Of a DNA stretch of 64,000 nt, positions 1-64,000 are shown piece after piece. Both the position numbers and the translations under genes were made by a program. The stretch is from an uncultured archaeon (GTDB lineage: Archaea > Thermoproteota > Nitrososphaeria > Nitrososphaerales > Gagatemarchaeaceae), in assembly GCA_963817525.1 (NCBI GenBank), contig CAWFOU010000001.1, positions 128,001-192,000 of the forward strand. Direction: 5' to 3'. Positions within the stretch are counted from its first letter, which is position 1. Each line of letters starts with the position of its first letter. The notes under the pieces are model-generated. The model was not told where the DNA came from and ran no database searches. It saw only the letters and a list, made by a program, of their open reading frames with translations.

Positions 1-894
1 ACCCTCCGCGGCTACGGCGAGATGAAGGACCGCCCCTCCGTGAAGGGGAGGATGATCGACATGTGCGGGACGGGCGGCGACGTGGTCAAGACGCCCAACG
101 TGAGCACGATATCGGCCTTCGTAGCGGCCGGGGCCGGCGCGATTGTGGCCAAGCACGGGGGCCGCTCTGTGACCAGCAAGTCGGGGAGCGCCGACGTCCT
201 CGAGAAGCTGGGCTTCAACCTGGCGATGGACCCCTCGCGGGTCAGGGACTCCATCGAGCAGCTGGGCATCGGGTTCATGTTCGCCCCTGCATTCCACCCA
301 GCGATGAAGCAGGTCGCACCGGTGAGGAAGGAGCTCGGGGTCAGGACGGTGTTCAACCTCATGGGGCCCCTCATCAACCCCGCGCGCGTCGACGCGCAGC
401 TGCTGGGCCTCTACACGCCCACCCTGGTACCCCCGGTGGCCGCGGTCCTCGGGAGGCTGGGCCTCCAGGAGGCGCTCGTCGTCCACGGGCTGGAGGGGGT
501 GGACGAGATCTCGGTCACCGGCAAGACGCTCGTCTCGCACCTCAAGGACGGAGAGACGACCACGCGCGAGTACTCTCCCCGCGAGTTCGGGCTCAAGGAC
601 GGGCCGCTCTTCGCGGCGACGGGCCCGGCAGACGCGGAGGAGGGGGCGATGCTCGCGCTCTCAATCCTGAGCGGGGGCGCGGAGGAGAGGGACTGCGGCA
701 CCCTGATGGTCCTAGTGAACAGCGCGGCGAGCCTGGTCCTGGCGCAGAGAGCGTCGACCTTCGCCGAGGGCATCGAGCTGGCAGCCTCATCCATAAAGAG
801 CGGCAGGGCGATGGGGAAGCTGGAGCAGATGGTGAAGTTCAGTGGCGGGAGCCTGGACGGGGCGAGGGAGAGGTATGCAAACCAAGAAAAGTGA
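1..894 (+). CDS. trpD: Anthranilate phosphoribosyltransferase (5' truncated by window edge)
   Basis: Motifs DMCGTGGD, NVST, KHGGRSVTSKSGSADVLE and GVDE; frame open from base 1; followed by trpCFBA. Confidence 0.97.
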   Translation, partial: TLRGYGEMKDRPSVKGRMIDMCGTGGDVVKTPNVSTISAFVAAGAGAIVAKHGGRSVTSKSGSADVLEKLGFNLAMDPSRVRDSIEQLGIGFMFAPAFHPAMKQVAPVRKELGVRTVFNLMGPLINPARVDAQLLGLYTPTLVPPVAAVLGRLGLQEALVVHGLEGVDEISVTGKTLVSHLKDGETTTREYSPREFGLKDGPLFAATGPADAEEGAMLALSILSGGAEERDCGTLMVLVNSAASLVLAQRASTFAEGIELAASSIKSGRAMGKLEQMVKFSGGSLDGARERYANQEK

Positions 895-1711
895 GGCGAG
901 CTTCATCTTCACGCTCGCCAGCTCCGCGGCCCAGAACATCGAAGAGGGCTACTATCGCGGAATCGACAGGATGCAGGCCAGCGGCCTGAAGCGGGTGAGC
1001 CTCAAGGACTCGATCGCCCGGTCGAGGCTCACGCCGATCATCGCGGAGATCAAGTTCACCTCCCCCGCGGAGGGGAAGCTAAAAAAGCCCGGCGACGTGG
1101 CGAAGATCGCGCGGGCGTACGAGCGAGGCGGCGTCGCGGGCATCTCCGTCCTCACGGAGCCCAAGCACTTCGACGGCGACATCCGCTACCTCCCGCTCGT
1201 GAAGAGGGCCGTAGGCGTGCCCGTCCTCATGAAGGACATCATCATCGACCCGGTCCAGATAGACGCCGGAGCGGACATGGGCGCTGACGCGGTCCTCTTC
1301 ATCGCGGCGATCTTCAAGAACAGGCTCGCGAGGGCGAGCCTCGAGCAGATGTTCTCTCGGGCCCACGGCCGAGGGCTCGAGGTGCTCTTCGAGGCGCACA
1401 CCGAGGACGAGTACAAGTTCGCGCTAGAGTCGGAGGCCGACGTCGTCGGGATAAACAACCGGGACCTGGGCACCCTGGAGGTGGGCCTCGAGACCTCGAA
1501 GAGGCTCCTCGCGGCCAGCAGGGAGAGGCGGGGGCGCCTCAAGGTGATGGGAAGGGACAAACTCGTCATCTCGGAGAGCGGCATCAAGACCGGTCGAGAC
1601 ATCGGTGAGCTGACCGAGCTCGGGGCAGACGGGTTCCTCGTCGGCTCGGCGCTCATGAAGTCGCCAGACGTCGAGGCAAAGGTGCGGTCGCTCACGGGGA
1701 AGTCAAGATGA
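875..1711 (+). CDS. trpC: Indole-3-glycerol-phosphate synthase
   Basis: Motifs IIAEIKFTSPA, ISVLTE, GINNRDL and SESGI; ATG at 875 overlaps the trpD end. Confidence 0.96.
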   Translation: MQTKKSEASFIFTLASSAAQNIEEGYYRGIDRMQASGLKRVSLKDSIARSRLTPIIAEIKFTSPAEGKLKKPGDVAKIARAYERGGVAGISVLTEPKHFDGDIRYLPLVKRAVGVPVLMKDIIIDPVQIDAGADMGADAVLFIAAIFKNRLARASLEQMFSRAHGRGLEVLFEAHTEDEYKFALESEADVVGINNRDLGTLEVGLETSKRLLAASRERRGRLKVMGRDKLVISESGIKTGRDIGELTELGADGFLVGSALMKSPDVEAKVRSLTGKSR

Positions 1712-2385
1712 CCAGAGTAAAGATCTGCGGGCTGACCAGGGAGGAGGACGTGGACGCCGTCGTGGACGCGGGGACCGACGCCGTCGGGTTCATCTCGGGG
1801 CTCCCGAGCTCGCCGCGCAACCTCACAATCCAGCGCGCCGCCGGGCTCATGTCGAGGATACCGCCCTTCGTGACGGCCGTCCTCGTCACAACGGGCGACG
1901 CGCTCGCGGAGAACTCCGAGGCCGTGAAGCGCATGGCCCCTAAGGCCATCCAGCTCTACGGCAGCTCGTTCTCGCCCCAGACGCTCAAGGGCGCGTTCCA
2001 CGCCTTCCTCCTCAGGCCCTACCAGGTGGGGAGGCAGGAAGGCGATGTGGCCGTCGCCGACGCGATGCAGAAGGTCAAGGACGCCGTTGATGGGTACGAC
2101 GCTCTCCTCACGGACACCTACGTCAAGGGCTGGGAGGGTGGCACAGGGCTGACCTCGGACTGGGGCTTCTGCGCGGACATACGCAAGTCCATCGCCCCCA
2201 CCCCACTGATACTCTCGGGAGGCCTGAGGCCCGAGAACGTGCAGCTCGCGATAACCACCGTCGCGCCGTTCTGCGTCGACGTCTCGTCGGGGGTGGAGTC
2301 CGCCCCCGGCATAAAGGACGCCGCAAAGGTGAAGGCCTTCGTGAACAACGCCAACCAGCCCGAGGCGACGAGGGTGCACCACTAG
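1708..2385 (+). CDS. trpF: Phosphoribosylanthranilate isomerase
   Basis: Motifs RVKICGLT, GGTG, LSGGL.PENV and VDVSSGVES; ATGA overlap with trpC. Confidence 0.96.
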   Translation: MTRVKICGLTREEDVDAVVDAGTDAVGFISGLPSSPRNLTIQRAAGLMSRIPPFVTAVLVTTGDALAENSEAVKRMAPKAIQLYGSSFSPQTLKGAFHAFLLRPYQVGRQEGDVAVADAMQKVKDAVDGYDALLTDTYVKGWEGGTGLTSDWGFCADIRKSIAPTPLILSGGLRPENVQLAITTVAPFCVDVSSGVESAPGIKDAAKVKAFVNNANQPEATRVHH

Positions 2386-3588
2386 ATGGCCACCAAGAGG
2401 CGGGGCTCGAAGAAGGGCGACGCCGCCGGGAGGTTCGGGGCATTCGGAGGGCAGTTCGTCCCCGAGACGCTCGTCCCCGCGGTCCAGGAGCTTGAGCGCG
2501 CCTACCTCTCCGCGCGAAAGGACAAGGCCTTCGAGGCGGAACTCCGGCGCCTCCTTCACGAGTTCGCGGGGAGGCCCACCCCCGTCTACTTCGCGGCCAA
2601 CCTCACGGCCCACGCCGGCGGCGCCAAGATCTTCCTCAAGCGCGAGGACCTCCTCCACGGGGGCGCGCACAAGATCAACAACACCATCGGGCAGGCCCTC
2701 CTCGCGAAGAGGATGGGGAAGAGGCGGATAATCGCGGAGACTGGGGCGGGGCAGCACGGGGTCGCCACCGCGATGGCCTGCGCCGCCCTGGGCCTGAAGG
2801 GCGAGGTCTACATGGGCACCGAGGACATCGAGAGGCAGAAGCTCAACGTCTTCAGGATGAGGCTCCTTGGCGCCGAGGTCCATCCCGTGGACAGCGGCTC
2901 GCGCACCCTCAAGGACGCCATCAACGAGGCCCTGAGAGACTGGGTCACCAACGTGAAGACGACCTACTACCTCCTCGGCTCGGCGGTCGGCCCCCACCCG
3001 TACCCGACGATGGTGAGGGACTTCCAGAGCGTAATAGGCCTGGAGGTCAAGGCCGACTTCAAGAGGATGGGCCGCCTGCCAGACACGGTGGTCGCCTGCG
3101 TGGGCGGGGGGAGCAACGCGATCGGGAGCTTCCACGCCTTCGCTCGCGACAAGGGGGTCAAGCTCTATGGGGTCGAGGCGGGCGGGACGGGGCCTGGGAG
3201 AAACGCCGCGCCCCTGGTCGAGGGGAGGAAGGGCGTCCTGCACGGGATGCTCACCTACGTCCTCCAGGACGAGAACGGGCAGGTGAGGAGCACCGAGAGC
3301 ATCTCCGCAGGGCTAGACTACCCTGGAGTGGGTCCCGAGCACTCCTACCTCAAGGACAGCGGGCGGGCCACCTACGTCACGGTCTCCGACGACGAGGCAG
3401 TCGAGGCGTTCCACCTCACCGCGCAGAAGGAGGGGATAATCCCCGCCCTCGAGTCGGCCCACGCGGTGGCCTACGCGCTCAAGCTCGCGAAGCAGATGAG
3501 GAATGGGCAGTCGATCGTGGTCACGCTCTCCGGGAGGGGGGACAAGGACGTCCAGACCATAGCGAAGAAGGCCGGAATAGAGCTATGA
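2386..3588 (+). CDS. trpB: Tryptophan synthase beta chain (TrpB1 type)
   Basis: Motifs [15 protein letters not shown] (PLP lysine), [16 protein letters not shown] and [15 protein letters not shown]. Confidence 0.98.
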
Positions 3589-4394
3589 GCCCGATATCCG
3601 GGGTCTTCCAGAGGCTCCACAGGGAGGGCGCCCTCATCGCCTACGTCATGGGCGGCGACCCAGACCCGAGCACGTCGGGCTCGGTGATCGACGCCGTCGT
3701 GAGGGGCGGGGCCGACATCGTCGAAGTGGGGATACCCTTCTCCGACCCGATCGCCGACGGCAAGTCCATCCAGGCGGCCGACGTCCGCTCGCTGGCGGCG
3801 GGCACCACGCCGGCCCAGGTGCTGGAGCTCATCGCCGCGGCCAAGGCCAGGAACCCGCGCGTCCCCATCGTAGCCATGACGTACTACAACATCCTCTTCT
3901 CCAACGGCCTCGAGAAGTTCCTCTCCGCCGCGAAGGGACACGGGGTCGACGGCCTCATCGTCCCCGACCTCCCATTCGACGAGATCGAGGAGTACGCCCC
4001 CCTCGCGAAGCGCTACGGGCTCGACGCCGTCCTGCTCGCCGCCCCCACCACCGCGCCCTCGCGGATGAAGGCGATAGCAGCGCACACCTCGGGCTTCCTC
4101 TACCTCGTCTCGCTCACGGGGGTCACCGGGGCGAGGGCCGACGTCCAGCAGAGCACCGTCGGGCTCATCCAGTCGGCAAAGAGCAACGCCAAGGGAGTGC
4201 CCATAGGCGTGGGGTTCGGGATATCGACTCCCGACCACGTGAGGTCGGTCCTCTCCGCGGGCGCGGACGCCGCAGTGGTGGGCAGCGCGATCGTGGACAG
4301 GGTGGCGCGTTACCAGAAGGACGGCGCCGCCGTGATGCTAGCGAACGTCGAGAGCTACGTCCGGTCCCTCAAAGACGCGACCAGGCGCGCCTAG
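3585..4394 (+). CDS. trpA: Tryptophan synthase alpha chain
   Basis: Motifs [17 protein letters not shown] and GFGIS. Confidence 0.98.
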
Positions 4395-5251
4395 GCTCCC
4401 TTCTCGGCCGCGCTGTAGATCTCCCTTATCACCGCGCCCCCTCTCTTGTCTGTCTTGTATCTCTTCGCTAGCTTCGAGAAGTGCCTGTCGAAGGCCCTCC
4501 TGTCAGAGGCCTCTATCATCGAGAGCACGCTCTTCAGCTCCCGCGAGGCCGCGCGAGCGACCTCCTTCGAGTAGGGGTTGCCCGCCTGGATGGCGAACGA
4601 GAGCCTCGCGTCCTGGGCGAGCACGGCCTCCGCAAGGGTCAGCTGCATCGAGGAGTTGGGAGTGGAGACACGCATGAACTCCTCCGGTGTGAGGAATCGC
4701 GACGCCGTCCCCGCGTAGACGACGTTGAGGATGTGCGTCAGCGAGAGGACGACGGCCATAGACCTGTCGTGCTCGCTGAGGCTCATCGGTATGATCCTCG
4801 CCTCCGGGAAGAGCCTCGCGGCGAGGGATGCCTCCGGGCCGTCCGCCCCGCCTTTGCCTACTATCACCGCGACCTTCATCCCCCTGGTGGACTCGAGGGC
4901 GGGGCCGAAGAGGGGGTGGATGGAGAGGAGGCTCACCCTCTTGCCGACGAGCTTCTTCAGCGCCGGGAGGGTCTGGGTCTTCACCGAGGATATCTCGACC
5001 AGCGTCGATCCGGGCCTCAGCTTGCCGACGAGCTCCTTCGCGACCTTCACCGTGTCGTCTATGGGGACCGCGATGACGGTGACGTCGCACCCCTTCACGG
5101 CCTCCGCGTTCGTCCGAACGGCAACGACGCCGGGGATAGCGACCCTTCCTTCGCTCGAGTCCGAGCCCCTGACCTCGTCGCCCCTCTCGAGGAAGTAGCG
5201 CGCGAAGAACGAGCCCATCCCGCCCGAAGCGCCGATGACGGAGACCTTCAA
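4391..5251 (-). CDS. tyrA: Prephenate/arogenate dehydrogenase
   Basis: Rossmann motif VSVIGASGGMG plus EISSVK, HPLFGP and EHDRSMA; TTG start at 5251 overlaps the upstream TGA. The longer ORF-track N-terminus is an out-of-frame overlap with the upstream gene. Confidence 0.92.
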   Translation of the reverse strand: MKVSVIGASGGMGSFFARYFLERGDEVRGSDSSEGRVAIPGVVAVRTNAEAVKGCDVTVIAVPIDDTVKVAKELVGKLRPGSTLVEISSVKTQTLPALKKLVGKRVSLLSIHPLFGPALESTRGMKVAVIVGKGGADGPEASLAARLFPEARIIPMSLSEHDRSMAVVLSLTHILNVVYAGTASRFLTPEEFMRVSTPNSSMQLTLAEAVLAQDARLSFAIQAGNPYSKEVARAASRELKSVLSMIEASDRRAFDRHFSKLAKRYKTDKRGGAVIREIYSAAEKGA

Positions 5252-6672
5252 CTCAGCAGTTCGCCTATCTTGCTGACCCCCGCGGTCAGGACATCCTGGG
5301 GCTGGCCCAGCGATATCCTGAAGCACCTTGGATAGTCGCCGAACCCGGTCCCGGGGCTGATGGTCACGCCCTTCTTCTCGAGGAGCTCCATCGCGAAGGC
5401 CGTGGAGTCGAAGGCCGGGTCCTTTGCCTGTGGCCAGGCGTAGATCGCCCCCTCGGGCTCTAGAAGCTCGAGGGCGTCTATCTTCTTCAGCTCGGCGCTG
5501 GTCGCGTCGATGCGCTCCTTCATCACCTTGGAGTTGTGCGAGACCTCCGCCTGGCACTCGAGCGCCTTCGCCGCCCCCCTCTGGATGAAGTCGGGGACGC
5601 AGGTGATCATGAGCCCGAGGACCTTCAGCATCCTGGAGCTGGTCTCGGCGGGGGCGAACGAGTAGCCCACCCTGAACCCGGTCATGCTCCACGCCTTTGA
5701 GAACGACGAGGTGAGGATGTACTTCCTCGGGAGGCTTTCGAAGATGGTCGGGCACGGCTTGTAGGAGTAGTCGTTGTAGATCTCGTCGCTTATCACCGTG
5801 AGGCCATAGTCGTCCGCGATCCCGACCATCTCCTTGAACGCTGCCTTGCCCATTATCTTCCCGGTCGGGTTCGAGGGGTAGCTGAGTATGAGCGCCTTTG
5901 TGTTCGGCCTGATCGCGGCCTTCACCCTCTCCGGGGAGGGCTCCCACCCCTCCTCGAGGGTGGTGTGGACCGTGATGGGCCTCGCGCCGATGTACTCAAT
6001 GCCCTCCTTGTACGCGGGCCAGTTCGGCTCTATCACGACCACACTGTCTCCCTCGGAGGCCACCGTGGCGAGCGCAGAGTACACCGCGAACCTCCCGCCC
6101 GGCGTGACGATGAGCTGGTTCTCGGTGGCGTCGCCGTAGCCGTAACGCCTCGCGAAGTAGGCCTTGAGCGCCGTGAGGAGCTCGGGGATGCCCCTCCCCA
6201 CCGTATAGTAGGTCTTGTACGCGTAAAGCGCCTCGGAGACGGCGTCGAGCACGGCTTTGGGCGGGTGGAAGTCGGGCTCGCCGACGTCCAGCCTCAAGAG
6301 CTTCTTCCCGCTCTTCTCTATCTCGGTCGCCTTGGCCATCATCACCATCGGGGTGATGAGCTGCTTGGGCTTCGCGGTCCCCTGCATCCGCTGGACCTTC
6401 TTGGACTCTGTGAGGAGGGTCCCCAGGATCTTGGTCCCGAGCTGCTGGTCGAGCCCGAGCGTCTTACACTCGCGGAGCACTTCCTCGAGGAGCGCGTCCT
6501 CCACGGCCTCGTTGTCTATCGGGATAGACTCCTTGCTCTTGACCTGCCCTATCTTCTTCGCCAGCTCTATCCTCTTCGCGACGAGCTTGATTATCTCCTC
6601 CGTGGTCGCAGCTACCTCTTCGCGCAGTTCCTGGAGCTCCGAGCCCTTTTGCTCCATGTCGCTGCTCGTCAT
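5248..6672 (-). CDS. Chorismate mutase (AroQ) / class I-II PLP aminotransferase fusion
   Basis: N-terminal ~95 aa AroQ-like (LQELREEV...KRIELAKKIGQVK...ESKKVQ); C-terminal aminotransferase motifs GEPDF, PSNPTG, SDEIY and SFSKAWSMTGFRVG. Confidence 0.9.
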   Translation of the reverse strand: MTSSDMEQKGSELQELREEVAATTEEIIKLVAKRIELAKKIGQVKSKESIPIDNEAVEDALLEEVLRECKTLGLDQQLGTKILGTLLTESKKVQRMQGTAKPKQLITPMVMMAKATEIEKSGKKLLRLDVGEPDFHPPKAVLDAVSEALYAYKTYYTVGRGIPELLTALKAYFARRYGYGDATENQLIVTPGGRFAVYSALATVASEGDSVVVIEPNWPAYKEGIEYIGARPITVHTTLEEGWEPSPERVKAAIRPNTKALILSYPSNPTGKIMGKAAFKEMVGIADDYGLTVISDEIYNDYSYKPCPTIFESLPRKYILTSSFSKAWSMTGFRVGYSFAPAETSSRMLKVLGLMITCVPDFIQRGAAKALECQAEVSHNSKVMKERIDATSAELKKIDALELLEPEGAIYAWPQAKDPAFDSTAFAMELLEKKGVTISPGTGFGDYPRCFRISLGQPQDVLTAGVSKIGELLS

Positions 6673-6673
6673 C

Positions 6674-7783
6674 TCACTTTCCCTTTCCCAGGACGGGGGA
6701 GATAAACCCAGCCCTGAGCGCGTGGTCAGCGAGAACGATGGCCGTGCAGCACTCGACTATGGGCACCGCGCGTGGTACCACCACTGGGTCGTGCCTCCCT
6801 GGGACGACCAGCTCCACCTGCTTCTTGGTGGAGAGGTCCACGGTCTTCTGCTTCTTGGCTATCGAGGCGGGCGGCTTGAACGCCAGCCGGTATACCAGGG
6901 GCATCCCGCTTGAGACCCCGCCGATTATCCCCCCCGAGTTGTTGGTGTCGGTGGTGATCTTCCCCTTCTTGTCTATGGAGTACTGGTCGTTGTTCTCGCT
7001 CCCCTTCAGCCTCGCGGAGGCGAAACCCGAGCCGAACTCGACACCCTTCACCGCAGGGATTGAGAGGGCCATCTGCGCGAGGTCGGAGTCAAGCGAGTTG
7101 AAGACGGGCTCGCCCAGCCCGACTGGAAGGTTCAGCGCGACGCACTCAACTATCCCCCCGAGGCTGTCGCCCTCACCCCTGCTCTTGATGACCATCTGCT
7201 TCATCCTCTCGGCGAGCTTGGGGTCGGGACTCCTGACCTCGTTCAAGTACCTGTTCTTCCTTGCGTCGTCCAGGCTGAACCCCTCCGCCCTGAGCCCCCC
7301 CAGTTCCAGCGTGTACGCGATTATCTCGACGCCGAGCGTCTCCTTGAGGAGCTTCTTGGCGACCGCCCCCGCCATCACGAACCCTGCCGTCACCCTCGCC
7401 GACGCCCTGCCGCTGCCGCGGTAGTCGTTGTACCCGCCGTACTTGGTCCTGTGGGTGAGGTCGGCGTGGCTCGGCCGCGGAGTGTTCACCATGGCCTCGT
7501 AAGAGCGCGAGTCGACGTCAAGGTTGCGTATCATCATCGTCACGGGCGCCCCCGTGGTGAGCCCGTTGAAGACCCCGGACATTATCTCGACCACGTCGCC
7601 CTCCTTCCTCTGCGTGGTGACTATGGACTGGCCTGGCCGCCTCAGGTCGAGGTCGGGCTGGATGTCCGCCTCGGAGAGGGCTAGCCCCGCGGGGACTCCG
7701 TCCACCACGGTGCCGACCCCCTTGCCGTGGCTCTCGCCGAAGCTCACCACGACGAACCTCTCACCGTAGATGTTTCCCGGCAT
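6674..7783 (-). CDS. aroC: Chorismate synthase
   Basis: Motifs FGESHG, RRPGQS, PRPSHAD, GRASAR.T and GRHDP; ATG at 7783. Confidence 0.97.
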   Translation of the reverse strand: MPGNIYGERFVVVSFGESHGKGVGTVVDGVPAGLALSEADIQPDLDLRRPGQSIVTTQRKEGDVVEIMSGVFNGLTTGAPVTMMIRNLDVDSRSYEAMVNTPRPSHADLTHRTKYGGYNDYRGSGRASARVTAGFVMAGAVAKKLLKETLGVEIIAYTLELGGLRAEGFSLDDARKNRYLNEVRSPDPKLAERMKQMVIKSRGEGDSLGGIVECVALNLPVGLGEPVFNSLDSDLAQMALSIPAVKGVEFGSGFASARLKGSENNDQYSIDKKGKITTDTNNSGGIIGGVSSGMPLVYRLAFKPPASIAKKQKTVDLSTKKQVELVVPGRHDPVVVPRAVPIVECCTAIVLADHALRAGFISPVLGKGK

Positions 7784-7791
7784 CTCTCTCA

Positions 7792-9114
7792 CTACTCGCT
7801 CTTGACCTTCGCCCCTAGCCTCTTGATGTCCTCGAGGAAGGTGGGGTACGAGACGTCGAGGCTGTCCGCGCCCACGATGGGGGTCCCCCCGGGGATCAGC
7901 ATCGAGGCGAGGGAGAAGGCCATGAACATCCTGTGGTCGTCGTGTGCGTCGAGGAGGGCGGCCTCCAGCCTCCCCTTCTGGGGGAGTATCCTCAGGCCGT
8001 CGTCCCTCTCCTTGACGTTGACCCCCAGCTTCGAGAGCTCCTTCGCGACTATCGCTATCCTGTCGGTCTCCTTGAACCTGGCGTGGGCCGTCCCCACGAC
8101 CTCTACCGGCGAGTCGCACCTGAGCGCGAGGGCCGCCACCACAGGGAGCAGGTCGGGGGTGTCCCCGAGGTCGAAGGTCCCCCCGCGGAGCCTGTCCCCG
8201 TCGGAGGCCACCACGAGCGCGCCCTTCTCCTCGGTGACCTTCGCCCCCATGGCCTCCACTATCTCGGTGATGCGGGCATCCCCCTGGGGCAGGCTCGCGT
8301 CCAGGTTCTCGACCTTCACCCGGCCGCCCAGCATCGCGACCGCCGCCACGATGAACGAGGCAGAGCTAAAGTCCGCAGGCACGTCAAAGTCCGCCGCCTT
8401 GTACTCCTGCCCCGACTCGACCACGAACTCAGAGTATCCCTTGTTGCGCACCTTCACCCCGAAGCGCTGGCCGAGCCTCAGGGTCATCTCGATGTAGGGC
8501 CTCGAGACCGCGTCGGCGACCTTCAGCGTGGTGTCGGCCCCCGCCATCGGCGTCGATATCAGCAAGGAGGAGACGAACTGGGAGGAGACGTCCCCGCGGA
8601 TCGCGGCCCTGCCGCCTTTCATCCCGCCCGTCTTCACTATCACCGGGGCGCACCCGTTCCCCCTTGAGCTCCAGGCGCTCACCCCGAGCTGCCCCAGCGC
8701 GTCCAGCAGCGGCTGCATGGGCCTCCTCTTAATGCTGGTGTCGCCCGTCAGCAGGGCGTACCCCTCGGGCGCGAGCGAGAGCGCCGAGGTCATGAACCTC
8801 AGGGTCGTCCCCGAGTTCTCGACGTTCACCACGTCGTCAGGGACCTTTGGCCTCGTCCCCTTGATCGTCAGGACGCCCTCCTGCCTCTCCATCTCCGCCC
8901 CCATCGCGGCGCAGGCGTCAACCGTTGCGTTCGTGTCCCGGGAGAGGAGGGGGTTGCGTATCTTCGAGCCCCCGCGCCCTCCGGCGACTGCGAGGCTCGC
9001 CATGAGGACCGCCCTGTGGGTGTAGCTCTTGCTCGGCGGGACCGAGACGCTCCCGGTCAGAGGGCCAGATGCCAGGACGCGCGTCGCCCCGTGGACGCTC
9101 GCGCTCTTAGCCAA
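7792..9114 (-). CDS. aroA: 3-phosphoshikimate 1-carboxyvinyltransferase (EPSP synthase)
   Basis: Motifs PPSKSYTHR, NSGTTLRF, VSSQF, KETDR and DHRM. Confidence 0.97.
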   Translation of the reverse strand: MAKSASVHGATRVLASGPLTGSVSVPPSKSYTHRAVLMASLAVAGGRGGSKIRNPLLSRDTNATVDACAAMGAEMERQEGVLTIKGTRPKVPDDVVNVENSGTTLRFMTSALSLAPEGYALLTGDTSIKRRPMQPLLDALGQLGVSAWSSRGNGCAPVIVKTGGMKGGRAAIRGDVSSQFVSSLLISTPMAGADTTLKVADAVSRPYIEMTLRLGQRFGVKVRNKGYSEFVVESGQEYKAADFDVPADFSSASFIVAAVAMLGGRVKVENLDASLPQGDARITEIVEAMGAKVTEEKGALVVASDGDRLRGGTFDLGDTPDLLPVVAALALRCDSPVEVVGTAHARFKETDRIAIVAKELSKLGVNVKERDDGLRILPQKGRLEAALLDAHDDHRMFMAFSLASMLIPGGTPIVGADSLDVSYPTFLEDIKRLGAKVKSE

Positions 9115-9997
9115 CGCTGAGGAGCCTCCCGTGCTCGTTGTTGGTCTCCGTCTCTATCACGCTGCTCCCGTCCTCCGCCCACGCCTTGGCCAACGCATCC
9201 ATCTCCGCCGCCTTCGAGGGGTCGAAGACGGCCGCGACGGCGGGACCGGTCCCGGAGAGCCCTGCCCCCAAAGCCCCGTGTTCCACGGCGAGTAGCGCTG
9301 GGAACGGGTCGTATTTGAGGATGGACGAATAGGTCATGCCGTTCAGGACCATCGCCCTCCAGTAGTCTCCCACTAGGCTCATCTCAAAGAAGAGGTTGGT
9401 CAGGCTCCCGAACTTCCTGACGAACTTGGGGTCGGCCATCTCCCTCCTGCTGCGCCCCTTCGGGACCACGATCAAGACCTTGAGCTTCTTGTCGAAGAGC
9501 CTCGAGCTCACAATCTTCCTTCCGAGGTTGTCGGTCATGTTGAGGCCCCCGAGGAGGCACCCCGCCGCGTCGTCGAGGGCGCCAGTCACGCTCGCCCCGC
9601 TCGAGAGGGAGGCCTGCACGCTGCAGTCAAGGACCTTCTTCGGGTCGAAGGCCTTCTGGCCCAGCGCCGCGTAGGTTGCGAGGGCGATCGACGTGGAGGC
9701 GGCCGAGGACGTCTTGAGCCCCACCCCTATTGGGACGCTGGAGCTGGTCTGCACCCTCCCCGAGTACGCGTCCGGGTCCTTTCCCGCGCTCTTGATGGCC
9801 TGCCGGATGGTCTCGACCGCCAGCCTCGACCCTGACTTTTTGCCGTTGACCACCACCTCCCACGCGCCGCTCGCCGCTTCCAGCTCCACCTCTGCCTCGG
9901 TGGAGAGCCTGACGCTTGCCGTCGCCCCCTTGCCCCCCGCGATCGCGTTGACTATACTGATGGCCCCGAAGGTCATGGCCTTCGCCTTTGTGCTCAT
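9107..9997 (-). CDS. aroK: Archaeal (GHMP-family) shikimate kinase
   Basis: Motifs GAISIVNAIA.GKG, P.GVGLKTSSA, SVTGALDD and GLSGTGP; ATG at 9997. Confidence 0.93.
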   Translation of the reverse strand: MSTKAKAMTFGAISIVNAIAGGKGATASVRLSTEAEVELEAASGAWEVVVNGKKSGSRLAVETIRQAIKSAGKDPDAYSGRVQTSSSVPIGVGLKTSSAASTSIALATYAALGQKAFDPKKVLDCSVQASLSSGASVTGALDDAAGCLLGGLNMTDNLGRKIVSSRLFDKKLKVLIVVPKGRSRREMADPKFVRKFGSLTNLFFEMSLVGDYWRAMVLNGMTYSSILKYDPFPALLAVEHGALGAGLSGTGPAVAAVFDPSKAAEMDALAKAWAEDGSSVIETETNNEHGRLLSVG

Positions 9998-10860
9998 TTG
10001 GTGGCCTTGCGCCTCCTCGTCTTCTCCACTGCCCGCTCGGGAGACCCCGCCAGCGCCTTCCTCATTACCTTCTCGGGGGCTTCCCTCCCCGTCCAGAGCC
10101 TGAACGCGGCCATCCCCTGGTGCAGGAGCATCTCCTCTCCGTGTATCGCCTTCGCCCCGACGCGCACGGCCTCCACGAGGAGGCTCGTCTCCCTGGGGCG
10201 GTAGACGGCGTCGAACACCACCTTGGTCCCGGGCAGGATCCTCTTCAGCTCTCTCGGGAGCGGCTCCCCGGACGCCCCCATCGGGGAGGCGTTGAACACG
10301 AGGTCGTGGTTGAGGTGGCGCAGGTCCCTCATCGAGGCCAGCGTGAGGTTCATCCTGGGGAACGCCATCTCCATCTCGAGCACGAAGCGCCTGGCGCGCC
10401 CCACGCTCCGGACGGCGACAGCGACGTCCAGGCACCCGATCCTGTTCATGGCCTCGCAGAAGGCGCGCGCGGCCCCTCCCGCCCCTACGAGCATGGCGTT
10501 CCTGATGTCAAGGGTGACGGGCTCAGCCCTGAGCGGCTCGACTATCCCGTCGGGGTCGGTGTTGTGCCCGACGTATCTCCCTCCCTCTTCCTTCACTGTG
10601 TTCACCGCCTGGACCCTGGTCGCCACCGCGTCTAGCGCGTCCAGCAGCGGGATCACCGCGCTCTTGTACGGGATGGTCACGTTCATCCCCTTGAAACCCT
10701 CCGTTTTCAGCCGCTCGAACTCGCTTGCGAACGCCGCCTCCGGGGCGCTCACCCGGGTGTACTCCGCCTCGATCCCTAGGTAGCGGAACGCGGCGTTCAT
10801 CGCGGCAGGCGAGGGGGAGTGCGAGACGTCTCTCCCGACCACGCAGTATCTGTCCTTCAT
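9994..10860 (-). CDS. aroE: Shikimate dehydrogenase
   Basis: Motifs HSPSP, G.NVTIPYK, AVNT, NTD and GAGGAARA. Confidence 0.95.
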   Translation of the reverse strand: MKDRYCVVGRDVSHSPSPAAMNAAFRYLGIEAEYTRVSAPEAAFASEFERLKTEGFKGMNVTIPYKSAVIPLLDALDAVATRVQAVNTVKEEGGRYVGHNTDPDGIVEPLRAEPVTLDIRNAMLVGAGGAARAFCEAMNRIGCLDVAVAVRSVGRARRFVLEMEMAFPRMNLTLASMRDLRHLNHDLVFNASPMGASGEPLPRELKRILPGTKVVFDAVYRPRETSLLVEAVRVGAKAIHGEEMLLHQGMAAFRLWTGREAPEKVMRKALAGSPERAVEKTRRRKATK

Positions 10861-10864
10861 CCTC

Positions 10865-11566
10865 TCAGACGACCAGGCTCCGGAGCTTCCTCATCGTGGA
10901 GACTGAGACCTGCCCCGGGGCCACCGCCTCGTCCGGGAGTGAGGCGTAGACGAGCGGGGCGCCCAGGCGCATCGCGACGACCCGCGAGACCGTCCCGAGC
11001 TCTCCCATGCAGAACGATATCGTCTTGCGCGGCTTGTCGGCGCAGAGCGCGAGGGTGGCAAGGTTGTCGTCCGCGCTCCTGGCCGTGGTGACCACCTTTG
11101 CAAGGGAGCCCACGCCCAGCTCGGCCTCGCGTGTCGCCCTGAGGGCCTTGAGGTCGGGGGTCCCTTCATAATCGTGCCACGAGGCAATCACCTCCACGCC
11201 CTTCGGGAGCGAGGCCGCCCACTTCTTGTTCCCCTTCAGAGTGCTGAGCTCGACGTCCAGGTAGGCGGGCCCCATCTCGCCTAGGCGGGACACGAGCTCA
11301 AGGCGGCGCGGCTCGCTCCCCTTGAACCAGCCCCCCTCCGTGGCAGACCTCACGGTGAAGACGGCACTCTTCGCGAAGACCGAAAGTTCCGCCTCGAGCT
11401 CGCGCGGGTTGAGGCCCCTCGTCAGCCTGTCGACCCTGAACTCTACTAGGTCAGACCCGAGCGACAAGGCGAGCTCCGCCTTTGCGGCCAGCTCTTCCGG
11501 GGACTCGGCGCTCACTGAGGTGCAGACACGGGGCGACGCGCTCCTCTTTGCCAACTCAGGGGTCAC
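10865..11566 (-). CDS. aroD: Type I 3-dehydroquinate dehydratase
   Basis: Motifs VEFRVD, TVRSATEGG, SWHDY, FCMGELG.SR and APGQ. Confidence 0.93.
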   Translation of the reverse strand: MTPELAKRSASPRVCTSVSAESPEELAAKAELALSLGSDLVEFRVDRLTRGLNPRELEAELSVFAKSAVFTVRSATEGGWFKGSEPRRLELVSRLGEMGPAYLDVELSTLKGNKKWAASLPKGVEVIASWHDYEGTPDLKALRATREAELGVGSLAKVVTTARSADDNLATLALCADKPRKTISFCMGELGTVSRVVAMRLGAPLVYASLPDEAVAPGQVSVSTMRKLRSLVV

Positions 11567-11593
11567 CGCCCCGCCCGCGCTTTCCCCGCGGGG

Positions 11594-12616
11594 TCAGCGC
11601 TCGACAATGAACTCGTCGACCTCACCGCCGAAGTGCCTCCCCCTGGCGGCTCCCGCGACGTGCACCAGGACCTCGTCGCCCGCCTTGGCCTCGGTGACGG
11701 CAAGCGGGCTCCCGTCGGGGCGAACCAGCCTGATGGTCTCGGCGTTCTGGAGCATCGCGGTGCCCTCGTGGCCGCCCACCTCCGCCTCTACCATCACAAG
11801 CGGCCTCCTCTCCATCTTTATCCTCCCGACTATGGCGTCCCGCCTTGCGCCCGTCTTGTCCACCAGCTGCACCTTGTCGCCGCTTCGCAGCTCGGAGAGG
11901 TACCTCGTCTTCCCGTCCACCCCGAGGATGTAGCTGTGGAGGGCCCCGGCGTTTACCCTGAAGGGCCGCGTCGGGATGTACTCCGTGGGGATGGTCTCGC
12001 TGTGCACGAGGAAGAAGAAGCTAGCGACGCTCCCGATCAGCATGCCCTCTCCGAGCCCCAGCTGGGACGCCGTGTCTATGCACACCCTCTCCCCGTCACC
12101 CACGTCGACGATCCGCCTGATCTTCGCCTTCACGAGCTGGACGCCGCGCCCCTGCCCGGAGGTCAGGCTGGCGAGGAGCCCCTTCGAGGCCTTGAGGGAA
12201 GAGTAGGGGATGACGACCCCGTCGACGCCCTTCTCGAGGATGGAGAACGCGAGCTTGATGTCGGCCTCAGACTTCATGAAAGCGTAGATCTTCCTGTGCC
12301 TGCGCCGGAACTCCCCGATGAGGTTCTCGAGCGGTATTATCTTCCAGTTGGTGCAGTCCACGACCACGAACTTGTGGTCCTTCTTGAGGGCCGACTCTAC
12401 CGCCCGGTCCAGGTCCTTCGCGCCCCTTACCTCGACCCACGCAAAGTCCCCGTCCCTCTCGAGGTATTCGTGGATGCCTTCGCCCCCCTCGAGCCTCTTC
12501 GCCTCCCCGCGGCTGAGCACCGCCGCGACCCCCGCCTGCCTGGCCTCCTTCAGCGCCTTTGCGATGTCGGCGATGTCCGTGACGTCGAGGACTATCTCCT
12601 TCTCAGGCGTTGGCAG
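11594..12616 (-). CDS. aroB': 3-dehydroquinate synthase II (archaeal alternative pathway)
   Basis: Motifs WKIIPLENLI, GERVCIDT, RPFRVNAGA.H, LQNAETI and GRHFG; frame open up to a CTG at 12616 with an in-frame TGA two codons upstream (start uncertain). Confidence 0.92.
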   Translation of the reverse strand: MPTPEKEIVLDVTDIADIAKALKEARQAGVAAVLSRGEAKRLEGGEGIHEYLERDGDFAWVEVRGAKDLDRAVESALKKDHKFVVVDCTNWKIIPLENLIGEFRRRHRKIYAFMKSEADIKLAFSILEKGVDGVVIPYSSLKASKGLLASLTSGQGRGVQLVKAKIRRIVDVGDGERVCIDTASQLGLGEGMLIGSVASFFFLVHSETIPTEYIPTRPFRVNAGALHSYILGVDGKTRYLSELRSGDKVQLVDKTGARRDAIVGRIKMERRPLVMVEAEVGGHEGTAMLQNAETIRLVRPDGSPLAVTEAKAGDEVLVHVAGAARGRHFGGEVDEFIVER

Positions 12617-13397
12617 CCTTCATTACCCCCATCGCCTCTTTGACGCTGCCCCCCTCTATCACCACGCGCCTCAGCGCCTTCACTATCGACGTCGGGTCGC
12701 GGTGCTGGAAGACGTTCCGGCCGAAGGTCACCCCCATCGCCCCCGCCTGCATGACGTCGTACGCGAGCTTGAGTATCTCTCCGTCCGAGTCGACCTTCGC
12801 CCCGCCGGCGAGGACCAGCGGGACCGGGCACTTCCTCACCACCTCCCTGAAGCTCTCCGGGTCGCCAGTGTACACGGTCTTGACGATGTCCGCCCCGCTC
12901 TCAGCCCCTACGCGCGCGACGTGCGCTACGACTTCGGGGTCTGACGGGTCCTTGATGTTCTCTCCCCTCGGGTACATCATGGCGACGAACGGGACCTGGT
13001 ACTCGTCGCACTGGTCCGCGACCATCCCTAGCTGCACTAGCATCTCGGGCTCCTCCTTGGACCCCATGTTTACGTGGATGGAGATGGCGTCCGCGCCCAG
13101 CCTCAGCCCCTCCGCCACCGAGGAGTTGATCACCTTCCGGTTGGGGGCGGGGCCGATGTTCGTGCTGGCCGAGATGTGCATTATCATCCCGATCGGGGCG
13201 GGCTCCTTGAGGGACTTGATTATACCCTTTTGGACCAAGAAAGCGGTCGCCCCTCCCTTCGAGACCTTCGCGACCATCGCTTCGGGGTTCTCGAGCCCGG
13301 CTATGGGCCCTATCGTGAAGGAGTGGTCCATGGGGATGCAGAGCATCCTCCCGCCCTTGGTTATCCTTGCGAGCCTCACCTGCTTTCCGTTCACCAT
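12603..13397 (-). CDS. aroA': 2-amino-3,7-dideoxy-D-threo-hept-6-ulosonate (ADH) synthase, DhnA-type class I aldolase
   Basis: Motifs PMDH, MMYPRG, GADIVKTVYTG and GRNVFQ; adjacent to DHQ synthase II. Confidence 0.92.
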   Translation of the reverse strand: MVNGKQVRLARITKGGRMLCIPMDHSFTIGPIAGLENPEAMVAKVSKGGATAFLVQKGIIKSLKEPAPIGMIMHISASTNIGPAPNRKVINSSVAEGLRLGADAISIHVNMGSKEEPEMLVQLGMVADQCDEYQVPFVAMMYPRGENIKDPSDPEVVAHVARVGAESGADIVKTVYTGDPESFREVVRKCPVPLVLAGGAKVDSDGEILKLAYDVMQAGAMGVTFGRNVFQHRDPTSIVKALRRVVIEGGSVKEAMGVMKAANA

Positions 13398-13405
13398 CTA
13401 GCCCA

Positions 13406-14476
13406 CTACTCCAGGTACCCTTCCTTCTCCATCAGCTCGGCCGTGAGTATGGCGTCCCCCGCCGCCCCTCTTATTGTGTTGTGCGAGAGCAACGTGAGCT
13501 GCAGGGACTTTGCGTCGATCCCGCTCCTGACCCGCCCCACCACCACGCTCATCCCGGGGACGCTCCCCGCCATCCTGTCTAGGCGGGGCTGCGGCCTGTC
13601 GTTCTCCTTCATGACCATGATGGGCTGGCTGGGCGCCGTGGGGAGCTTGAGCGTCTGAGGCGTCCCCCTGAACCTTTCGAGAGACCTCTCGGCCTCCTTC
13701 GGGTCGACCTCCCGGGAGAACTCCGCGTACAGCGTCTCCATGTGCCCGTCTATCACCGCCACCCGGTTGCAAGAGATCCCCATTGTGATCGGGCTGGGCT
13801 TGATCGCCCCTGCCGAGAGCGTCCCGAGGATCTTCCTGGCCTCGGCCGCCACCTTCTCCTCCTCGTTCTTGATGTAGGGGATGACGTTCTCCTGGATCGA
13901 GAGCGAAGGCACGCCGGGGAACCCAGCCCCCGAGAGGGCCTGCATGGTGGTGACTATCGCCTTGCGCGCCCCGTACTCGTCGATGAGCGGCTTCAGCACC
14001 ATCGCGAGGCCGGTGACCGTGCAGTTCGGGGTCGTCGCGATGGCCCCCTTCCATCCCCTCTTCCTCTTCTGGCCCTCGAGGAGCTCCAGGTGCTCCGGGT
14101 TGATCTCGGGTATCATTAGGGGCACGTCAGCGTCCATGCGGTGCGCGCTCGCCTCGCTCACGACCGTGAACCCAGCCTCCGCGAACTTTGTCTCTACCTC
14201 GTCCGCGACCTCAGAGGGGAGCGCGGAGAAGACGATGTCGCACCCCTTCGCGGACTCGGGCTTGGCCTTCTTGACGACCTTCTCCGCCATCGCAGGGTCG
14301 ATTACGTCGGGGAAGAGCCAGTGCACTGCGTCCCCGTACCTCTTCCCGGCGGACTCGCCTCCCATCAGGACCTCGAGGCGGAGGTATGGGTGCGTTGGGA
14401 GCATGTTGATGTAGCGCTGCCCTACCGCGCCGGTCGCTCCGAGCAGGGCGACCTTGACCTCGCGGTGCTTGCTCAT
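13406..14476 (-). CDS. asd: Aspartate-semialdehyde dehydrogenase (archaeal type)
   Basis: Motifs LLGATGAVGQ, PNC, QALSGAG, CNRV...DGH and HNTIRGAAG. Confidence 0.96.
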   Translation of the reverse strand: MSKHREVKVALLGATGAVGQRYINMLPTHPYLRLEVLMGGESAGKRYGDAVHWLFPDVIDPAMAEKVVKKAKPESAKGCDIVFSALPSEVADEVETKFAEAGFTVVSEASAHRMDADVPLMIPEINPEHLELLEGQKRKRGWKGAIATTPNCTVTGLAMVLKPLIDEYGARKAIVTTMQALSGAGFPGVPSLSIQENVIPYIKNEEEKVAAEARKILGTLSAGAIKPSPITMGISCNRVAVIDGHMETLYAEFSREVDPKEAERSLERFRGTPQTLKLPTAPSQPIMVMKENDRPQPRLDRMAGSVPGMSVVVGRVRSGIDAKSLQLTLLSHNTIRGAAGDAILTAELMEKEGYLE

Positions 14477-14477
14477 C

Positions 14478-15701
14478 CTATAATGCCCCTCCCTTCATCG
14501 CCTCCTTCACGAGGATGAAGGCCTTCTGCGAGCTCTCCTTGGACACGAACACCCTGACGGACGATAGTATCGTCACTATGCCGTAGACGTTGATAGACGC
14601 CTTGGCCAGCGGACCAGTGATCCTCTGGACTACCCCACGCTCCGTCTCGAGGGCCGCGCCCTTCACGGTGATCATCGAGAGGCTCGGGAACTCGGAGACG
14701 GCCTTGCCTATCTTGTCCTCGACGAGGACCTTGTGGACCGCGTCTAGGACGTTCTTCCCTCCGCCCACGTAGAAGATCGCCGCGTTGTTCTCCAGCGAGA
14801 GGGCGAGCAGGTCGCCGTGGGCGTCCCTCACGGCCTTCACCGCGCGGATGATCGCCCCCGTCTTCTCGGGGTTCAGGCCGACGAAAGTTATCATCGACAC
14901 CCCCTCGCCCAGCATCTCGACCTGGACCGGCGAGAGCTCCCCCTTGATGACCGTGCCGGAGTCGAGCCTTTCTAGGTTGGTGACCCTGATCCTCAGGCCT
15001 GACGACTGGTATCTTAGCGCCTTTACGTGGAGGAACTTCGCTCCGCCCGCCGCGAGCATCTCGGCCTCCTCCCCGTTGAGGCTCTCGATGAACTGGGGGT
15101 TGGTGACCTTGTCTGGGTCGCTCGAGTAGACGCCCTCTACGTCCTTCACCAGTATCACCTCCTTCGCGTTCAGGCAGTTGCCGAGCAACACCGCGGTGGT
15201 GTCGCTCCCTCCCCTGCCCAGCGTCGTCGTCCTCCCGCTCGTGGTCTTCCCGAGGAACCCGCAGACCACCGGGACCTTCCCCGCCCTCAGGAGCGGGGTG
15301 ATGAGCTGTTGGGCCTTGGCCCTGCTCTCCTCCACGAGCGGGTTGGCGTCCAGGTGCCTCTCGTCGGTGATGACAGGCCAGTACGGGGTGTCCGGGTCGA
15401 CTATCACCGATTGCAGCCCGAAGGCGGCGAGGGCGGCTGCGACCATCCTCGCGCTGGTCTTCTCCCCGGAGGAAAGGAGCTCGTCGAGGAGGTGGGGCTC
15501 GATCTCCGGGTTCTGCTTCTTGGAGAGCGCCATTATCTGGTCGGTGACGCCCTTGAGGGCCGAGACCACGACCACCACTCCCAGCCCCTTCGCCTTGGTC
15601 TCTTTGATGAGGGAGGCCACTTGGTTGATGGCCTTCTCGTCCTCTAGGACGGACCCCCCGAACTTGACTACGACAGTCTCTAACATCTTAGTTGTGCTCA
15701 T
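14478..15701 (-). CDS. lysC: Aspartate kinase with C-terminal ACT domains
   Basis: Motifs VVKFGGS, VVSAL.GVTD and TTLGRGGSDTTA. Confidence 0.93.
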   Translation of the reverse strand: MSTTKMLETVVVKFGGSVLEDEKAINQVASLIKETKAKGLGVVVVVSALKGVTDQIMALSKKQNPEIEPHLLDELLSSGEKTSARMVAAALAAFGLQSVIVDPDTPYWPVITDERHLDANPLVEESRAKAQQLITPLLRAGKVPVVCGFLGKTTSGRTTTLGRGGSDTTAVLLGNCLNAKEVILVKDVEGVYSSDPDKVTNPQFIESLNGEEAEMLAAGGAKFLHVKALRYQSSGLRIRVTNLERLDSGTVIKGELSPVQVEMLGEGVSMITFVGLNPEKTGAIIRAVKAVRDAHGDLLALSLENNAAIFYVGGGKNVLDAVHKVLVEDKIGKAVSEFPSLSMITVKGAALETERGVVQRITGPLAKASINVYGIVTILSSVRVFVSKESSQKAFILVKEAMKGGAL

Positions 15702-15709
15702 GGTGCAAG

Positions 15710-15764
15710 GCGCTCCGGCTGATTTTCGCTTGGGAAGCTAGAGCGCGAGTTAGTAGCGAAAACC
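15710..15764 (-). promoter_or_regulatory. Candidate attenuator: two overlapping, mutually exclusive RNA stems
   Basis: Minus strand. Stem A: GGUUUUCGCU (15764-15755) pairs with AGCGAAAAUC (15730-15721). Stem B: GCGCUCUaGCU (15746-15736) pairs with AGCcGGAGCGC (15720-15710) and covers a GGAG 11 nt before the lysC ATG. Confidence 0.55.
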
Positions 15765-15824
15765 GAAGATGGGCTTCCGATAGCTGAGCTGCGGATAAAG
15801 TGAACCGCCTCGATGAAGCTCCAT
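15750..15824 (-). CDS. Putative Tyr/Phe-rich leader peptide MELHRGGSLYPQLSYRKPIFGFRY (24 aa)
   Basis: ATG about 30 nt downstream of a TATA-like box; 3 Tyr and 2 Phe in the last 15 codons; lies directly upstream of the Phe/Tyr/chorismate operon; too short for the ORF track. Confidence 0.6.
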   Translation of the reverse strand: MELHRGGSLYPQLSYRKPIFGFRY

Positions 15825-15854
15825 CTTTTCTCGCCAAAAGCGTTCCGCAATCGA

Positions 15855-15862
15855 TATTTATG
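15855..15862 (-). promoter_or_regulatory. TATA-like box (CATAAATA) for the leader/lysC operon
   Basis: AT-rich box in a GC-rich context, with purine-rich upstream sequence and appropriate distance to the leader ATG. Confidence 0.55.
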
Positions 15863-16045
15863 CGTTATCCTGCACAGATTCACCTTCTCCCATCCTTGCG
15901 CACGAGTCGAAATCCCGTCGTTGCGGGATTCTGTATCATAATCTGGGCTGGCCGCTACAAATTTTCAGTATTGTGTTGCTAACATATTAAATAGTGGAGG
16001 TCAGAAGAGAGAAAACACCTTACGGTCTAGGTGGTATTTGGTCTA

Positions 16046-17608
16046 ATGGTTACCTCGGTTATCTTCTCCCCAGTCGCTGACATAATCCTCGGGGTCTCGG
16101 TCCTGCTCAGCTTCTCCTTCTTCATCTACGGCATAAACACCCTGCACCTCACCCGGAAAGCCCGTGGTTACACTCAGCCCAGTCAGGCAGGGATGACGTC
16201 CAGGCCGGCGGTGGCGGTGCACCTCCCCGTCTACAACGAGTTCTACGTCGCCGACAGGCTTCTCAACGCCTGCGCGAAGATGGCCGACAACTACGGCAAG
16301 GGGCTAGTGAGGGTCTGCGTCATCGACGACTCTGACGACGAGACCCGTGACAAGCTGGACGCCCTGAAAGACAGTTACGTCCAGCAGGGCTACAACGTGG
16401 AGATACTTCGGAGGGGGACGAGAGCGGGATACAAGGCCGGGGCACTGCAGGCCGCCCTCGAGAGGACGACCGAGCCCTTCGTCGCGGTATTCGACGCGGA
16501 CTTCGCCCCCAATGAGGACTTCCTCGACAAGACCGTCCCCTTCATGCTCCAGGACGAGAAGGTGGGTTTCGTCCAGTGCAGATGGACCCACTTCGACAGG
16601 ACCTACAACATGATCACGGAGACCCTCGCGATAGGGATCGACGCGCACTTCCTCCTCGAGCAGCCCGGCCGCTGGAGCAGCGGCTACATGATGAACTTCA
16701 ACGGCAGCGCTGGCCTCCTGCGCACGGCCGCGATAAGAGGCGCTGGCGGCTGGAACTCGGACACCCTGGCCGAGGACCTGGACCTGAGCTACCGCATGCA
16801 GCTCTCGGGCTACAAACCGGTCTACCTCAAGGACGTCAAGGTCCCGGCGGAGCTCCCTCCGACGATCACGAGCCTCAAGAGGCAACAGGGGCGCTGGGCG
16901 AGGGGCTCCATCCAGACGGCGCGCAAGGTCTGGCCGACGGTCTACGCCTCGAAGAAACTCTCCATCAAGCAGAAGTTCGAGGCATTCGTCCACCTCACCT
17001 ACTACATGGTCCACCCGTTGATGGTCTTCTCCTTCGTTCTCGCCCTGCTCGCGGTCTTCCTCAACGTGAACGTCATCAACTACGGCGTCCACGTCACCCT
17101 CCCCAACCCGGGGGCCCTATTCGGCGCCTCGGCGCTTGTGACTCTCGAGATAGTCCCATGGGCGGTCTTCACCCTGATGATAGTCCTCTCCACCCTCGCC
17201 GTGCTATACTACTGCATCGAGGCGGTGAGGACCCAGCACCTCGGGCTCTTCAGGAACGTGAAGCAGATCATTCTCCTCGTGATCTTGGGCTACGGGATCA
17301 GTGTCAGCAACTCGGTGAGCGCCATGTCGGGCCTCCTCTCCCACCAGACCGGGGTTTTCCTCAGGACTCCCAAGTACGCCATCACCGGCAGCGCGGGGAC
17401 CTGGAGGGAGAAGAAGTACCAACTCGCCCTCAACCGCGTGACGGTTTTCGAGACGGTCGCTACGGTCGTCGGGATCATTGCCCTCGTCTACGCCGCGGCC
17501 GAGCACAACTTTGGGATCATCCCGATCCTGGTCGTCTACGTGACGGGCTACCTCGCGGTGCTCTTCTTGACCCTCTCGCAGTCGGTCTCGAAGCAGCGCG
17601 GCAACTGA
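16046..17608 (+). CDS. Cellulose-synthase-like processive GT2 glycosyltransferase
   Basis: Motifs DDS.D, GYKAGAL, FDADF, AEDLDL and QQGRW (QxxRW); N- and C-terminal TM helices; GTG at 16031 is an alternative start. Confidence 0.9.
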   Translation: MVTSVIFSPVADIILGVSVLLSFSFFIYGINTLHLTRKARGYTQPSQAGMTSRPAVAVHLPVYNEFYVADRLLNACAKMADNYGKGLVRVCVIDDSDDETRDKLDALKDSYVQQGYNVEILRRGTRAGYKAGALQAALERTTEPFVAVFDADFAPNEDFLDKTVPFMLQDEKVGFVQCRWTHFDRTYNMITETLAIGIDAHFLLEQPGRWSSGYMMNFNGSAGLLRTAAIRGAGGWNSDTLAEDLDLSYRMQLSGYKPVYLKDVKVPAELPPTITSLKRQQGRWARGSIQTARKVWPTVYASKKLSIKQKFEAFVHLTYYMVHPLMVFSFVLALLAVFLNVNVINYGVHVTLPNPGALFGASALVTLEIVPWAVFTLMIVLSTLAVLYYCIEAVRTQHLGLFRNVKQIILLVILGYGISVSNSVSAMSGLLSHQTGVFLRTPKYAITGSAGTWREKKYQLALNRVTVFETVATVVGIIALVYAAAEHNFGIIPILVVYVTGYLAVLFLTLSQSVSKQRGN

Positions 17609-17620
17609 ACGGCTTCCGGT

Positions 17621-18589
17621 CTAGACAGTCGCGCGGGGAAAGAGGCCGGCCTGCGTCGAGATCCGGCTTTCGCGCCTTAGTATCAGGACGACGAAGGCGA
17701 TTATCCACGGGATGAAGATGAGCTCGCCAATGACCGAGTGGAAGGCCTGGAATGCTTGCGGGTTGGTTATGTTGCTCATCGCGTAGACCGCGAGGAGCGC
17801 GAGCCGGAGCACGTTCACCAGGAACGACCCCACCACCCCGAGCGCGAGGTAGAGCGCGCCCCTCGCCCAGCCGGTCCCGGCCTTCACGCAGATGGCCACG
17901 ACCACCAGCAGCCCGATCACTATCCCGTCCAGCCCGGCGGAAGGCCAGAAGACTTGGAGGTTCATCGACCCGAGGCTGTTCTGGAGCATCAGGATGTTTC
18001 CGTGGGCGTGCGCCGCGCCCGGCGCGAAGAGGTCGAGGGTCCCCGCGACCACCTGGAGGACGGGCGGGACGACGTATCCGAAGGGGCCGAGCGTGTTCAT
18101 CGGCAGGAGGACGTCGATGAAGAGGAACGAGGCCATCCCGGCCGTGTAGATCAGGGGCGTTATGGTCTTCGACGCGCGATCCAGGAACAGGAGGGAGACC
18201 AGGAAGACAGAGGTCACGGCGTAGTCGATCCCCCAGACCCAGCTGTACTGGACTATGATGGGGCTGACGTCCAGGCTCCTTCCCTCTGAGACTACCCAGT
18301 TGAAGACAGCAGGTTGGGCGTACGCGAAGTAATAGACCGCCGCAACCGCCAGGGTGAGCCAGGCGGCGTATGCCTTCCTGGCGCTCTTGAGGGGTGTCAG
18401 CGAGACCCGCCCCGCCTCCAGGAAGACGAGTGGGACAATGGCGAGCATCGCCGACCTTCCCTCGTTCCAAGAGCGCGTGAAGCTGTACGGGTCTGCCAGG
18501 AACGCGACGAGGACTAGGATGACGAAGTAGACGATGTAAGGCGTGCCTGCGGCCTTTGCCTTCGCGCGATCCAGCGCCTCCCTGGGCAT
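17621..18589 (-). CDS. Archaeosortase/exosortase-family protein, Ser-type (thaumarchaeosortase-like)
   Basis: Multi-TM protein with L.VFWPSAG (Ser at the usual Cys position), VNVLR and FH motifs of the exosortase triad; PEFP-tailed proteins occur in the same window. Confidence 0.82.
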   Translation of the reverse strand: MPREALDRAKAKAAGTPYIVYFVILVLVAFLADPYSFTRSWNEGRSAMLAIVPLVFLEAGRVSLTPLKSARKAYAAWLTLAVAAVYYFAYAQPAVFNWVVSEGRSLDVSPIIVQYSWVWGIDYAVTSVFLVSLLFLDRASKTITPLIYTAGMASFLFIDVLLPMNTLGPFGYVVPPVLQVVAGTLDLFAPGAAHAHGNILMLQNSLGSMNLQVFWPSAGLDGIVIGLLVVVAICVKAGTGWARGALYLALGVVGSFLVNVLRLALLAVYAMSNITNPQAFQAFHSVIGELIFIPWIIAFVVLILRRESRISTQAGLFPRATV

Positions 18590-18711
18590 CAGCGTAGATG
18601 ACCCCCTGGCTCGACCATGACCACCAATCGCCCCGAAAAACCTTGGTCTTCCGACCATCCATCCGCATTATTAATATGCGTCGGAGAAAAGAGCCAACGG
18701 GTGCTGAAGTA

Positions 18712-19644
18712 GTGAGTAGGGACGCCTGGAAAGGCAGAGACGTCATCAGCATCTTGGACTTTTCGCGCTCTGAACTCGAGTCGCTCTTTGCCTCGGCGGA
18801 CGAGTTCGTGGGGCCCCCAAAGCCCCGGAAGGACCTCGCGGACTACATCGTGGCGACCGCCTTCTTCGAGCCCAGCACGAGGACCAGGCTGAGCTTCACG
18901 ACGGCGGCCCTGAGGCTCGGTGCGAAGGTGATAGACCTCTCGCCTGACGTCTCCTCCATCCTGAAGGGCGAGAGCCTCCACGACACCACGATGATGCTCG
19001 AAGGATATTCCGACCTGATAGTGATGAGGCACCCCTCGGAGGGGGCCGCCCTCCTCGCAGCCGAGCTCAGCTCGGTCCCGGTCGTGAACGGCGGGGACGG
19101 CTCGCAGCACCACCCCAGTCAGGCCATGCTCGACCTCTTCACGGTCAGGAGGCTGAAGGGACGTATAGACGGCCTGACCTACACGGTGCTCGGCGACAAC
19201 AGGTATGCTAGGAGCGCGACCTCCTTCCTGTACGGATTGACCAAGTTCAAGCCAAAGATGGTCTACGTCGTCTCCCCCGAGACCCTGCGCCCCCGCGACG
19301 AGATCATCAAGCAGCTGAAGGGGCTGGGGCTCCGCTTCGAGCAACGCTCCGACCTTGAGGAGGTCATCCAGAGCACCGACGTGCTCTACCTGACGAGGAT
19401 CCAGAAGGAGAGGTTCCCCGACCCCAACGAGTACGAGAAGGTGAAGGGGAGCTACAAGCTCACCAAGGAGATACTGGCGAAGGGAAGGCCTGGCATGATA
19501 GTCCTCCACCCCCTTCCTCGCTCCACGGAGCTGCCCTATGAGATCGACTCGGCAAAGTCGGCGGCCTACATGACCCAGGCGCACCTGGGCGTCCCGCTCA
19601 GGATGGCGCTCCTCCTCAAGGTGATCGGCGGAGGCAGGGCTTGA
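18712..19644 (+). CDS. pyrB: Aspartate carbamoyltransferase catalytic subunit
   Basis: Motifs FFEPSTRTRLSF, HPSQ, RIQKERF and HPLPR; GTG start inferred. Confidence 0.97.
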   Translation: MSRDAWKGRDVISILDFSRSELESLFASADEFVGPPKPRKDLADYIVATAFFEPSTRTRLSFTTAALRLGAKVIDLSPDVSSILKGESLHDTTMMLEGYSDLIVMRHPSEGAALLAAELSSVPVVNGGDGSQHHPSQAMLDLFTVRRLKGRIDGLTYTVLGDNRYARSATSFLYGLTKFKPKMVYVVSPETLRPRDEIIKQLKGLGLRFEQRSDLEEVIQSTDVLYLTRIQKERFPDPNEYEKVKGSYKLTKEILAKGRPGMIVLHPLPRSTELPYEIDSAKSAAYMTQAHLGVPLRMALLLKVIGGGRA

Positions 19645-20159
19645 TGGGGGCCACCACGGGGACCCGGAAAGGCCGGAGGCCCGAGAACGACGACAAGACC
19701 ACCATGCTCGTCAGGAAGATACCCGACGGCAGCGTCATCGATCATATAGCCGCGGGCAAGGCCCTCTCGGTCCTCAGGCTCCTGGGCGACCCCCAGGAGA
19801 ACGGCTTCACCATCGCGATGGTGATGAACGTCAGCAGCTCAAAGATGAAGCGGAAGGATATCGTCAAGGTCGAGGGGATGGAGGTCTCCCCGGAGCAGGT
19901 CCAGCGCCTTGCGCTGATAGCCCCACGCGCGAGCGTGAACATCGTGCGCTCGTACCGGGTGGTGGCGAAGCGGAACGCAGTCCCTCCGCGCACACTGAGG
20001 GGTATCCTGAGCTGCACGGCCCCGACCTGCGTCTCGGTCCGCGAGAAGGACTCCGCGCCCTCGATCTTCTTCCTCTCCGGCAGGTCTCCCCTAAGATACC
20101 GGTGCAAGTACTGCATGAGGGAGCTCACGGAGAAGGAGATATCGTCCCAGCTTGGCTAG
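19641..20159 (+). CDS. pyrI: Aspartate carbamoyltransferase regulatory subunit
   Basis: Motifs G.VIDHI and KDIVKVEG; Zn ligands C....C and CKYC. Confidence 0.93.
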   Translation: MMGATTGTRKGRRPENDDKTTMLVRKIPDGSVIDHIAAGKALSVLRLLGDPQENGFTIAMVMNVSSSKMKRKDIVKVEGMEVSPEQVQRLALIAPRASVNIVRSYRVVAKRNAVPPRTLRGILSCTAPTCVSVREKDSAPSIFFLSGRSPLRYRCKYCMRELTEKEISSQLG

Positions 20160-20586
20160 CGGCCGCATCAAGACGAGGGTCTTCACAACCGGGGTGGTGC
20201 TCAACCGCGGCAGGCTCCTGATCCTGAAGCGGAAGGAGGACGACGACTCCTACCCTGGGGTCTGGGACTGCGTCGGCGGGCACTTCGAGAAGGGCGAGTC
20301 GGCTGAGGAGTGCGTGCACAGGGAGGCCACGGAGGAGAGCGGGCAGCCCATGGAGATAGTCAAGCTCGGCCCCCTCATAGAGTACCTCGACTCCTATGGC
20401 AGGGCGGTCGCCGTCCCCTTCGTCCTCAGGCCCGACCCGAAGAAGGGGATCTTCCCTTCGGAGCACTCCGAGTACAGGTGGATCAAGCTCAGCGAGGTGA
20501 AGGACTATGAGATCGTCCCCGACCTCGCCAAGGCGCTCCTCCTCTTCGGGCTCCTCAAGGGGAGAGCAGCGCGTCCTCGGTCCTGA
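20152..20586 (+). CDS. NUDIX hydrolase
   Basis: Nudix box GGHFEKGESAEECVHREATEESG. Confidence 0.9.
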   Translation: MASGRIKTRVFTTGVVLNRGRLLILKRKEDDDSYPGVWDCVGGHFEKGESAEECVHREATEESGQPMEIVKLGPLIEYLDSYGRAVAVPFVLRPDPKKGIFPSEHSEYRWIKLSEVKDYEIVPDLAKALLLFGLLKGRAARPRS

Positions 20587-21817
20587 CGTTCCGCTCTTTG
20601 TAGAGCTGGACGAAGTAGTACACGTTCAGCAGCCAGAAGATAGACGCGAAGAAGAACAGCAGGAAGTTCCTCTCCGGGTTTATCGCGGAGATGATGTTGG
20701 CCTCGATGGTCAGGATGTGCGGGTACACGGGCGCGACATACCTGATGAGCAGGACGTCGTTCGTGACGTGATACGACAGCACGGCCACGATCGACGCGAA
20801 GACCAGGTTCCTCCTCTGGGGGCTCCACATCGCCACGTCGATCAGGGCCAGCGCGAAGAGGTAGAGCGCGTACTGCTCGTTGACCTGACCCCTCAGCACG
20901 AGGAACGTCACCGTGATCAGGATCATGGACTGGACGAGCCCCCGCTCCGTGTCGAAGCCGAACCACCTCCAAGCCGCGAGGGTGGCGAGCGCCACCCCGG
21001 CCACCCAGATGTAGCCGCCCCAGACGTTGAAGAAGTTGAGCGAGGAGTTGGGGATCCAGCCTATCGTGTTGAGGTAGAACATGACCTCCCACGCGGAGAG
21101 GGAGAACCTCCCGGTCTGGAGGGTGCTCTGCATCGTGCTTCCGAAGACCGAGAGCGACCAGCCCGTCGCGTAGACTATGGCCAGGCTCAACAACACGGGT
21201 ATCCCTATCGCGAGGGCTAGGTTCCTCAGGGGCTTGGGGCCTCTCGAGAGCGGGATCGCGTAGATGACCGGGATGGACTTTGCGAAGGTCGCCACCCCCG
21301 CCCACATTCCCCTGTATGCCCCCGGGCGCGCCGTGAGGGCGAAGACCACGAAAAGTATCGCGATGGAGTCGAACATCCCCCAGATCGACGACACGATTAT
21401 CATGAAAGGCGTGAAGAGCCAGACCTTCAGGACGAACGAGGCTTTGTCCGAGCCTCTCCTGTCCACGTATCGGAACAGGTAGTAGGCCACGCCCACGTCG
21501 CTGAATATCACTGGCTGCTTGAGCAGGAAGTAGTAGAGGAATCGGGTGGGCGAGCCCACGAGAACGTAGAGCTTGTAAAGCCCCCCCGCCACGAGGGGCC
21601 AGAAGGGGAGGTAGCCGATGGCGGCCCCGAAGCTGTATCCAAAATCATTGGCGAAGCTCACCCCGGGCGCGGGCGGCATGTCGCTGTACGGGCTGACGCC
21701 ATGCGCGACCCAGTAGCCCGTCCTCACCCATATCTCAAAGTCGAAGGGGTGGCCCGTCCAGAAGCTGAAGGCCTCTCGCACCAGGAGCCCGACAAGGAGA
21801 AGGTCTCGTGTCTTGAT
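20555..21817 (-). CDS. GT-C fold membrane glycosyltransferase (GT87/PIG-M-like), paralogue 1
   Basis: Multi-TM; motifs GH.FD, Y.PFW, WG.FD and VNEQY; start inferred at ATC 21817 (first canonical codon is GTG 21781). Confidence 0.72.
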   Translation of the reverse strand: MKTRDLLLVGLLVREAFSFWTGHPFDFEIWVRTGYWVAHGVSPYSDMPPAPGVSFANDFGYSFGAAIGYLPFWPLVAGGLYKLYVLVGSPTRFLYYFLLKQPVIFSDVGVAYYLFRYVDRRGSDKASFVLKVWLFTPFMIIVSSIWGMFDSIAILFVVFALTARPGAYRGMWAGVATFAKSIPVIYAIPLSRGPKPLRNLALAIGIPVLLSLAIVYATGWSLSVFGSTMQSTLQTGRFSLSAWEVMFYLNTIGWIPNSSLNFFNVWGGYIWVAGVALATLAAWRWFGFDTERGLVQSMILITVTFLVLRGQVNEQYALYLFALALIDVAMWSPQRRNLVFASIVAVLSYHVTNDVLLIRYVAPVYPHILTIEANIISAINPERNFLLFFFASIFWLLNVYYFVQLYKERNVRTEDALLSP

Positions 21818-21931
21818 TTTCCCTTCCGCCTCTACTTCCCCTGCAGAGTCGGTCGCCTACTTATTTTATCCCCCTTGGCCCGGCTTCGCAAAGCGAAGGA
21901 AGAGTTGTAAGGATGCCCTCCCATCACATGC

Positions 21932-23197
21932 TCATGGCCGGGGAAGGGAGTCTTCGGTCCTGGCATGCCTCTCCTTCGACAGCGAGAAGAAATAGTAGAT
22001 GTTAACCGCCCAGAACGCAACCGCCTCCAGCAACAGCGCGTCGATCCTCAGCGTGCTCACCTTGGCGATGAGGTCAGATTCCACCGTCAAGGCCTGGTGA
22101 AAGAGCGGGCTGGCGTACCTTATGAACAGGAAGTCGTTGGTACCGTTGAAAATGAGCACAACAGCCATTGAGGCAATCACGAGGTTCCTCCTCTGTGGGC
22201 TCCACATGCCTACGTCGATGAGAGCGAGGGCGACAAGGTAGAGCGCGTACTGTTCGTTCACCGCCTCTCTGAGCAGCAGGAAGGTCAGAGTGATCAGCAG
22301 AAGGGACTGCACGAGCCCCCTCTCTGTGTCGAACCCGAACCACCTGTACGCGAGGACGATTGCAACCGGGACCGCCACAATCCAGACATATCCCGCGAAC
22401 CAGAAGAGGCCGAGGGCGGAGTTGGATATCACGCCGAGGCTGTTCAGATAGTATAGCGTCTCCCATAGCGAGAGCGACGAGCCGCTCTTCGCAACGGTGC
22501 TTGCCACAGAGCCCCCGACGACCGAGACCGGCCATCCCATGATCCAGATTATCAGCAGGCTAGCCATGATCGGGATACCGAAGGCGAGGACGAGGTTCCT
22601 GAGGGGCTTCGGGCCCCTCGAGAGGGGGATAGCGTAAATGACCGGGATTGACTTTGCGAATGTGGCCAGTCCCGCCCAGATCCCCCTGTATGCGCCGGGC
22701 CTGACGGTGAGGGCGAAGACCACGAAAAGTATCGCTATAGAGTCGAACATCCCCCAGATCGCCGACACCACTATGGTGTAGGGCGAGAAGAGCCATGCCT
22801 TCAGGACGAACGAGGCTTTGTCCGAACCTCGCCTTTCGACGTATCGGTAGAGGAAATACGCGACGAGGACGTCGCAGATGATGGCGGGCTGCTTGAGAAA
22901 GAAGTAATAGACAAACGGACTGGGCGAGCCGATCAGCGCGTAAAGGTCGTATAACCCCGCCAGGAGGATGGGCCAGAACGGCAAATAGCCGATCGCGGCG
23001 GAAAACGTGGAACCCGGTACGAAGTCGTTCGCGAAGCTCACTCCGGGCGCGAAGGGGAGGCTGGCGTAGGGATTGTAACCCCTCGCGACCCAGTATCCCG
23101 CCCTCACCCAGATCTCAAAGTCGAAGGGGTGTCCTGTCCAGAAGCTGAACGCCTCTCGGATCAAGAGCCCCGCTAGAAGAAGGACCGGTATCTTGAT
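21932..23197 (-). CDS. GT-C fold membrane glycosyltransferase (GT87/PIG-M-like), paralogue 2
   Basis: Tandem paralogue of the previous gene with long identical blocks; start inferred at ATC 23197 (first canonical codon is TTG 23164). Confidence 0.72.
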   Translation of the reverse strand: MKIPVLLLAGLLIREAFSFWTGHPFDFEIWVRAGYWVARGYNPYASLPFAPGVSFANDFVPGSTFSAAIGYLPFWPILLAGLYDLYALIGSPSPFVYYFFLKQPAIICDVLVAYFLYRYVERRGSDKASFVLKAWLFSPYTIVVSAIWGMFDSIAILFVVFALTVRPGAYRGIWAGLATFAKSIPVIYAIPLSRGPKPLRNLVLAFGIPIMASLLIIWIMGWPVSVVGGSVASTVAKSGSSLSLWETLYYLNSLGVISNSALGLFWFAGYVWIVAVPVAIVLAYRWFGFDTERGLVQSLLLITLTFLLLREAVNEQYALYLVALALIDVGMWSPQRRNLVIASMAVVLIFNGTNDFLFIRYASPLFHQALTVESDLIAKVSTLRIDALLLEAVAFWAVNIYYFFSLSKERHARTEDSLPRP

Positions 23198-23299
23198 TGC
23201 CCCTTGCCTCCTCTTGTCTCCTGCACATCCTTCAACCTACTTATCGCTTCGGGCGCGTCTTCACGGCTGCTCCTTCGTGATTGGAGGACCCGTAGCTCC

Positions 23300-24250
23300 A
23301 TGAGGCTTGCGGGATCGCGCCCTGCCCGGTGGCTAATCCTAATAGCACGTGGTCGGTCCTCTCCATCGTCGATGTTCAGCTGGGGATACGCGCGGCGCGC
23401 AGTAGAAACGGCGGTCCGCAACCCCAGCGCCCTCATGTCCCTCTTAGGGGGCGGGGACCCTGGAGAGGTCATCTACAACAAGCGGATGGGCGAGTGGCTG
23501 GTCACGAGGAAGGAATACCTTCTCGGGCCCAAGGCTACTTTCGGCTTCAAGATCTTTCTCAATCCGGACGACATGTCGCAGACCTCCGCGCTGATCGCGG
23601 CGAGCGGTTGGCTGAATCTCCCGGTAACCTGTCTCCTGTTGGATCTGCTCAAGCCTGGGATGAACGTGGTCGACGTAGGCGCAAACCTCGGATTCTATGC
23701 CCTCCTCTCCGCGAAGGCCGTCGGAAAGACCGGTCGGGTCTGGGGCTTCGAACCCGAACCGCACAATTTCATGTTGATGACAAAGTCGATCCAAGCCAGC
23801 CGCTTCGAGAACATCGAGCCGATCCACATGGCCCTCTCCGACGAAGCGGGGCAGGGGAGGCTTTACCTGGCTCCCCCCTCGGAGCCAAATGCTCACACAC
23901 TGACGCGGGACAGGGGCTTGGGGTCTATCGACGTCCCAGCCGCGTCGCTGGACGAATTCTGGCGGGCGCGCGGCGCCGGTCGGCTGAATCTCCTAAAGGT
24001 GCACGTGTTCGGAGACGAGCCCATCGTCCTCCGAGGCTCGATGAGAGTCTTGCGCGAGTCGAGGCCGATGGTGCTCACCCGTTTCGGGTCCTCAAGGTGG
24101 AGCGACGACCCCGGTCTGATAGACGACCTCTTCTCCTGGTACAACGTATACGAGATAGTGGAGTCGCCTTCGCTCATAAGGCCGATTGCAAAGTCCATGC
24201 TAGCCACGGGAGGTCGCAGGGGGATCTTCCTCTTTCCCAAGCGAGGATGA
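23300..24250 (+). CDS. FkbM-family SAM-dependent methyltransferase
   Basis: Motifs VVDVGANLGFY and FEPEP.NF; start uncertain (23300 or 23372). Confidence 0.8.
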   Translation: MRLAGSRPARWLILIARGRSSPSSMFSWGYARRAVETAVRNPSALMSLLGGGDPGEVIYNKRMGEWLVTRKEYLLGPKATFGFKIFLNPDDMSQTSALIAASGWLNLPVTCLLLDLLKPGMNVVDVGANLGFYALLSAKAVGKTGRVWGFEPEPHNFMLMTKSIQASRFENIEPIHMALSDEAGQGRLYLAPPSEPNAHTLTRDRGLGSIDVPAASLDEFWRARGAGRLNLLKVHVFGDEPIVLRGSMRVLRESRPMVLTRFGSSRWSDDPGLIDDLFSWYNVYEIVESPSLIRPIAKSMLATGGRRGIFLFPKRG

Positions 24251-24343
24251 ATCCCCACGGAAATTCCGTAGCGCCGGAGTCGGTCGAATGTCGAATGGAC
24301 AAACTCTTAACTTCGTCCTTCGTTTCTTTCCCTACTGGCCAAA

Positions 24344-25504
24344 TTGCAGAGCGGGGAATATCTCCGGCTCCGGACGGTAGGAAGAAAGACGGGTAACCCC
24401 CACGACGTGATTGTCCGCTATCTGACAATGGACGGAAAGATAATCGTCTTCCCACAGAATACGGGCCGACAGGATTGGGTGGCAAACCTCGAGAACAACC
24501 CGAAGACCGAGCTCTTCACCGCTGATTTTACGGTAAAAGGGACGGCTAAGATCAAGCAGATCACAGGTCTGAATGATCCGCTCCTCTCAGCCTTCACCAG
24601 GAAATATGGAGAGAGGGATGTGCGGAAGCGCTACTGGGGTCAGCATCGGTACGCCGAGATCGAGATAACGTCAAGTTCCAACTCCCTCGACTACGCTCAG
24701 CTGGTCTACGCTGAGCTGGAGGCGGCGTTTGACGGAGTCGCCGAGAACTACGACCACCACATAATGGACAACGAGATGAACCTCTGGCTGAGAAACCGTT
24801 CAGTGAGCCTGTTGAAGCGATGCTTCAAGCCGGGCGAGAGAGTCCTCGAGGTCGGGTGCGGGACGGGGACGGAGACCCTTTCACTCGCCCAGCACGGTGT
24901 CTCAGTGATAGCATCCGACGTCTCCTCAAAGATGCTCAAGATCCTTTCAAAGAAAGCTTCGACGTTGATGTTGGACGGCCGGGTTGAGACCTTGCACGCA
25001 AGGCCATACGAGCTTAGGGAGAAGATGAGATCGGCGGGCGTCGACGAGGTAGACGGAGCGTATTCCACCTACGGCGCGATAAACACGGATCCGCTCCTGC
25101 CGCAGTTGTTCAGGGACCTGGCCTCCATGATAAAGCCGGGAGGCATTCTCATCCTTGGCGTGTGGAACAAGTATTGCCTGTCCGAGATTCTCGGATACAC
25201 GCTTCGCATGAAGCCCAGCTTGGTCGTAGCGCGGATAAGAAACCCGGTGCCGGTGGGAAAGTCGCGCTTTTGCATAGCCTCGAACGCGTACGACGTCGGG
25301 GCGATCAGATCGTTCATGAAAGGATTTTTCGAGGTGAAGGAAGTGCGCGGAGTGGAAATCTTTCTACCTCCTTCGAACCTAGTCCACTACCTCCCTCCGG
25401 AGCCGCTGAGGGGGGTGCTCAAGCGATTGGACACAAGCCTCGAGGGGCACTATCCCTGGAACAGGCTGGGCGACCACTTCCTACTCGTCTGCCGGCGCGT
25501 CTAG
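24344..25504 (+). CDS. Fusion of a Ddn/DUF385-like split-barrel domain and a class I SAM methyltransferase
   Basis: N-terminal L.TVGRKTG..H and DW..NL..NP; C-terminal FD.VA..YD, VLEVGCGTG and D.S..ML. Confidence 0.78.
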   Translation: MQSGEYLRLRTVGRKTGNPHDVIVRYLTMDGKIIVFPQNTGRQDWVANLENNPKTELFTADFTVKGTAKIKQITGLNDPLLSAFTRKYGERDVRKRYWGQHRYAEIEITSSSNSLDYAQLVYAELEAAFDGVAENYDHHIMDNEMNLWLRNRSVSLLKRCFKPGERVLEVGCGTGTETLSLAQHGVSVIASDVSSKMLKILSKKASTLMLDGRVETLHARPYELREKMRSAGVDEVDGAYSTYGAINTDPLLPQLFRDLASMIKPGGILILGVWNKYCLSEILGYTLRMKPSLVVARIRNPVPVGKSRFCIASNAYDVGAIRSFMKGFFEVKEVRGVEIFLPPSNLVHYLPPEPLRGVLKRLDTSLEGHYPWNRLGDHFLLVCRRV

Positions 25505-25929
25505 CATCCTCGTGCATTGGGCAGGTCCTCCCTGCTCGACCTCGCAAGGTCGGCCTCCACGGGCGTGAGCCTGAGGGAACGGATCTTCGGGTCGGAATAC
25601 CACTCCTTGACGGTCGGGATGCCGTACTTTTTGGCAAAGAGTCCTTTGACGAGATCCAGGTCGTAGAATCGTTCTGCGGCCACGGTCTCCGCGCGGTCGC
25701 CTGCCGCTAGCCTCCCGCTCTTGCTCGCCAGGGCGTTGGCGAACCAATCGCTCCTGCCTCCTCCGCCCATCACAAAATACGCGCCCTCGTGGAAGACGAA
25801 TCTAACGACCACCGCGTGTTTGCGGCGGCTGGTCCTCCCGACGGTGACGAAACTGATCGTGTGAGCCTCGGCCGCGGATGCCGCACCGTGTCCGTCTCCT
25901 CTCGGCGGCATCTCTCCATCCGTGACCAC
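25501..25929 (-). CDS. Stand-alone Ddn/DUF385-like (nitroreductase/quinone reductase family) protein
   Basis: Motifs TVGRTSRRKH...RF, SDWFANAL and F..KYG; homologous to the N-terminus of the convergent fusion gene. Confidence 0.65.
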   Translation of the reverse strand: MVTDGEMPPRGDGHGAASAAEAHTISFVTVGRTSRRKHAVVVRFVFHEGAYFVMGGGGRSDWFANALASKSGRLAAGDRAETVAAERFYDLDLVKGLFAKKYGIPTVKEWYSDPKIRSLRLTPVEADLARSSREDLPNARGC

Positions 25930-25946
25930 CCTTCTCCTCCGCCGTC

Positions 25947-26882
25947 CTACGCTTGCTCCGACAGGTCGCCGTACATCGTCTTGAGCTTCCTGTACCTGTT
26001 GGACTCGTAGATGTAGTGCCCAGAGCCGATTCTCGTTGTGAAGATCGAGGAGTGGCGCGCGGCCTTGGTGAACTTCCTGTTGAGGGCCCAGGACTTCATC
26101 TTGAGGAAGGAGCCCAGGGTCAGATGGAGAAAGGAGTTCAGGACCACCGAACCCTCCTGCCCCCCTCGTGCGGCCCGAAGCGGCCGCAGGTCGGGGACGG
26201 CGTCGCGCACCCTCATCCTGTAGAACGTCGGGAAGTAGTCCTCCATCCAGGAAGCCTCCGCGAGGAGCGCGCGATAGGCCGTCCCTCCAGAGATCAGCTT
26301 GGCTGTCAGAGCGTCCCGTGCGAAGATGGCGCTCTGCCTCTTCCCGAAGGCCTCACGCGCCCACCTTTCATCCATGATGCAGCTGAAGCAGAGCACCGGT
26401 GCGCCTCTGTTCGCAAGGCGGTGTATCCTAGCCATCAGGATCGCCCTGAGCATGAAAGACCACATGCCATTGGTCGTCGTGACACAGAAGAAGTCTATGT
26501 CATCGTCCTCTCGCGCTGAGAGGAATGAGTTCCCTCCGCTGACCGAGACAAGGAGAGTACCGCCTCTCAGGGCCCCCCCGAACATGCTAGCAATCCTCAG
26601 GTTAGCCGCCGCGCGTTCCCGCTTTTTCAGTTCCTCTTCCACCGCCTGCCTAGGCGTCTCGCCTGAGACCGCGGGCCTTTCTAGGATGTAGCCGGACTCC
26701 AGCTGGAACTTCGACCCCAGCCTTTGGTCGGAATTGAAGGCTCCCTCGAGCTCGAGCTCGCTTGTTTCGATCGCCGCGAGCCCGATGAGCTCGCGGAGGG
26801 TGACCGCCGCCCCGCTCTCCTTCGCGATCCTGCAGAGGGCTTCTAGCTCCCGCTCCTGTCGCTCGGTGAGGGCGGCGCTCAT
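25947..26882 (-). CDS. Pol-beta-superfamily nucleotidyltransferase-like protein
   Basis: SVSGGNS...DDDIDFF resembles hG[GS]x9-13DhD; N-terminal helical/wHTH-like segment. Confidence 0.6.
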   Translation of the reverse strand: MSAALTERQERELEALCRIAKESGAAVTLRELIGLAAIETSELELEGAFNSDQRLGSKFQLESGYILERPAVSGETPRQAVEEELKKRERAAANLRIASMFGGALRGGTLLVSVSGGNSFLSAREDDDIDFFCVTTTNGMWSFMLRAILMARIHRLANRGAPVLCFSCIMDERWAREAFGKRQSAIFARDALTAKLISGGTAYRALLAEASWMEDYFPTFYRMRVRDAVPDLRPLRAARGGQEGSVVLNSFLHLTLGSFLKMKSWALNRKFTKAARHSSIFTTRIGSGHYIYESNRYRKLKTMYGDLSEQA

Positions 26883-26883
26883 G

Positions 26884-27852
26884 CTAACCTTGCTCGTATC
26901 TCTTCCAGACTGCGTGGCCCGCGTTCGAGACGAAGGTGTCCCACAGTGCGCCCGAAAGGGCGAGGAACTCGCCCATCGCCGCCACGGGCAAGACCAGGAC
27001 CCGCTTCGGCCTCTTCGCGAGCATCCTGGTGACGATCCTGAAACTCTCGGCGGGGCTGAAGAACATCATCGTCTCAACCGTCCGTGGGGCCTTGCCCACC
27101 AGCCTCTTCACCTGGATGTGACCGAAGAGGATCCTGCGCCTCTGCCTGATGAGGTCGATCATCCTCCTGGGCACGTCTATGTGCACCACCGCCTCGGGCT
27201 GGAAGGAGATGCGCAGGCCCATCTCTCGGATCCTTCCCGCGATGTACGCGCCGTCGTTGACGACCGCCGTCGGGAGCTCGGGCAGGAGCTCGCTCCGGAT
27301 CACCATGAGCTCGTCCGTCCCGTGGTTCCTCTGCTCACCCTGATAGGGGTCGGAGGAGAGGATGTCGAACGAACTCCACATCATGTCGAGGACGTCGGAT
27401 ATGATGCCCTTGGGCCTCGCGAACACCGGCCGCCCCGAGACGAACCCCACCCACTTGTCTCGCTCTATGCTATTTAGGAGCACGGGTATCGAGGTCGCGT
27501 CGATCATCGCGTCAGCGTTCACGTAGACTAGGAAGTCGCCCTCGGTCTCCCTGAAGATTTCGTTCAACGCGTCGGCCTTCCCGGTCCTCTTCTCGTGCTC
27601 GAGGAGCCTCAGCCTCCGGTCCCTCGCCGCGGCTTCCCTGGCCACACGCAGGGTGCTCTCGGAGCAGTCGCTTGCGACCAGCACGACCTTCCGCATCAGG
27701 AACCCAGGGATCTCGCTAGAGAGGACCATCTGGAGGAGCGGCTTTATCGTCGGCGGCTGCCCGGTCGCGCATATCCCCACCGTGAAGGTGTAGAGCCTGT
27801 GCTTCGACGGCTGGCCTCTTGCCTGTTTGTCACCGACCTTCTCGCTTTGCAT
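26884..27852 (-). CDS. GT2-family glycosyltransferase
   Basis: Motifs GKADALN, VNADA, VNDG and QRRRI. Confidence 0.8.
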   Translation of the reverse strand: MQSEKVGDKQARGQPSKHRLYTFTVGICATGQPPTIKPLLQMVLSSEIPGFLMRKVVLVASDCSESTLRVAREAAARDRRLRLLEHEKRTGKADALNEIFRETEGDFLVYVNADAMIDATSIPVLLNSIERDKWVGFVSGRPVFARPKGIISDVLDMMWSSFDILSSDPYQGEQRNHGTDELMVIRSELLPELPTAVVNDGAYIAGRIREMGLRISFQPEAVVHIDVPRRMIDLIRQRRRILFGHIQVKRLVGKAPRTVETMMFFSPAESFRIVTRMLAKRPKRVLVLPVAAMGEFLALSGALWDTFVSNAGHAVWKRYEQG

Positions 27853-28034
27853 GTTCCGTTGCTCTCTTTCAAGACGTCGGCCCCGCGGGTCCGGCGGCCT
27901 GTCGCCCGTTTCATGAGCTTTGAGCCTGATAAGGGTTTTCAATTCGATTTGACTAGAATGTTGAAAAATCGTTATTATTCCCTCCCACAGTCACTCGGAA
28001 AGCCGCCCGCACTTGCGGGCAGTGGTGAACATAA

Positions 28035-29627
28035 CTGAGGCCAAGACTAAGGAGGTTCCTCCTCGGAATGGGGGCCGGTGCTGTCGCGATGTCGATCTCG
28101 CTGTTCATCCGGCTCTTCTTCGGGGGAGTCTTCCTGCCGGAACTGGCAGTCGGGGCGCTGGTCACCAATACCCCTGGCTCGGTCGAGTCTGTGCTGGTGA
28201 CCAACCTCCAGTACCTTGCGAAGTACTCCGCCCTCACCGGCGCGGTCATCATCAACCTCCTGCTCTACGGCGCCATCGCGTCGCTCCTCTCCGGGGTGAG
28301 CGGGAGGAAGGACTATGGGGACCGCATATCGATCTACACCTTCTGCGCCTATGGCGTCCTCCTGCTCCTCACCATCGTCGCCCTTGCGTTGACGCAGATC
28401 GTCAGCTCGCCGCAACCACTTCCCACGGTGATCCTCACCCTCCTGCCTCCGCAGTTGGCGTACGGAGTCGTCCTGGCGGGCGGTGAGCGGTTCGCCCCCC
28501 TCCAGACGGGAGTCATCTGCGAGCCGCTAAAGCCGCCGACCCGGAGCTCTGGAGGGAAAGCGAAGCAGAAGTTCGACAGGAGGAGGCGCTTGATCATACA
28601 GGCCGGAGCCGCCACCGCCGTCGCAGGCGTCCTCCTGTACTATGGCGTGGGGCTCCTCTTCCCAAAGCCTGGCGTCAGCCAGGTGGACGCGGTCAGCGCG
28701 CTCGATGCTCAGGCCGTGACGGAAGTGACGCCCGTTGACAATTTCTACCGGGTCGACGTCAACATCTTCCCGCCGAACGTGGACTCGAGCACGTGGAGCC
28801 TCCCGATAACTGGTCTCGTCTCGAAGGACGTGACCCTGACCTACGAGTCGCTCATGGCCATGCCTCCGCAGAGCCAGTACAACACCCTCGAGTGCGTGAG
28901 CAACGACACCGACGGGGACCTGATCAGCACCGCCAAATGGACCGGCGTGAAGTTCAGCGACATCCTCTCTCAGGCCGGGGTTAGCGGGGACGCGACATAC
29001 GTGGTCTTCGAGGCGACGGACGGCTACAGCGTCGGGATACCGATGGCCAAGGCGATGGACCCCGGGACGATCCTGGCCTATCAGATTAACGGCGTGCCGC
29101 TCCCGGCGGAGCACGGTTACCCGGCCAGGATGATAGTCCCGGGCTACTACGGGATGATGAACTGCAAGTGGGTGACCGGCATCAAGGTCGTGGCAGAGAC
29201 CTATCAGGGGTACTGGCAGGTCAGAGGGTGGATCAACGAAGCCCAGTACGAGACCGGATCGTTCATCGTGACGCCCGGCACGGCTCAGGTCGCCGACCGC
29301 TTTGGGGTGGCCGGGGCGCCGAACGTCCCCCTGGGGATGGTCCCAGTGGCGGGCGTGGCCTTCGCGGGGGACAGGGGCATCGAAAAGGTCGAGGTGAGCA
29401 CCGACGGGGGGAACACCTGGAACCTGGCGAGCCTCCAAGATCCGCTCTCACAGTACACCTGGGTGCTCTGGACTGCAGACTGGAATCCCCCGGCCAAGGG
29501 CAATTACTCAATAACCGTTCGCGCTACCGACGGGACCGGAGCGGTGCAGACCGCTTCGATGGCAACCCCCTTCCCAGGAGGAGCGACGGGATACGCAATC
29601 GTCGACGTGGGCGTCACGTCGGGCTGA
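28035..29627 (+). CDS. Membrane-anchored sulfite-oxidase/MsrP-family molybdopterin oxidoreductase
   Basis: Motifs FYRVD, TLECVSN (Mo-ligand Cys), HGYPAR, KWV, GYWQ.RGW and VEVS.DGG.TW; N-terminal TMs and an internal RRR motif; start CTG 28035 or ATG 28068. Confidence 0.88.
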   Translation: MRPRLRRFLLGMGAGAVAMSISLFIRLFFGGVFLPELAVGALVTNTPGSVESVLVTNLQYLAKYSALTGAVIINLLLYGAIASLLSGVSGRKDYGDRISIYTFCAYGVLLLLTIVALALTQIVSSPQPLPTVILTLLPPQLAYGVVLAGGERFAPLQTGVICEPLKPPTRSSGGKAKQKFDRRRRLIIQAGAATAVAGVLLYYGVGLLFPKPGVSQVDAVSALDAQAVTEVTPVDNFYRVDVNIFPPNVDSSTWSLPITGLVSKDVTLTYESLMAMPPQSQYNTLECVSNDTDGDLISTAKWTGVKFSDILSQAGVSGDATYVVFEATDGYSVGIPMAKAMDPGTILAYQINGVPLPAEHGYPARMIVPGYYGMMNCKWVTGIKVVAETYQGYWQVRGWINEAQYETGSFIVTPGTAQVADRFGVAGAPNVPLGMVPVAGVAFAGDRGIEKVEVSTDGGNTWNLASLQDPLSQYTWVLWTADWNPPAKGNYSITVRATDGTGAVQTASMATPFPGGATGYAIVDVGVTSG

Positions 29628-29631
29628 CGGC

Positions 29632-29913
29632 CTACAGCGTTATCTTGAGGAGGACTGCCAGTCCCACGAACTCGAGCACCGACACCATCGAGAGGTAGGG
29701 CAATGCCTCCCTTCCAAAGAACGGCGCCATGGTCGCGTACGAGTAGACCGTGAGGAGACTGTTCGCCAGCAGGAGCAGGGCGAAAAACACCAGCCCGACG
29801 GAGTGGGACGCGCGGCTCCTTATCGCGATCCCTGCGAAGACCACTAGCAGGACGACTAGGAGCGCGGCGTTGAGCGCCGAGAAGACGATCGCAACCTCCA
29901 TCATCGGGTCCAT
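29632..29913 (-). CDS. Small 3-TM membrane protein
   Basis: Three hydrophobic helices; divergent from a wHTH regulator. Confidence 0.7.
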   Translation of the reverse strand: MDPMMEVAIVFSALNAALLVVLLVVFAGIAIRSRASHSVGLVFFALLLLANSLLTVYSYATMAPFFGREALPYLSMVSVLEFVGLAVLLKITL

Positions 29914-30011
29914 TCTTCTCTAATCTGGCGCGGAATCGCCCTCCGGAGTATTAAGCCTATTTCAGATTCTCCTCACTCACGGATAAATAGCGTCTGGGGA
30001 TTTCGGCGGTC

Positions 30012-30317
30012 GTGCCCGACAACGAGGACCTCCGCCGCCTCCTCTGGTACCTCCTGGGGGCGACCAGGGGCGGGGAGATGAGGGCACGGCTCATCCAGGC
30101 GCTGAGGGTCCAGCCGGGAAACATGAACCAGCTCGCGAAACGACTGGGCGTCGAGTACAGGACGATACAACACCACATCGAGGTCCTGAAGAAGAACTCA
30201 CTGGTGGACTCCACCGGAGAACACTACGGCCTGACCTACTTCTTGACGCCCTGGATGGAGGCGCACATAGAGGTCTTCGACGACCTCTGCCGGAAGCTCA
30301 AGTTCGAACTTGAGTGA
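30012..30317 (+). CDS. ArsR-like winged-helix transcriptional regulator
   Basis: Motifs LLWYLLGATRGG, N.NQLA..L...YRTIQHH...L and YG..YF. Confidence 0.85.
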   Translation: MPDNEDLRRLLWYLLGATRGGEMRARLIQALRVQPGNMNQLAKRLGVEYRTIQHHIEVLKKNSLVDSTGEHYGLTYFLTPWMEAHIEVFDDLCRKLKFELE

Positions 30318-30517
30318 GATCTCGAAGAGATGTGGGATCGAGATTGAAATACCGCTAATTGGAATTATTACCGCCCGGAGCCCTGCTGAATCTTCCCGGG
30401 TCAGAGCGACGGGCGGTCGGAGACGCGGCCTTCGCGGTCGTCGCCACGGCCTCCCTCGCCGCGTAGTCGCTTCCGCGACCGTCGAGCTTTAAGCGCCCGG
30501 GCGCACATCCCACGGCC

Positions 30518-32347
30518 TTGGACCCACTCCCCAGCCCCGAGGAGGTCGCGTACATCCTGAAGCGATACCTCTCGGTAAAGTCCGCGTACTCTCCCACGTT
30601 CTCCCCCGACGGGAAGACCCTCGCGTACCTCTCCGACCTTACCGGGGTCCCGCAGGTATGGACGACCGGGCTCGCCCCCGACAGCGCCCCGCAGCAGATC
30701 ACCCTGGAGGAGGAGAGGGTAGGCTTCGTGAGCTACGCCCCGAAGAGCGACAGGATGGCCTTCGGCGTGGACCGCGGAGGGAGCGAGCGATACCAGATCC
30801 ACATGCTCGAGGAAGGCGGGGACCGCGTCGTCAAGCTCACCGACGAGCCGAGCGTCATACACAACTGGGGGGACTGGTCTCCCGACGAGAACTCCATCAC
30901 CTTCTCGTCCAACGCGAGGAGCCAGCAGTACTTTGACATCTACGTGCAGGACCTGGGAGACCGCTCGAAGGAGCTCGTCTACGAGTACGACGGCAACGCC
31001 TACCCGGTCACGTGGAGCCCTGACGGCTCCAAGATCCTGTTCGAGGTCGCCCATGCCCCATTCGACCACGATCTGTTCCTCTTGGAGCTGGACGACAGGA
31101 GCGCCGACCCCCTCACCCAGCACGCCGGGGAGGCTGCCTTCTACTCGCCCATCTTCGACGAATCGGGGAGGTTCCTCTATTGCCTCACGGACAGGGACAA
31201 GGAGTTCTCGGCCGTGGCTAGGATCGACGTCGCCTCTCACGAGCTGGAGTACATCTACGCGGAGGACTGGGACGTCGAAGGGCTCTCGTCGACGAAGGAC
31301 AAGAGGACCTTCGCCTTCACCGTCAACGAGGGCGGCGCGTCCAGGCTGATGCTCTGGGACATCCCGAACAAGCTCCAGAAGGAGGTGCCCCTCCCCTCGG
31401 GAGTGGTGGGAGGGCTCGACTGGTCGAACGACGGCAGGAGGCTCGCCTTCTCCCTCTCCTCCTCGTCCTCGAACTCCGACCTCTGGGTGTTCGAGCTAGA
31501 GGACAGGACGACGCTGCGGGGGAGCCTCTCCAGGGTCACTACATCCTCGACCTGCGGGATACCGGCATCGAGCTTCGTGGGGCCAGAGCTCGTCAGGACC
31601 AGGTCGTTCGACGAGCTCGAGGTCCCCTCGTTCCTCTACCTTCCGAAGACGGCGGCCGCACAGTTCCCTCTCATAGTCTACCTCCACGGCGGGCCAGAGT
31701 CACAGTTCCGGCCCGGCTTCAGCCCTCTCCTCCAGTTCTTCCTGAAGCTCGGATTCGCAGTCCTAGCCACCAACTTCAGGGGCAGCACGGGATACGGCAG
31801 GAAGTACACCCACCTCGACGACGTGAAAGGGAGGATGGACACGGTAAGCGACGCAGAGTACGCGCTCCGCCACGTCCTGGGCAAGTACCCTGTCGACAAG
31901 GAGAAGGTGGCAGCTTGGGGAGGGAGCTACGGGGGCTTCATGGTCCTCGCCTGCCTATACTCGAACCCTGGGATGTGGGCGGCAGGCGTGGACATAGTGG
32001 GGATATCCAACTTCGTCACCTTCCTGAAGAACACAGGCGCGTGGAGGCGGAAGCTCAGGGTGGCGGAGTACGGGGACCCCGAGAAGGACAAGGAGTTCCT
32101 GGAGAGCATATCTCCTAGCAACAACGCCGAGCGCATAAAGTCGCCCCTCTTCATCATCCACGGGACCAACGACCCTCGGGTCCCCGTCGGCGAGGCGGAG
32201 CAGATCGCCGAGACGCTGAAGAGGCACGGTACCGAGGTCCACCTCATGAAGTTCGAGGACGAGGGCCATGGGCTGGTCAAGCTGAAGAACAGGATCGCCG
32301 GCTATTCGGCGGCGGTCGAGTTCCTGATGCGGCACTTGTCTGGCTAG
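30518..32347 (+). CDS. S9 prolyl oligopeptidase/acylaminoacyl peptidase
   Basis: Beta-propeller (SPDG repeats) plus HGGP, GGSYGG, D.RV and EGH catalytic motifs. Confidence 0.93.
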   Translation: MDPLPSPEEVAYILKRYLSVKSAYSPTFSPDGKTLAYLSDLTGVPQVWTTGLAPDSAPQQITLEEERVGFVSYAPKSDRMAFGVDRGGSERYQIHMLEEGGDRVVKLTDEPSVIHNWGDWSPDENSITFSSNARSQQYFDIYVQDLGDRSKELVYEYDGNAYPVTWSPDGSKILFEVAHAPFDHDLFLLELDDRSADPLTQHAGEAAFYSPIFDESGRFLYCLTDRDKEFSAVARIDVASHELEYIYAEDWDVEGLSSTKDKRTFAFTVNEGGASRLMLWDIPNKLQKEVPLPSGVVGGLDWSNDGRRLAFSLSSSSSNSDLWVFELEDRTTLRGSLSRVTTSSTCGIPASSFVGPELVRTRSFDELEVPSFLYLPKTAAAQFPLIVYLHGGPESQFRPGFSPLLQFFLKLGFAVLATNFRGSTGYGRKYTHLDDVKGRMDTVSDAEYALRHVLGKYPVDKEKVAAWGGSYGGFMVLACLYSNPGMWAAGVDIVGISNFVTFLKNTGAWRRKLRVAEYGDPEKDKEFLESISPSNNAERIKSPLFIIHGTNDPRVPVGEAEQIAETLKRHGTEVHLMKFEDEGHGLVKLKNRIAGYSAAVEFLMRHLSG

Positions 32348-33795
32348 CCGCCCCGCCTCGTCCATGAGAGGCTCGGGCCGGCCCCTGCTCTTCCCCACCC
32401 TGCCTTCCTGTACACCAGCGAGATCGCGACCAGCGCCGTCAATAGGACGGGGACCACGGCCCAGCCCGGGAACTCCGGAGCGGGAGTCGCGGTGGTCGAG
32501 CAGGAAGTCACCGCGGGGCTGCCGACGAAGTTGCCTGCCCCGTCGATCACCCCGCCGCAGGCGTTAGTGAGGGTCCCGGAGTTGGATATCTCCCCGGAGT
32601 TCGAGATCGTCCGCCAGTTGGTGATCGAGGCGCCGTTGTTGTTGTCGATGTAGCCCGACGTGATGATGCTCAAGGAGTTGTTGATGGAGCCGAAGTTGTC
32701 GATGGTCCCGAGGTTCGAGACCGTGCCCAAGTTGTCAAAGGCCCCGATGTTCAGGGTGGTCCCCAGCGCGTCGTTGAAGAAGACGCCAGAGTTCACGGTC
32801 GTCCCCTCGTTTGTGAAGTTTCCCAGCTGGGGGCGTCGGGGATTGAGATTGCTGTTGCCGAGGTTCCCCCGGTTGTCTATCGTGCCGGCCGGGGTGTTGA
32901 GGAGGAGCCCGTCGCTGCTGAGCGTCCCGCACGAGGCCAGGAGGCACCCGATGAGGACCGTCACCGTGCCCGAGTTGCTGAGGGTGCCGTTGTTGCTGAT
33001 GTACGAGACGTCGGTCAGGCTGCCGTCGTTTTCGAAGAACCCTCCGTTGTTGATCACGCTGAACACGTTCTGCTGCTCGGAGATCGTTCCTAGGTTGGTG
33101 ATCGTCCCGGTGCTGTTGAAGGTCCCGCCGTCGTCGGTGACCACCCCGCCCACGAGATTGGTGAAGTTCCCCGCGTTCTTCGTCAGCGGTGCGCTGAACT
33201 TTCCCGTGTTGAACGTCGCCGAGGCCAGGGTGACGTTCCCAGAGTTGGTGAACGAGGCCTTTGCTGTGTTGGTCAGGTTTCCATAGCTGAGGAGCATGCC
33301 GCCGTTGGAGAACACCCCAGAGTTCGTGAAGTTGAAGCTACCGACGCGGACGGAGAGCTCCGCGGGGTGTTCGACCGTGATGTTCCCCGTGGGGTAGTTG
33401 GTCATCGAGCCCTCGTTGAAGATCGTCCCGTTGCTGACGTAGGCAGTGATGGCGCCAGAGTTGACGACGTTGCCCCCCACGTCGTTAGCGATCGTGCCGT
33501 AGTCCCCGATGACGCCGTCGTTGGTGAGCGTGACACCAGCCGCGACGACGAGGATCGCCGCCGGGTCGACCGTGAGCGAATCCCCCGAGCCGAGGGTCAG
33601 GTCGCTCGCCAGGACACACGTGTCTGGGGCGGTGAAGCTTCCGCCCATGCTCGCGCAGACGCTGCCGACGTCAGGTTCGTTGGGGTTCAGGACGTAGGAG
33701 GCGGCCGCAAGCGAGGCCTGCGAGGACGAGAGCAGCAGCGCGCAGAGGGCGATCGCGAGGGAGATCGATAGGGCGGCCTTCTTGCCGGATTTCAA
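32344..33795 (-). CDS. Asn/Gly/Thr-rich beta-solenoid surface protein with a PEF-CTERM-like tail
   Basis: Signal peptide after TTG 33795; many xNxG repeats; tail TTATPAPEFP-TM-RK. Confidence 0.78.
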   Translation of the reverse strand: MKSGKKAALSISLAIALCALLLSSSQASLAAASYVLNPNEPDVGSVCASMGGSFTAPDTCVLASDLTLGSGDSLTVDPAAILVVAAGVTLTNDGVIGDYGTIANDVGGNVVNSGAITAYVSNGTIFNEGSMTNYPTGNITVEHPAELSVRVGSFNFTNSGVFSNGGMLLSYGNLTNTAKASFTNSGNVTLASATFNTGKFSAPLTKNAGNFTNLVGGVVTDDGGTFNSTGTITNLGTISEQQNVFSVINNGGFFENDGSLTDVSYISNNGTLSNSGTVTVLIGCLLASCGTLSSDGLLLNTPAGTIDNRGNLGNSNLNPRRPQLGNFTNEGTTVNSGVFFNDALGTTLNIGAFDNLGTVSNLGTIDNFGSINNSLSIITSGYIDNNNGASITNWRTISNSGEISNSGTLTNACGGVIDGAGNFVGSPAVTSCSTTATPAPEFPGWAVVPVLLTALVAISLVYRKAGWGRAGAGPSLSWTRRGG

Positions 33796-34005
33796 AGGGG
33801 CGGTCTCCCGAAGACCATAGGGGCGTCTATCGGAAAGATTCCGGGCAATTCTACATTCCTCACCAGATGCCGCATCCCGCATAGTTAAGCGTTAGACGGC
33901 CGCGCCGACCACCCGCCGGGGAGAAGGGCGAGCGCAAGGTTGATTTTCGGGCCGCGCGGGTCATCGTGATGTGCCGAGGAGACTGCTGGGTCTTGTGAGC
34001 TGGCC

Positions 34006-35214
34006 TTGAGGACGCGCCTCCGATATCTCCTCTCCTTGCCGCTGCTCGCCCTGCTCGTCCTTGCGCCCGTGGGCCAAGCCGGCGCGGCCTCCCTGGGGCA
34101 GTGGACGCCCACCACCAGCTACCCGATCGGCGTCGGGGGTGACTCCTGCGTCACCTACTCGGGCTATGTCTACTGCGTCGGCGGCTTCGACGCGAACGGG
34201 AACGACTACGACGACGTCTACTACGCACAGCTGTCCCCGTCGGGAATTGGAAGCTGGACCGCGGCGACTCCGTACCCGGCCAAGGTCGACAGCGCCGCCT
34301 GCTTCGCCGAAGCTTCCACCATCTACTGCGTGGGAGGCGAGAGCTCGACTACCGTCTTCGACAACGTCTACAGCGCGTCGATCTCTCCATCGGGCCTTGG
34401 GGGATGGTCGAGCGACGCCTCCTACCCCCGGGCCGTGGCCGGCGAGTCCTGCGTCACCTATTCGGGCTATGTCTACTGCGTGGGAGGCTTCAACACGAGC
34501 GGCGAAGGTTCGGCCGCGACGTACTATGCCTCGATCTCCTCTGGCCCGACCGCGTGGACCAGCACTACGCCTTACCCGTTCAACATCTACACCGTGCCTT
34601 GCGTGGCGCAGGCGAACTACATCTACTGCGTCGCCGGCCAACAGGAGAACACTGTAGGTGGTACGGGGGCCAACACCAACTACCCGACAGCCCAGGTCTA
34701 CTACGCCCAGCTGTCTTCCTCGGGGATAGGAACCTGGTCCGCCTCGCCGGCCTTTCCGCAGGCCCTGGCCTCGCCGTCCTGCGTCGCGTATTCCAGCGAA
34801 GTCTTCTGCCTCGGTGGCTACGGGGTATCCCAATTCAGCAACAGTAACGCGTACTACAGCTCGATCCTGCCGTTCGGCCTTGCTCCCTGGAATGCCACGA
34901 CCCCGTACCCCATCCCGTTCGACCTGAGCTCCTGCGTCTCGGACTACTCGGACATCTACTGCATAGGCGGCAGGTCTTATAGCACGAGCGGCCTCTCGAT
35001 GCTGAGCTCCGACTACTACGCCGCTCTCACTCCTTCGGGACCCAACGCCACTTCGAGTTCCAGCTCTTCAGCCACGGTTTCCTCGACTTCATCCTCGAGC
35101 TCGACCGTGCCTGAATTCCCCACGGCCGCTGCCCTGCCCCTCGTCCTGGCGACGTGCATGGTAATAGTCGCCGTGCTAGCTCGCAGGAATTCTGCGCGCC
35201 CGAGCGACGCCTAG
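34006..35214 (+). CDS. Kelch-like Cys-paired beta-propeller surface protein with a PEF-CTERM-like tail
   Basis: Signal peptide; six W....YP......C.......YC.GG repeats; Ser-rich linker; VPEFP-TM-RR tail. Confidence 0.85.
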   Translation: MRTRLRYLLSLPLLALLVLAPVGQAGAASLGQWTPTTSYPIGVGGDSCVTYSGYVYCVGGFDANGNDYDDVYYAQLSPSGIGSWTAATPYPAKVDSAACFAEASTIYCVGGESSTTVFDNVYSASISPSGLGGWSSDASYPRAVAGESCVTYSGYVYCVGGFNTSGEGSAATYYASISSGPTAWTSTTPYPFNIYTVPCVAQANYIYCVAGQQENTVGGTGANTNYPTAQVYYAQLSSSGIGTWSASPAFPQALASPSCVAYSSEVFCLGGYGVSQFSNSNAYYSSILPFGLAPWNATTPYPIPFDLSSCVSDYSDIYCIGGRSYSTSGLSMLSSDYYAALTPSGPNATSSSSSSATVSSTSSSSSTVPEFPTAAALPLVLATCMVIVAVLARRNSARPSDA

Positions 35215-35230
35215 AGGTGTCGCGGTCCCG

Positions 35231-36010
35231 TCACTTGGGCGTCGGCTGGTGCTGGTCCGGCCCTACGGTCGTCGCTTGCGGCGTCGGCCTGTTGGCGTAC
35301 CTGTAAACGACGAACACGTAGACGAGGAACACTGGGAGGACGAGGAGGTCTGTTAGATTCGTCGGGCTCGTCAGGATGGACACCAAGGTCTTACTCTCAG
35401 TCACCTGGCGCGACAGAGGCACGAAAAGGAGCCCGCTGTACGACAGCACCTCGGAGACCGCCCAAACCGTCGGGAACGAGAGGAGGAGCGAGGAGACGAC
35501 CACCTTCATGTTTGCCTGCTTGACCTTCCGCACTTGGTTCTTGAGCGCGTAGGTGGCCGCGACCACAACGATTATCGCCAGTACCATGCCTATCACCGTC
35601 GAGTCGTAGTCTATCGGGAGCAGGCCGACGAGGACGATGGACGCCTCGAACGCCTCGATCGCCCCCACCGAGAACCCCGTTGACATCACGCCCTTCTCGA
35701 AGTGGTCTGAGGCGACCTTGTTCTTCCTGGCGTTCAGGACCGAGCGCCTAGCGCTCTTGATGAGCCGCTGCCCAAAATAGAGGAGAAGGACCCCGCCGAT
35801 CAGCTTCACGTCCAGTATGGGTAGGCGGGTGAAGGCCGCGCCGATCACGAAAAGGGGGATGAATACCGCCGCGACCCCCAGCGCGACGTAGAAGAATGCG
35901 GCTGGCCGCCTCGACTCTCCGTAGAGCGCGAGCCCGACCGCGGAGGCCTCGACCATCTCTAGCATCGTTATCCCGAGAGCGGCGAAGAGTATGGCTGGGT
36001 CGAGATTCGT
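35231..36010 (-). CDS. COG4280/GDT1-like membrane protein with duplicated ExxE motifs (possible cation transporter)
   Basis: LEMVEAS and IEAFEAS repeats, 6-7 TMs; start inferred at ACG 36010 (first ATG is 35965). Confidence 0.65.
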   Translation of the reverse strand, partial: TNLDPAILFAALGITMLEMVEASAVGLALYGESRRPAAFFYVALGVAAVFIPLFVIGAAFTRLPILDVKLIGGVLLLYFGQRLIKSARRSVLNARKNKVASDHFEKGVMSTGFSVGAIEAFEASIVLVGLLPIDYDSTVIGMVLAIIVVVAATYALKNQVRKVKQANMKVVVSSLLLSFPTVWAVSEVLSYSGLLFVPLSRQVTESKTLVSILTSPTNLTDLLVLPVFLVYVFVVYRYANRPTPQATTVGPDQHQPTPK

Positions 36011-36180
36011 GTGTCTAGCTCACCTTCCCGTCGGGCGGTCTCGATTGCCTCCGCCCTATTCAATGTTGAAGCTAGGACCTGCCCGCATTCTCTTGTCAAC
36101 CCGCCGCGCCCGCGTTCATCGTTGCCTAGGGGCTGGTCCAGCGAACTCCTGAAGTCAAGGTCGCGCCCGAGGCTCGCGCC

Positions 36181-37028
36181 ATGGCAAAGACGAAGGGGCG
36201 GCGCGTCAGGGGCGCCTACGCCTCGCGGTGAACGGCCTGAAGGTCTACTATGAGGTGCGAGGTACGGGGAAACCCCTCGTCCTGCTCCACGGAGGCGCGG
36301 GAGCTGCGGAGATGTTCGAGGCGATCATGCCGATTCTCTCGAAGGGTCGACGCGTGGTCGCCGCAGAGCTGCAGGCCCACGGGCACACCGCGGACATAGA
36401 CAGGCCCCTGAGTTACGAGCTCATGGCGGACGACATCGCCGCGCTCGTCACGCACCTCGGGCTGGGCAAGGTCGACCTGATGGGATACTCCTTGGGCGGA
36501 GGGGTTGCGCTGCGGACGGCCATCCAGCACCCGGAGGTCGTGAACAGGCTCGTGCTCGTCTCTTGCGCCTTCAGGCGGGAAGGATGGTATCCCGAGATCC
36601 TGGCCGCGATGGCAAGCAGCGGCCCGGAGTCGGCCGAGGGGCTAAAGCAGACCCCCACGTACAAGGTCTACGAGAGGATCGCGCCGAGAGTCGAAGACTG
36701 GCCGATTTTGATGACGAAACTTGGGGACATGCTGCGGAGGGACTACGACTGGTCCGAGGAGGTTGCCAAGATCAATGCCCCAGTGTTGCTGGCGTTCGGG
36801 GACTCTGACAGCGTTCGCCCCTCCCACGCCGTCGAGTTCTTCGAGCTTTTGGGCGGCGGAAAGAGGGACGGGGGCTGGGACGGCTCAGGCGTGCCGGACT
36901 CGCGCCTGCTCATCCTCCCAGGCACCACGTACTACAACAGCTTCTCCTCCGGGGTGATGGCTGCGGAGGCGGCCGATTTCCTGGCGTCGCCTGTCCGGGG
37001 CAGGATGTCCGGGGCGCACCGAGGGTGA
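36181..37028 (+). CDS. Alpha/beta hydrolase with an N-terminal frameshift (possible pseudogene or re-initiation at GTG 36228)
   Basis: Motifs LLHGG, GYSLGG and GDSD; the ATG 36181 frame reads ...GAYAS then stops, while VNGLKVYYE continues in another frame. Confidence 0.75.
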
Positions 37029-37036
37029 TGAGAGGG

Positions 37037-37453
37037 ATGGACATCAAGAGAAGCGGCTCGCAGCCCTCGACAAGGGGGTCGGCGGATTATTTCACGGGGA
37101 CCGTGCGGATCGACCCCCTCTTCCAGACGGAAGACCCCGCGAGGGTGGCCGGCGCGAGCGTCACATTTGAGCCAGGCGCTCGCACCGCCTGGCACACGCA
37201 CCCGCTCGGTCAGACCTTGGTCGTGACGGCGGGCTGCGGTCTGGTGCAGCGCTGGGGCGGCCAGATCGAGGAGATCCGGCCTGGCGACTTGGTCCTGATC
37301 CCACCGGGCGAAAAGCACTGGCACGGCGCCACAGCGACGGTCGCCATGACGCACATCGCGATTCAGGAACGGCTTGGCGGCAGGATTGCGGACTGGATGG
37401 AGAAGGTCACCGAGGACCAGTATCAAGGGACACCTCAGACCAATCGGACCTGA
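37037..37453 (+). CDS. Cupin-domain protein
   Basis: Motifs [23 protein letters not shown] and MTHIAI. Confidence 0.9.
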
Positions 37454-37474
37454 GGCAGGACGCGGCGCGAGTGG

Positions 37475-37512
37475 TGCGGGGGGGGGGCACATCGCACTTT
37501 AGGTTCAAATCG
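37475..37512. repeat. Cassette boundary repeat A (tRNA 3'-end copy plus CATCGCACTTTAGGTTCAAATCG)
   Basis: 23-mer at 37490-37512 is identical to 38158-38180. Confidence 0.9.
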
Positions 37513-37556
37513 CAACCTCTAGAGGAAAAGATGAGGTCCACAGCTGGCGCGATTTC

Positions 37557-37964
37557 CTATCGCTCAGAGGCTCCTGGCATAGGAGCGTATCTCTTCCAGA
37601 TGAACTCGGGAGTGAAGCTCAGACCCAAAATGGCCAAGAAAGCAATCCAAAACAGGCTCCAGCTGAATGAAATCACAGAAAGGACGTTAAGCAGGCCAAA
37701 AACACTGAGAATGGGAAAGGCGATTCCGTCAACCATGCAGTGTACCCTGCCGCATGACCTTCCGTTGACGAAACAGCCAATTCCGACCCAGGCAACCGAA
37801 GCAGTCCAGAGGAGTCCCTCGAAGCTGGCCGACAGCAAGGACGCTTGGTACGCATAGGTGGCGAAGACGGCCAGCGCGGCAGGCACTCCCCAAAGGGCGT
37901 AACACCAAGGAGGACTTTCATAGTCTCTTCCGCGCCTTGAATCTAACGGAACGCTGAGAGTCAC
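37557..37964 (-). CDS. Small 4-TM membrane protein with a GCFVNGRSCGRVHC motif (possible metal binding)
   Basis: Hydrophobic helices; Cys/His-rich loop; sole cargo of the distal cassette. Confidence 0.65.
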   Translation of the reverse strand: MTLSVPLDSRRGRDYESPPWCYALWGVPAALAVFATYAYQASLLSASFEGLLWTASVAWVGIGCFVNGRSCGRVHCMVDGIAFPILSVFGLLNVLSVISFSWSLFWIAFLAILGLSFTPEFIWKRYAPMPGASER

Positions 37965-38090
37965 GGTCGTCGGGCATTAGTGGAGACCCCGCCCTTTCAT
38001 CTTTTCGTTATAGCCGAGTGCAGGTTGGTGGAGACTTTCAGGGGAATCGATTTCACAAAACCAATTCCTTCCGATCCAAGACATCAGTTC

Positions 38091-38180
38091 AGGTTCTAAT
38101 CCCAACGGGTTGTGCAAATCTCGGACTGTCTCATGTGAAAGGTGTGCGGGGGGTGAGCATCGCACTTTAGGTTCAAATCG
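38091..38180. repeat. Cassette boundary repeat B
   Basis: 38091-38155 matches 39231-39295 at 55/65 ungapped; 38145-38179 matches 39207-39241 at 30/35. Confidence 0.92.
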
Positions 38181-38342
38181 GCAACAACCAGCGCACGGCA
38201 TTGACAAGTCCAGGAGGACGAAGGCATATTTCCTGTCCTGCGTTGTGTGGAGGCAAGCCCATAACGGCTATTCAAGATAATTCTGCTTAGCTCGGACAAA
38301 AGTATATGATGAGCAGAATGCTCTGACATCTAACTTACGTAT

Positions 38343-39050
38343 CTATTTCGCGGGTTCGGCCGGCGTCGACTTGGTCCGAAGTATAACTCTCCCAGCGCCG
38401 AACCCCCACACCCCGATGAGAGGAATGAGTACGAGGTCGGAGGGTATCAGGTTCATCAAAGTTGCAAGAAGGCCACATACTCCGCCGATGAGCAGAACAT
38501 ATGAGAGCCACTTGGGGAACATCTCATCCTTCCAAATCACCCAGGCGAACAGAAGCAGGCCAATTCCGACAAGGAGACCAGCCAATACTGGGAGGAAGCT
38601 CGTGAACCCGACCATGACCGCGGCGAGATACGTGGCGTAGGTAGCGGATGTGGCTGTCGCTGGAGCTTGCGATATCGCAAAAAAGCCTCCGACTTCCAGG
38701 TCAAGGGCAATCGCAAATGTGAGTATGCCAGTGGCCACGAGAAGAGCTGCGGCAGAGGAGACGCTCGGCGACCTCTTCCGCACGACACCCGAGAACCCTC
38801 CCGCGAACGCAATGACAAATGTACAAAACAGAGTTTCTGCCAATGCATAAAATGCGAAGGCGTCGTGGTTGGTGTTGAACGACGAGAGGGCATTCTCCGG
38901 CGTGGGCTGTGGCGTCAGAGCGACGAGAACAAAAAACGAGACTAAATCGACGATAGTGAACACACCGAGAAGGATGCCGATGATTCCAGTTATTCGACCC
39001 CCCTTGTCTTGCGAGGAATCCGTATCCAAACAGCTCGGGCGCATACTCAT
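38343..39050 (-). CDS. DUF4386-like multi-TM membrane protein
   Basis: About 6 TMs and an FPKWL...G pattern; has its own TATA-like box at ~39062-39070; likely start TTG 39029. Confidence 0.7.
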   Translation of the reverse strand: MSMRPSCLDTDSSQDKGGRITGIIGILLGVFTIVDLVSFFVLVALTPQPTPENALSSFNTNHDAFAFYALAETLFCTFVIAFAGGFSGVVRKRSPSVSSAAALLVATGILTFAIALDLEVGGFFAISQAPATATSATYATYLAAVMVGFTSFLPVLAGLLVGIGLLLFAWVIWKDEMFPKWLSYVLLIGGVCGLLATLMNLIPSDLVLIPLIGVWGFGAGRVILRTKSTPAEPAK

Positions 39051-39206
39051 GAGGCACGCGAATAGTTAAGCGTTCCAGGCGAGTCCATCTTGGTTTGCCA
39101 GTTCAGTTTGGCAAAGATGAGGGCCTGCGTCCGCCGGATTTTCGGATATGCTCTTAGTTGATATCCTAACCGAGAACCTCCCGAGTGATACCTTACAGGA
39201 CAAAAA

Positions 39207-39295
39207 TGCGGGAGTTGCGCACCGCACCTTAGGTTCAAATCCCAACGGGTTGTGCCGATTTCTGACCGTCTCATGTGATTAGTATGCGGGGGGTG
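39207..39295. repeat. Cassette boundary repeat C: 78-bp cargo-less unit abutting the tRNA 3' end
   Basis: Contains both arm motifs seen at A and B, joined at AGGTTCAAATC. Confidence 0.88.
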
Positions 39296-39369
39296 GGATT
39301 CGAACCCACGAACCCCTAAGGGATGGGGTCCTAAGCCCCACGCCGTTGACCAGGCTTGGCGACCCCCGC
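39285..39369 (-). tRNA. tRNA-Leu(TAG), no encoded CCA
   Basis: GCGGGGG/CCCCCGC-A acceptor stem, D-loop CCTGG, anticodon arm TGGGG-CTTAGGA-CCCCA, long variable arm and GGTTCGAATCC T-arm; upstream BRE/TATA at ~39397-39410. Confidence 0.97.
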
Positions 39370-39637
39370 GTTGACGCGTCTCGCGCCAAACCTCGATTTT
39401 AACAGTTTTCCTTCAATAACGCCGGTTTCGTTCCCAAGGACCGCACCTGGACATCCTGATCGAGCGCGGAGCTTCACGGGCGCCTCTCCGCTGCGTACGG
39501 GGCGCGGAGAACCTCTCCAGGGTTGCCTTCCTGGGTGGTATTACCTCCGATTAGTGGAAGATGCTCCTAGGTAGACGGGCTATGGAAAAAGCTTTCATGG
39601 CTCTTTATAAGAGAAATCCTACTACTACTTCACTACC

Positions 39638-40981
39638 GTGAAGAGTTCTATCCGTAGGGGCAAGGGGGTATTTGTCGCAGCGACGATTGCCATCCTCGTG
39701 CTAGGGTTTCTGCCGACGGCCATCCGCCCTGCCTCGGCGGCCGCGCCCGCGTCGATGGGCCTGATCGTCCCGCTCTACGCCTACCCGACCAACCCGAGCT
39801 GGAGCGCCCTCATCCAGGCTAAGGAGGCCTATCCAAACGTGCCGATCATCGCGGTCGTGAACCCAGACTCCGGCCCCGGAAGCTCCGCAGACCCCAACTA
39901 CGTCGCGGGGATAGCCAGCCTGAAAGATGCAGGGATAACCGTCGTGGGATACATTGCCACGGACTACGCTTCCGTAAGCCTGAGCACCGTCGAGGCTTCA
40001 ATTTCCGACTACAAGAGCTGGTATAACGTCAACGGGGTATTCTTCGACGAGATGTCCAACAGCCAGGCGGAGTCCGGTTACTACTCCAGCGCAACGGACT
40101 ACGCCGACTCGATCGGGCTCGCCCTGACCGTCGGAAACCCGGGGACCAGCGTCCCCTCGGACTACGTCTATACTGTGAACATCATCGTCGTCTACGAGAG
40201 TCCCGGCGACCCAAGCACGTCGACCATCGCCAGCTCTGCCATGGGATACCCGAGCAGCAACTTCGCAGCGATGACCTACGATGTCAGCCTGCCAACCCAA
40301 TCCTATCTCCAGGACTTGGCCCCATACTTGGGGTATGTGTACTTCACCGACGGCCAAGCACCCAACCCCTATCCGGGTATAGTCGCAAGCTACCTAGACG
40401 ACCTCACGGCGATGCTGTCGTCCATGGGCGGCGGCTCTGGCACCCTGACAGTCCAGTCGGCCAACCTCAGCGGCGTCGCGATAACCGGCCTGTACACCGT
40501 CGTTTCGTCAACCAGCGGCGAAGTGCTGCAGACCGGATTCACGCCGCTTACGTTCTCTGGGGTCGTAGGCGACCAGTACGTCGTCTCTGTCTCAAACTAC
40601 GGCAGCGACGTCTTCAGCGACTGGAGCAGCGGTAGCACGAGCGCCGTGCAGACGGTGACCCTTGGAGATTCGACCGTCGAGACAGCCTACTACTCGACAG
40701 GCTCCACGCCCTCTACCTATCCCATCGACGTGAACTCATACAGCCTGAGCGGCAGCACCATAACGGGGCTTTGGGTCGTGGTGGAATCCTCAAGCGGAGC
40801 GGTCGTGGCGACTGGCTTCACCCCATTCTCCTACACGGGAACAGCGGGTTCGACGTACTCGGTCTCCGCCGGGAGCTACGGAAGCGACGTTTTCAGCGAC
40901 TGGTCGAGCGGGTCGACGGATCCCGTCTACACCTTTACGCTGTCCCAGGCGACCACTCTCGACGCCTACTACAACACCTAG
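39638..40981 (+). CDS. Secreted spherulin-4 (GH135-like) protein with two C-terminal ~90-aa repeats
   Basis: Signal peptide; motifs VPLYAYP, VNPDSGPG, GY..T.Y, GVFFDE, GNPG and YE; duplicated ITGL..VV.S.SG.V..TGFTP...YGSDVFSDWSSGST. Confidence 0.85.
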   Translation: MKSSIRRGKGVFVAATIAILVLGFLPTAIRPASAAAPASMGLIVPLYAYPTNPSWSALIQAKEAYPNVPIIAVVNPDSGPGSSADPNYVAGIASLKDAGITVVGYIATDYASVSLSTVEASISDYKSWYNVNGVFFDEMSNSQAESGYYSSATDYADSIGLALTVGNPGTSVPSDYVYTVNIIVVYESPGDPSTSTIASSAMGYPSSNFAAMTYDVSLPTQSYLQDLAPYLGYVYFTDGQAPNPYPGIVASYLDDLTAMLSSMGGGSGTLTVQSANLSGVAITGLYTVVSSTSGEVLQTGFTPLTFSGVVGDQYVVSVSNYGSDVFSDWSSGSTSAVQTVTLGDSTVETAYYSTGSTPSTYPIDVNSYSLSGSTITGLWVVVESSSGAVVATGFTPFSYTGTAGSTYSVSAGSYGSDVFSDWSSGSTDPVYTFTLSQATTLDAYYNT

Positions 40982-41037
40982 GCGACCTCCCCGACTCCTG
41001 AAGGGATAATAACGCGAGCTAGTCCTCGGGTCGCAGA

Positions 41038-42012
41038 GTGAGCCTGGCAGAGAACGTCATCGGTGCGATTGGGAACACGCCCCTCGTCAGACTCCAAAGG
41101 CTCCCGACGAGACCTTCACCGAAGATCTTCGCAAAGCTGGAGTTCATGAACCCCGGAGGCTCCGTCAAGGACAGGATCGCCGCCTACCTGGTCGCTGACG
41201 CAGAGAGGCGCCACCTCCTGAAGAAAGGAGGGACCATCATCGAGCCGACCTCCGGAAACACAGGCGTCGGTCTCGCGATGCTAGCCGCCGTCCGCGGCTA
41301 CAAGACCATCTTCACGATGCCGGACAAGGTCAGCGAGGAGAAGAGGGCGCTCCTCCGGGCCTTCGGCGCCGAGGTCGTCATCGCGCCGACCGACCTCTCC
41401 CCGAGCTCGCCGGAACACTACGTCAACGTCGCGAAGAGGCTCGCCAAGGAGACGCCGGACTCCTTCATGCCTAACCAGTACGTGAACAAGGCCAATCCGA
41501 AGGCTCACTTCGCCACCACCGGCCCCGAGATATGGCGCCAGACCAAGGGCAGGGTGGACGCCTTCGTCGCCGGGGTCGGGACGGGCGGGACGATCTCGGG
41601 AGCGGGAGGGTTCCTGAAGCGAAAGAAGAGGTCGCTGCTCGTCGTCGGAGTCGAGCCCGAGGGGTCCATCTTCGGCAACCTCAAGCACGGCACGAACGAC
41701 CCGCTGCACCCCTACCTCGTGGAGGGCATCGGGGAGGACTTTGTGCCCGAGACCTACGACCGGAAAGTCGCGGACGACATCATCAGGGTGAGCGACGCGG
41801 ACAGCATCGCGATGGCCCGGCGGCTAGCCGTGGAGGAAGGGATACTCGCCGGGGGATCTTCGGGGACCGCGGTCGTGGGTGCGCTGGAGCTGGCAAAGAG
41901 GAGGCCGCGCCTGAAGCTCATCGTGGCGATCATCCCGGACTCTGGGAGGAGCTACCTGAGCAAGATGTACAACCCGGCATGGCTCAAGGAAATGGGCCTC
42001 CGGCAAGATTAA
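41038..42012 (+). CDS. Cystathionine beta-synthase / cysteine synthase family PLP enzyme
   Basis: Motifs KLEFMNPGGSVKDR, EPTSGNTG, GTGGT, VEGIG and PDSG..YLSK; paired with CGL. Confidence 0.92.
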   Translation: MSLAENVIGAIGNTPLVRLQRLPTRPSPKIFAKLEFMNPGGSVKDRIAAYLVADAERRHLLKKGGTIIEPTSGNTGVGLAMLAAVRGYKTIFTMPDKVSEEKRALLRAFGAEVVIAPTDLSPSSPEHYVNVAKRLAKETPDSFMPNQYVNKANPKAHFATTGPEIWRQTKGRVDAFVAGVGTGGTISGAGGFLKRKKRSLLVVGVEPEGSIFGNLKHGTNDPLHPYLVEGIGEDFVPETYDRKVADDIIRVSDADSIAMARRLAVEEGILAGGSSGTAVVGALELAKRRPRLKLIVAIIPDSGRSYLSKMYNPAWLKEMGLRQD

Positions 42013-42037
42013 AGTCTCGCAGCTCGGCGCCTGACCC

Positions 42038-43195
42038 ATGCGCTTCGACACGCGAGCCGTCCACGTGGGCAACGAGCCAGACGAGCTGACTGGAGCGGTC
42101 ACCCCTCCCATCTACACCTCTTCGACCTTCGCCCAGGCGGGGATAGGGAGGACCAAGGGGTACGAATACTCGCGGTCGGGCAACCCGACCAGGGCCAGGC
42201 TCGAGAGGGCCGTCGCCGACCTCGAAGGAGGGAAATTCGGGTTAGCCTTCGCCTCGGGCCTCGCCGCGGAGACCGCCGTGGCGGGGTTGCTGGGGAAGGG
42301 CGACCACGTCGTCATCTGCAACGACGTCTACGGCGGGACCTTCAGGCTCTTCGACCAGGTCTTCAGGAACTTCGGCGTCACCTTCGACACGGTAGACGCA
42401 AGGGACCCCTCGAACCTAGAGGCGGCGATAAAGCCGAGCACCAAGATGGTCTGGATGGAGTCCCCCACCAACCCGCTCATGCTCATCCTCGACATCAGGG
42501 AGGTGGCCAAGGTCGCGAAGGCGCGCGGAGTGACCCTGACGGTCGACAACACCTTCGCCTCGCCCTGCCTCCAAAACCCGCTCAAGCTGGGCGCGACCGT
42601 CGTCGTCCACAGCACAACCAAGTACATCGGGGGGCACAGCGACCTCGTCGGAGGCGCCGTCGCTACGTCCGATCAGGCGGTATACGAGCGGCTCAAGTTC
42701 CTGCAGAACGCGACTGGGTCGGTCCCAGGCCCCTTCGACTGCTACCTCGCCCTCAGAGGGCTCAGGACAATCCACCTCAGGATGGAGAGGCACTCGAAGA
42801 ACGCCGCGGCCGTCGCGGAGGCCCTCTCCTCGGAGTCGGGACGAGTCAAGGAGGTCTACTATCCCTTCCTCAAGGGGTCCGCCTCATACGATTTGGCGAG
42901 GAGGCAGATGTCCTCTGGCGGGGGGATGATAGCCTTCCGGATCAAGGGCGGATACCCCGCGGCCTCGAAGTTCCTAGAGTCGCTGAAGATCTTCACCCTG
43001 GGGGAGAGCCTTGGCGGGGTCGAATCGCTCGCGGAGCATCCTTCCAGGATGACCCACGCCTCCATCCCCACCGAGGGGAGGAATAGGCTGGGGATAACCG
43101 ACGACCTGATACGCCTCTCCGTGGGAATCGAGGACACGCAGGACCTAGTCGAAGACGTGAAAGGGGCCCTCAAGGCAGCGCTCCCCCGCCCCTAG
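42038..43195 (+). CDS. Cystathionine gamma-lyase/synthase
   Basis: Motifs YSRSGNPT, ESPTNP, DNTF, HSTTKYIGGHSD and ESLGGVESL. Confidence 0.93.
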   Translation: MRFDTRAVHVGNEPDELTGAVTPPIYTSSTFAQAGIGRTKGYEYSRSGNPTRARLERAVADLEGGKFGLAFASGLAAETAVAGLLGKGDHVVICNDVYGGTFRLFDQVFRNFGVTFDTVDARDPSNLEAAIKPSTKMVWMESPTNPLMLILDIREVAKVAKARGVTLTVDNTFASPCLQNPLKLGATVVVHSTTKYIGGHSDLVGGAVATSDQAVYERLKFLQNATGSVPGPFDCYLALRGLRTIHLRMERHSKNAAAVAEALSSESGRVKEVYYPFLKGSASYDLARRQMSSGGGMIAFRIKGGYPAASKFLESLKIFTLGESLGGVESLAEHPSRMTHASIPTEGRNRLGITDDLIRLSVGIEDTQDLVEDVKGALKAALPRP

Positions 43196-43227
43196 TCAGT
43201 CAGGCCGGGAAGCGGCGAAGTTCTGAC

Positions 43228-43351
43228 TTGCAAGAACTGCAAAAAGTGCTACTGCAAGAGTCGATTCTTCTCGGCGACGGTCTAAGACAATCGTCGTATC
43301 TTCCGAGTCAATCGTGGGATTGACTCAGCAACCCTTATAAGACAATCGTCG
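43228..43351 (+). promoter_or_regulatory. Operator-rich promoter: TTGCA-N5-TGCAA box, a 14-bp direct repeat, a 9-bp inverted repeat and a TATA box
   Basis: TTGCAAGAACTGCAA at 43228-43242; TAAGACAATCGTCG at 43283 and 43338; GAGTCAATC-gtgg-GATTGACTC at 43305-43326; CTTATAAG at 43334-43341. Confidence 0.65.
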
Positions 43352-43379
43352 AAGGGCTGAAAAATAACCGTGCAATGAG

Positions 43380-43691
43380 TTGGCTCGATTTCTAGCGTTC
43401 GTAGACATCTTCGTGGAGTCGTCCTTGATGGACGACGTGGTGCAGTCGCTGATCAAGCTGGACAACCTCGAGGAGCTTTACGAGGTCACGGGCGAGTTCG
43501 ACATAGTGACCCTGCTCTCCGCGAAGGACATCGAAGAGTTCAGGGACGTCTTGAAGAACAAGATCATGAAGATCAAGGGAGTCAAGAGCACAGTCAGCTC
43601 GGTCGTCCTGAAGGCCTACAAGGGCCCCAGGTGCGTCGAGGAAGAGATCACGGTCAGCGAGCCCCAGAAAGCAAAGCCATCACGTCAGTAG
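43380..43691 (+). CDS. Stand-alone Lrp/AsnC ligand-binding (RAM) domain protein, no HTH
   Basis: Motifs AFVDI.V, YEVTGEFDI and I.GVKST.S. Confidence 0.85.
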   Translation: MARFLAFVDIFVESSLMDDVVQSLIKLDNLEELYEVTGEFDIVTLLSAKDIEEFRDVLKNKIMKIKGVKSTVSSVVLKAYKGPRCVEEEITVSEPQKAKPSRQ

Positions 43692-43740
43692 GCGGGGCCG
43701 GAGGGCGGTCCCGCCGTGTAGGGGGAAAAGGTGAAAGTGA

Positions 43741-45402
43741 ATGATAAACATACCACAACTAATCACTGTATTTCTTATTCTCGGAGGCACGATGGCCGTA
43801 GCGTGGCTCATCGCTCCCTACATCACAGGCATCTACACGAAGGCCCCCAGCCGCCTCGACCGCTTCCTCGACCCGATTGAGAACGCCATCTACAGGCTGA
43901 CGGGGACCGACCCCGGTCGCGGGATGGGCTGGAAGGAGTACTTCTTCGCCGCCTTGCTTGTCAACGTTGTCCAGATGGCGATAGCCTTCTCCATCCTTAC
44001 CCTACAGGGAATGCTTCCCCTCAACCCCATGAAGTTCGGAGGGATGAGCTGGGACCTCGCGCTCAATACGGTCATCTCTTTTGCGACCAACACCAACCTG
44101 CAGCACTACAACGGCGAGACCACCCTCTCTTACCTGAGCCAGATGGGGGCGATCCAGTTCCTCCAGTTCACCTCGGCCGCCACCGGAATATGCATGGGAG
44201 TCGCGCTAGTGCGCGGGCTCGTCGTCGGCTCAAAGCACATGGGGAACTTCTACGTCGACTTTGTCAGGTCGCTCACGAGGCTGCTGATACCATTCTGCTT
44301 CGTAGCCGCGCTCATCCTCGTCTGGATGGGCGTCCCGCAAACCATCGGCGGATACGTGCCCATAAAGACGCTCCAGGGTGCTACCGGCTCCATCCTTGTG
44401 GGGCCCGTGGCCTCGCTCGTCTCTATCATGCAGCTCGGGACGAACGGCGGGGGATACTACGGTGCGAACTCGGCGTACCCTTTCATGAATCCCAGCCCGC
44501 AATCGGACATCCTCGAGATCTGCCTCATGCTCCTCTTGCCGACCGCGCTCGTCTTCGTCTTTGGTCAGCTCCTTGGCAAGAAGCGAGAGTCGAGACCCGT
44601 GCTCATTGGGGCCTACATGCTCTTCATCATCGACCTCGGCATCGCCTTTAGCGCCACGATACCCCAGCTGGGTCCGGACATGGAGACGAGGTTCGGTGGC
44701 TTCATGTCCGCGTTCTGGACAGTGGTCACTACGGCGGTCACGACGGGGTCGGTAAACTCTGCGCTTGCCGGGATGCACCCACTAGTGATTCTCGGGGGGT
44801 TCATGGGGATGCTGATCCAAGCGACCCCGGGTGGAAAGGGAGTGGGCCTGGCCTACATGATCATGTACATCATCATAACTGTCTTCATAGTGGGCCTGAT
44901 GTCGGGAAGGACTCCCGAGTACCTCGGCATTAAGATCACCTCCCGCGACGTGAAGATAGTCCTTGTCGCTTTCCTGATTCACCCGATAATAATCCTCATC
45001 CCTACTATCCTCGCTTACGCCTCCGGCGCCGCTGGGGCCATCGGACTGACCGGAAACCCAATAGGGTTCACGCAGGTGCTCTATGAGTTCACCTCCGCAG
45101 CCGCGAACAACGGCTCCGACTTCCTGGGTGCATCCGGGAATACGCTCTTCTTCAACCTCTCGACGGCGGCCGTCATCTTCATCGGGCGCTACGCCCCCAT
45201 TGGGCTGATGCTAGCGCTAGCGGGTTCGATGATAGGCAGGAAGAGGAGCGTCACGGCTGGAGGCCTGAAGACCGAGAGCCTCACCTTCTCCCTGGTTCTC
45301 GTGGGGAGCATCCTCATCCTCGTCGTGCTGACATTCCTGCCATTCTTGGCGCTCGGGCCGATTCTGTCTTACTTCCAGGGGAACGTGAATGGGCTTGGGT
45401 AG
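43741..45402 (+). CDS. kdpA: K+-transporting ATPase subunit A
   Basis: Motifs SFATNTNLQHY.GE, LGTNGGG, GRTPEYLG and SAAANNGS. Confidence 0.96.
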   Translation: MINIPQLITVFLILGGTMAVAWLIAPYITGIYTKAPSRLDRFLDPIENAIYRLTGTDPGRGMGWKEYFFAALLVNVVQMAIAFSILTLQGMLPLNPMKFGGMSWDLALNTVISFATNTNLQHYNGETTLSYLSQMGAIQFLQFTSAATGICMGVALVRGLVVGSKHMGNFYVDFVRSLTRLLIPFCFVAALILVWMGVPQTIGGYVPIKTLQGATGSILVGPVASLVSIMQLGTNGGGYYGANSAYPFMNPSPQSDILEICLMLLLPTALVFVFGQLLGKKRESRPVLIGAYMLFIIDLGIAFSATIPQLGPDMETRFGGFMSAFWTVVTTAVTTGSVNSALAGMHPLVILGGFMGMLIQATPGGKGVGLAYMIMYIIITVFIVGLMSGRTPEYLGIKITSRDVKIVLVAFLIHPIIILIPTILAYASGAAGAIGLTGNPIGFTQVLYEFTSAAANNGSDFLGASGNTLFFNLSTAAVIFIGRYAPIGLMLALAGSMIGRKRSVTAGGLKTESLTFSLVLVGSILILVVLTFLPFLALGPILSYFQGNVNGLG

Positions 45403-47551
45403 TGAGAGCGTGAAGGAAGGCGAGGCACCAGAGGCAATCAGTCGCCGTCGACAGATGTCTGTCATCACAGGCCGTGTCCTCGAGGACTCGTTGGTGAGGC
45501 TCAGCCCGACGAGGCTGATCTCGAACCCGGTGATGCTGATCGTCGAGGTAACCTTCTTCGTCGTCGCAGCCATGGCCGTGTACCCGCAGGGATTCGCGTC
45601 AGTGGCAAATGTGAACGAGAGGCTCTTCTACGTCGAAATCGCGATCATACTCCTCGTCACGGTCTGGTTCAGCACCCTCTCCGACTCGCTCGCCGAGCAG
45701 CAGGCGAAGAACACCGCGAGCAGCCTCCGGAAGCTCGAGATGGAGGTGCCCAGCAAGAAGCTCGTAAGGGAAGGATGGTCTCAGAGCATAGTGCAAACCT
45801 CGTCGAAGGACCTCAGGAAGGGGGACCTCATACTACTGGAGAAGGGCGACATCGTCCCGCTGGATGCCGAGGTGCTCGAAGGGATTGCGATGGTCGACGA
45901 GTCCCTCCTGACGGGCGAGTCAGCCGCAGTAAAGAAAGCCCCTGGCGACGTCATGATAGGCGGGTCGCGGGTGGTGAGCGATACCCTGACGTGCAGGGTC
46001 ACCGCGAACCCGGGCGAGACCTACGTAGACCAGATGATCAGGATGGTCGAGTCCTCCAAGCGGCCGAAGACGCCGAACGAGCAGGCTGTGACGGTGGTCC
46101 TCATAGGGCTGACCGCCATCTTCACCATCATCATCGGGTCGCTCCTTGGCCTCTCCATAACGCTCAACCTGGGAGCAGACCTCTCCGTCCTCATAGCGCT
46201 CTACGTCTGCCTCCTCCCGACGACGATCGGCGCGCTCCTCCCCGCAATCGGCCTCTCGGGGATCTCCCGGCTCTACACCCACAAGATTGTCGCAAAGTCG
46301 GGCAAGGCCATAGAGACGGCCGGAGACGCCGACGTCATCCTACTTGACAAGACGGGCACCATCACCGTTGGAAACAGGCGGGCAATCGAGTTCCTGCCGA
46401 TAGCGGGGCACTCAGAGAGGGAAGTGGGCGAGGCCGCCTTCCTCTCCTCGTGGAGTGACGACACCCCAGAGGGTCGGAGTATAATCACGCTGGCCTACGA
46501 ACGGGGCTTTGTCCCTCGTGAGCTCAACATGCTCGCGCTTTCCGAGTTCCAGGAGTTCTCGGCGGCCACCCGAACAAGCGGGGTGAGGATAATGCGAGGG
46601 ACGGGTTTCGTCCCCGCCAAGGCGGACAAGTCGGGTGAGGCGAGGATGAGATACAGCAGAAAGTATGCGAGCGGGAGCGACAACGGCTTCGGGGAGATTG
46701 ACATCACGAAGGGGGCTCCAGACGCGATAAAGGGCTCGGTGGCCTCCGTGCCCGGTGACTTCGAGCCCATTGTCGACAAGATTGCGTCGGCCGGAGAGAC
46801 CCCGATGGCGATATCCCGCAACGGCGAGGCGATCGGCATCATCCGGCTCAAGGACGTGATGAAGGAGGGGATCAAAGAGAAGATTCAGGCCGTGAAGACT
46901 CTGGGCATTCGCCCAGTGATGATAACCGGCGATCAGCCCCTGACCGCGAAAGCGATCTCTGAGGAGGTGGGGATCACTGAGTACGTGCCCCGGACGAAGC
47001 CTGAGGACAAGTTCGAGATCGTCAAGAAGGAGCAGGCCCAGTCGAGGATAGTCGCGATGATAGGTGACGGCACCAACGACGCCCCCGCGCTGGCGATGGC
47101 CGACGTGGGGATGGCCATGAACTCGGGGACTGAGGCAGCGAAGGAGGCCGCGAACATGGTGGACCTCGAGTCGAACCCCGCGAAGATAATCGACGTCGTC
47201 ATGCTCGGGAAGCAGCTCCTGATGACGCGCGGCGCGGTCACCGCCTTCAGCATAGCCAACGACGTCGCGAAGTACTTCGCGATCATCCCCGTGCTCTTCG
47301 CCTCGACCATCCCCCAGCTCGAGGCCCTGAACATCCTGGGGCTGGGCCTGCACACGGCCGTGCTGTCCGCGCTGATCTTTAACGCCATCATCATACCCCT
47401 TCTGATCCCTCTCGCGATGAGAGGCGTCGCGTTCAAGCCCGCGGACACGATGACCATCTTCCTGAGGAACGTACTAATCTACGGCATCGGCGGTGTGATC
47501 GTCCCCTTCGTGGGAATCAAGCTCATCGACGTGCTGATCTCGGCCCTATAG
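45389..47551 (+). CDS. kdpB: K+-transporting ATPase subunit B (P-type)
   Basis: Motifs TGES, CLLPTTIG, DKTGT, KGA, TGD and GDGTNDAP; start uncertain (45389, 45410 or 45455). Confidence 0.97.
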   Translation: MGLGSESVKEGEAPEAISRRRQMSVITGRVLEDSLVRLSPTRLISNPVMLIVEVTFFVVAAMAVYPQGFASVANVNERLFYVEIAIILLVTVWFSTLSDSLAEQQAKNTASSLRKLEMEVPSKKLVREGWSQSIVQTSSKDLRKGDLILLEKGDIVPLDAEVLEGIAMVDESLLTGESAAVKKAPGDVMIGGSRVVSDTLTCRVTANPGETYVDQMIRMVESSKRPKTPNEQAVTVVLIGLTAIFTIIIGSLLGLSITLNLGADLSVLIALYVCLLPTTIGALLPAIGLSGISRLYTHKIVAKSGKAIETAGDADVILLDKTGTITVGNRRAIEFLPIAGHSEREVGEAAFLSSWSDDTPEGRSIITLAYERGFVPRELNMLALSEFQEFSAATRTSGVRIMRGTGFVPAKADKSGEARMRYSRKYASGSDNGFGEIDITKGAPDAIKGSVASVPGDFEPIVDKIASAGETPMAISRNGEAIGIIRLKDVMKEGIKEKIQAVKTLGIRPVMITGDQPLTAKAISEEVGITEYVPRTKPEDKFEIVKKEQAQSRIVAMIGDGTNDAPALAMADVGMAMNSGTEAAKEAANMVDLESNPAKIIDVVMLGKQLLMTRGAVTAFSIANDVAKYFAIIPVLFASTIPQLEALNILGLGLHTAVLSALIFNAIIIPLLIPLAMRGVAFKPADTMTIFLRNVLIYGIGGVIVPFVGIKLIDVLISAL

Positions 47552-47561
47552 GTGAAAGAGA

Positions 47562-48053
47562 ATGGTAGAATCCAACCAAAACCAAAGGAAGAAGGCCAGC
47601 CACGTCAGGCCGATCGTCGCCCTGGCGGTCGTCTCGTTCCTCATCGGCGGTCTGTTCTTCCCACTCGTGGTCACCGGGGTGGCCCAGGCCGTCTTCCCCT
47701 ACCAGGCCAACGGCGAGCAGGCCACGGTCAACGGGCACGTCGTGGGCTCGTTCATCGCGGTCAACTCCACTGACTATTCGCTTCCTATCTTCTTCCACCT
47801 CAGGAACGACTCGGCGTCGGGGTTCGACCCAGATGTCCCTCTCCAAGGGCCTGCCTCCGAGAGCCCCGCGGACTTGCAGATTCCGGGGATTAGCAACGCA
47901 ACGGGGATACCGGCTTCGACGCTCCAGGGTATAGTGAACCAGAACGTGGAGGGGGTCTGGTGGATATTCGGGAGCCCATACGTCAACGTACAGAAGGTGA
48001 ACCTGATCTTGATACACGACTTTCCTACGGTCTACGCCAACTACACGGGTTAG
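47562..48053 (+). CDS. kdpC: K+-transporting ATPase subunit C (short form)
   Basis: Motifs P..VTGVAQ..FPYQANG, SASGFDP and PYVNV..VN. Confidence 0.9.
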   Translation: MVESNQNQRKKASHVRPIVALAVVSFLIGGLFFPLVVTGVAQAVFPYQANGEQATVNGHVVGSFIAVNSTDYSLPIFFHLRNDSASGFDPDVPLQGPASESPADLQIPGISNATGIPASTLQGIVNQNVEGVWWIFGSPYVNVQKVNLILIHDFPTVYANYTG

Positions 48054-48367
48054 TGCTTAGCCTTCGCCCTCTCCCGCTTCCTCTTCTCTTCCTCGGCCTT
48101 GACTTTCTTTGCCTTCTGCTCGGCCTTCTTCTTGTCGAAGCTCCCAAGCGGGGCGTCGCTCTCCACGAAGCCGTGCGCGATCGTGATGATGTTCCTGACA
48201 AGCGCCTTGGTCTGGCTGTCGTTCTTGTAGAGGACCACCCTGAGGTTCCTCCTGTCTAGGACAGTGTAGTCCGGGGCCTTGTCCATCTTCTTTATCTCGT
48301 CGACCGCGCGCTCAAGCGCGTACTCGTTCCCGAAAAGCCCCCTCACCTCCCAGTCTCCCCCTGCCAT
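48050..48367 (-). CDS. Hypothetical protein with a Lys/Glu-rich C-terminal helix
   Basis: ATG 48367, host-like codon usage, alpha/beta core plus charged tail. Confidence 0.65.
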   Translation of the reverse strand: MAGGDWEVRGLFGNEYALERAVDEIKKMDKAPDYTVLDRRNLRVVLYKNDSQTKALVRNIITIAHGFVESDAPLGSFDKKKAEQKAKKVKAEEEKRKRERAKAKH

Positions 48368-48473
48368 GCCTCGAGCGCCCCAAGGAGGAAATAAAAGGAT
48401 TAGACGCAGGGAGGCGAAAGGCCGTTCCAGCTGGCTCACGCGTTAAATACTCCCGCTCGGCCCGGGAGTTTTC

Positions 48474-51400
48474 ATGACCGGCGGCGAAAAGTCGTTCGAT
48501 TTTGCCGTTGACAGGCTGGAGACCCAAAGAGGGCGGGCGGACTTTTACAACCTCCGCAAGGTCTCAGAGCGAGGGCACGACATCAGCCGCTTCCCCTACT
48601 CGATCAAGATACTACTGGAGAACGCGATCCGCCACTCAAGGTCGGTGGGCGGCGCCACAGAGGCGGCCAACCGCCTCCTCGAGTGGCCCAGGAGCGTCTC
48701 CTCCGAGTTCCCCTTCGTCCCCTACAGGGTGCTGCTTCAAGACTATACGGGCGTCCCCCTCATCGTGGACCTCGCGGCCCTGAGGGACGCCGTCTCGAAG
48801 CGGGGGAAGGACCCCGGGAAGATAAACTCCATCGCCCCCATCGACCTCGTCATTGACCACTCGGTGCAGGTGGACAGCTGGGGGAGCGCTGCGGCCTTCG
48901 AGTACAACATCGAAAAGGAGTATGAGAGGAGCTCCGAGAGGTACGCCCTCCTAAAGTGGGCGCAGGACTCGTTCAGGAACATGAGGGTCTTCCCCCCGGG
49001 GAAGGGCATCTGCCACCAGGTGAACCTGGAGTACCTTTCTACTGTCGTCGCCGTCGGAGAGAGGGACGGGAGGCGCTTCGCATGCCCGGACACGGTGGTA
49101 GGGACCGACTCTCACACGCCCATGGTCAACGGCCTAGGGGTCCTTGGTTGGGGGGTGGGGGGTTTGGAGGCCGAGGCTGCCATGCTGGGCGAGCCGTGCC
49201 ACATCCCGATCCCCCGCGTCGTTGGGGTGAAGCTCAAGGGCGACCTACAGGAAGGGGCGACCACCACCGACCTCGTGCTGGCTGTCACGGAGCTCCTGCG
49301 TTCCAAGAACGTCGTGGACGCCTTCGTCGAGTACTTTGGGGAGGGATACCTCCGGCTCTCAGTCCCCGACAGGGCGACGCTCGGGAACATGTCCCCCGAA
49401 TACGGGGCGACGGTCGGGTTCTCCCCCGTCGACGAGTCCACCCTCCGCTATCTCTATGACACGGGTAGGGACCAGGCACAGATCAAGCTCGTCGGGGAAT
49501 ACTGCAGGCTCCAGGGCCTCTTCCATGGGCCCGACTCGCTGGACCCCCGGTATTCCGAGGTCCTCGAGGTCGACCTGTCCAAGATAGAGCCCTCGATTGC
49601 GGGCCCTCGGAACCCGGAGGAGAGGAGGGTGCTGAGGGAAGTGCCTTCGCTGGCGCGCTCCCTCGCCGCCGAGCAGGCAAGGCTGCGCAGCGCGACCCCT
49701 CAAAGCCCTGGCCGAGCCTCTCCCCCCGCAGGCGCGGTCCAGCTTGAAAGGCAGATGCTCGTCCACGAGGGAGGCCCTCCGCAGAGCGCTGAAGGGCTCA
49801 CCGACGGGTCCGTGATAATCGCCGCGATAACAAGTTGCACCAACACCTCGAACCCGACCGTGATGATCGGGTCCGCCCTGCTCGCGCGCAACGCGGTGCG
49901 CATGGGGCTCGCGCCGAAGCCCTTCGTGAAGTGCAGCTTGGCGCCCGGCTCCACGGTCGTGAAGGACTACCTCGAGGGCTCGGGCCTCCTCACGTACCTT
50001 GACCAGCTCGGGTTCTACCTCGTGGGATACGGCTGCACGACCTGCATCGCTCAAGGGACGCCCGTTTTGTTGGCTGATGGTACGTGTCGACCCATCGAAA
50101 GCATACCGGTTGCAGGAGGCGCTTTGGTTCTCGGGCCCTCCTCGAGCCGCAGGTTAGGAATCGCCCGACAATCCGCGCTTATGGATATGGGCCGGCGCGA
50201 GTGTGTAGATTTGGTGCTCCAGGATGGACGGAAGCTGACCTGCACTCCCGATCATAGGATTCTCTGCTCGGACGGACGCTGGGTGAGGGCTGACGAACTC
50301 GTCCTGGGAAAGGACCGAGTAGTCGTGGGCCTTGAAGCTCCCCTCGATACCCCGCGGGTGGACGAGGCTGGTTACGTCTTACGTGCGGGGAATCTGATTT
50401 TCACGATGGACACAGAGCGTAATCGGGCGCGGACTCTAGCGTTCGCGCGGCTCCTCGGTCATCTTCTGGGTGATGGTTCAATCAGTGTCTACGGACAAGG
50501 TCGAATGAACGCAGGACAAGCGATCGACCGAGAGATCATGCTCAATGACATTGAATTGGTCACTGGACTAAGGCCGGCTGCAAATCGCTACGATGAACGA
50601 AAATGGTCAATCGCTCTTCCCATGGCTCTTGCGCGAGCCATCGTTGCGCTTCCGGGAGTGAAGGTGGGGAGGCGCGTCATGCAGTCGTCAGAACTTCCCG
50701 AGTTTGTCCTTCACGAAAACTGCCCCGTGTCAGTGGTCAGGGAGTTCTTGGGAGGGCTTTTCGGTGCTGATGGGCGTTCCCCATTTCTGAAGCGATGGGG
50801 AAAGGGCGAGGACGACATGAGCCTCGAGCACCCGGGATTTTCCCAGAGCACAATACCTGCCTACATCGGACAAACAAGAAGGATTCTGCAAGAAGTGCTT
50901 CGGCTGTTGGCCCGGACTGGTGTCGAGACCGAGGGTGCGAAGATGTACGAATATCCTACGAGAGCTAGTTCATCCTCCTACCCTGCGGCGAAGGATGGCG
51001 TGCCCCGGATCGAAGTGCGGCTGGATCTGACGAACGGGCTCTCTTTCATCGAGCATGTCGGATTCCGATACTGTGTCGACAAGTCCATGCGTGCAAGCGC
51101 CGCAGCCGTTTACTGGCGTCTTGTGCAGAACGTTCACGAGCAGCGTCTGTGGATGTCCGCTCGCCTCGAAGAAGTGCATCAAGATCGACCAACCCTGTCT
51201 TTCTCTCAGGCAAGGCGCCTTGCTACGGTGTCGCTGCTAAACGATTCGCCCGGAGACTTACCTCCAATAGTGTCGCCACACTATGCGCTTCTCGAAGGCT
51301 ACGATCGATTTTCGCGTCTGCCGAAAACGACTGACCGCAAGTTCCGGCCGCTCCATCGGGACAGCTCCAACTTTCCATCTCCAGGAGCGTTGTTCAGGCA

Positions 51401-52787
51401 GCTCGGAGTCACCGAGTGGTTCTCGCAACTCAGGGACGGCGAAGATGAAGCCAGCTCAAGGCAATACTGCGTCGAAAAAGAATCGATGACCCTGCCAACT
51501 TTTTCTCTACAGGTCGTCGAACGATGTCAGGCTGGCTCGAGACAGGTCTACGACCTGACCGTCGATGACGTACACTCATTCATTGCGGGGACCGTGGCAG
51601 TGCATAACTGCATCGGCAACAGCGGCCCCCTCTCTCCCGCTGTCGAGAGGGCGATAGCCGAGAAGGGCCTATACGCGGTCGCCGCGTTGAGCGGCAACCG
51701 GAACTTCGACGGGCGCATCAACCCGCTCGCCAGGGGGGCGTTCCTCATGTCCCCCATGCTCGTGGTGGCCTACGCGCTCGCTGGCAACATCGACTTTGAT
51801 TTTTTCAACAAACCCCTCGGCTTGGGCAAGGACGACGGCAAGCCCGTCTTCCTGAAGGACCTATGGCCTAGCCTGAAGGAGATCAAGCAGGTCGCGGAGA
51901 TGTCGCTGAGCCGCGACCTCTACCAGAAGAGGTACGCGGACGCCCTGGTCGGCGACGAAAAGTGGAGCAAGCTCTCCTCCGACTCGGGGGCGACCTTCCC
52001 CTGGGACGACGCATCGACCTACGTGAGGAGCCCGCCCTGGTTCTCTTCGGAGAGCGGGCCCTTGCCCGGCAAGGGGGCACGCGACGACATCGTCGGCGCG
52101 AGGGCTCTCGCGCTCTTCGAGGACAAGATAACCACAGACCACATATCGCCCGCCGGGGCGATACCCGCGGACGGCCCAGCCGCCGAATACCTTCTCGAGC
52201 ACGGCGTGGACTACGTCCACTTCAGCACCTACGGGAGCAGGAGGGGGAACCACGAAGTGATGGTCAGGGGCACCTTCAGCAACCTCCGCCTCAAGAACCT
52301 CCTCGCCGAGGGCAGGATCGGGGGGTATACGAAGCACTTTCCGAGCGGGGAGGTGATGACGATCTACGACGCGGCGGTCAAATACCTGAAGGACGGGGTC
52401 CCCCTCGTGGTCGTGGCGGGCAAGCAGTACGGCGGCGGGAGCTCGCGCGACTGGGCGGCGAAAGGCCCCAAACTCCTGGGCGTAAAGGCGGTCATCGCGG
52501 AGAGCTTCGAGAGGATCCACCGCAGCAACCTCGTGGCCATGGGCGTCCTCCCCCTGGAGTTCGTGCCAGGAGAGGGCGCGAAGGCCTTGGGGCTGAGGGG
52601 GGACGAGGTCTTCTCCATCTCAGGGATGAAAGGCCTCAAGCCCGGGGCGACGGTCGAGGCCACCGCGCTGTCAAAAGGGAAGGAGGTGCGCTTCAAGCTA
52701 AAGGCGAGGATAGACAACCAGACCGAGATGTCCTATTTCGACAGCGGGGGCGTCCTCCCGTTCACCCTAGGCCGGCTGGCCTCCTGA
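48474..52787 (+). CDS. acnA: Aconitate hydratase A precursor (915-aa extein plus 522-aa intein)
   Basis: Motifs QDYTG, DHS, GICHQVNLE, GTDSHT, AITSCTNTSN, GYGCTT|CIGNSG, SGNRNF, TTDHISP and GSSRDWAAKG. Confidence 0.96.
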   Translation: MTGGEKSFDFAVDRLETQRGRADFYNLRKVSERGHDISRFPYSIKILLENAIRHSRSVGGATEAANRLLEWPRSVSSEFPFVPYRVLLQDYTGVPLIVDLAALRDAVSKRGKDPGKINSIAPIDLVIDHSVQVDSWGSAAAFEYNIEKEYERSSERYALLKWAQDSFRNMRVFPPGKGICHQVNLEYLSTVVAVGERDGRRFACPDTVVGTDSHTPMVNGLGVLGWGVGGLEAEAAMLGEPCHIPIPRVVGVKLKGDLQEGATTTDLVLAVTELLRSKNVVDAFVEYFGEGYLRLSVPDRATLGNMSPEYGATVGFSPVDESTLRYLYDTGRDQAQIKLVGEYCRLQGLFHGPDSLDPRYSEVLEVDLSKIEPSIAGPRNPEERRVLREVPSLARSLAAEQARLRSATPQSPGRASPPAGAVQLERQMLVHEGGPPQSAEGLTDGSVIIAAITSCTNTSNPTVMIGSALLARNAVRMGLAPKPFVKCSLAPGSTVVKDYLEGSGLLTYLDQLGFYLVGYGCTTCIAQGTPVLLADGTCRPIESIPVAGGALVLGPSSSRRLGIARQSALMDMGRRECVDLVLQDGRKLTCTPDHRILCSDGRWVRADELVLGKDRVVVGLEAPLDTPRVDEAGYVLRAGNLIFTMDTERNRARTLAFARLLGHLLGDGSISVYGQGRMNAGQAIDREIMLNDIELVTGLRPAANRYDERKWSIALPMALARAIVALPGVKVGRRVMQSSELPEFVLHENCPVSVVREFLGGLFGADGRSPFLKRWGKGEDDMSLEHPGFSQSTIPAYIGQTRRILQEVLRLLARTGVETEGAKMYEYPTRASSSSYPAAKDGVPRIEVRLDLTNGLSFIEHVGFRYCVDKSMRASAAAVYWRLVQNVHEQRLWMSARLEEVHQDRPTLSFSQARRLATVSLLNDSPGDLPPIVSPHYALLEGYDRFSRLPKTTDRKFRPLHRDSSNFPSPGALFRQLGVTEWFSQLRDGEDEASSRQYCVEKESMTLPTFSLQVVERCQAGSRQVYDLTVDDVHSFIAGTVAVHNCIGNSGPLSPAVERAIAEKGLYAVAALSGNRNFDGRINPLARGAFLMSPMLVVAYALAGNIDFDFFNKPLGLGKDDGKPVFLKDLWPSLKEIKQVAEMSLSRDLYQKRYADALVGDEKWSKLSSDSGATFPWDDASTYVRSPPWFSSESGPLPGKGARDDIVGARALALFEDKITTDHISPAGAIPADGPAAEYLLEHGVDYVHFSTYGSRRGNHEVMVRGTFSNLRLKNLLAEGRIGGYTKHFPSGEVMTIYDAAVKYLKDGVPLVVVAGKQYGGGSSRDWAAKGPKLLGVKAVIAESFERIHRSNLVAMGVLPLEFVPGEGAKALGLRGDEVFSISGMKGLKPGATVEATALSKGKEVRFKLKARIDNQTEMSYFDSGGVLPFTLGRLAS
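50043..51608 (+). mobile_element. Intein with LAGLIDADG homing endonuclease in AcnA
   Basis: Block A CIAQGTPV...DG, block B TPDH, LAGLIDADG helices LLGHLLGDG and FLGGLFGADG, block F VYDLTV, block G VHN followed by Cys+1. Confidence 0.95.
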
Positions 52788-52910
52788 CGGGCGCCGGGAA
52801 ACCGCTGCCAAATTCTTAAATAACTCCGCCAATCATGCTTTTTTTGGGTCCTTTAGAGTGTATTCTAGACCTATCTTAGGGTCAAATATGAATGGAGAGG
52901 CGACGTTCTG

Positions 52911-53195
52911 ATGCCAGCGAAAGCAAAGGCTACGCGGGCGAAGAAGAAGGAAGAGGAGCTTCCTTTCAAGATCACAGACCACCTGCTCGTCCCGAAGCAC
53001 GAGCTCATGCCCCCTGAGGAGTCTGCGGCCGTCCTCAAGAGATACAACGCCTCTCCTCACGAGTTCCCGTTCGTGCTCTCGACCGACCCCGCGGCCAAGG
53101 GGATAGGCGCAAAGCCAGGAGATTTTGTGAAGGTCACGAGGGCTAGCGAGACCGCAGGCGAGACCGTCTACTACAGATATGTGGTGGAGGCGTAG
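52911..53195 (+). CDS. rpo5: RNA polymerase subunit Rpo5 (H)
   Basis: Motifs H.LVPKHE, DP, G.KPGD.V and SETAG...YYRYV. Confidence 0.96.
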   Translation: MPAKAKATRAKKKEEELPFKITDHLLVPKHELMPPEESAAVLKRYNASPHEFPFVLSTDPAAKGIGAKPGDFVKVTRASETAGETVYYRYVVEA

Positions 53196-53200
53196 AGATT

Positions 53201-56200
53201 ATGGCGACTACAACAAAGCAGTTGGACTCATGGGCAGTGCTGCGAGACATCCTCCAGAGGGAGGGAGTGGCGAGGCAGCACCTTAACAGCTACAACGAGT
53301 TCATCGCGAAGGGTCTCCAGTCGATCATCGACGAGATCGCGGAGACAGAGATCGAGACCGTAAGCACCCCCTACAAGGTAAAGTTTGGAAGGGTGGAGCT
53401 AGGCAGGCCCAGGATCGTAGAGATCGACGGGTCGGTCAGCAACATCTTCCCGATGGAGGCGAGACTCAGGAACCTTTCCTACTCTTCCCCGATCTACCTC
53501 GACATGACCATCGAGGAGGAGGGAATGTCCCGCGAAGCCACACGCCAACACATCGGCGACCTCCCAGTGATGGTAAAGTCGGACCTTTGCCAGCTCTCCA
53601 AGATGACCAAGGAGCAGCTGGTCATGTCGGGCGAAGACCCGAACGACCCCGGAGGATACTTCATCATCAACGGCTCGGAGAGGGTCATCGTAGGGCTCGA
53701 GGACCTGTCCCCCAACAAGATCCTCGTCGACCTCGAGAAGGTCGGCGCGGTCTCCACTTACAAGGCCCGGGTCTACTCGTCCGTCGTGGGCTACAGGTCG
53801 AAGCTAGAGGCCACGCTGAAACAGGACGGCTCGATCAACGTGAAGGTCCCGAGCTGCCCGATAGACATCCCGTTCGTCATAGTGATGCGCGCGCTCGGCT
53901 TCAAGTCCGACAAGGACATCGCCAACGCCGTGTCTCCAAAGCCGGAGATCCAGGACCTGCTCGAGGTCTCCTTCGACAAGGCCAACGAGGCCCCCACCGA
54001 GAAGGACGCGCTCGTCTACATCGGCAACAGGGTCGCCCACGGCATGCTCGAGGAGTACAGGATCAAGCGCGCCCTGTCGATGCTCGACTGGGGATTCCTG
54101 CCGCACCTGGGCAAGTCGGACGACAAGAGGTACGACAAGGCCATGTTCCTCGGCGAGGCGGTCTGCAAGCTTCTAGAGCTCAGGCTGGGGTGGACGGAGC
54201 CCGACGACAAGGACCACTATGGAAACAAGGTGATAAAGTTCGCAGGGCAGATGCTCGCGGACCTCTTCCGCACTTCGTTCAGGAACCTCGTGCGCGACAT
54301 GAAGTACCAGCTCGAGAGGGCGGGCCAGAAGAGGGGAGGCAACGTGGTCGGCGCGGCAATCAGGACGGGCATCATCACGGACAAGCTCAACAACGCCATC
54401 GCCACGGGCAACTGGGGCCGGGGGAAGGTGGGGGTCACGCAACTCCTAGACAGGACCAACTACCTCAGCACCCTGTCGCACCTCAGGCGCATCCAGTCGC
54501 CCCTCAGCAGATCCCAGCCCAACTTCGAGGCGAGAGACCTCCACGCGACGCACTTTGGGAGGGTCTGTCCCTCTGAGACGCCCGAGGGCGTCAACTGCGG
54601 CCTCGTGAAGAACCTGGCGCTCTCCGCGACCATCTCGGTCAGCGTCCCACCGGCGGAGGTGGAAGAGCGGCTCTGGGAACTAGGGGCCAAGTCAATACGC
54701 GACATCCCCGAGAAGCTCGCGCTCGAGGGCACCAAGATTTTCATGGACGGCCGGTTCATCGGCTACGTAGACGACGGCGAAAGGCTGGCCAAGGCGTTCC
54801 GCAAGCTCCGCAGGGAGGGCCAGATACACCCCAGCGCGAGCGTCATGTTCTACGAGGCGGCCAACAAGAAGGGCTACTCGCGGCTCTACATCAGCCTGAG
54901 CGCTGGCAGGGTCATCCGCCCGCTCATCGTCGTGGAGAACGCAAAGCCCCTCCTGACGCAGGAGATGGTCGGCAAGATCGCCGCCAACGAGCTCACGTGG
55001 AGGGACATCGTGGAGAGGGGCATCATTGAGATGCTCGACGCCAACGAGGAAGAGAACTGCCTCGTGGCGATGTCTCCCGAAGAGGCCACCACGAAGCATA
55101 CCCACCTGGAGCTCTACCCCGGCGCAATGTTCGGGATAGCCGCGTCGATCATCCCATACCCTGAGCACAACCAGTCGCCCAGGAACACCTACGAGTCCGC
55201 CATGGCCAAGCAGAGTCTGGGCTTCTCGACGCCGACCTTCCCTCTCTCGACCTTCGTCAGGCAGCACCTTTTGGTCAACCCCCAGTCGCCAATGGTCAAG
55301 ACCAAGAGCACCGAGCTCCTGAACATCGACGAGAGGCCGTTCGGGACCAACGCGGTCGTCGCGGTCCTTTCGTTCGAGGGCTACAACATAGAGGACGCCA
55401 TCGTCATGAACAAGTCCTCGATCGAGCGCGGATTCTGTCGCTCCTTCTTCTACAGGCTCTACGAGGCGGAGTCGAAGCAGTACCTTGGCGGGATGAGGGA
55501 CACCTTCGAGGTCCCCTCCGCAGAGTCCAACATCAGGGGCTACCGCGGCGAGAAGTTCTACCGCCTCCTAGAGGCAGACGGGGTCGTCATGCACGAGGCC
55601 ACGGTGACCGGCGGTGACGCCGTCATCGGCAGGACCAGCCCGCCTCGCTTCATGGAGGAGTACAAGGAGTTCGAGATCAAGGGGCCCTATAGGAGGGACA
55701 CCTCGGTGGCAGTCAGGCCCACGGAGACGGGCGTCGTCGACTCGGTGTTCATGACGGAGAACGTGGAGGGCGGGAAGATGTACAAGGTCAGGGTCCGCGA
55801 CATGAGGACCCCCGAGATAGGCGACAAGTTCGCGTCGCGCCACGGGCAGAAGGGCGTGGTGGGGCTGGTCGTCCCCCAGGAGGACATGCCTTACACCGCC
55901 GACGGAGTCGTCCCCGATGTCATTATCAACCCGCACGCATTCCCTTCGAGGATGACCGTGGGGCAGTTCATCGAGTCCATATCGGGCAAGGCAGCCTCCC
56001 TCAGGGGCTCCTCGGCAGACGGCACGGCCTTCGCGGGAGAGACCCCGGAGGAGATGAGCAAGATCCTCGCCGAGAGGGGCTTCGAGTCCACCGGCAGGGA
56101 GGTCCTCTACGACGGCAAGACCGGGAGGAAGTTCGCGGTCGACGTCTTCATCGGCGTGGTCTACTACCAGAAGCTCCACCACATGGTGGCCGACAAGATC

Positions 56201-56557
56201 CACGCGAGGGCGAGGGGCCAGGTCCAGATGCTCACCAAGCAGCCCACCGAGGGGAGGGCGCGAGGAGGAGGCCTGAGGTTCGGCGAGATGGAGAGGGACT
56301 GCCTGATCGCCTACGGGGCGTCCATGGTCCTCAAGGACAGGCTCCTCGACGAGGCCGACAAGACCGAGATCAACGTCTGCGAAAAGTGCGGTCTCATCGC
56401 CTACTACGACGCGAAGCAGCGCAAGTACGCGTGCAAGATCGACGGAGACCAGGCGAAGATATCCACGGTCGTGGTGGCCTACGCCTTCAAGCTGCTCCTG
56501 CAGGAGATGATGAGCCTGAACATCGCGCCTCGGCTTAGGCTGAAGGACGCGGTGTAG
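53201..56557 (+). CDS. rpo2: RNA polymerase subunit Rpo2 (B), unsplit
   Basis: Motifs GGYFIINGSERV, ETPEG, GDKFASRHGQKG and GGLRFGEMERD. Confidence 0.99.
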   Translation: MATTTKQLDSWAVLRDILQREGVARQHLNSYNEFIAKGLQSIIDEIAETEIETVSTPYKVKFGRVELGRPRIVEIDGSVSNIFPMEARLRNLSYSSPIYLDMTIEEEGMSREATRQHIGDLPVMVKSDLCQLSKMTKEQLVMSGEDPNDPGGYFIINGSERVIVGLEDLSPNKILVDLEKVGAVSTYKARVYSSVVGYRSKLEATLKQDGSINVKVPSCPIDIPFVIVMRALGFKSDKDIANAVSPKPEIQDLLEVSFDKANEAPTEKDALVYIGNRVAHGMLEEYRIKRALSMLDWGFLPHLGKSDDKRYDKAMFLGEAVCKLLELRLGWTEPDDKDHYGNKVIKFAGQMLADLFRTSFRNLVRDMKYQLERAGQKRGGNVVGAAIRTGIITDKLNNAIATGNWGRGKVGVTQLLDRTNYLSTLSHLRRIQSPLSRSQPNFEARDLHATHFGRVCPSETPEGVNCGLVKNLALSATISVSVPPAEVEERLWELGAKSIRDIPEKLALEGTKIFMDGRFIGYVDDGERLAKAFRKLRREGQIHPSASVMFYEAANKKGYSRLYISLSAGRVIRPLIVVENAKPLLTQEMVGKIAANELTWRDIVERGIIEMLDANEEENCLVAMSPEEATTKHTHLELYPGAMFGIAASIIPYPEHNQSPRNTYESAMAKQSLGFSTPTFPLSTFVRQHLLVNPQSPMVKTKSTELLNIDERPFGTNAVVAVLSFEGYNIEDAIVMNKSSIERGFCRSFFYRLYEAESKQYLGGMRDTFEVPSAESNIRGYRGEKFYRLLEADGVVMHEATVTGGDAVIGRTSPPRFMEEYKEFEIKGPYRRDTSVAVRPTETGVVDSVFMTENVEGGKMYKVRVRDMRTPEIGDKFASRHGQKGVVGLVVPQEDMPYTADGVVPDVIINPHAFPSRMTVGQFIESISGKAASLRGSSADGTAFAGETPEEMSKILAERGFESTGREVLYDGKTGRKFAVDVFIGVVYYQKLHHMVADKIHARARGQVQMLTKQPTEGRARGGGLRFGEMERDCLIAYGASMVLKDRLLDEADKTEINVCEKCGLIAYYDAKQRKYACKIDGDQAKISTVVVAYAFKLLLQEMMSLNIAPRLRLKDAV

Positions 56558-56577
56558 AGAGGTTTTGGTGAAATAAG

Positions 56578-59500
56578 ATGGCCATGCAAGAAGCTCTAAG
56601 GACGATACGCGCGATCGACTTCGCCCTGCTCTCGCCCACCGAGATACGCAAGTACTCGGTCGCTGAGATCACGCAGCCGGAGACCTACGACGAGGACGGC
56701 ATGCCCGTGCAGGGAGGACTCATGGACTCTCGGCTCGGGACGCTGGAGCCCGGACAAAAATGCGGGACCTGCGGGAACACGGCCTCGAGGTGCCCCGGGC
56801 ACTTTGGGCACGTCGAGCTCGCCGAGTCGGTACTCCACATGGCTTTCGTCTCCGACATCAACAAGATGATCCAGGCGACGTGCAGGACCTGCGGCAGGAT
56901 CCTCCTATCCCAGCAGGAGCTGGACGCCTACAGGGTCAGGCTACAGAACATCACAGAGTTCACCCCCACGATGAAGGAGGAGATCGCGAAGGAGATACTC
57001 GCAAAGGCGAAGAAGGTAAAGCTCTGCCCCCACTGCGGCAAGCAGCAGTACCAGATCGAGCTAACAAAGCCCACCATCTTCCACGAGATCACGGAAGAAG
57101 GCGGAGCGACGAGGCTCCTCCCGGGCGCGATCAGGGAGCGCCTCGAGAGGATCACCAACGAGGACATCGAGCTGCTCGGGTACAACCCGCACGTGGCGCG
57201 GCCCGAGTGGTTCGTCCTCCAGGTCCTGCCCGTCCCGCCGCTGACGGTCAGGCCGTCGATCACGCTAGAGTCCGGCATCAGGTCGGAGGATGACCTCACG
57301 CACAAGATAGTAGACATCCTCAGGGTCAACCAGAGGGTCCGCGAGGCGAAGGAGTCGGGCACGCCCCACCTCATCGTCCAGGACCTCGTTGACCTCCTTC
57401 ACTACCACGTCACCACCTACTTCGACAACGAGGTCTCAGGGATCCCGCAGGCCCACCACCGCTCCGGTAGGCCACTCAAGACCCTCAGCCAGAGGCTGAA
57501 GGGCAAGGAGGGCAGGTTTAGGGGCTCGCTCTCGGGCAAGAGGGTCGACTTCTCGAGCAGGACCGTCATCAGCCCCGACCCAAGCCTCGACATCGCCGAG
57601 GTGGGCATCCCGTTCGAGGTCGCGAAGAAGCTCACCATCCCAGAGAAGGTCTCGGGCTGGAACATGGAGTCCCTCAAGAAGCTCGTGGTCACAGGGCCGT
57701 TCGAGCATCCGGGCGCCAACTACGTCATCCGCCCCGACGGCGTCAAGATCAGGCTGGACTTTGCGAGCGACAGGAAGGCTCTCGCCGACTCGCTCGCGGC
57801 CGGCTACGTGGTCGAGCGGCACCTTATGGACGGGGACATCGTCCTCTTCAACAGGCAGCCCTCGCTCCACAGGATGTCGGTGATGGCGCACACCGTCCGC
57901 GTCCTCCCCTACCGCACCTTCAGGCTACACCCGTCCGTCTGCCCGCCCTACAACGCAGACTTTGACGGTGACGAGATGAACCTGCACGTCCCCCAGAGCG
58001 AGGAGTCGAGGTCGGAGGCGCTCATGCTCATGCGCGTCCAGGACCAGATACTATCGCCCAGATACGGCGGGCCCATCATCGGCGCGATCAGGGACTTCCT
58101 CACCGGGGCATACCTGCTCACGCGCGAGGAGACCATGCTCACACCGGACCAGTTCTCCAACCTCGCCCTCCAGGGAGGGTACACGGGAGACCTCCCCGAA
58201 CCGAAGACCAAGGGAGCCAACCCGCTCTACACGGGCAAGCAGCTCTTCTCCCTCTTCCTCCCGAAGGACATGAACCTCGTGCTCACGTCCAAGTGGGGCA
58301 AGGCGAAGACCGGGCAGGGCAACGACGTCGTCATCAAGGACGGCGAACTGATCTCTGGAGTGATCGACAAGGCGGCAATCGGCGCGGAAGAGCCAGACAG
58401 CCTCCTACACCGGGTCCTGAAGGACTATGGGAACGACGAGGCGAGGCGCTTCCTCAACTCGATACTCTCCGTCCTGAAGGAGTACATCACCAGGCGCGGA
58501 TTCAGCTACGGGTACGACGAGCTCAAGCTCTCGGAGGACGCGATGGGCAAGATCGCGGAGACCCTGAAGGAGGCTTACGACAACTGCAACGACCTCATCA
58601 AGAAGTACAAGAACGGCACGCTCCCCCTGACCAGAGGGCTCTCGCCAGAGGGCTCCCTGGAGTTCTACATCGTGAACGAGCTCTCAAAGGCGAGAGACAG
58701 GGCGGGGAGGATAGCGGACAGGTCGTTCTCAACCGAGAACTCGGGCGTCATAATGGCTCGCACGGGCGCGAGGGGCTCGAGCCTCAACCTCGGGCAGATG
58801 ACAGCAGCCCTAGGGCAGCAGTCGGTCAGAGGCAAGAGGATCGAGAAGGGCCTTCGCGGGCGCTCGCTCAGCCACTTCCCCGTAGGAGACCTCGCCCCTG
58901 AGGCGAAGGGCTTTGTGAAGAGGAACTACCGCGACGGGCTCACCCCGACCGAGTTCTTCTTCCACGCGATGGGCGGGAGGGAAGGCCTGGTCGACACCGC
59001 GGTCAGGACCCAGCAGAGCGGGTACATGCAGAGGAGGCTCGTCAACGCCATGGAGCACCTTCGCGTGGAGTACGACCTCACCGTGAGGGACCCAACCGGC
59101 AACGTCATCCAGTTCCTCTATGGGGAGGACGGGATCGACCCCGCAAAGTCCGACCACGGCAGGCCGGTCAACCTGGACAGGGTCATCGGCTCCGCTGAGC
59201 TTACCGACCACGCGCGCGCCAAGTTCGGCGAGAAGGAGGCGACCGCGGTCCTCGCAAAGTACGAGGGCAAGCTCAACAACCGACTCTTCAAGGAGCTCGG
59301 CCAGCGGCTGGCCGATGCGAACCTCACCGACGAGGGTGTGAAGAACGTCATCGACAGGGTGATGGAGTCGATAGACTACGCGACCGTCGAGCCCGGCGAG
59401 GCCTCCGGCATAGTCGCAGCCCAATCGATCGGCGAGCCTGGAACCCAGATGACTCTCAGGACCTTCCACTTTGCGGGAGTGAAGGAGCGCGACGTCACGC

Positions 59501-60360
59501 TCGGGCTCCCGAGGCTCATGGAGCTGGTCGACGCCCGGAAGATCCCCGCCAAGCCGTCGATGGACGTCTACCTCGACGAGGGCTACAAGAACTCCAAGGA
59601 CAAGGCAGTGAAGGTGGCCAACGAGATACTCTTCACGAGGATCGGGAACGTCGTCGAATACAGCGAGGTCGACCCCACAGAGGGGATCAAGCTCCACCTC
59701 AACGAGAACATGCTCGCGGAGAGGGACGTAAAGGCGGAGGACGTGGCGGAGGCGATGGAGACCGGCAAGAGGAACGCCCAGCTCGAGAAGGGAGGGAAGG
59801 TAATCCGGGTAAACGTGGAGAACGCCGACCTCTCGACCCTCTTCACCCTCAGGAACAAGCTGATGAACATGAAGCTGAAGGGCATCCCAGGGATCACCCG
59901 CGTCACGGTCGTCCAGGACAACGACGAGTGGGTCATCCAGACGGCCGGCTCGAACCTGGCGAAGGTCATAGCCGTCCCCGGGGTCGACACCAAGAGGATC
60001 ACGACCAACAACATCCACGAGGTCGCGCAGGTCCTCGGGATAGAGGCCGCGCGCGCCACCCTCATCCGTGAGGTCATGAGCACGCTCGACGAGCAGGGCC
60101 TCGAAGTGGACGTCAGGCACATCTTCCTGGTCGCCGACCTCATGACATCCAAGGGGTACCTCCAACAGATAGGCCGACACGGAATCGCCGGCACCAAGAC
60201 CTCGGTCCTCGCAAGGGCCGCCTTCGAGATCACCGTCCCGACCCTCGCAGAGGCCGCCATCTACGGCGAGACGGAGGAGCTAAAGGGGGTCACCGAGAAC
60301 GTCATCGTAGGCCTGCCTATACCCGTGGGAACGGGCATAGTCGACCTATACATGGGCTAG
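56578..60360 (+). CDS. rpo1: RNA polymerase subunit Rpo1, unsplit (A' and A'' in one ORF)
   Basis: NADFDGD active site and A''-type QSIGEPGTQMTLRTFH and ARAAFE in a single 1260-aa ORF. Confidence 0.99.
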   Translation: MAMQEALRTIRAIDFALLSPTEIRKYSVAEITQPETYDEDGMPVQGGLMDSRLGTLEPGQKCGTCGNTASRCPGHFGHVELAESVLHMAFVSDINKMIQATCRTCGRILLSQQELDAYRVRLQNITEFTPTMKEEIAKEILAKAKKVKLCPHCGKQQYQIELTKPTIFHEITEEGGATRLLPGAIRERLERITNEDIELLGYNPHVARPEWFVLQVLPVPPLTVRPSITLESGIRSEDDLTHKIVDILRVNQRVREAKESGTPHLIVQDLVDLLHYHVTTYFDNEVSGIPQAHHRSGRPLKTLSQRLKGKEGRFRGSLSGKRVDFSSRTVISPDPSLDIAEVGIPFEVAKKLTIPEKVSGWNMESLKKLVVTGPFEHPGANYVIRPDGVKIRLDFASDRKALADSLAAGYVVERHLMDGDIVLFNRQPSLHRMSVMAHTVRVLPYRTFRLHPSVCPPYNADFDGDEMNLHVPQSEESRSEALMLMRVQDQILSPRYGGPIIGAIRDFLTGAYLLTREETMLTPDQFSNLALQGGYTGDLPEPKTKGANPLYTGKQLFSLFLPKDMNLVLTSKWGKAKTGQGNDVVIKDGELISGVIDKAAIGAEEPDSLLHRVLKDYGNDEARRFLNSILSVLKEYITRRGFSYGYDELKLSEDAMGKIAETLKEAYDNCNDLIKKYKNGTLPLTRGLSPEGSLEFYIVNELSKARDRAGRIADRSFSTENSGVIMARTGARGSSLNLGQMTAALGQQSVRGKRIEKGLRGRSLSHFPVGDLAPEAKGFVKRNYRDGLTPTEFFFHAMGGREGLVDTAVRTQQSGYMQRRLVNAMEHLRVEYDLTVRDPTGNVIQFLYGEDGIDPAKSDHGRPVNLDRVIGSAELTDHARAKFGEKEATAVLAKYEGKLNNRLFKELGQRLADANLTDEGVKNVIDRVMESIDYATVEPGEASGIVAAQSIGEPGTQMTLRTFHFAGVKERDVTLGLPRLMELVDARKIPAKPSMDVYLDEGYKNSKDKAVKVANEILFTRIGNVVEYSEVDPTEGIKLHLNENMLAERDVKAEDVAEAMETGKRNAQLEKGGKVIRVNVENADLSTLFTLRNKLMNMKLKGIPGITRVTVVQDNDEWVIQTAGSNLAKVIAVPGVDTKRITTNNIHEVAQVLGIEAARATLIREVMSTLDEQGLEVDVRHIFLVADLMTSKGYLQQIGRHGIAGTKTSVLARAAFEITVPTLAEAAIYGETEELKGVTENVIVGLPIPVGTGIVDLYMG

Positions 60361-60382
60361 AGAACCAGAGTTGCACATAGAC

Positions 60383-60751
60383 ATGGTCACAAAGACAAAA
60401 ACAAACGCCCCGGCGGGGGACCAACAGGTCCTAGCCCGCGTCCTGAAGGAGGCGCTAAAGTCCGGCAAGTACACCATCGGCACCAGAGAGGTCATCTCAG
60501 AGCTGAAGAGCGCGAAGCTCGTGATCGCCGCGAGCACCATCTCCCTTGCCGCCGCCGAGGACGGAGGCCTGGTGAAGGAAGCCGAGAAGAACAAGGTCCC
60601 GGTGGTCAAGATAGACAAGTCGTCCGCCCAGCTGGGCAGGATGATCGGGAGGCCGTTCAGGGTCTCGGCGATTGCGCTGAGGGTCGTGGCTGAGGGAGAC
60701 TTTAGGCAGCTCGTGGGCTCGCCTTCTCAACCGGCCAAGACGGCCGCGTGA
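60383..60751 (+). CDS. rpl30e: 50S ribosomal protein L30e
   Basis: L7Ae-fold motifs GKYTIG.RE and LG...GRPFRVS; position after rpo1. Confidence 0.88.
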   Translation: MVTKTKTNAPAGDQQVLARVLKEALKSGKYTIGTREVISELKSAKLVIAASTISLAAAEDGGLVKEAEKNKVPVVKIDKSSAQLGRMIGRPFRVSAIALRVVAEGDFRQLVGSPSQPAKTAA

Positions 60752-60755
60752 TAGC

Positions 60756-61199
60756 TTGCCCGCGATCAAGCTCACCGCAGAGCAGCTCGGGCTCATATCG
60801 ATCTTCCAGAACATGAGCGGCGCCACCGTCCGGGACTGCATAATCGACGAGAAGGGCGCCCGCCTGATATTCATCGTCAACAAGGGGCAGATGGGACTCG
60901 CCATCGGCAAGAGGGGCGCTACCATCCAGAACATCGAGAGGGTGGTGAAGAAGCCCATCGAGGTGGTCGAGTGGTCGGACGACCCCGCGGAGATGATAAG
61001 GAACGCGCTCGACCCGACCGCCGTCCAGGAGGTCAGGCTCACCGACAAGCTTGACGGCACGAAGAGCATCTCGGTGGTCGTCGACCCGAGGAGGAAGGGC
61101 GCTGTGCTCGGGCGCGGAGGGAAGAACGCCGAGAAGGTCCGCCTCATCGCAAAGAAGTACTTCGACATCTCCAGCGTCCAGATCACCACCCCCTTCTAG
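60756..61199 (+). CDS. nusA: Archaeal NusA (two KH domains)
   Basis: KH loops AIGKRG and GRGGKN; TTG start. Confidence 0.95.
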   Translation: MPAIKLTAEQLGLISIFQNMSGATVRDCIIDEKGARLIFIVNKGQMGLAIGKRGATIQNIERVVKKPIEVVEWSDDPAEMIRNALDPTAVQEVRLTDKLDGTKSISVVVDPRRKGAVLGRGGKNAEKVRLIAKKYFDISSVQITTPF

Positions 61200-61271
61200 A
61201 GCCCCGCCGCGCTCTTCCGCGGCTCAGGAAGGTTGATGTATTCAGAGTCACCCGCGAGCCCAGCGTAGAAC

Positions 61272-62363
61272 ATGGGAAGCACGACTCGCATAGGCGCCGC
61301 GGCCCAGCTCTTCTTGCTCGCGGCCCTCGTCCTCTCCTCAGCCCCCTCGGCCCACGCGCAGGCCCAGGCGGCGGTCGCGACCATCGCGGTGGGAAAGGGG
61401 CCTGCGGGCGTGGCCTATGACTCCGGCAGGGGCGAGGTCTTCGTCACGGACCTTCTCAACAAGAGCGTCTCGGTCATCTCGGACGCGACGAACAAGGTCG
61501 TCGCCACTGTGGGGGTGGGACGCGACCCCGCCGAGGCGGCCTACGACCCAGCGAGGGGACGGGTGTTCGTCACGAACGCCCTGGACAACACCACCTCCAT
61601 CATCTCCGACTCCAACGACTCCGTGGTCGCGACATTGAAAGTGGGTCTCGGGCCGACGGGCCTCGCGTACGACTCTGGCAAGGGGGAGGTCTTCGTCGCC
61701 AACTATCTAGGCGGCACGGTCTCGGTGATCTCGGACGCCTCGGACTCCGTGGTCGCCACCGTGACCGTCGGACACGACCCCTACGCCCCCGCCTACGACG
61801 CTGCGAAGGACGAGGTCTTCGTGACCAACGCCCTAGACAACACCACCTCCGTGATCTCGGACGCGACCGACAAGGTCGTGGCGACCCTGGGGGTCGGAGC
61901 AGGGCCGACCGGGGCAGCATATGACGCGGCCAAGGGCGAGGTCTTCGTGGCAGACTTTCTGGGCGGGGCCGTCTCGGTGATCTCCGACTCCAACGAATCC
62001 GTGGTCGCGACCGTCGACGTCGGGACCCATCCCACCGGCGTTGCCTACGACCCGGCCGACGGCGAGGTCTTCGTGACCAACGCGGGAAACGGCACGCTCT
62101 CGGTGATCTCTGACGCTACTGACGCCGTCGTCGCCACGGTGAACGTAGGAAACGGCCCGTCCGGGTTGGACTACGACTCTGGCAAGGGCGAGGTCTTCGC
62201 GGCCAACAACGGCGACGACACTGTGTCAGTGGTCTCCCCGTCCTTCGCCTCCACCACCTCTTCGACGGTCCCGGAGTTTCCGGGCGCGGCCCTGGCGGGC
62301 GTCGCACTGGTCGTCATGGCCTCGGTCGCGGTCGTCTCGAGGATGCTCAACAAGAAGAGGTGA
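61272..62363 (+). CDS. YVTN/YncE-type 7-bladed beta-propeller surface protein with a PEF-CTERM-like tail
   Basis: Signal peptide; seven 42-aa P.G.AYD....EVFV.N.....SVISD repeats; STVPEFP-TM-KKR tail. Confidence 0.9.
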   Translation: MGSTTRIGAAAQLFLLAALVLSSAPSAHAQAQAAVATIAVGKGPAGVAYDSGRGEVFVTDLLNKSVSVISDATNKVVATVGVGRDPAEAAYDPARGRVFVTNALDNTTSIISDSNDSVVATLKVGLGPTGLAYDSGKGEVFVANYLGGTVSVISDASDSVVATVTVGHDPYAPAYDAAKDEVFVTNALDNTTSVISDATDKVVATLGVGAGPTGAAYDAAKGEVFVADFLGGAVSVISDSNESVVATVDVGTHPTGVAYDPADGEVFVTNAGNGTLSVISDATDAVVATVNVGNGPSGLDYDSGKGEVFAANNGDDTVSVVSPSFASTTSSTVPEFPGAALAGVALVVMASVAVVSRMLNKKR

Positions 62364-62436
62364 CCTGCGCCCTCGTCTGACTATAGTCTAGCCCTCCCAA
62401 TCCTTTTATACGCAACTCCGTGCACGACGCTGAAGA

Positions 62437-62865
62437 ATGCCCAGAGGAGAGTTCGCGGCTCGACAGATCAGCCAGCACAGGCAGAAACTCCGCTGGAGCA
62501 ACAAGTACTACAAGAGGAAGATCCTAGGCCTCGACGTAAAGGCTGACCCGTTCGAAGGCTCCCCACAGGCACGCGGCATCGTGCTGGAAAAGGTGGGTAT
62601 AGAGTCGAAGCAGCCCAACTCGGCAATCAGGAAGTGCGTCCGCGTCCAGATCGTCAAGAACGGCAAGCAGGTCACCGCGTTCCTTCCCGGAGACGGGGCG
62701 CTCAACTTCGTTGACGAGCACGACGAGGTCACCCTCGAGGGGATAGGGGGCTCGATGGGGCGCGCCATGGGCGACATCCCAGGAGTCCGATGGCAGGTGT
62801 CGAAGGTCAACGGCGTGTCGCTCAACGAGATGGTCTACGGAAGGAAGGAAAAGCCCAGGAGATAG
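62437..62865 (+). CDS. rps12: 30S ribosomal protein S12 (uS12)
   Basis: Motifs [10 protein letters not shown] and GDIPGVR. Confidence 0.98.
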
Positions 62866-62871
62866 ACCGGC

Positions 62872-63480
62872 ATGAGCACCAAGCTAGAATACCCGAACCT
62901 CCTGCTCTGGAACAAGTGGGACATGACCCACGTCAAGGTCGTGGACCAGGGCCTCGCCAACGTCATCGACCTCAGGCCCATGCTCCTCCCCCACTCCGGA
63001 GGCAGGCACGAGCACCAGAAGTTCTCGAAGACGAAGGTAAACGTCGTCGAGCGGCTCGCCAACCAGCTGATGCACTTCGGCAAGAAGCACGCCAAGAACA
63101 CGGGGAGAATGGGAGGCAAGAAGCAAAAGGCGATGAGCATCGTCCGGACGGCTTTCGAGATAATAGAGATCAAGACGGGACAGAACCCGGTCCAACTGCT
63201 CGTCAAGGCGATCGAGAACTCTTCCCCGAACGAGGACACCACGAGGATGAGCTACGGAGGCGTCGTCTACCACATCTCGGTGGACATCTCGCCGACGCGG
63301 CGGATGGACCTCGCCCTGAGGTCGATATCCGAGGGTGTGAGGGAGGCGACCTTCAAGACCAACCGCTCCGTCGAGGAGGTCCTTGCGGACGAGATCATCG
63401 CGGCCGCGAGCGGCGACTCGAACAGCTTCGCAGTGAAGCGCAAGAACGAGCAAGAAAGAATCGCGATGGCGTCCAGGTAA
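62872..63480 (+). CDS. rps7: 30S ribosomal protein S7 (uS7)
   Basis: Motifs PHSGGRH, NPVQ...AIEN..P.ED, VDISP.RR and ERIA.ASR. Confidence 0.98.
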   Translation: MSTKLEYPNLLLWNKWDMTHVKVVDQGLANVIDLRPMLLPHSGGRHEHQKFSKTKVNVVERLANQLMHFGKKHAKNTGRMGGKKQKAMSIVRTAFEIIEIKTGQNPVQLLVKAIENSSPNEDTTRMSYGGVVYHISVDISPTRRMDLALRSISEGVREATFKTNRSVEEVLADEIIAAASGDSNSFAVKRKNEQERIAMASR

Positions 63481-63508
63481 GCCTAGGGCATCTTCTCGCT
63501 GCTTTTCT

Positions 63509-64000
63509 CTAGGACTCTTCGACGTCCCGCTTCATGGCCATCCCCCTGAGCTCCCGCTCCAGCTCCGGCGGCTCTGCCGTCGCTGACGCGGGGGACGCGA
63601 GGAACGAGCGGAACAGCTTCAGTATCTCGTCCCTCCTCGACCAGAGCAGCCTGTGGGCGATGGTAAAGTCGTGCTTCGGGTCCTTCGCGACCGGAGGCAG
63701 CACCTCGAGCCTCGACGTCCGTATCGCGTCCCTGAGCAGGTACCCTGCCTTGAGCTGGGTGACTAGGTCGTCCTCCGCCCAGACCACGAGGCTCGGCCTC
63801 CTGACCTTGGAGAGCTTGGGCAGCTGCGCCTTGTCATAGGTGCTGGCCACGAGGATCAGACTGTCAACAATCTCAGGCCAGTCGATGGCGACCTCGAGCG
63901 CCACCTGCCCTCCCCACGAGTAGCCGGCCAGCGCGGCCTTTTGCACCTTCATGACCTCGAGGAGCTCGTGCACCACCCTGGCCTGCGCCCTATAGTCCGG
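63509..64000 (-). CDS. Alpha/beta hydrolase (5' truncated by window edge)
   Basis: GYSWGG nucleophile elbow, W..DD and AH motifs; frame open to the window end. Confidence 0.8.
   Translation of the reverse strand, partial: PDYRAQARVVHELLEVMKVQKAALAGYSWGGQVALEVAIDWPEIVDSLILVASTYDKAQLPKLSKVRRPSLVVWAEDDLVTQLKAGYLLRDAIRTSRLEVLPPVAKDPKHDFTIAHRLLWSRRDEILKLFRSFLASPASATAEPPELERELRGMAMKRDVEES

Follow-up and report, generated by a model that had tools for sequence, protein, structure and literature searches.

Upstream of an eleven-gene aromatic amino-acid operon in an uncultured archaeon lies a 24-codon open reading frame (ORF) that is likely a translated leader peptide gene. It would act in cis as a sensor of charged Tyr- and Phe-tRNA, that is, as a ribosome-mediated attenuator. 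The sequence evidence shows the ORF and its conservation, a bias towards Tyr and Phe, a hairpin at the stop codon, and the lysC Shine-Dalgarno (SD) sequence within that hairpin. That the ORF is translated, where transcription starts, in which direction the system responds, and which pause site is decisive are all inferred, with no transcript or ribosome data at hand. In the window, the 64,000-nt stretch of DNA analysed here, the output of the attenuator is probably translational, and the exact switch is unproven. The window alone is only partly beyond chance, and the case rests on conservation in relatives.

Proposed mechanism

Transcription would start a few bases 5′ of the leader ATG, and a ribosome would translate the leader ORF, its speed across the terminal Tyr/Phe codons setting whether the RNA behind the stop codon folds. 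In free RNA, stem B, which starts 3 nt after the stop, would win and hide the lysC SD sequence, leaving lysC and ten aromatic-pathway genes poorly expressed. When Tyr/Phe-tRNA is scarce, the ribosome would linger in the leader; lingering at the last codons would occupy the left arm of stem B, and a pause near Tyr15 would let the competing stem A form. The SD sequence would then be exposed for longer, and the operon would be switched on.

The aromatic operon and its promoter

The source organism is placed in Gagatemarchaeaceae. Its operon is of the DKFP type and comprises 11 genes, with a lysC paralogue at the head and tyrA at the end by Pfam assignment (Table 1). The order lysC-(asd)-aldolase is common to 56 of 57 order-level loci. 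A second aspartokinase-like gene, with 32% identity, is present elsewhere in the genome.

Table 1. Features of the leader region and operon, by position in the window.
Feature	Position	Strand	Basis
TATA-like box ATAAATAT, presumed leader promoter	15854..15861	-	sequence; promoter role inferred, no TSS data
Expected transcription-start zone, 5′ UTR of ~5-9 nt	15829..15833	-	inferred from TATA-to-start spacing
Leader ORF, 24 codons plus stop, MELHRGGSLYPQLSYRKPIFGFRY	15750..15824	-	sequence
16-nt block AGGCGGTTCACTTTAT, codons 5-10 (RGGSLY), nucleotide-conserved, function unexplained	15795..15810	-	
Further Tyr codons of the leader ORF	15797-15795 and 15782-15780	-	
C-terminal block ATC TTC GGT TTT CGC TAC (I F G F R Y), presumed sensing codons	15753..15770	-	
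Stem A left arm GGTTTTCGCT, last leader codons	15755..15764	-	
Stem B left arm GCGCTCTAGCT, starts 3 nt after leader stop	15736..15746	-	
Stem A right arm AGCGAAAATC, within stem B loop	15721..15730	-	
Stem B right arm AGCCGGAGCGC, holds lysC SD GGAG (15716-15713)	15710..15720	-	
lysC paralogue (aspartokinase, AA_kinase + ACT), first operon gene	14478..15701	-	Pfam
Other ten operon genes	4391..14476	-	ORFs + Pfam
First five of the ten: asd (ASA dehydrogenase), ADH-synthase-type (DeoC-type) aldolase, DHQ synthase II, aroD, aroE		-	
Last five of the ten: GHMP-type shikimate kinase, EPSP synthase, chorismate synthase, chorismate mutase (CM_2) + aminotransferase, prephenate dehydrogenase		-	

The presumed promoter is conserved: CATAAATA[TA] is kept at equal distance in genus- and family-level relatives, ~29-31 nt separating its 3′ end from the leader start codon. 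The expected start zone follows from the spacing between TATA box and transcription start in archaea. The start context GCGAGAA..[ATG/TTG] is kept across the family.

The leader ORF runs from an ATG at 15824 to a TAA stop at 15752-15750 and carries Tyr at codons 10, 15, and 24, Phe at codons 20 and 22, and no Trp. Its last 10 codons include four aromatic ones, a count reached in 1 of 200 shuffles. From its stop, 48 nt lead to the lysC ATG at 15701 on the minus strand.

The original prediction, made from the sequence alone, had described these elements. It placed the TATA-like box at 15855-15862, and the box is found at 15861-15854, within 1 nt. Its leader ORF (15824-15750, 24 codons, 3 Tyr and 2 Phe without Trp, ending 48 nt before lysC) held in full, as did its coordinates for stems A and B and the GGAG in stem B. 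Pfam also confirms its operon, with lysC first and chorismate mutase/aminotransferase and tyrA at the end, and its guess of Nitrososphaerota fits the family placement.

A 61-codon GTG ORF at 15883-15698 is judged spurious because it has no start codon 3′ of the presumed transcript start. A scan for sigma-70-type promoters returned 0 matches, and this method is not applicable to archaea. The sole terminator-like prediction on the minus strand lies at 15819-15807, inside the leader ORF.

Conservation in the family and order

Members of the family share the place of the leader start codon (ATG or TTG), its frame, and the place of its stop, all between the conserved TATA box and lysC. In most loci 36-51 nt separate the stop from lysC, the exceptions being 19 nt (L040), 57 nt (L089, L093, L094), and 78 nt (L018). 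The aromatic character of the ORF end was assessed by comparing the F+Y+W count in the last 10 codons with dinucleotide shuffles, where p<=0.01 means that at most 1% reach the observed count. By this test, the short ORF at the same place has an aromatic terminal cluster in 33 of 37 family-level loci. Across 68 order-level loci the mean aromatic count is 3.43 on the forward strand, 1.43 on the reverse strand, and 1.47 in shuffles. Among significant loci, the last aromatic codon is no further than 3 codons from the stop in 36 of 37 at order level and 43 of 44 at phylum level.

In relatives, the C-terminal block reads [FY]-G-[FY], with third-position and F/Y changes, and the G-Y-S-W and F-G-F blocks show only third-position changes or F/Y swaps. 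In the variable leader codons, changes do not favour the third position: of 23 sites at each codon position, 8, 8, and 10 vary. The aromatic-ended ORF is retained even at loci where the nucleotides have diverged completely.

An alternative is that the short ORF encodes a trans-acting small peptide, either a micro-protein or the precursor of a modified peptide, or that it has arisen by chance. Micro-proteins with a function can be products of short conserved ORFs, and an N-terminal R-G-[GD]-x-[LV]-Y motif is conserved here. Against a peptide acting in trans, the sequence outside the two blocks varies freely at all codon positions, and length ranges from ~9 to ~28 codons across loci. The features held in common are Tyr/Phe richness, a fixed place before one operon, and an adjoining hairpin. 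A chance ORF is excluded by the shuffles and the reverse-strand control. Both versions of this alternative are very unlikely.

Stems A and B

In the window, stem A has 10 pairs, one of them G-U, and stem B pairs at 10 of 11 positions. The two stems are mutually exclusive, and constrained folding shows their balance shifting with the position of a masked ribosome. The free leader favours stem B (P=0.70) over stem A (P=0.27), and its SD sequence is unpaired with a probability of 0.10. The 143-nt leader is no more stable than shuffles (z -0.74; 42/200 equally stable), and a 73-nt part of it is likewise ordinary (z -0.53). The spacer between stop and start is somewhat structured (z -1.94; 2/100 shuffles equally stable). 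The spacer between the SD sequence and the lysC start is 11 nt, which is long and counts against the attenuator reading.

The switching logic of the original prediction, in which a ribosome at the stop codon lets stem B form, is not borne out by ribosome-constrained folding: with Tyr24 or the stop in the A site, the ribosome covers the left arm of stem B, and P(stem B)=0.00. Stem A forms when the ribosome is at Tyr15 (0.67-0.75). A ribosome at Phe20 allows stem B (0.96), and a pause at Phe20 or Phe22 favours the occluding stem, which counts against the proposed mechanism. Overall, opening of the SD sequence is modest: its modelled probability of being unpaired, 0.10 in the free leader, reaches 0.15-0.52 under a pause, varying with pause site and assumed footprint and never exceeding 0.52. 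Masked folding of 14 leaders and the window gives modest, model-dependent changes.

Compensatory change, which had been proposed as a check on both stems, gives little support within the window's sub-clade. Over 10 sub-clade sequences, stem A pairs in 91% of cells and shows a single compensatory pair, a result matched by 105 of 500 shuffles; stem A was not found outside this sub-clade. Stem B has no double (compensatory) change within the sub-clade.

Equivalents of stem B with other arm sequences occur in other genera, including CUUCCAG/CUGGAGG, CUCUCCAA/UUGGAGGG, CCUCAG/CUGAGG, and GCCUCC/GGAGGC. In sub-clade g1A and genera g20, g2, and g67, the left arm begins as early as 2 nt before the stop and as late as 6 nt after it. 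Helices containing the SD sequence are longer in the family than in shuffles (score 17 vs 13.2; 12/35 at p<=0.05). SD pairing probability is 0.93 vs 0.83 in shuffles, a test of little power. Sub-clade g1B and genera g22, g66, and g69, all of this family, have spacers whose structure does not exceed that of shuffles.

A nucleotide-conserved block within the ORF

Codons 5-10 contain a 16-nt block that is present in 46 of 55 order-level loci and single-copy in the 2.82-Mb genome (28.9 bits vs 20.0 for the next best site). Its third codon positions do not vary within the order, and the source genome uses its codons rarely (usage product ~3e-6). The block sits at ~+2 to +24 of the presumed transcript. 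In four loci of another family (f11), its variable triplet is TGA or TAA with no nearby start codon. Because codons 5-10 are conserved at the nucleotide level, and in that other family despite in-frame stops, part of the ORF serves a non-coding role.

It could be argued that the block is the site of a trans-acting regulator on DNA or RNA and that the surrounding ORF is incidental. The invariant third positions, the rare codons, and the f11 stops speak for this, and archaeal repressors can act at the inferred position of the block in the transcript. Several observations speak against it. Sister genera g20 and g22 lack the block yet keep the ORF and its aromatic end, encoding peptides like MKEAATRGITAYHWPVYGYSW and MVSIANRLYLSYSYWVSYYY (initial TTG written M). 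Tyr/Phe enrichment is phylum-wide, and most such loci are without the block. The block has no dyad symmetry and one genomic copy, and does not meet the criterion for a DNA-repressor operator, a dyad of the TrpY/Tar type that is usually repeated in a regulon. Two of the f11 loci with an in-frame stop (L029, L051) carry a separate upstream ORF with an aromatic end, CFFFNFYY or RYFFFNFYY. A regulator site in place of a leader peptide is thus very unlikely; a regulator site alongside the leader peptide remains possible.

The role of the block in RNA is likewise unexplained. MFE folds of 46 leaders share no common structure around it, and no conserved fold of the riboswitch or T-box type is seen. 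As a pairing partner of the lysC initiation region, the block ranks best in only 16 of 45 leaders. The second-best genomic match to the block (G000 C1:413907, 17.3 bits) was dropped because no gene follows it.

Recurrence across the phylum

Across the phylum, 72 loci were sampled for a short ORF with at least 5 aromatic residues in a 10-codon window. Such an ORF is present at 46 of 72 loci, vs 3 of 72 on the reverse strand, and 38 of 72 reach p<=0.01, one example ending ..NPYYYYYYYCFF. The retention of a short ORF with Tyr/Phe codons in relatives, which the original prediction had named as a check, thereby holds far beyond the genus. Over 140 loci, enrichment is strongest for Tyr (+1.47) and Phe (+0.76) and absent for Ile, Leu, Lys, and Asn, whose codons are AT-rich too.

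The hairpin recurs with the ORF. The best hairpin begins close to the stop, no more than 3 nt before or 8 nt after it, in 42 of 43 phylum-level loci. Spacers exceed shuffles in stability (mean z -2.74), and for 32 of 44 no more than 5 of 100 shuffles are equally stable. One group of 17 sequences retains all 9 hairpin pairs, 2 of them with compensatory changes.

Searches in other settings were negative. Six ammonia-oxidiser-type genomes of the same order, which have aroA'-aroB' and lack the aro-type lysC, show no aromatic short ORF beside aroA'. No Trp-rich leader was found upstream of the trp operon of the source genome. A crude genome-wide scan for single-amino-acid-rich ORFs behind AT-rich boxes gave 71 matches, and none of the six inspected is a convincing leader. 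As a separate observation, the ammonia-oxidiser-type genomes contain one striking ORF, MNSHNSYPWWYYFFYFNQ, with no gene behind it.

A bolder reading, which is more likely than not, is that Tyr/Phe-sensing leader-peptide attenuators form an old class that extends across Thermoproteota before the lysC-headed DKFP-type aromatic operon, the window holding one member. This would be the first ribosome-mediated attenuation system to be described in Archaea. The class would use two or more kinds of output hairpin, one enclosing the SD sequence and another lacking it, and in one order an embedded 16-nt RNA/DNA signal pointing to a second layer of control.

Translational or transcriptional output

The SD sequence lies within the post-stop hairpin in 17 of 43 phylum-level loci and outside it in 26, and SD occlusion therefore cannot be the general output. 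The same leader sensor could instead have a transcriptional output, in which a ribosome held at the leader end, or the lack of one, would set whether RNA polymerase terminates or is released, either ahead of lysC or within it. This would occur via oligo-U signals or factor-dependent polarity of the aCPSF1/FttA type, with SD occlusion secondary. In addition to the 26 loci, 6 of 43 have a hairpin with a U-run of 4 or more behind it, L112 having a 14-bp stem and then TTTTTGTTTT, and the loops of GCCCAG..CUGGGC hairpins often contain U4-U6. A single control point for eleven genes may also be easier to achieve at the level of RNA synthesis.

Other evidence counts against this alternative. No U-run is present in 15749-15702, between the leader stop and lysC of the window, and the SD sequence is inside the hairpin in the window and the family. 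A 2021 paper states that transcription attenuation is not known in archaea. By inference, the simplest coupling models would also yield the wrong sign for a biosynthetic operon. A transcriptional output is thus unlikely, and the preference of the original prediction for translational control over an intrinsic terminator fits the missing U-run.

Significance

If the attenuator reading is true, ribosome-sensed control by amino acids exists in archaea despite their eukaryote-like transcription machinery, and its occurrence at the 46 phylum loci makes it widespread. The locus would also be a defined system, open to mutation, in which to study how transcription and translation are coupled in archaea, along with leaderless or short-leader initiation and SD occlusion. 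ORFs of ~9 to 28 codons are expected to fall below the usual length cut-offs of gene calling, an expectation that is unchecked and bears on annotation.

Comparison with known systems

Leader-peptide attenuation is a textbook bacterial mechanism. The literature searched, apart from supplementary files, where archaeal short-ORF listings could hold an earlier sighting, contains no archaeal leader peptide. The original prediction had called such systems barely documented in archaea, and its attenuator interpretation is supported overall. Rfam gives no match at the locus at the gathering score and none at E<=10 in 15600-16050.

Control of archaeal aromatic amino-acid genes is known from the protein repressors TrpY of Methanothermobacter and Tar of Thermococcus. 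Both resemble the present system in acting on aromatic amino-acid biosynthesis operons; they are DNA-binding proteins that act at promoters, whereas the present system consists of a translated ORF and RNA structure. A TGTACA box, of the kind that TrpY uses, occurs upstream of the trpE promoter of the source genome and of the lysC promoters of some relatives.

The bacterial pheA/pheL, trp, and his leader attenuators share with the archaeal leader a short ORF before a biosynthetic operon, with codons for the end product clustered near its end. Helices follow in both, chosen by ribosome position in the bacterial leaders and predicted to be so in the archaeal one, and the peptide is free to vary outside the regulatory codons. 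Unlike the bacterial leaders, the window has no intrinsic terminator of hairpin plus U-run, and archaeal polymerase does not use terminators of the bacterial type. The regulatory residues here are mainly Tyr, with Phe and sometimes Trp, and the ORF starts a few bases from the presumed 5′ end.

An experimentally tested bacterial precedent for the mechanism is provided by the leaderless poly-Cys short ORFs of mycobacteria (Canestrari et al., bioRxiv 10.1101/834739). These also lie at the 5′ end of a polycistronic mRNA and are rich in the amino acid that the downstream genes produce. The mycobacterial ORFs are Cys-responsive and tested, whereas the archaeal one is of the Tyr/Phe type, is untested, and has an extra nucleotide-conserved block.

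For the output, a close parallel is the translational attenuation of ermC, cat, and cmlA, in which a ribosome stalled in the leader opens a hairpin that hides the downstream SD sequence. Two features of SD occlusion are present in the window: the lysC SD sequence is in a hairpin, and a ribosome finishing the ORF could reach the other arm. That a stalled ribosome would raise lysC translation is only modelled. In ermC, cat, and cmlA the ribosome stalls because of an antibiotic and a specific nascent peptide, whereas here a shortage of charged tRNA at repeated codons would presumably be the cause.

Aromatic operon and host

The genes downstream of the putative leader form an eleven-gene string, supported by Pfam, which is the archaeal DKFP route. 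Because this route consumes aspartate semialdehyde, a dedicated lysC/asd pair stands at the operon head. A second aspartokinase-like gene (32% identity) lies outside the window at G000 C1:598204-599181; the operon-head lysC therefore looks like a dedicated paralogue that probably feeds aspartate semialdehyde to the DKFP route. In 56/57 order-level loci this lysC type has a same-strand aldolase gene 3' of it, with asd between the two in 36 of those 56. The source organism is placed in the genus of Candidatus Gagatemarchaeum (genome G+C 60.7%), and its family, Gagatemarchaeaceae, comprises non-ammonia-oxidising Group I.1c Thaumarchaeota.

A trpEGDCFBA string (window 2386-4394 (+) and upstream, G000 C1:125783-132391) runs convergently towards the aromatic operon's end. 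A Trp-rich leader ahead of trpE was looked for in this genome and not found.

Leader ORF and competing stems

Upstream of lysC lies a 24-codon leader ORF in which codons 10, 15 and 24 are Tyr and codons 20 and 22 are Phe. Its last codons and the sequence beyond them can form two mutually exclusive stems, A and B. The original prediction placed these features correctly, with all coordinates held to within 1 nt. Judged from the window alone, the region is unremarkable: neither the 143-nt leader (z -0.74) nor a 73-nt part of it (z -0.53) is more stable than shuffles, and Rfam gives no match at the locus even at E<=10. The only leader part with some structure is the stop-to-start spacer (z -1.94), and the aromatic count of the ORF is matched by 1/200 shuffles. 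A tRNA gene at 39285-39369 (-) is the sole Rfam match in the whole window. A 61-codon GTG ORF in another frame (15698-15883, -) spans the whole leader and has an ATGA overlap with the lysC start; it is probably spurious, having no start codon 3' of the presumed transcript start.

Features of the leader and aromatic operon
Feature	Position	Strand	Basis or remark
AT-rich box ATAAATAT	15861-15854	-	sequence
Leader ORF, 24 codons, MELHRGGSLYPQLSYRKPIFGFRY	ATG at 15824, TAA stop 15752-15750	-	sequence
Block AGGCGGTTCACTTTAT, codons 5-10	15810-15795	-	nucleotide conservation
Stem A	15764-15755 (last leader codons) with 15730-15721	-	potential pairing
Stem B	15746-15736 with 15720-15710	-	left arm begins 3 nt past stop
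GGAG within stem B	15716-15713	-	sequence
lysC ATG	15701, 48 nt past leader stop	-	sequence
Gene 1, aspartokinase (AA_kinase + ACT)		-	Pfam
Gene 2, aspartate-semialdehyde dehydrogenase		-	Pfam
Gene 3, DeoC-type aldolase (ADH-synthase type)		-	Pfam
Gene 4, 3-dehydroquinate (DHQ) synthase II		-	Pfam
Gene 5, aroD		-	Pfam
Gene 6, aroE		-	Pfam
Gene 7, GHMP-type kinase		-	Pfam
Gene 8, EPSP synthase		-	Pfam
Gene 9, chorismate synthase		-	Pfam
Gene 10, chorismate mutase-aminotransferase fusion		-	Pfam
Gene 11, prephenate dehydrogenase		-	Pfam

Conservation within the family

Upstream regions were taken from all family-level genomes having the lysC paralogue (38/97 at E<=1e-60). All genera but one share a layout in which a CATAAATA-type box is followed ~30 nt on by a start codon, which is ATG for the window's sub-clade and TTG elsewhere. 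The ORFs are 16-24 codons long, and most of them end 36-51 nt short of lysC, with outliers at 19 nt (locus L040), 57 nt (genus g69) and 78 nt (locus L018). Their ends are aromatic: FGFRY, FGFSF, FGFYYF, CGFWF, VYGYSW, FGFFGYSW, YYGYYASYSW and SYSYWVSYYY. Scored over the final 10 codons of any short ORF against dinucleotide-preserving shuffles, the F+Y+W count is reached by <=1% of shuffles in 33/37 loci; the other four are three loci of g69 and one whose ORF was misassigned through an upstream in-frame GTG.

The decisive point for a leader peptide is that the aromatic end survives the loss of nucleotide similarity. In genera g20 and g22 the ORF's first half has no nucleotide resemblance to the window left (no motif match), yet an equally long ORF that is rich in Tyr, Trp and Phe at its end is retained. 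Differences within the G-Y-S-W and F-G-F blocks are third-position changes (GGC/GGG, TAT/TAC, AGC/AGT, TTC/TTT) or F/Y swaps (TTC/TAC, TTT/TAT), a pattern that fits selection on codons rather than on RNA sequence. Outside these blocks, variation is spread evenly over the three codon positions (8, 8 and 10 variable sites, each out of 23), which would follow if nothing but the reading frame and the regulatory codons is important.

The aro-type lysC (E<=1e-60) occurs in 9/55 genomes of sister genus g20 versus 21/22 in the window's genus, and the operon head, or the pathway, appears patchy within the family.

Distribution across the phylum

This lysC type was detected at E<=1e-70 in 75/401 genomes of the phylum sample, and 72 upstream regions were analysed. 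A short ORF with >=5 aromatic residues per 10-codon window is present in 46/72 on the forward versus 3/72 on the reverse strand, with means of 5.65 forward, 2.12 reverse and 2.61 shuffled; p<=0.01 is reached in 38/72. Examples of ORF ends are ..NPYYYYYYYCFF, ..FGFFYGFYFYFYFGP and ..SFDYYFYYYYFT. Loci without an aromatic ORF include a genus whose lysC does not adjoin the DHQ synthase II gene (e.g. genomes G231 and G245); carriers with this adjacency include G421, G282, G275, G266, G238 and G324.

Relative to shuffles, enrichment over 140 non-redundant loci is highest for Tyr (+1.47), followed by Phe (+0.76) and Gly (+0.35). There is no enrichment of Ile, Leu, Lys and Asn (-0.23, -0.24, -0.06 and +0.06), although their codons are A/T-rich as well, so the Tyr/Phe bias is no by-product of AT-rich promoter DNA. 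This bias fits an operon whose end is the Tyr branch. Relatives are not independent samples, and independent lineages are fewer than the locus counts; at least a dozen unrelated C-terminal leader sequences are represented. The whole analysis is comparative and in silico, on genomes that are mostly MAGs and without RNA data.

The leader of phylum-level locus L112 ends with seven consecutive Tyr codons and then C-F-F; a 14-bp hairpin directly after the stop is followed by TTTTTGTTTT and is terminator-like in appearance. Ammonia-oxidiser-type families of the same order have DHQ synthase II (56/56 in family f12) and lack an aro-type lysC (0/56). No aromatic short ORF adjoining aroA' was found in six ammonia-oxidiser-type genomes examined (L168-L173).

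Conserved 16-nt block

One stretch of the leader ORF stands apart from the rest in being conserved at the nucleotide level. The block, AGGCG[AG]T-NNN-NTTTA[TC], occurs upstream of lysC in 46/55 order-level loci, among which lysC is only 43-52% identical. Its third codon positions are invariant, its codons are rare in this G+C-rich genome (CGA 0.08, GGT 0.08, TCA 0.07, CTT 0.09, TAT 0.18), and the genome has a single copy of it. Most families have a start codon 1-5 codons 5' of the block, sometimes after a strong SD-like GGTGGAGG, and the block then reads M-R-G-D-x-L-Y. Four loci of order-level family f11 have TGA or TAA as the variable triplet. Neither dyad symmetry nor a consistent pairing partner was found. 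The block could be bound by a protein, as DNA or as RNA, or could provide an initiation context.

The block does not displace the leader-peptide reading. Two f11 loci with the in-frame stop (L029, L051) carry a separate downstream ORF that ends CFFFNFYY or RYFFFNFYY and has its stop 1 nt short of the lysC SD.

Three loci of phylum-level family f51 (L104, L105, L136) have a 10-codon uORF, MRG[DG]CVY.., that contains the block and ends exactly at the beginning of the lysC reading frame, where no ATG, GTG or TTG start is visible.

Hairpin after the stop codon

The final aromatic codon is <=3 codons from the stop in 43/44 phylum and 36/37 order-level significant loci, the latter figure being biased by a statistic defined on the last 10 codons. 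The strongest spacer hairpin begins between 3 nt before and 8 nt after the stop in 42/43 phylum loci (median -17.7 kcal/mol), a geometry partly forced by short spacers. The stability of these spacers clearly exceeds that of their shuffles (mean z -2.74), with <=5/100 shuffles as stable in 32/44. In one group of 17, all 9 pairs of GCCCAG..CUGGGC are kept throughout, with compensatory changes at 2 pairs. The SD is inside the hairpin in 17/43 phylum loci; in the others the hairpin ends ~5 nt before it.

The window's family has an SD-containing hairpin whose arms differ by genus: GCUCUAG/CUGGAGC, CUUCCAG/CUGGAGG, CUCUCCAA/UUGGAGGG, CCUCAG/CUGAGG and GCCUCC/GGAGGC. Helix scores exceed shuffles on average (17 vs 13.2; 12/35 at p<=0.05), and this excess is absent in sub-clade g1B and genera g22, g66 and g69. 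Within the window's sub-clade (10 sequences), stem A is kept in 91% of cells and stem B in 96%; the only two-sided change, in one pair of stem A, is equalled by 105/500 shuffles.

Proposed mechanism

What the loci have in common is a short ORF that closes with a cluster of Tyr/Phe codons, and a hairpin with its first arm starting at the stop. From this arrangement it is inferred that ribosome dwell time at the Tyr/Phe codons would control whether the hairpin can exist, which would be the defining logic of ribosome-mediated attenuation. Folding of the window's leader was modelled from its presumed 5' end with ribosome positions.

Predicted pairing of the window's leader
A site	P(stem A)	P(stem B)	P(SD unpaired)
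No ribosome (free leader)	0.27	0.70	0.10
Tyr15	0.67-0.75	0.00-0.08	0.03-0.52
Phe20	0.00	0.96	0.01
Tyr24 or stop	0.00	0.00	0.15-0.24

The modelled folding of the free leader thus implies an "off" resting state. A pause early (Tyr15) or at the very end is predicted to be able to expose the SD, and a pause at Phe20-22 is not. The original prediction that a ribosome at the stop lets stem B form is not supported by this folding; in the model, B forms after release.

On comparative and in silico grounds, SD occlusion is the likeliest output in the window. Transcriptional or polarity control remains possible there, and such an output may be the rule in lineages where the hairpin lacks the SD or a T-run follows.

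Relation to known systems

A TGTACA motif lies just 5' of the trpE TATA-like box (G000 C1:~125739, some 2.3 kb ahead of the window), and sister genera have TGTACA-N6-9-TGCAC 5' of the TATA box of lysC (loci L031, L034, L086-L088, L091, L092). The motif resembles the TrpY 'TRP box'. By this likeness, a protein operator might act alongside the leader.

No archaeal leader-peptide attenuator was found in the full-text literature searched, subscription journals and supplements excepted. One paper states that none was known in archaea in 2021 (PMC8448881), and in a Ribo-seq paper on Methanosarcina, short ORFs in 5'-UTRs figure merely as possible uORFs. The SD occlusion favoured here for the window is the same mechanism described for mycobacterial poly-Cys short ORFs (bioRxiv 10.1101/834739).

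Follow-up and report, generated by a model that had tools for sequence, protein, structure and literature searches.

Organization of the tRNA-Leu(tag) locus

The window analysed here is a 64-kb stretch (C1:128001-192000) of the 2.82-Mb genome G000, and positions refer to this window unless C1 is named. A tRNA-Leu(tag) gene was called on the minus strand at 39285-39369 (ARAGORN; Rfam RF00005, 52.7 bits). The last 11 nt of the tRNA, CACCCCCCGCA in tRNA orientation (39285-39295), form the recombination core (att) and recur three times downstream, all on the minus strand: as a degenerate copy, att' (CAACTCCCGCA, 39207-39217), as the exact 11-mer CACCCCCCGCA, copy B (38145-38155), and as the distal copy A with one mismatch (CCCCCCCCGCA, 37475-37485), where the array ends. 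Each recurrence is preceded by the conserved arm R. Units end distally with this arm of about 24 nt (GATTTGAACCTAAAGTGCGATGCT) immediately before the core, and their proximal end often has a leader block (CACCTTTCACATGAGAYGGTC...) with a second copy of R 43 nt past the core. A second arm is present after the tRNA and again after the middle core copy.

Three units of 78, 1062 and 668-670 nt are delimited by these repeats, and all their parts are on the minus strand. The first, recognised from the repeats and from its copies in relatives, is a module without cargo (39207-39284), composed of a leader block that contains CACATGAGACGG (39242-39284), the arm copy R' (39220-39241) and att'. Cassette 1 (38156-39206, about 1.06 kb with its core) encodes a single membrane protein, of the DUF4386 family (38343-39050; PF14329, E 4.7e-12), and has an exactly matching right arm R (38158-38179). 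Cassette 2 (37486-38144, 0.67 kb), described from repeats, ORF and Pfam search, consists of a left arm made up of a leader and a degenerate R' (38091-38144), one gene for a 135-aa membrane protein without a Pfam family (37557-37964) and a right arm R (37490-37511). Both genes are oriented like the tRNA. The GC content is 0.50-0.57 across 37400-39400, cassette 1 included, compared with 0.61-0.68 in the flanks, and a cupin gene on the plus strand (37025-37453) lies in the high-GC chromosomal flank beyond the array end. An earlier note on this DNA had described the recurring tRNA 3' end (the last copy at about 37475), the arm before each copy with a 23-mer identical at two of them, the second arm after the tRNA and the copy at 38145 (55/65), the three units, and cargo genes co-oriented with the tRNA and of lower GC, one of them DUF4386-like; all of this was confirmed.

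Two repeat families were returned by the repeat search, D1 (38091-38165 vs 39231-39305, 75 nt, 81%) and D2 (37473-37512, 38141-38180 and 39203-39242 at 100, 88 and 68%). Three minus-strand copies of the 19-mer GATTTGAACCTAARGTGCG were located in the window (37493, 38161 and 39223), against 0 expected from 100 shuffles. The 11-mer alone, with up to one mismatch, was not significant (5 matches vs 2.23 expected; 12 of 100 shuffles reach 5), and the non-random element is the arm and core combined, not the core alone. Arms are confined to this locus in the whole 2.82-Mb genome, the best match elsewhere spanning 18 nt with a single mismatch, or 14 nt without one (blastn-short).

The earlier note had also seen no recombinase in the window, and the profile searches agree. 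PF00589 had no match within C1:128001-192000 and seven elsewhere in the genome, the single genome match of PF16795 was at C1:965538, and PF00239 had none. Pfam and profile searches detected no integrase, resolvase or backbone gene in the units. Direct repeats of the core, as expected of attL and attR ends, are present at this locus, and so are two features of tRNA-targeting genomic islands, a tRNA 3'-end repeat that marks the far end and a deviating base composition; an integrase adjoining the tRNA is absent here and present in the autonomous relatives described below.

Arrays in related genomes and metagenomes

The distribution of the array was searched with the pattern R, gap, core, and with the reversed pattern as a control. 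The pattern was found in 7 of 401 genomes of the order, namely in the own genome, in five congeners and, as a lone R-att only, in a member of another family; the reversed control gave 0. It was absent from all other species-representative genomes searched and from viral contigs (0), and it was present on 22 metagenome contigs. With the single locus in the own genome, this is the outcome of the arm search suggested in the earlier note. An nhmmer profile of R re-found the junctions that had gone into it, and its counts describe this set and are no independent test.

The five congeneric genomes have the same array architecture at tRNA-Leu genes. Arrays lie at tRNA-Leu(tag) in G000, G012, G018, G022, L043 and L061, and at the intron-containing tRNA-Leu(taa) in L053, L054 and L056 (ARAGORN) as well as in G008 and at a second site of G018 (direct sequence reading); tag and taa genes have an identical 3' end. 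Units of 0.67-2.9 kb, down to 78-nt units without cargo, mostly hold one or two genes, and up to five or more are found per array. Arms of 35-125 nt with 80-95% identity flank most units. At the taa locus, G008, G018b and L054 share both flanks (71-86%) and differ in the units between them (4.1+, 1.24 and 6.8 kb). The tag locus is without arms in G006, G007, G003 and G010 and has a 7.95-kb element in G021. The earlier note had proposed to compare cargo between relatives, and gene content at orthologous loci does differ.

Shared cassettes and cargo genes

A 293-aa cassette was found at tRNA-Leu(tag) in two species, G012 and G022. It is 95.4% identical over 1082 nt, compared with 85.9% (2396 nt), 85.9% (2035 nt) and 88.7% (550 nt) for the flanks; selection on the cassette gene could partly account for its higher identity. 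An unrelated 1.13-kb unit lies left of the cassette in G022, and homology begins at the core. The metagenome contig L056 carries the 293-aa cassette and the 78-nt module at tRNA-Leu(taa), 89-92% identical, with an unrelated upstream flank. One cassette thus occurs in different species and at two tRNA-Leu genes, and its homology breaks exactly at the 11-nt core. L052 and L054 have a 464-aa cassette in common, with 92% identity over 1756 nt and different upstream neighbours. Orientation varies between arrays: both window genes follow the tRNA strand, and in related arrays the 293-aa cassette, among others, runs the opposite way.

The cargo is accessory. It consists of two membrane proteins at this locus, and of VIT1, FTR1, a MazE-PIN pair, GNATs, APH and alpha/beta hydrolase in other arrays. 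Clustering found the cargo genes dissimilar to the backbone genes of autonomous elements. The cassette 2 protein had no Pfam match, and its homologs are hypothetical proteins only, from archaeal MAGs and metagenomes, one of them (P0001) 92% identical. Among the 23 genomes of the genus, 3 encode homologs; in G015 and G021 their surroundings are ordinary, and neither arms nor a tRNA lie within 1.5 kb.

The 78-nt module

The module is located directly 3' of the tRNA in four species (G018, G012 and G008 besides the own genome) and recurs inside arrays, where 13 of 38 intervals measure 76-79 nt. Twenty distinct copies were aligned, and att' is degenerate in most of them. The earlier note had explained this empty unit as the leftover of a recombination between two arm copies. 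That explanation was abandoned: because four species share the module after the tRNA and it recurs in arrays at a fixed 76-79 nt, it is a conserved module and not a local deletion scar in this genome.

Four 101-nt junction stretches folded as DNA gave z values of +0.37 to +1.65 relative to shuffles and no attC-like hairpins; the 51-nt distal junction alone reached z -2.17, with a 5-bp stem. Apart from the tRNA, no Rfam family matched at E up to 1, and no second tRNA was called at the locus by ARAGORN. A coding role for the leader was considered and rejected; the ATG of CACATGAGA aligns with the start of the autonomous integrase, yet it is variable (ACG, CAC, TTG). An integrase gene of the SSV type, split by its own att, is also unlikely, as judged from reading frames that differ through the core (direct reading).

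Integrase-bearing elements at tRNA-Leu genes

Congeners carry elements of 6.7-7.95 kb at tRNA-Leu, and in 4 of 6 genomes both ends were seen, 6.70-7.95 kb apart. These autonomous elements encode a tyrosine integrase of about 410 aa with a C-terminal zinc ribbon, which starts 9 nt past the tRNA. The G021 integrase (PF00589, E 9.8e-17) has orthologs of 86-94% identity in G001, G016, G015, G007 and G004, each directly 3' of a tRNA-Leu (tag, gag or cag), in the case of G001 a contig-cut tRNA-Leu 3' end. A gene of this integrase clade is located at L019:8650-9882. The elements are bounded by the same 11-mer, with the right arm GATTCGAACCCGAAGGRATAAATTCY before the core; by manual count, 12 of 16 positions are alike between GATTCGAACCCGAAGGRATAAATTCY and R, which lie almost equally far from the core. 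The 11-nt core is the same, and right arm and leader are related, in the elements of G021, G015, G007 and G001, although the arms are not identical. No conjugation module was recognised in the autonomous relatives.

The tRNA-Leu integrase clade was absent from all six genomes with R junctions (G000, G008, G009, G012, G018 and G022; completeness 54-95%), and G008 had no PF00589 match at all. Conversely, 0 of the six genomes with the tRNA-Leu integrase match the R-core pattern. The earlier note had expected a full element with an integrase between the same arms. Elements with the same core and related arms do exist at tRNA-Leu in congeners, but none with arms of the miniature type was found, and 0 on viral contigs. 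On the 22 metagenome contigs, tblastn with two integrases gave no match, and no integrase was among the 25 listed of 99 Pfam families (91 ORFs of at least 100 aa). A strict core-leader pattern, which misses the window's own junctions, found only two already known junctions in 97 genomes of the family. The own genome has only integrase paralogs of 34-53% identity at other sites, one at another tRNA and none near tRNA-Leu. Two of these paralogs are located at C7:688998-690149 and C8:22584-23772. In G009, an integrase-type leader comes after an R-core junction and is itself not followed by an integrase.

Origin and possible mobilization of the array

Repeats, comparison of genomes and profile searches suggest, with a probability of roughly two in three, that miniature elements without an integrase lie in tandem at the 3' end of tRNA-Leu(tag); they would derive from the tRNA-Leu element family and resemble the cis- and trans-mobilizable elements known as CIMEs. 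The same repeat architecture recurs at two tRNA-Leu genes in several species, with differing cargo between shared flanks. The unit ends would derive from the two ends of the 6.7-7.95-kb integrative element family. An integrase of this family may recombine any two cores, and R and the leader are candidate arm or accessory binding sites for it. Because the integrase would act on any two cores through such sites, the units would be inserted, excised and exchanged only when it is present, provided by a co-resident or an incoming autonomous element. A mobilization by a partner integrase is suggested by comparison, namely by the shared cassette at two tRNA genes. The array itself is probably frozen at present, since the own genome has only distant paralogs of the integrase, none of them near tRNA-Leu. 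The earlier note had proposed stacking by a tyrosine recombinase acting in trans. Its view of non-autonomous single-gene units, stacked at a tRNA 3' end through site-specific recombination by an externally supplied tyrosine recombinase, is supported by the comparison; the action in trans is inferred, the integrase clade being absent from all six array genomes.

The array could instead be static debris, in which full-size elements integrated serially and each decayed in place with loss of integrase and backbone, the pieces never having moved since. According to the available text of PMC5704250, the accepted view is that CIMEs arise from integrated elements that decay. The absence of a cognate integrase from every array-bearing genome, the degenerate state of att' and some arms, and the leader without integrase in G009 would all fit such a history. 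It is nevertheless unlikely, since the 78-nt module and the 293-aa cassette are found at two tRNA-Leu genes with identical internal boundaries, and parallel decay to identical end points is hardly to be expected. The shared cassette is furthermore more alike between two species than its flanks, the module length is fixed in 13 intervals, and the cargo is unlike the autonomous backbone genes. According to the earlier note, static debris would be indicated by identical gene content in all relatives, no other arm copies and no integrase-bearing element; gene content was found to differ, and both other arm copies and integrase-bearing elements were found.

General homologous recombination after DNA uptake, with the arms as portable homology and without a site-specific recombinase, would make use of the long and similar arms that flank most units. 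This is quite improbable: on its left, the shared cassette of G022 has nothing beyond the 8-11-nt core in common with the arrangement in G012 and L056. Moreover, the core is the tRNA 3' end and bounds integrase-bearing elements, a signature of integration by a tyrosine recombinase. The 78-nt module, finally, might have a function as an RNA or in the regulation of the tRNA locus (for instance as a trailer, terminator or tRNA-like fragment) and not be mobile DNA. Such a role would agree with its position immediately 3' of the tRNA, seen in four species, and with a T-loop-like motif that R contains in inverted form (direct reading). Folding no better than that of shuffles, the Rfam and ARAGORN results, and copies inside arrays far from any tRNA make this extremely improbable.

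A wider and more tentative proposal is that the lineage may run a tRNA-anchored cassette system. Its minimal unit would be about 125 bp (R, core, leader, second R) with zero to two genes, and integrases of one family would shuffle units among tRNA-Leu 3' ends and species. Such a system, with the 78-nt module as a portable landing pad, might do for this lineage what integrons and pdif modules do elsewhere, having evolved independently from a decayed integrative element.

Comparison with known systems

Integrase-less elements flanked by att sites are documented mainly for streptococcal ICEs. CIMEs have lost integrase and transfer genes and kept the attL and attR of an autonomous element (available text of PMC5704250, where Pavlovic 2004 and Bellanger 2011 are cited as primary papers). 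The units described here are like streptococcal CIMEs (PMC5704250, same text) in that they have no integrase or transfer genes, att ends of autonomous origin and a tandem arrangement at a tRNA 3' end, and would need the integrase of a related element. There is one gene in each of the two cassettes, and att and arms correspond to an autonomous element of the same site specificity, the arms being related and not identical. Unlike streptococcal CIMEs, the units have an archaeal host, are very small (0.67-2.9 kb, down to 78 nt) and occur up to five or more per array. Their genomes lack a partner element, and in the autonomous relatives no conjugation module could be recognised.

Integron cassette arrays have been reported in Archaea (available text of 10.1101/2022.02.06.479319). 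The likeness to integrons claimed in the earlier note is functional: small, mostly single-gene exchangeable units each have a recombination site, the recombinase is outside the cassette, and the cargo is an accessory repertoire (GNAT, toxin-antitoxin, small hypothetical proteins). It does not extend to the structure. No intI or attI adjoins the array, no tyrosine recombinase is encoded in the 64-kb window, and the array is anchored at the 3' end of a tRNA. Its sites are arm-bearing direct repeats and not attC-type imperfect palindromes, in accordance with the junction folding, and cassette orientation in other arrays is not fixed.

IMEX and the pdif modules of Acinetobacter are recombinase-less, site-bounded modules of one or two genes, which are moved by a recombinase encoded elsewhere and can stack. 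They use the host XerC/D and dif-like sites; Xer-dependent elements were reportedly treated by Das et al. in 2013. The units share with them the recombinase-less one- or two-gene make-up between recombination sites and the tandem stacking, but their sites are a tRNA 3' end with arms related to an element-encoded integrase system, and the tRNA 3'-end core argues against the Xer/dif-dependent module family. The ssrA islands of Dehalococcoides are larger, and many have their own integrase. They lie in tandem at ssrA and resemble the present array in site-specific stacking at the 3' end of a small RNA gene (available text of PMC3146451).

For integrated elements of Thaumarchaeota, the available text of PMC6563490 gives a median att length of 17 bp, down to 8 bp, a preference for tRNA genes, and arrays formed by re-use of a site by tyrosine-recombinase elements. 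Short att, tRNA target and arrays at one site are found here as well. The elements in that text are integrase-bearing elements, proviruses and casposons, whereas the present units are integrase-less single-gene units with conserved arms.

Significance and public sequence runs

In the literature covered, which comprised few subscription journals and included the available text of PMC6563490, no account was found of arm-bearing single-gene arrays at archaeal tRNA genes. If the units are mobilized as such, they would allow a simple spread of accessory genes among uncultured soil archaea without a recombinase as cargo. The genes spread in this way would include metal transporters, acetyltransferases, a toxin-antitoxin pair and many of unknown function. 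The units also mark the tRNA-Leu 3' ends as hypervariable hotspots, which annotation pipelines would overlook since they search for an integrase. An archaeal integrase family may bind to R and the leader, whose conserved blocks are concrete candidate sites open to biochemical testing.

Contigs from four soil-metagenome runs cover the stretch in fragments, at a depth of about 3-5, and 0 unit-skipping or circular junctions were listed among them; with such patchy coverage, this result is neutral as regards mobility. The junction at the distal array end is spanned by a contig from a public run (X1 record 4, 37120-37604). Loose contig ends at 37482 (X4) and 39285 probably come from R arms or tRNA-Leu genes of other organisms.

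Tandem units at tRNA-Leu(tag)

The tandem cassette feature at the tRNA-Leu gene is real. The only tRNA that ARAGORN found in the 64-kb window is tRNA-Leu(tag) (39285-39369, minus strand), an assignment backed by Rfam (52.7 bits). In tRNA orientation the 3' end of the gene is CACCCCCCGCA; its last 11 nt are referred to as the core. Counted downstream from the tRNA end in the same orientation, a leader block (+1 to +43), the arm copy R' (+44 to +65) and a degenerate core (att'), CAACTCCCGCA (+68 to +78), form a cargo-less module of 78 nt. The 1.06-kb stretch after the degenerate core contains one gene, then the conserved arm R (+1106 to +1127) and an exact core (+1130 to +1140). Another leader block and a degenerate copy of R' follow the exact core immediately, in a 0.67-kb stretch with one gene, R at +1774 to +1795 and a core with one mismatch (+1800 to +1810). 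The earlier note had described this layout, and it was right in every detail checked. The R 19-mer occurred three times in the window, with none expected in 100 shuffles; the 11-mer core alone was not significant in the window. GC content was 0.50-0.57 across the array compared to 0.61-0.68 in the flanks. No tyrosine or serine recombinase was found in the window by profile searches, and a DNA search of the whole 2.82-Mb assembly found the arms nowhere else.

Distribution and anchoring tRNA genes

When 41 related genomes were searched at the DNA level, the arms turned up beside the orthologous tRNA in G012, G018 and G022, and at another tRNA in G008. The R-core pattern (GATTTGAACYYAAAKT followed after 8-16 nt by CCCCCGCA) matched 7 of 401 genomes of the order, namely the own genome (G000), five congeners and one genome of another family, and the reversed control gave no matches in the same 401 genomes. 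The pattern matched no genomes beyond these relatives in the species-representative collection and no viral contigs. It matched 22 metagenome contigs. Arm copies, which the earlier note had proposed looking for, are present both in relatives and in metagenomes. Several contigs have long arrays: one metagenome contig, L043, holds the tRNA and five further cores inside 6.5 kb, and another, L054, at least four units inside 6.8 kb. A profile of R, built from the same junctions that it marks, gave 57 junctions in 30 sources. The 38 intervals between junctions comprised 13 of 76-79 nt, 23 of 234-2897 nt and two above 3 kb, with a median of 1242 nt for those above 100 nt; these counts are partly redundant, since L052 and L056 overlap in content.

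Arrays are preceded by tRNA-Leu(tag) in G000, G012, G018, G022, L043 and L061, and by an intron-containing tRNA-Leu(taa), with a 3' end identical to that of the tag gene, in L053, L054 and L056. The genes in G008 and at a second G018 site were judged by sequence to be intron-containing tRNA-Leu(taa) as well. ARAGORN without intron search missed the anchoring genes at these two loci (L015 in G008, L025 in G018), and with intron search misnamed them as Asn or Asp; pipelines requiring a called tRNA would overlook islands at such genes. In G009, tRNA-Leu(taa) is immediately followed by an unrelated tyrosine integrase of 320 aa (PF00589, E 3.5e-24) with a 181-aa gene upstream of it (L063, G009:C3:9004-10660), so at least two integrase families use the tRNA-Leu end. 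At tRNA-Leu(gag) of G000 (L064:5428-5515, minus strand; L064 is G000:C7:388000-397000) a second copy of the T-arm and acceptor end (23 nt, one mismatch to the probe) was observed 1.4 kb downstream. The duplicate encloses an ORF of about 285 aa and no integrase (about 4014-5431 of L064). Its arms differ from those of the window, so this appears to be a further small insert without an integrase, from a different lineage.

The 78-nt module

The earlier note had explained the 78-nt module as a local deletion product. It proved instead to be a conserved unit at several tRNAs and internal cores. It lies directly after the tRNA in G000, G012, G018, G008, L053 and L056, in diverged form also in L043 and L054, and after internal cores in G008, G022, L052, L053, L054, L056 and L060; it can occur twice in tandem. 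Twenty distinct copies can be aligned through the core, the leader and R', with some 18 variable nucleotides between leader and R'; the att' that follows is degenerate. An origin by deletion of everything between two element ends is plausible, long ago and with spread of the product since. The crossover point between G012 and G022 is att', which argues that at least some att' copies have acted as recombination sites. In L049 (2678-2796), and in L047, the 3' end of a tRNA of another type, GGCGACCGCA, comes after an R arm, and an R arm with a Leu-type core lies 78 nt further on. This points to chimeric modules; the cargo-less module of L049 links two target specificities.

Evidence for movement of the units

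Static debris of one decayed island would have the same content in all relatives, and the content was found to differ. At the tag locus four congeners are without arms, one has a 7.95-kb element and others have different units. At the taa locus both flanks are common to G008, G018b and L054 (71-86% identity), the common flank beginning just after the last R-core junction, and between them lie unrelated units totalling 4.1+ kb, 1.24 kb and 6.8 kb, respectively. A cassette encoding 293 aa is 95.4% identical over 1082 nt between G012 and G022, with flanks at 85.9%, 85.9% and 88.7%. It stands behind the 78-nt module in G012; in G022 an unrelated 1.13-kb unit precedes it, and homology to G012 begins at the core. 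Module and cassette recur behind tRNA-Leu(taa) in L056 at 89-92% identity; the sequence upstream there corresponds to the taa locus of L053 rather than to the tag locus. A 464-aa cassette is common to L052 and L054 (92% over 1756 nt), although the units upstream of it differ. It is unlikely that full elements decayed in parallel to the same end points at two loci, and the comparisons thus indicate that the integrase-less units have moved as units.

Autonomous relatives and proposed mechanism

A full element with an integrase was found at the same core. In G021 an ORF directly after the same tRNA-Leu(tag), starting 9 nt past the core, encodes a 411-aa tyrosine recombinase. Its N-terminal domain is SAM-like, and inspection of the sequence shows a zinc ribbon at the C-terminus. 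The far end, GATTCGAACCCGAAGGAATAAATTCC and then the same 11-mer, lies 7.95 kb downstream, and the other products of the element are zinc-ribbon proteins, an AAA/FtsK-like ATPase of 642 aa and proteins of unknown kind. G016, G015, G007 and G004 each have an ortholog of the integrase immediately behind a tRNA-Leu gene (tag, gag or cag), and G001 has one behind a tRNA-Leu 3' end cut by the contig end; these orthologs have 86-94% identity. In G015, G007 and G001 the far end, with the same arm and core, was located 6.70-7.72 kb away. The right arm of these elements is related to R rather than the same, with 12 of the first 16 positions in common (counted by eye) and a start 37 nt before the core end compared to 35 nt for R. 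Variants in L043 bridge the two types. Past the core, autonomous elements carry the leader CCTTAYGCCATGAG and mini-elements the leader CACCTTTCACATGAG. Remoter members of the integrase family (31-57% identity) lie mostly directly after other tRNA genes with a leader of the same kind. The likeness in core, arm and leader argues that the mini-elements are deletion derivatives, or satellites, of the autonomous tRNA-Leu element family.

An integrase of this family would recombine two cores, with R, and probably the leader, as candidate arm-type or accessory sites. A circle of one core and cargo could then enter any core copy, and any two direct cores could release the stretch between them. The integrase-less units would rely on the integrase of a co-resident or incoming autonomous element; bacterial CIMEs, according to PMC5704250, likewise depend on the integrase of another element. 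The tRNA-Leu integrase clade was absent from all six genomes with R-type junctions, and the R pattern had no match in any of the six genomes that carry this integrase; the array in the window is therefore probably stranded at present. PF00589 had no match in G008 (completeness 88%). Paralogs of the integrase in G000 have 49, 53 and 34% identity. The 53% paralog (C8:22584-23772; L029) lies directly after a different, intron-containing tRNA, with leader CCTTATCCCACATTGGCAAATCC, and none of the paralogs is near a tRNA-Leu gene. It aligns in two pieces with one in-frame TGA reported by the search, so it may be a pseudogene.

Comparison with known systems

Judged on three sequence criteria, the units fit the definition of CIMEs, integrase-less att-flanked cis-mobilizable elements. 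The array differs from integrons in two defining features, having neither an adjacent intI or attI nor, from junction folding, attC hairpins. The main proposal of the earlier note, non-autonomous units anchored at a tRNA, holds by comparison with revisions: the likeness to integrons is functional only, and the 78-nt unit is not a local deletion product. For Thaumarchaeota, PMC6563490 already describes att sites that are short and single sites used repeatedly by tyrosine-recombinase elements. What appears to be new is the miniature size of the units, their arrangement in multi-unit arrays that include a conserved cargo-less module, and their occurrence in an archaeon; a literature search, with most subscription journals and supplements outside its reach, found no description of these.

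Cargo and neighbouring genes

The 1.06-kb unit encodes a DUF4386 membrane protein. The 0.67-kb unit encodes a 135-aa membrane protein of no Pfam family; 3 of 23 genomes in the genus carry it, and its homologs are unnamed proteins in archaeal MAGs and metagenomes. Cupin and alpha/beta-hydrolase genes just past the last core (36228-37453) could be cassettes of older date. L054 has an alpha/beta hydrolase as cassette cargo, and in G012 only the C-terminal 102 aa of the homolog is left, abutting the last core there. A 402-aa repeat-rich protein is encoded at 34006-35214, and proteins homologous to it border the array in G006 and G012. Its serine-rich tail ends in a PEF-plus-hydrophobic segment, which we take to resemble an archaeal C-terminal sorting signal. 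A 0.8-kb unit in G008 (L015:5711-6429; +3280 to +4076) has a MazE-type antitoxin and a PIN-domain toxin as its only genes, a pair that could stabilise the array.
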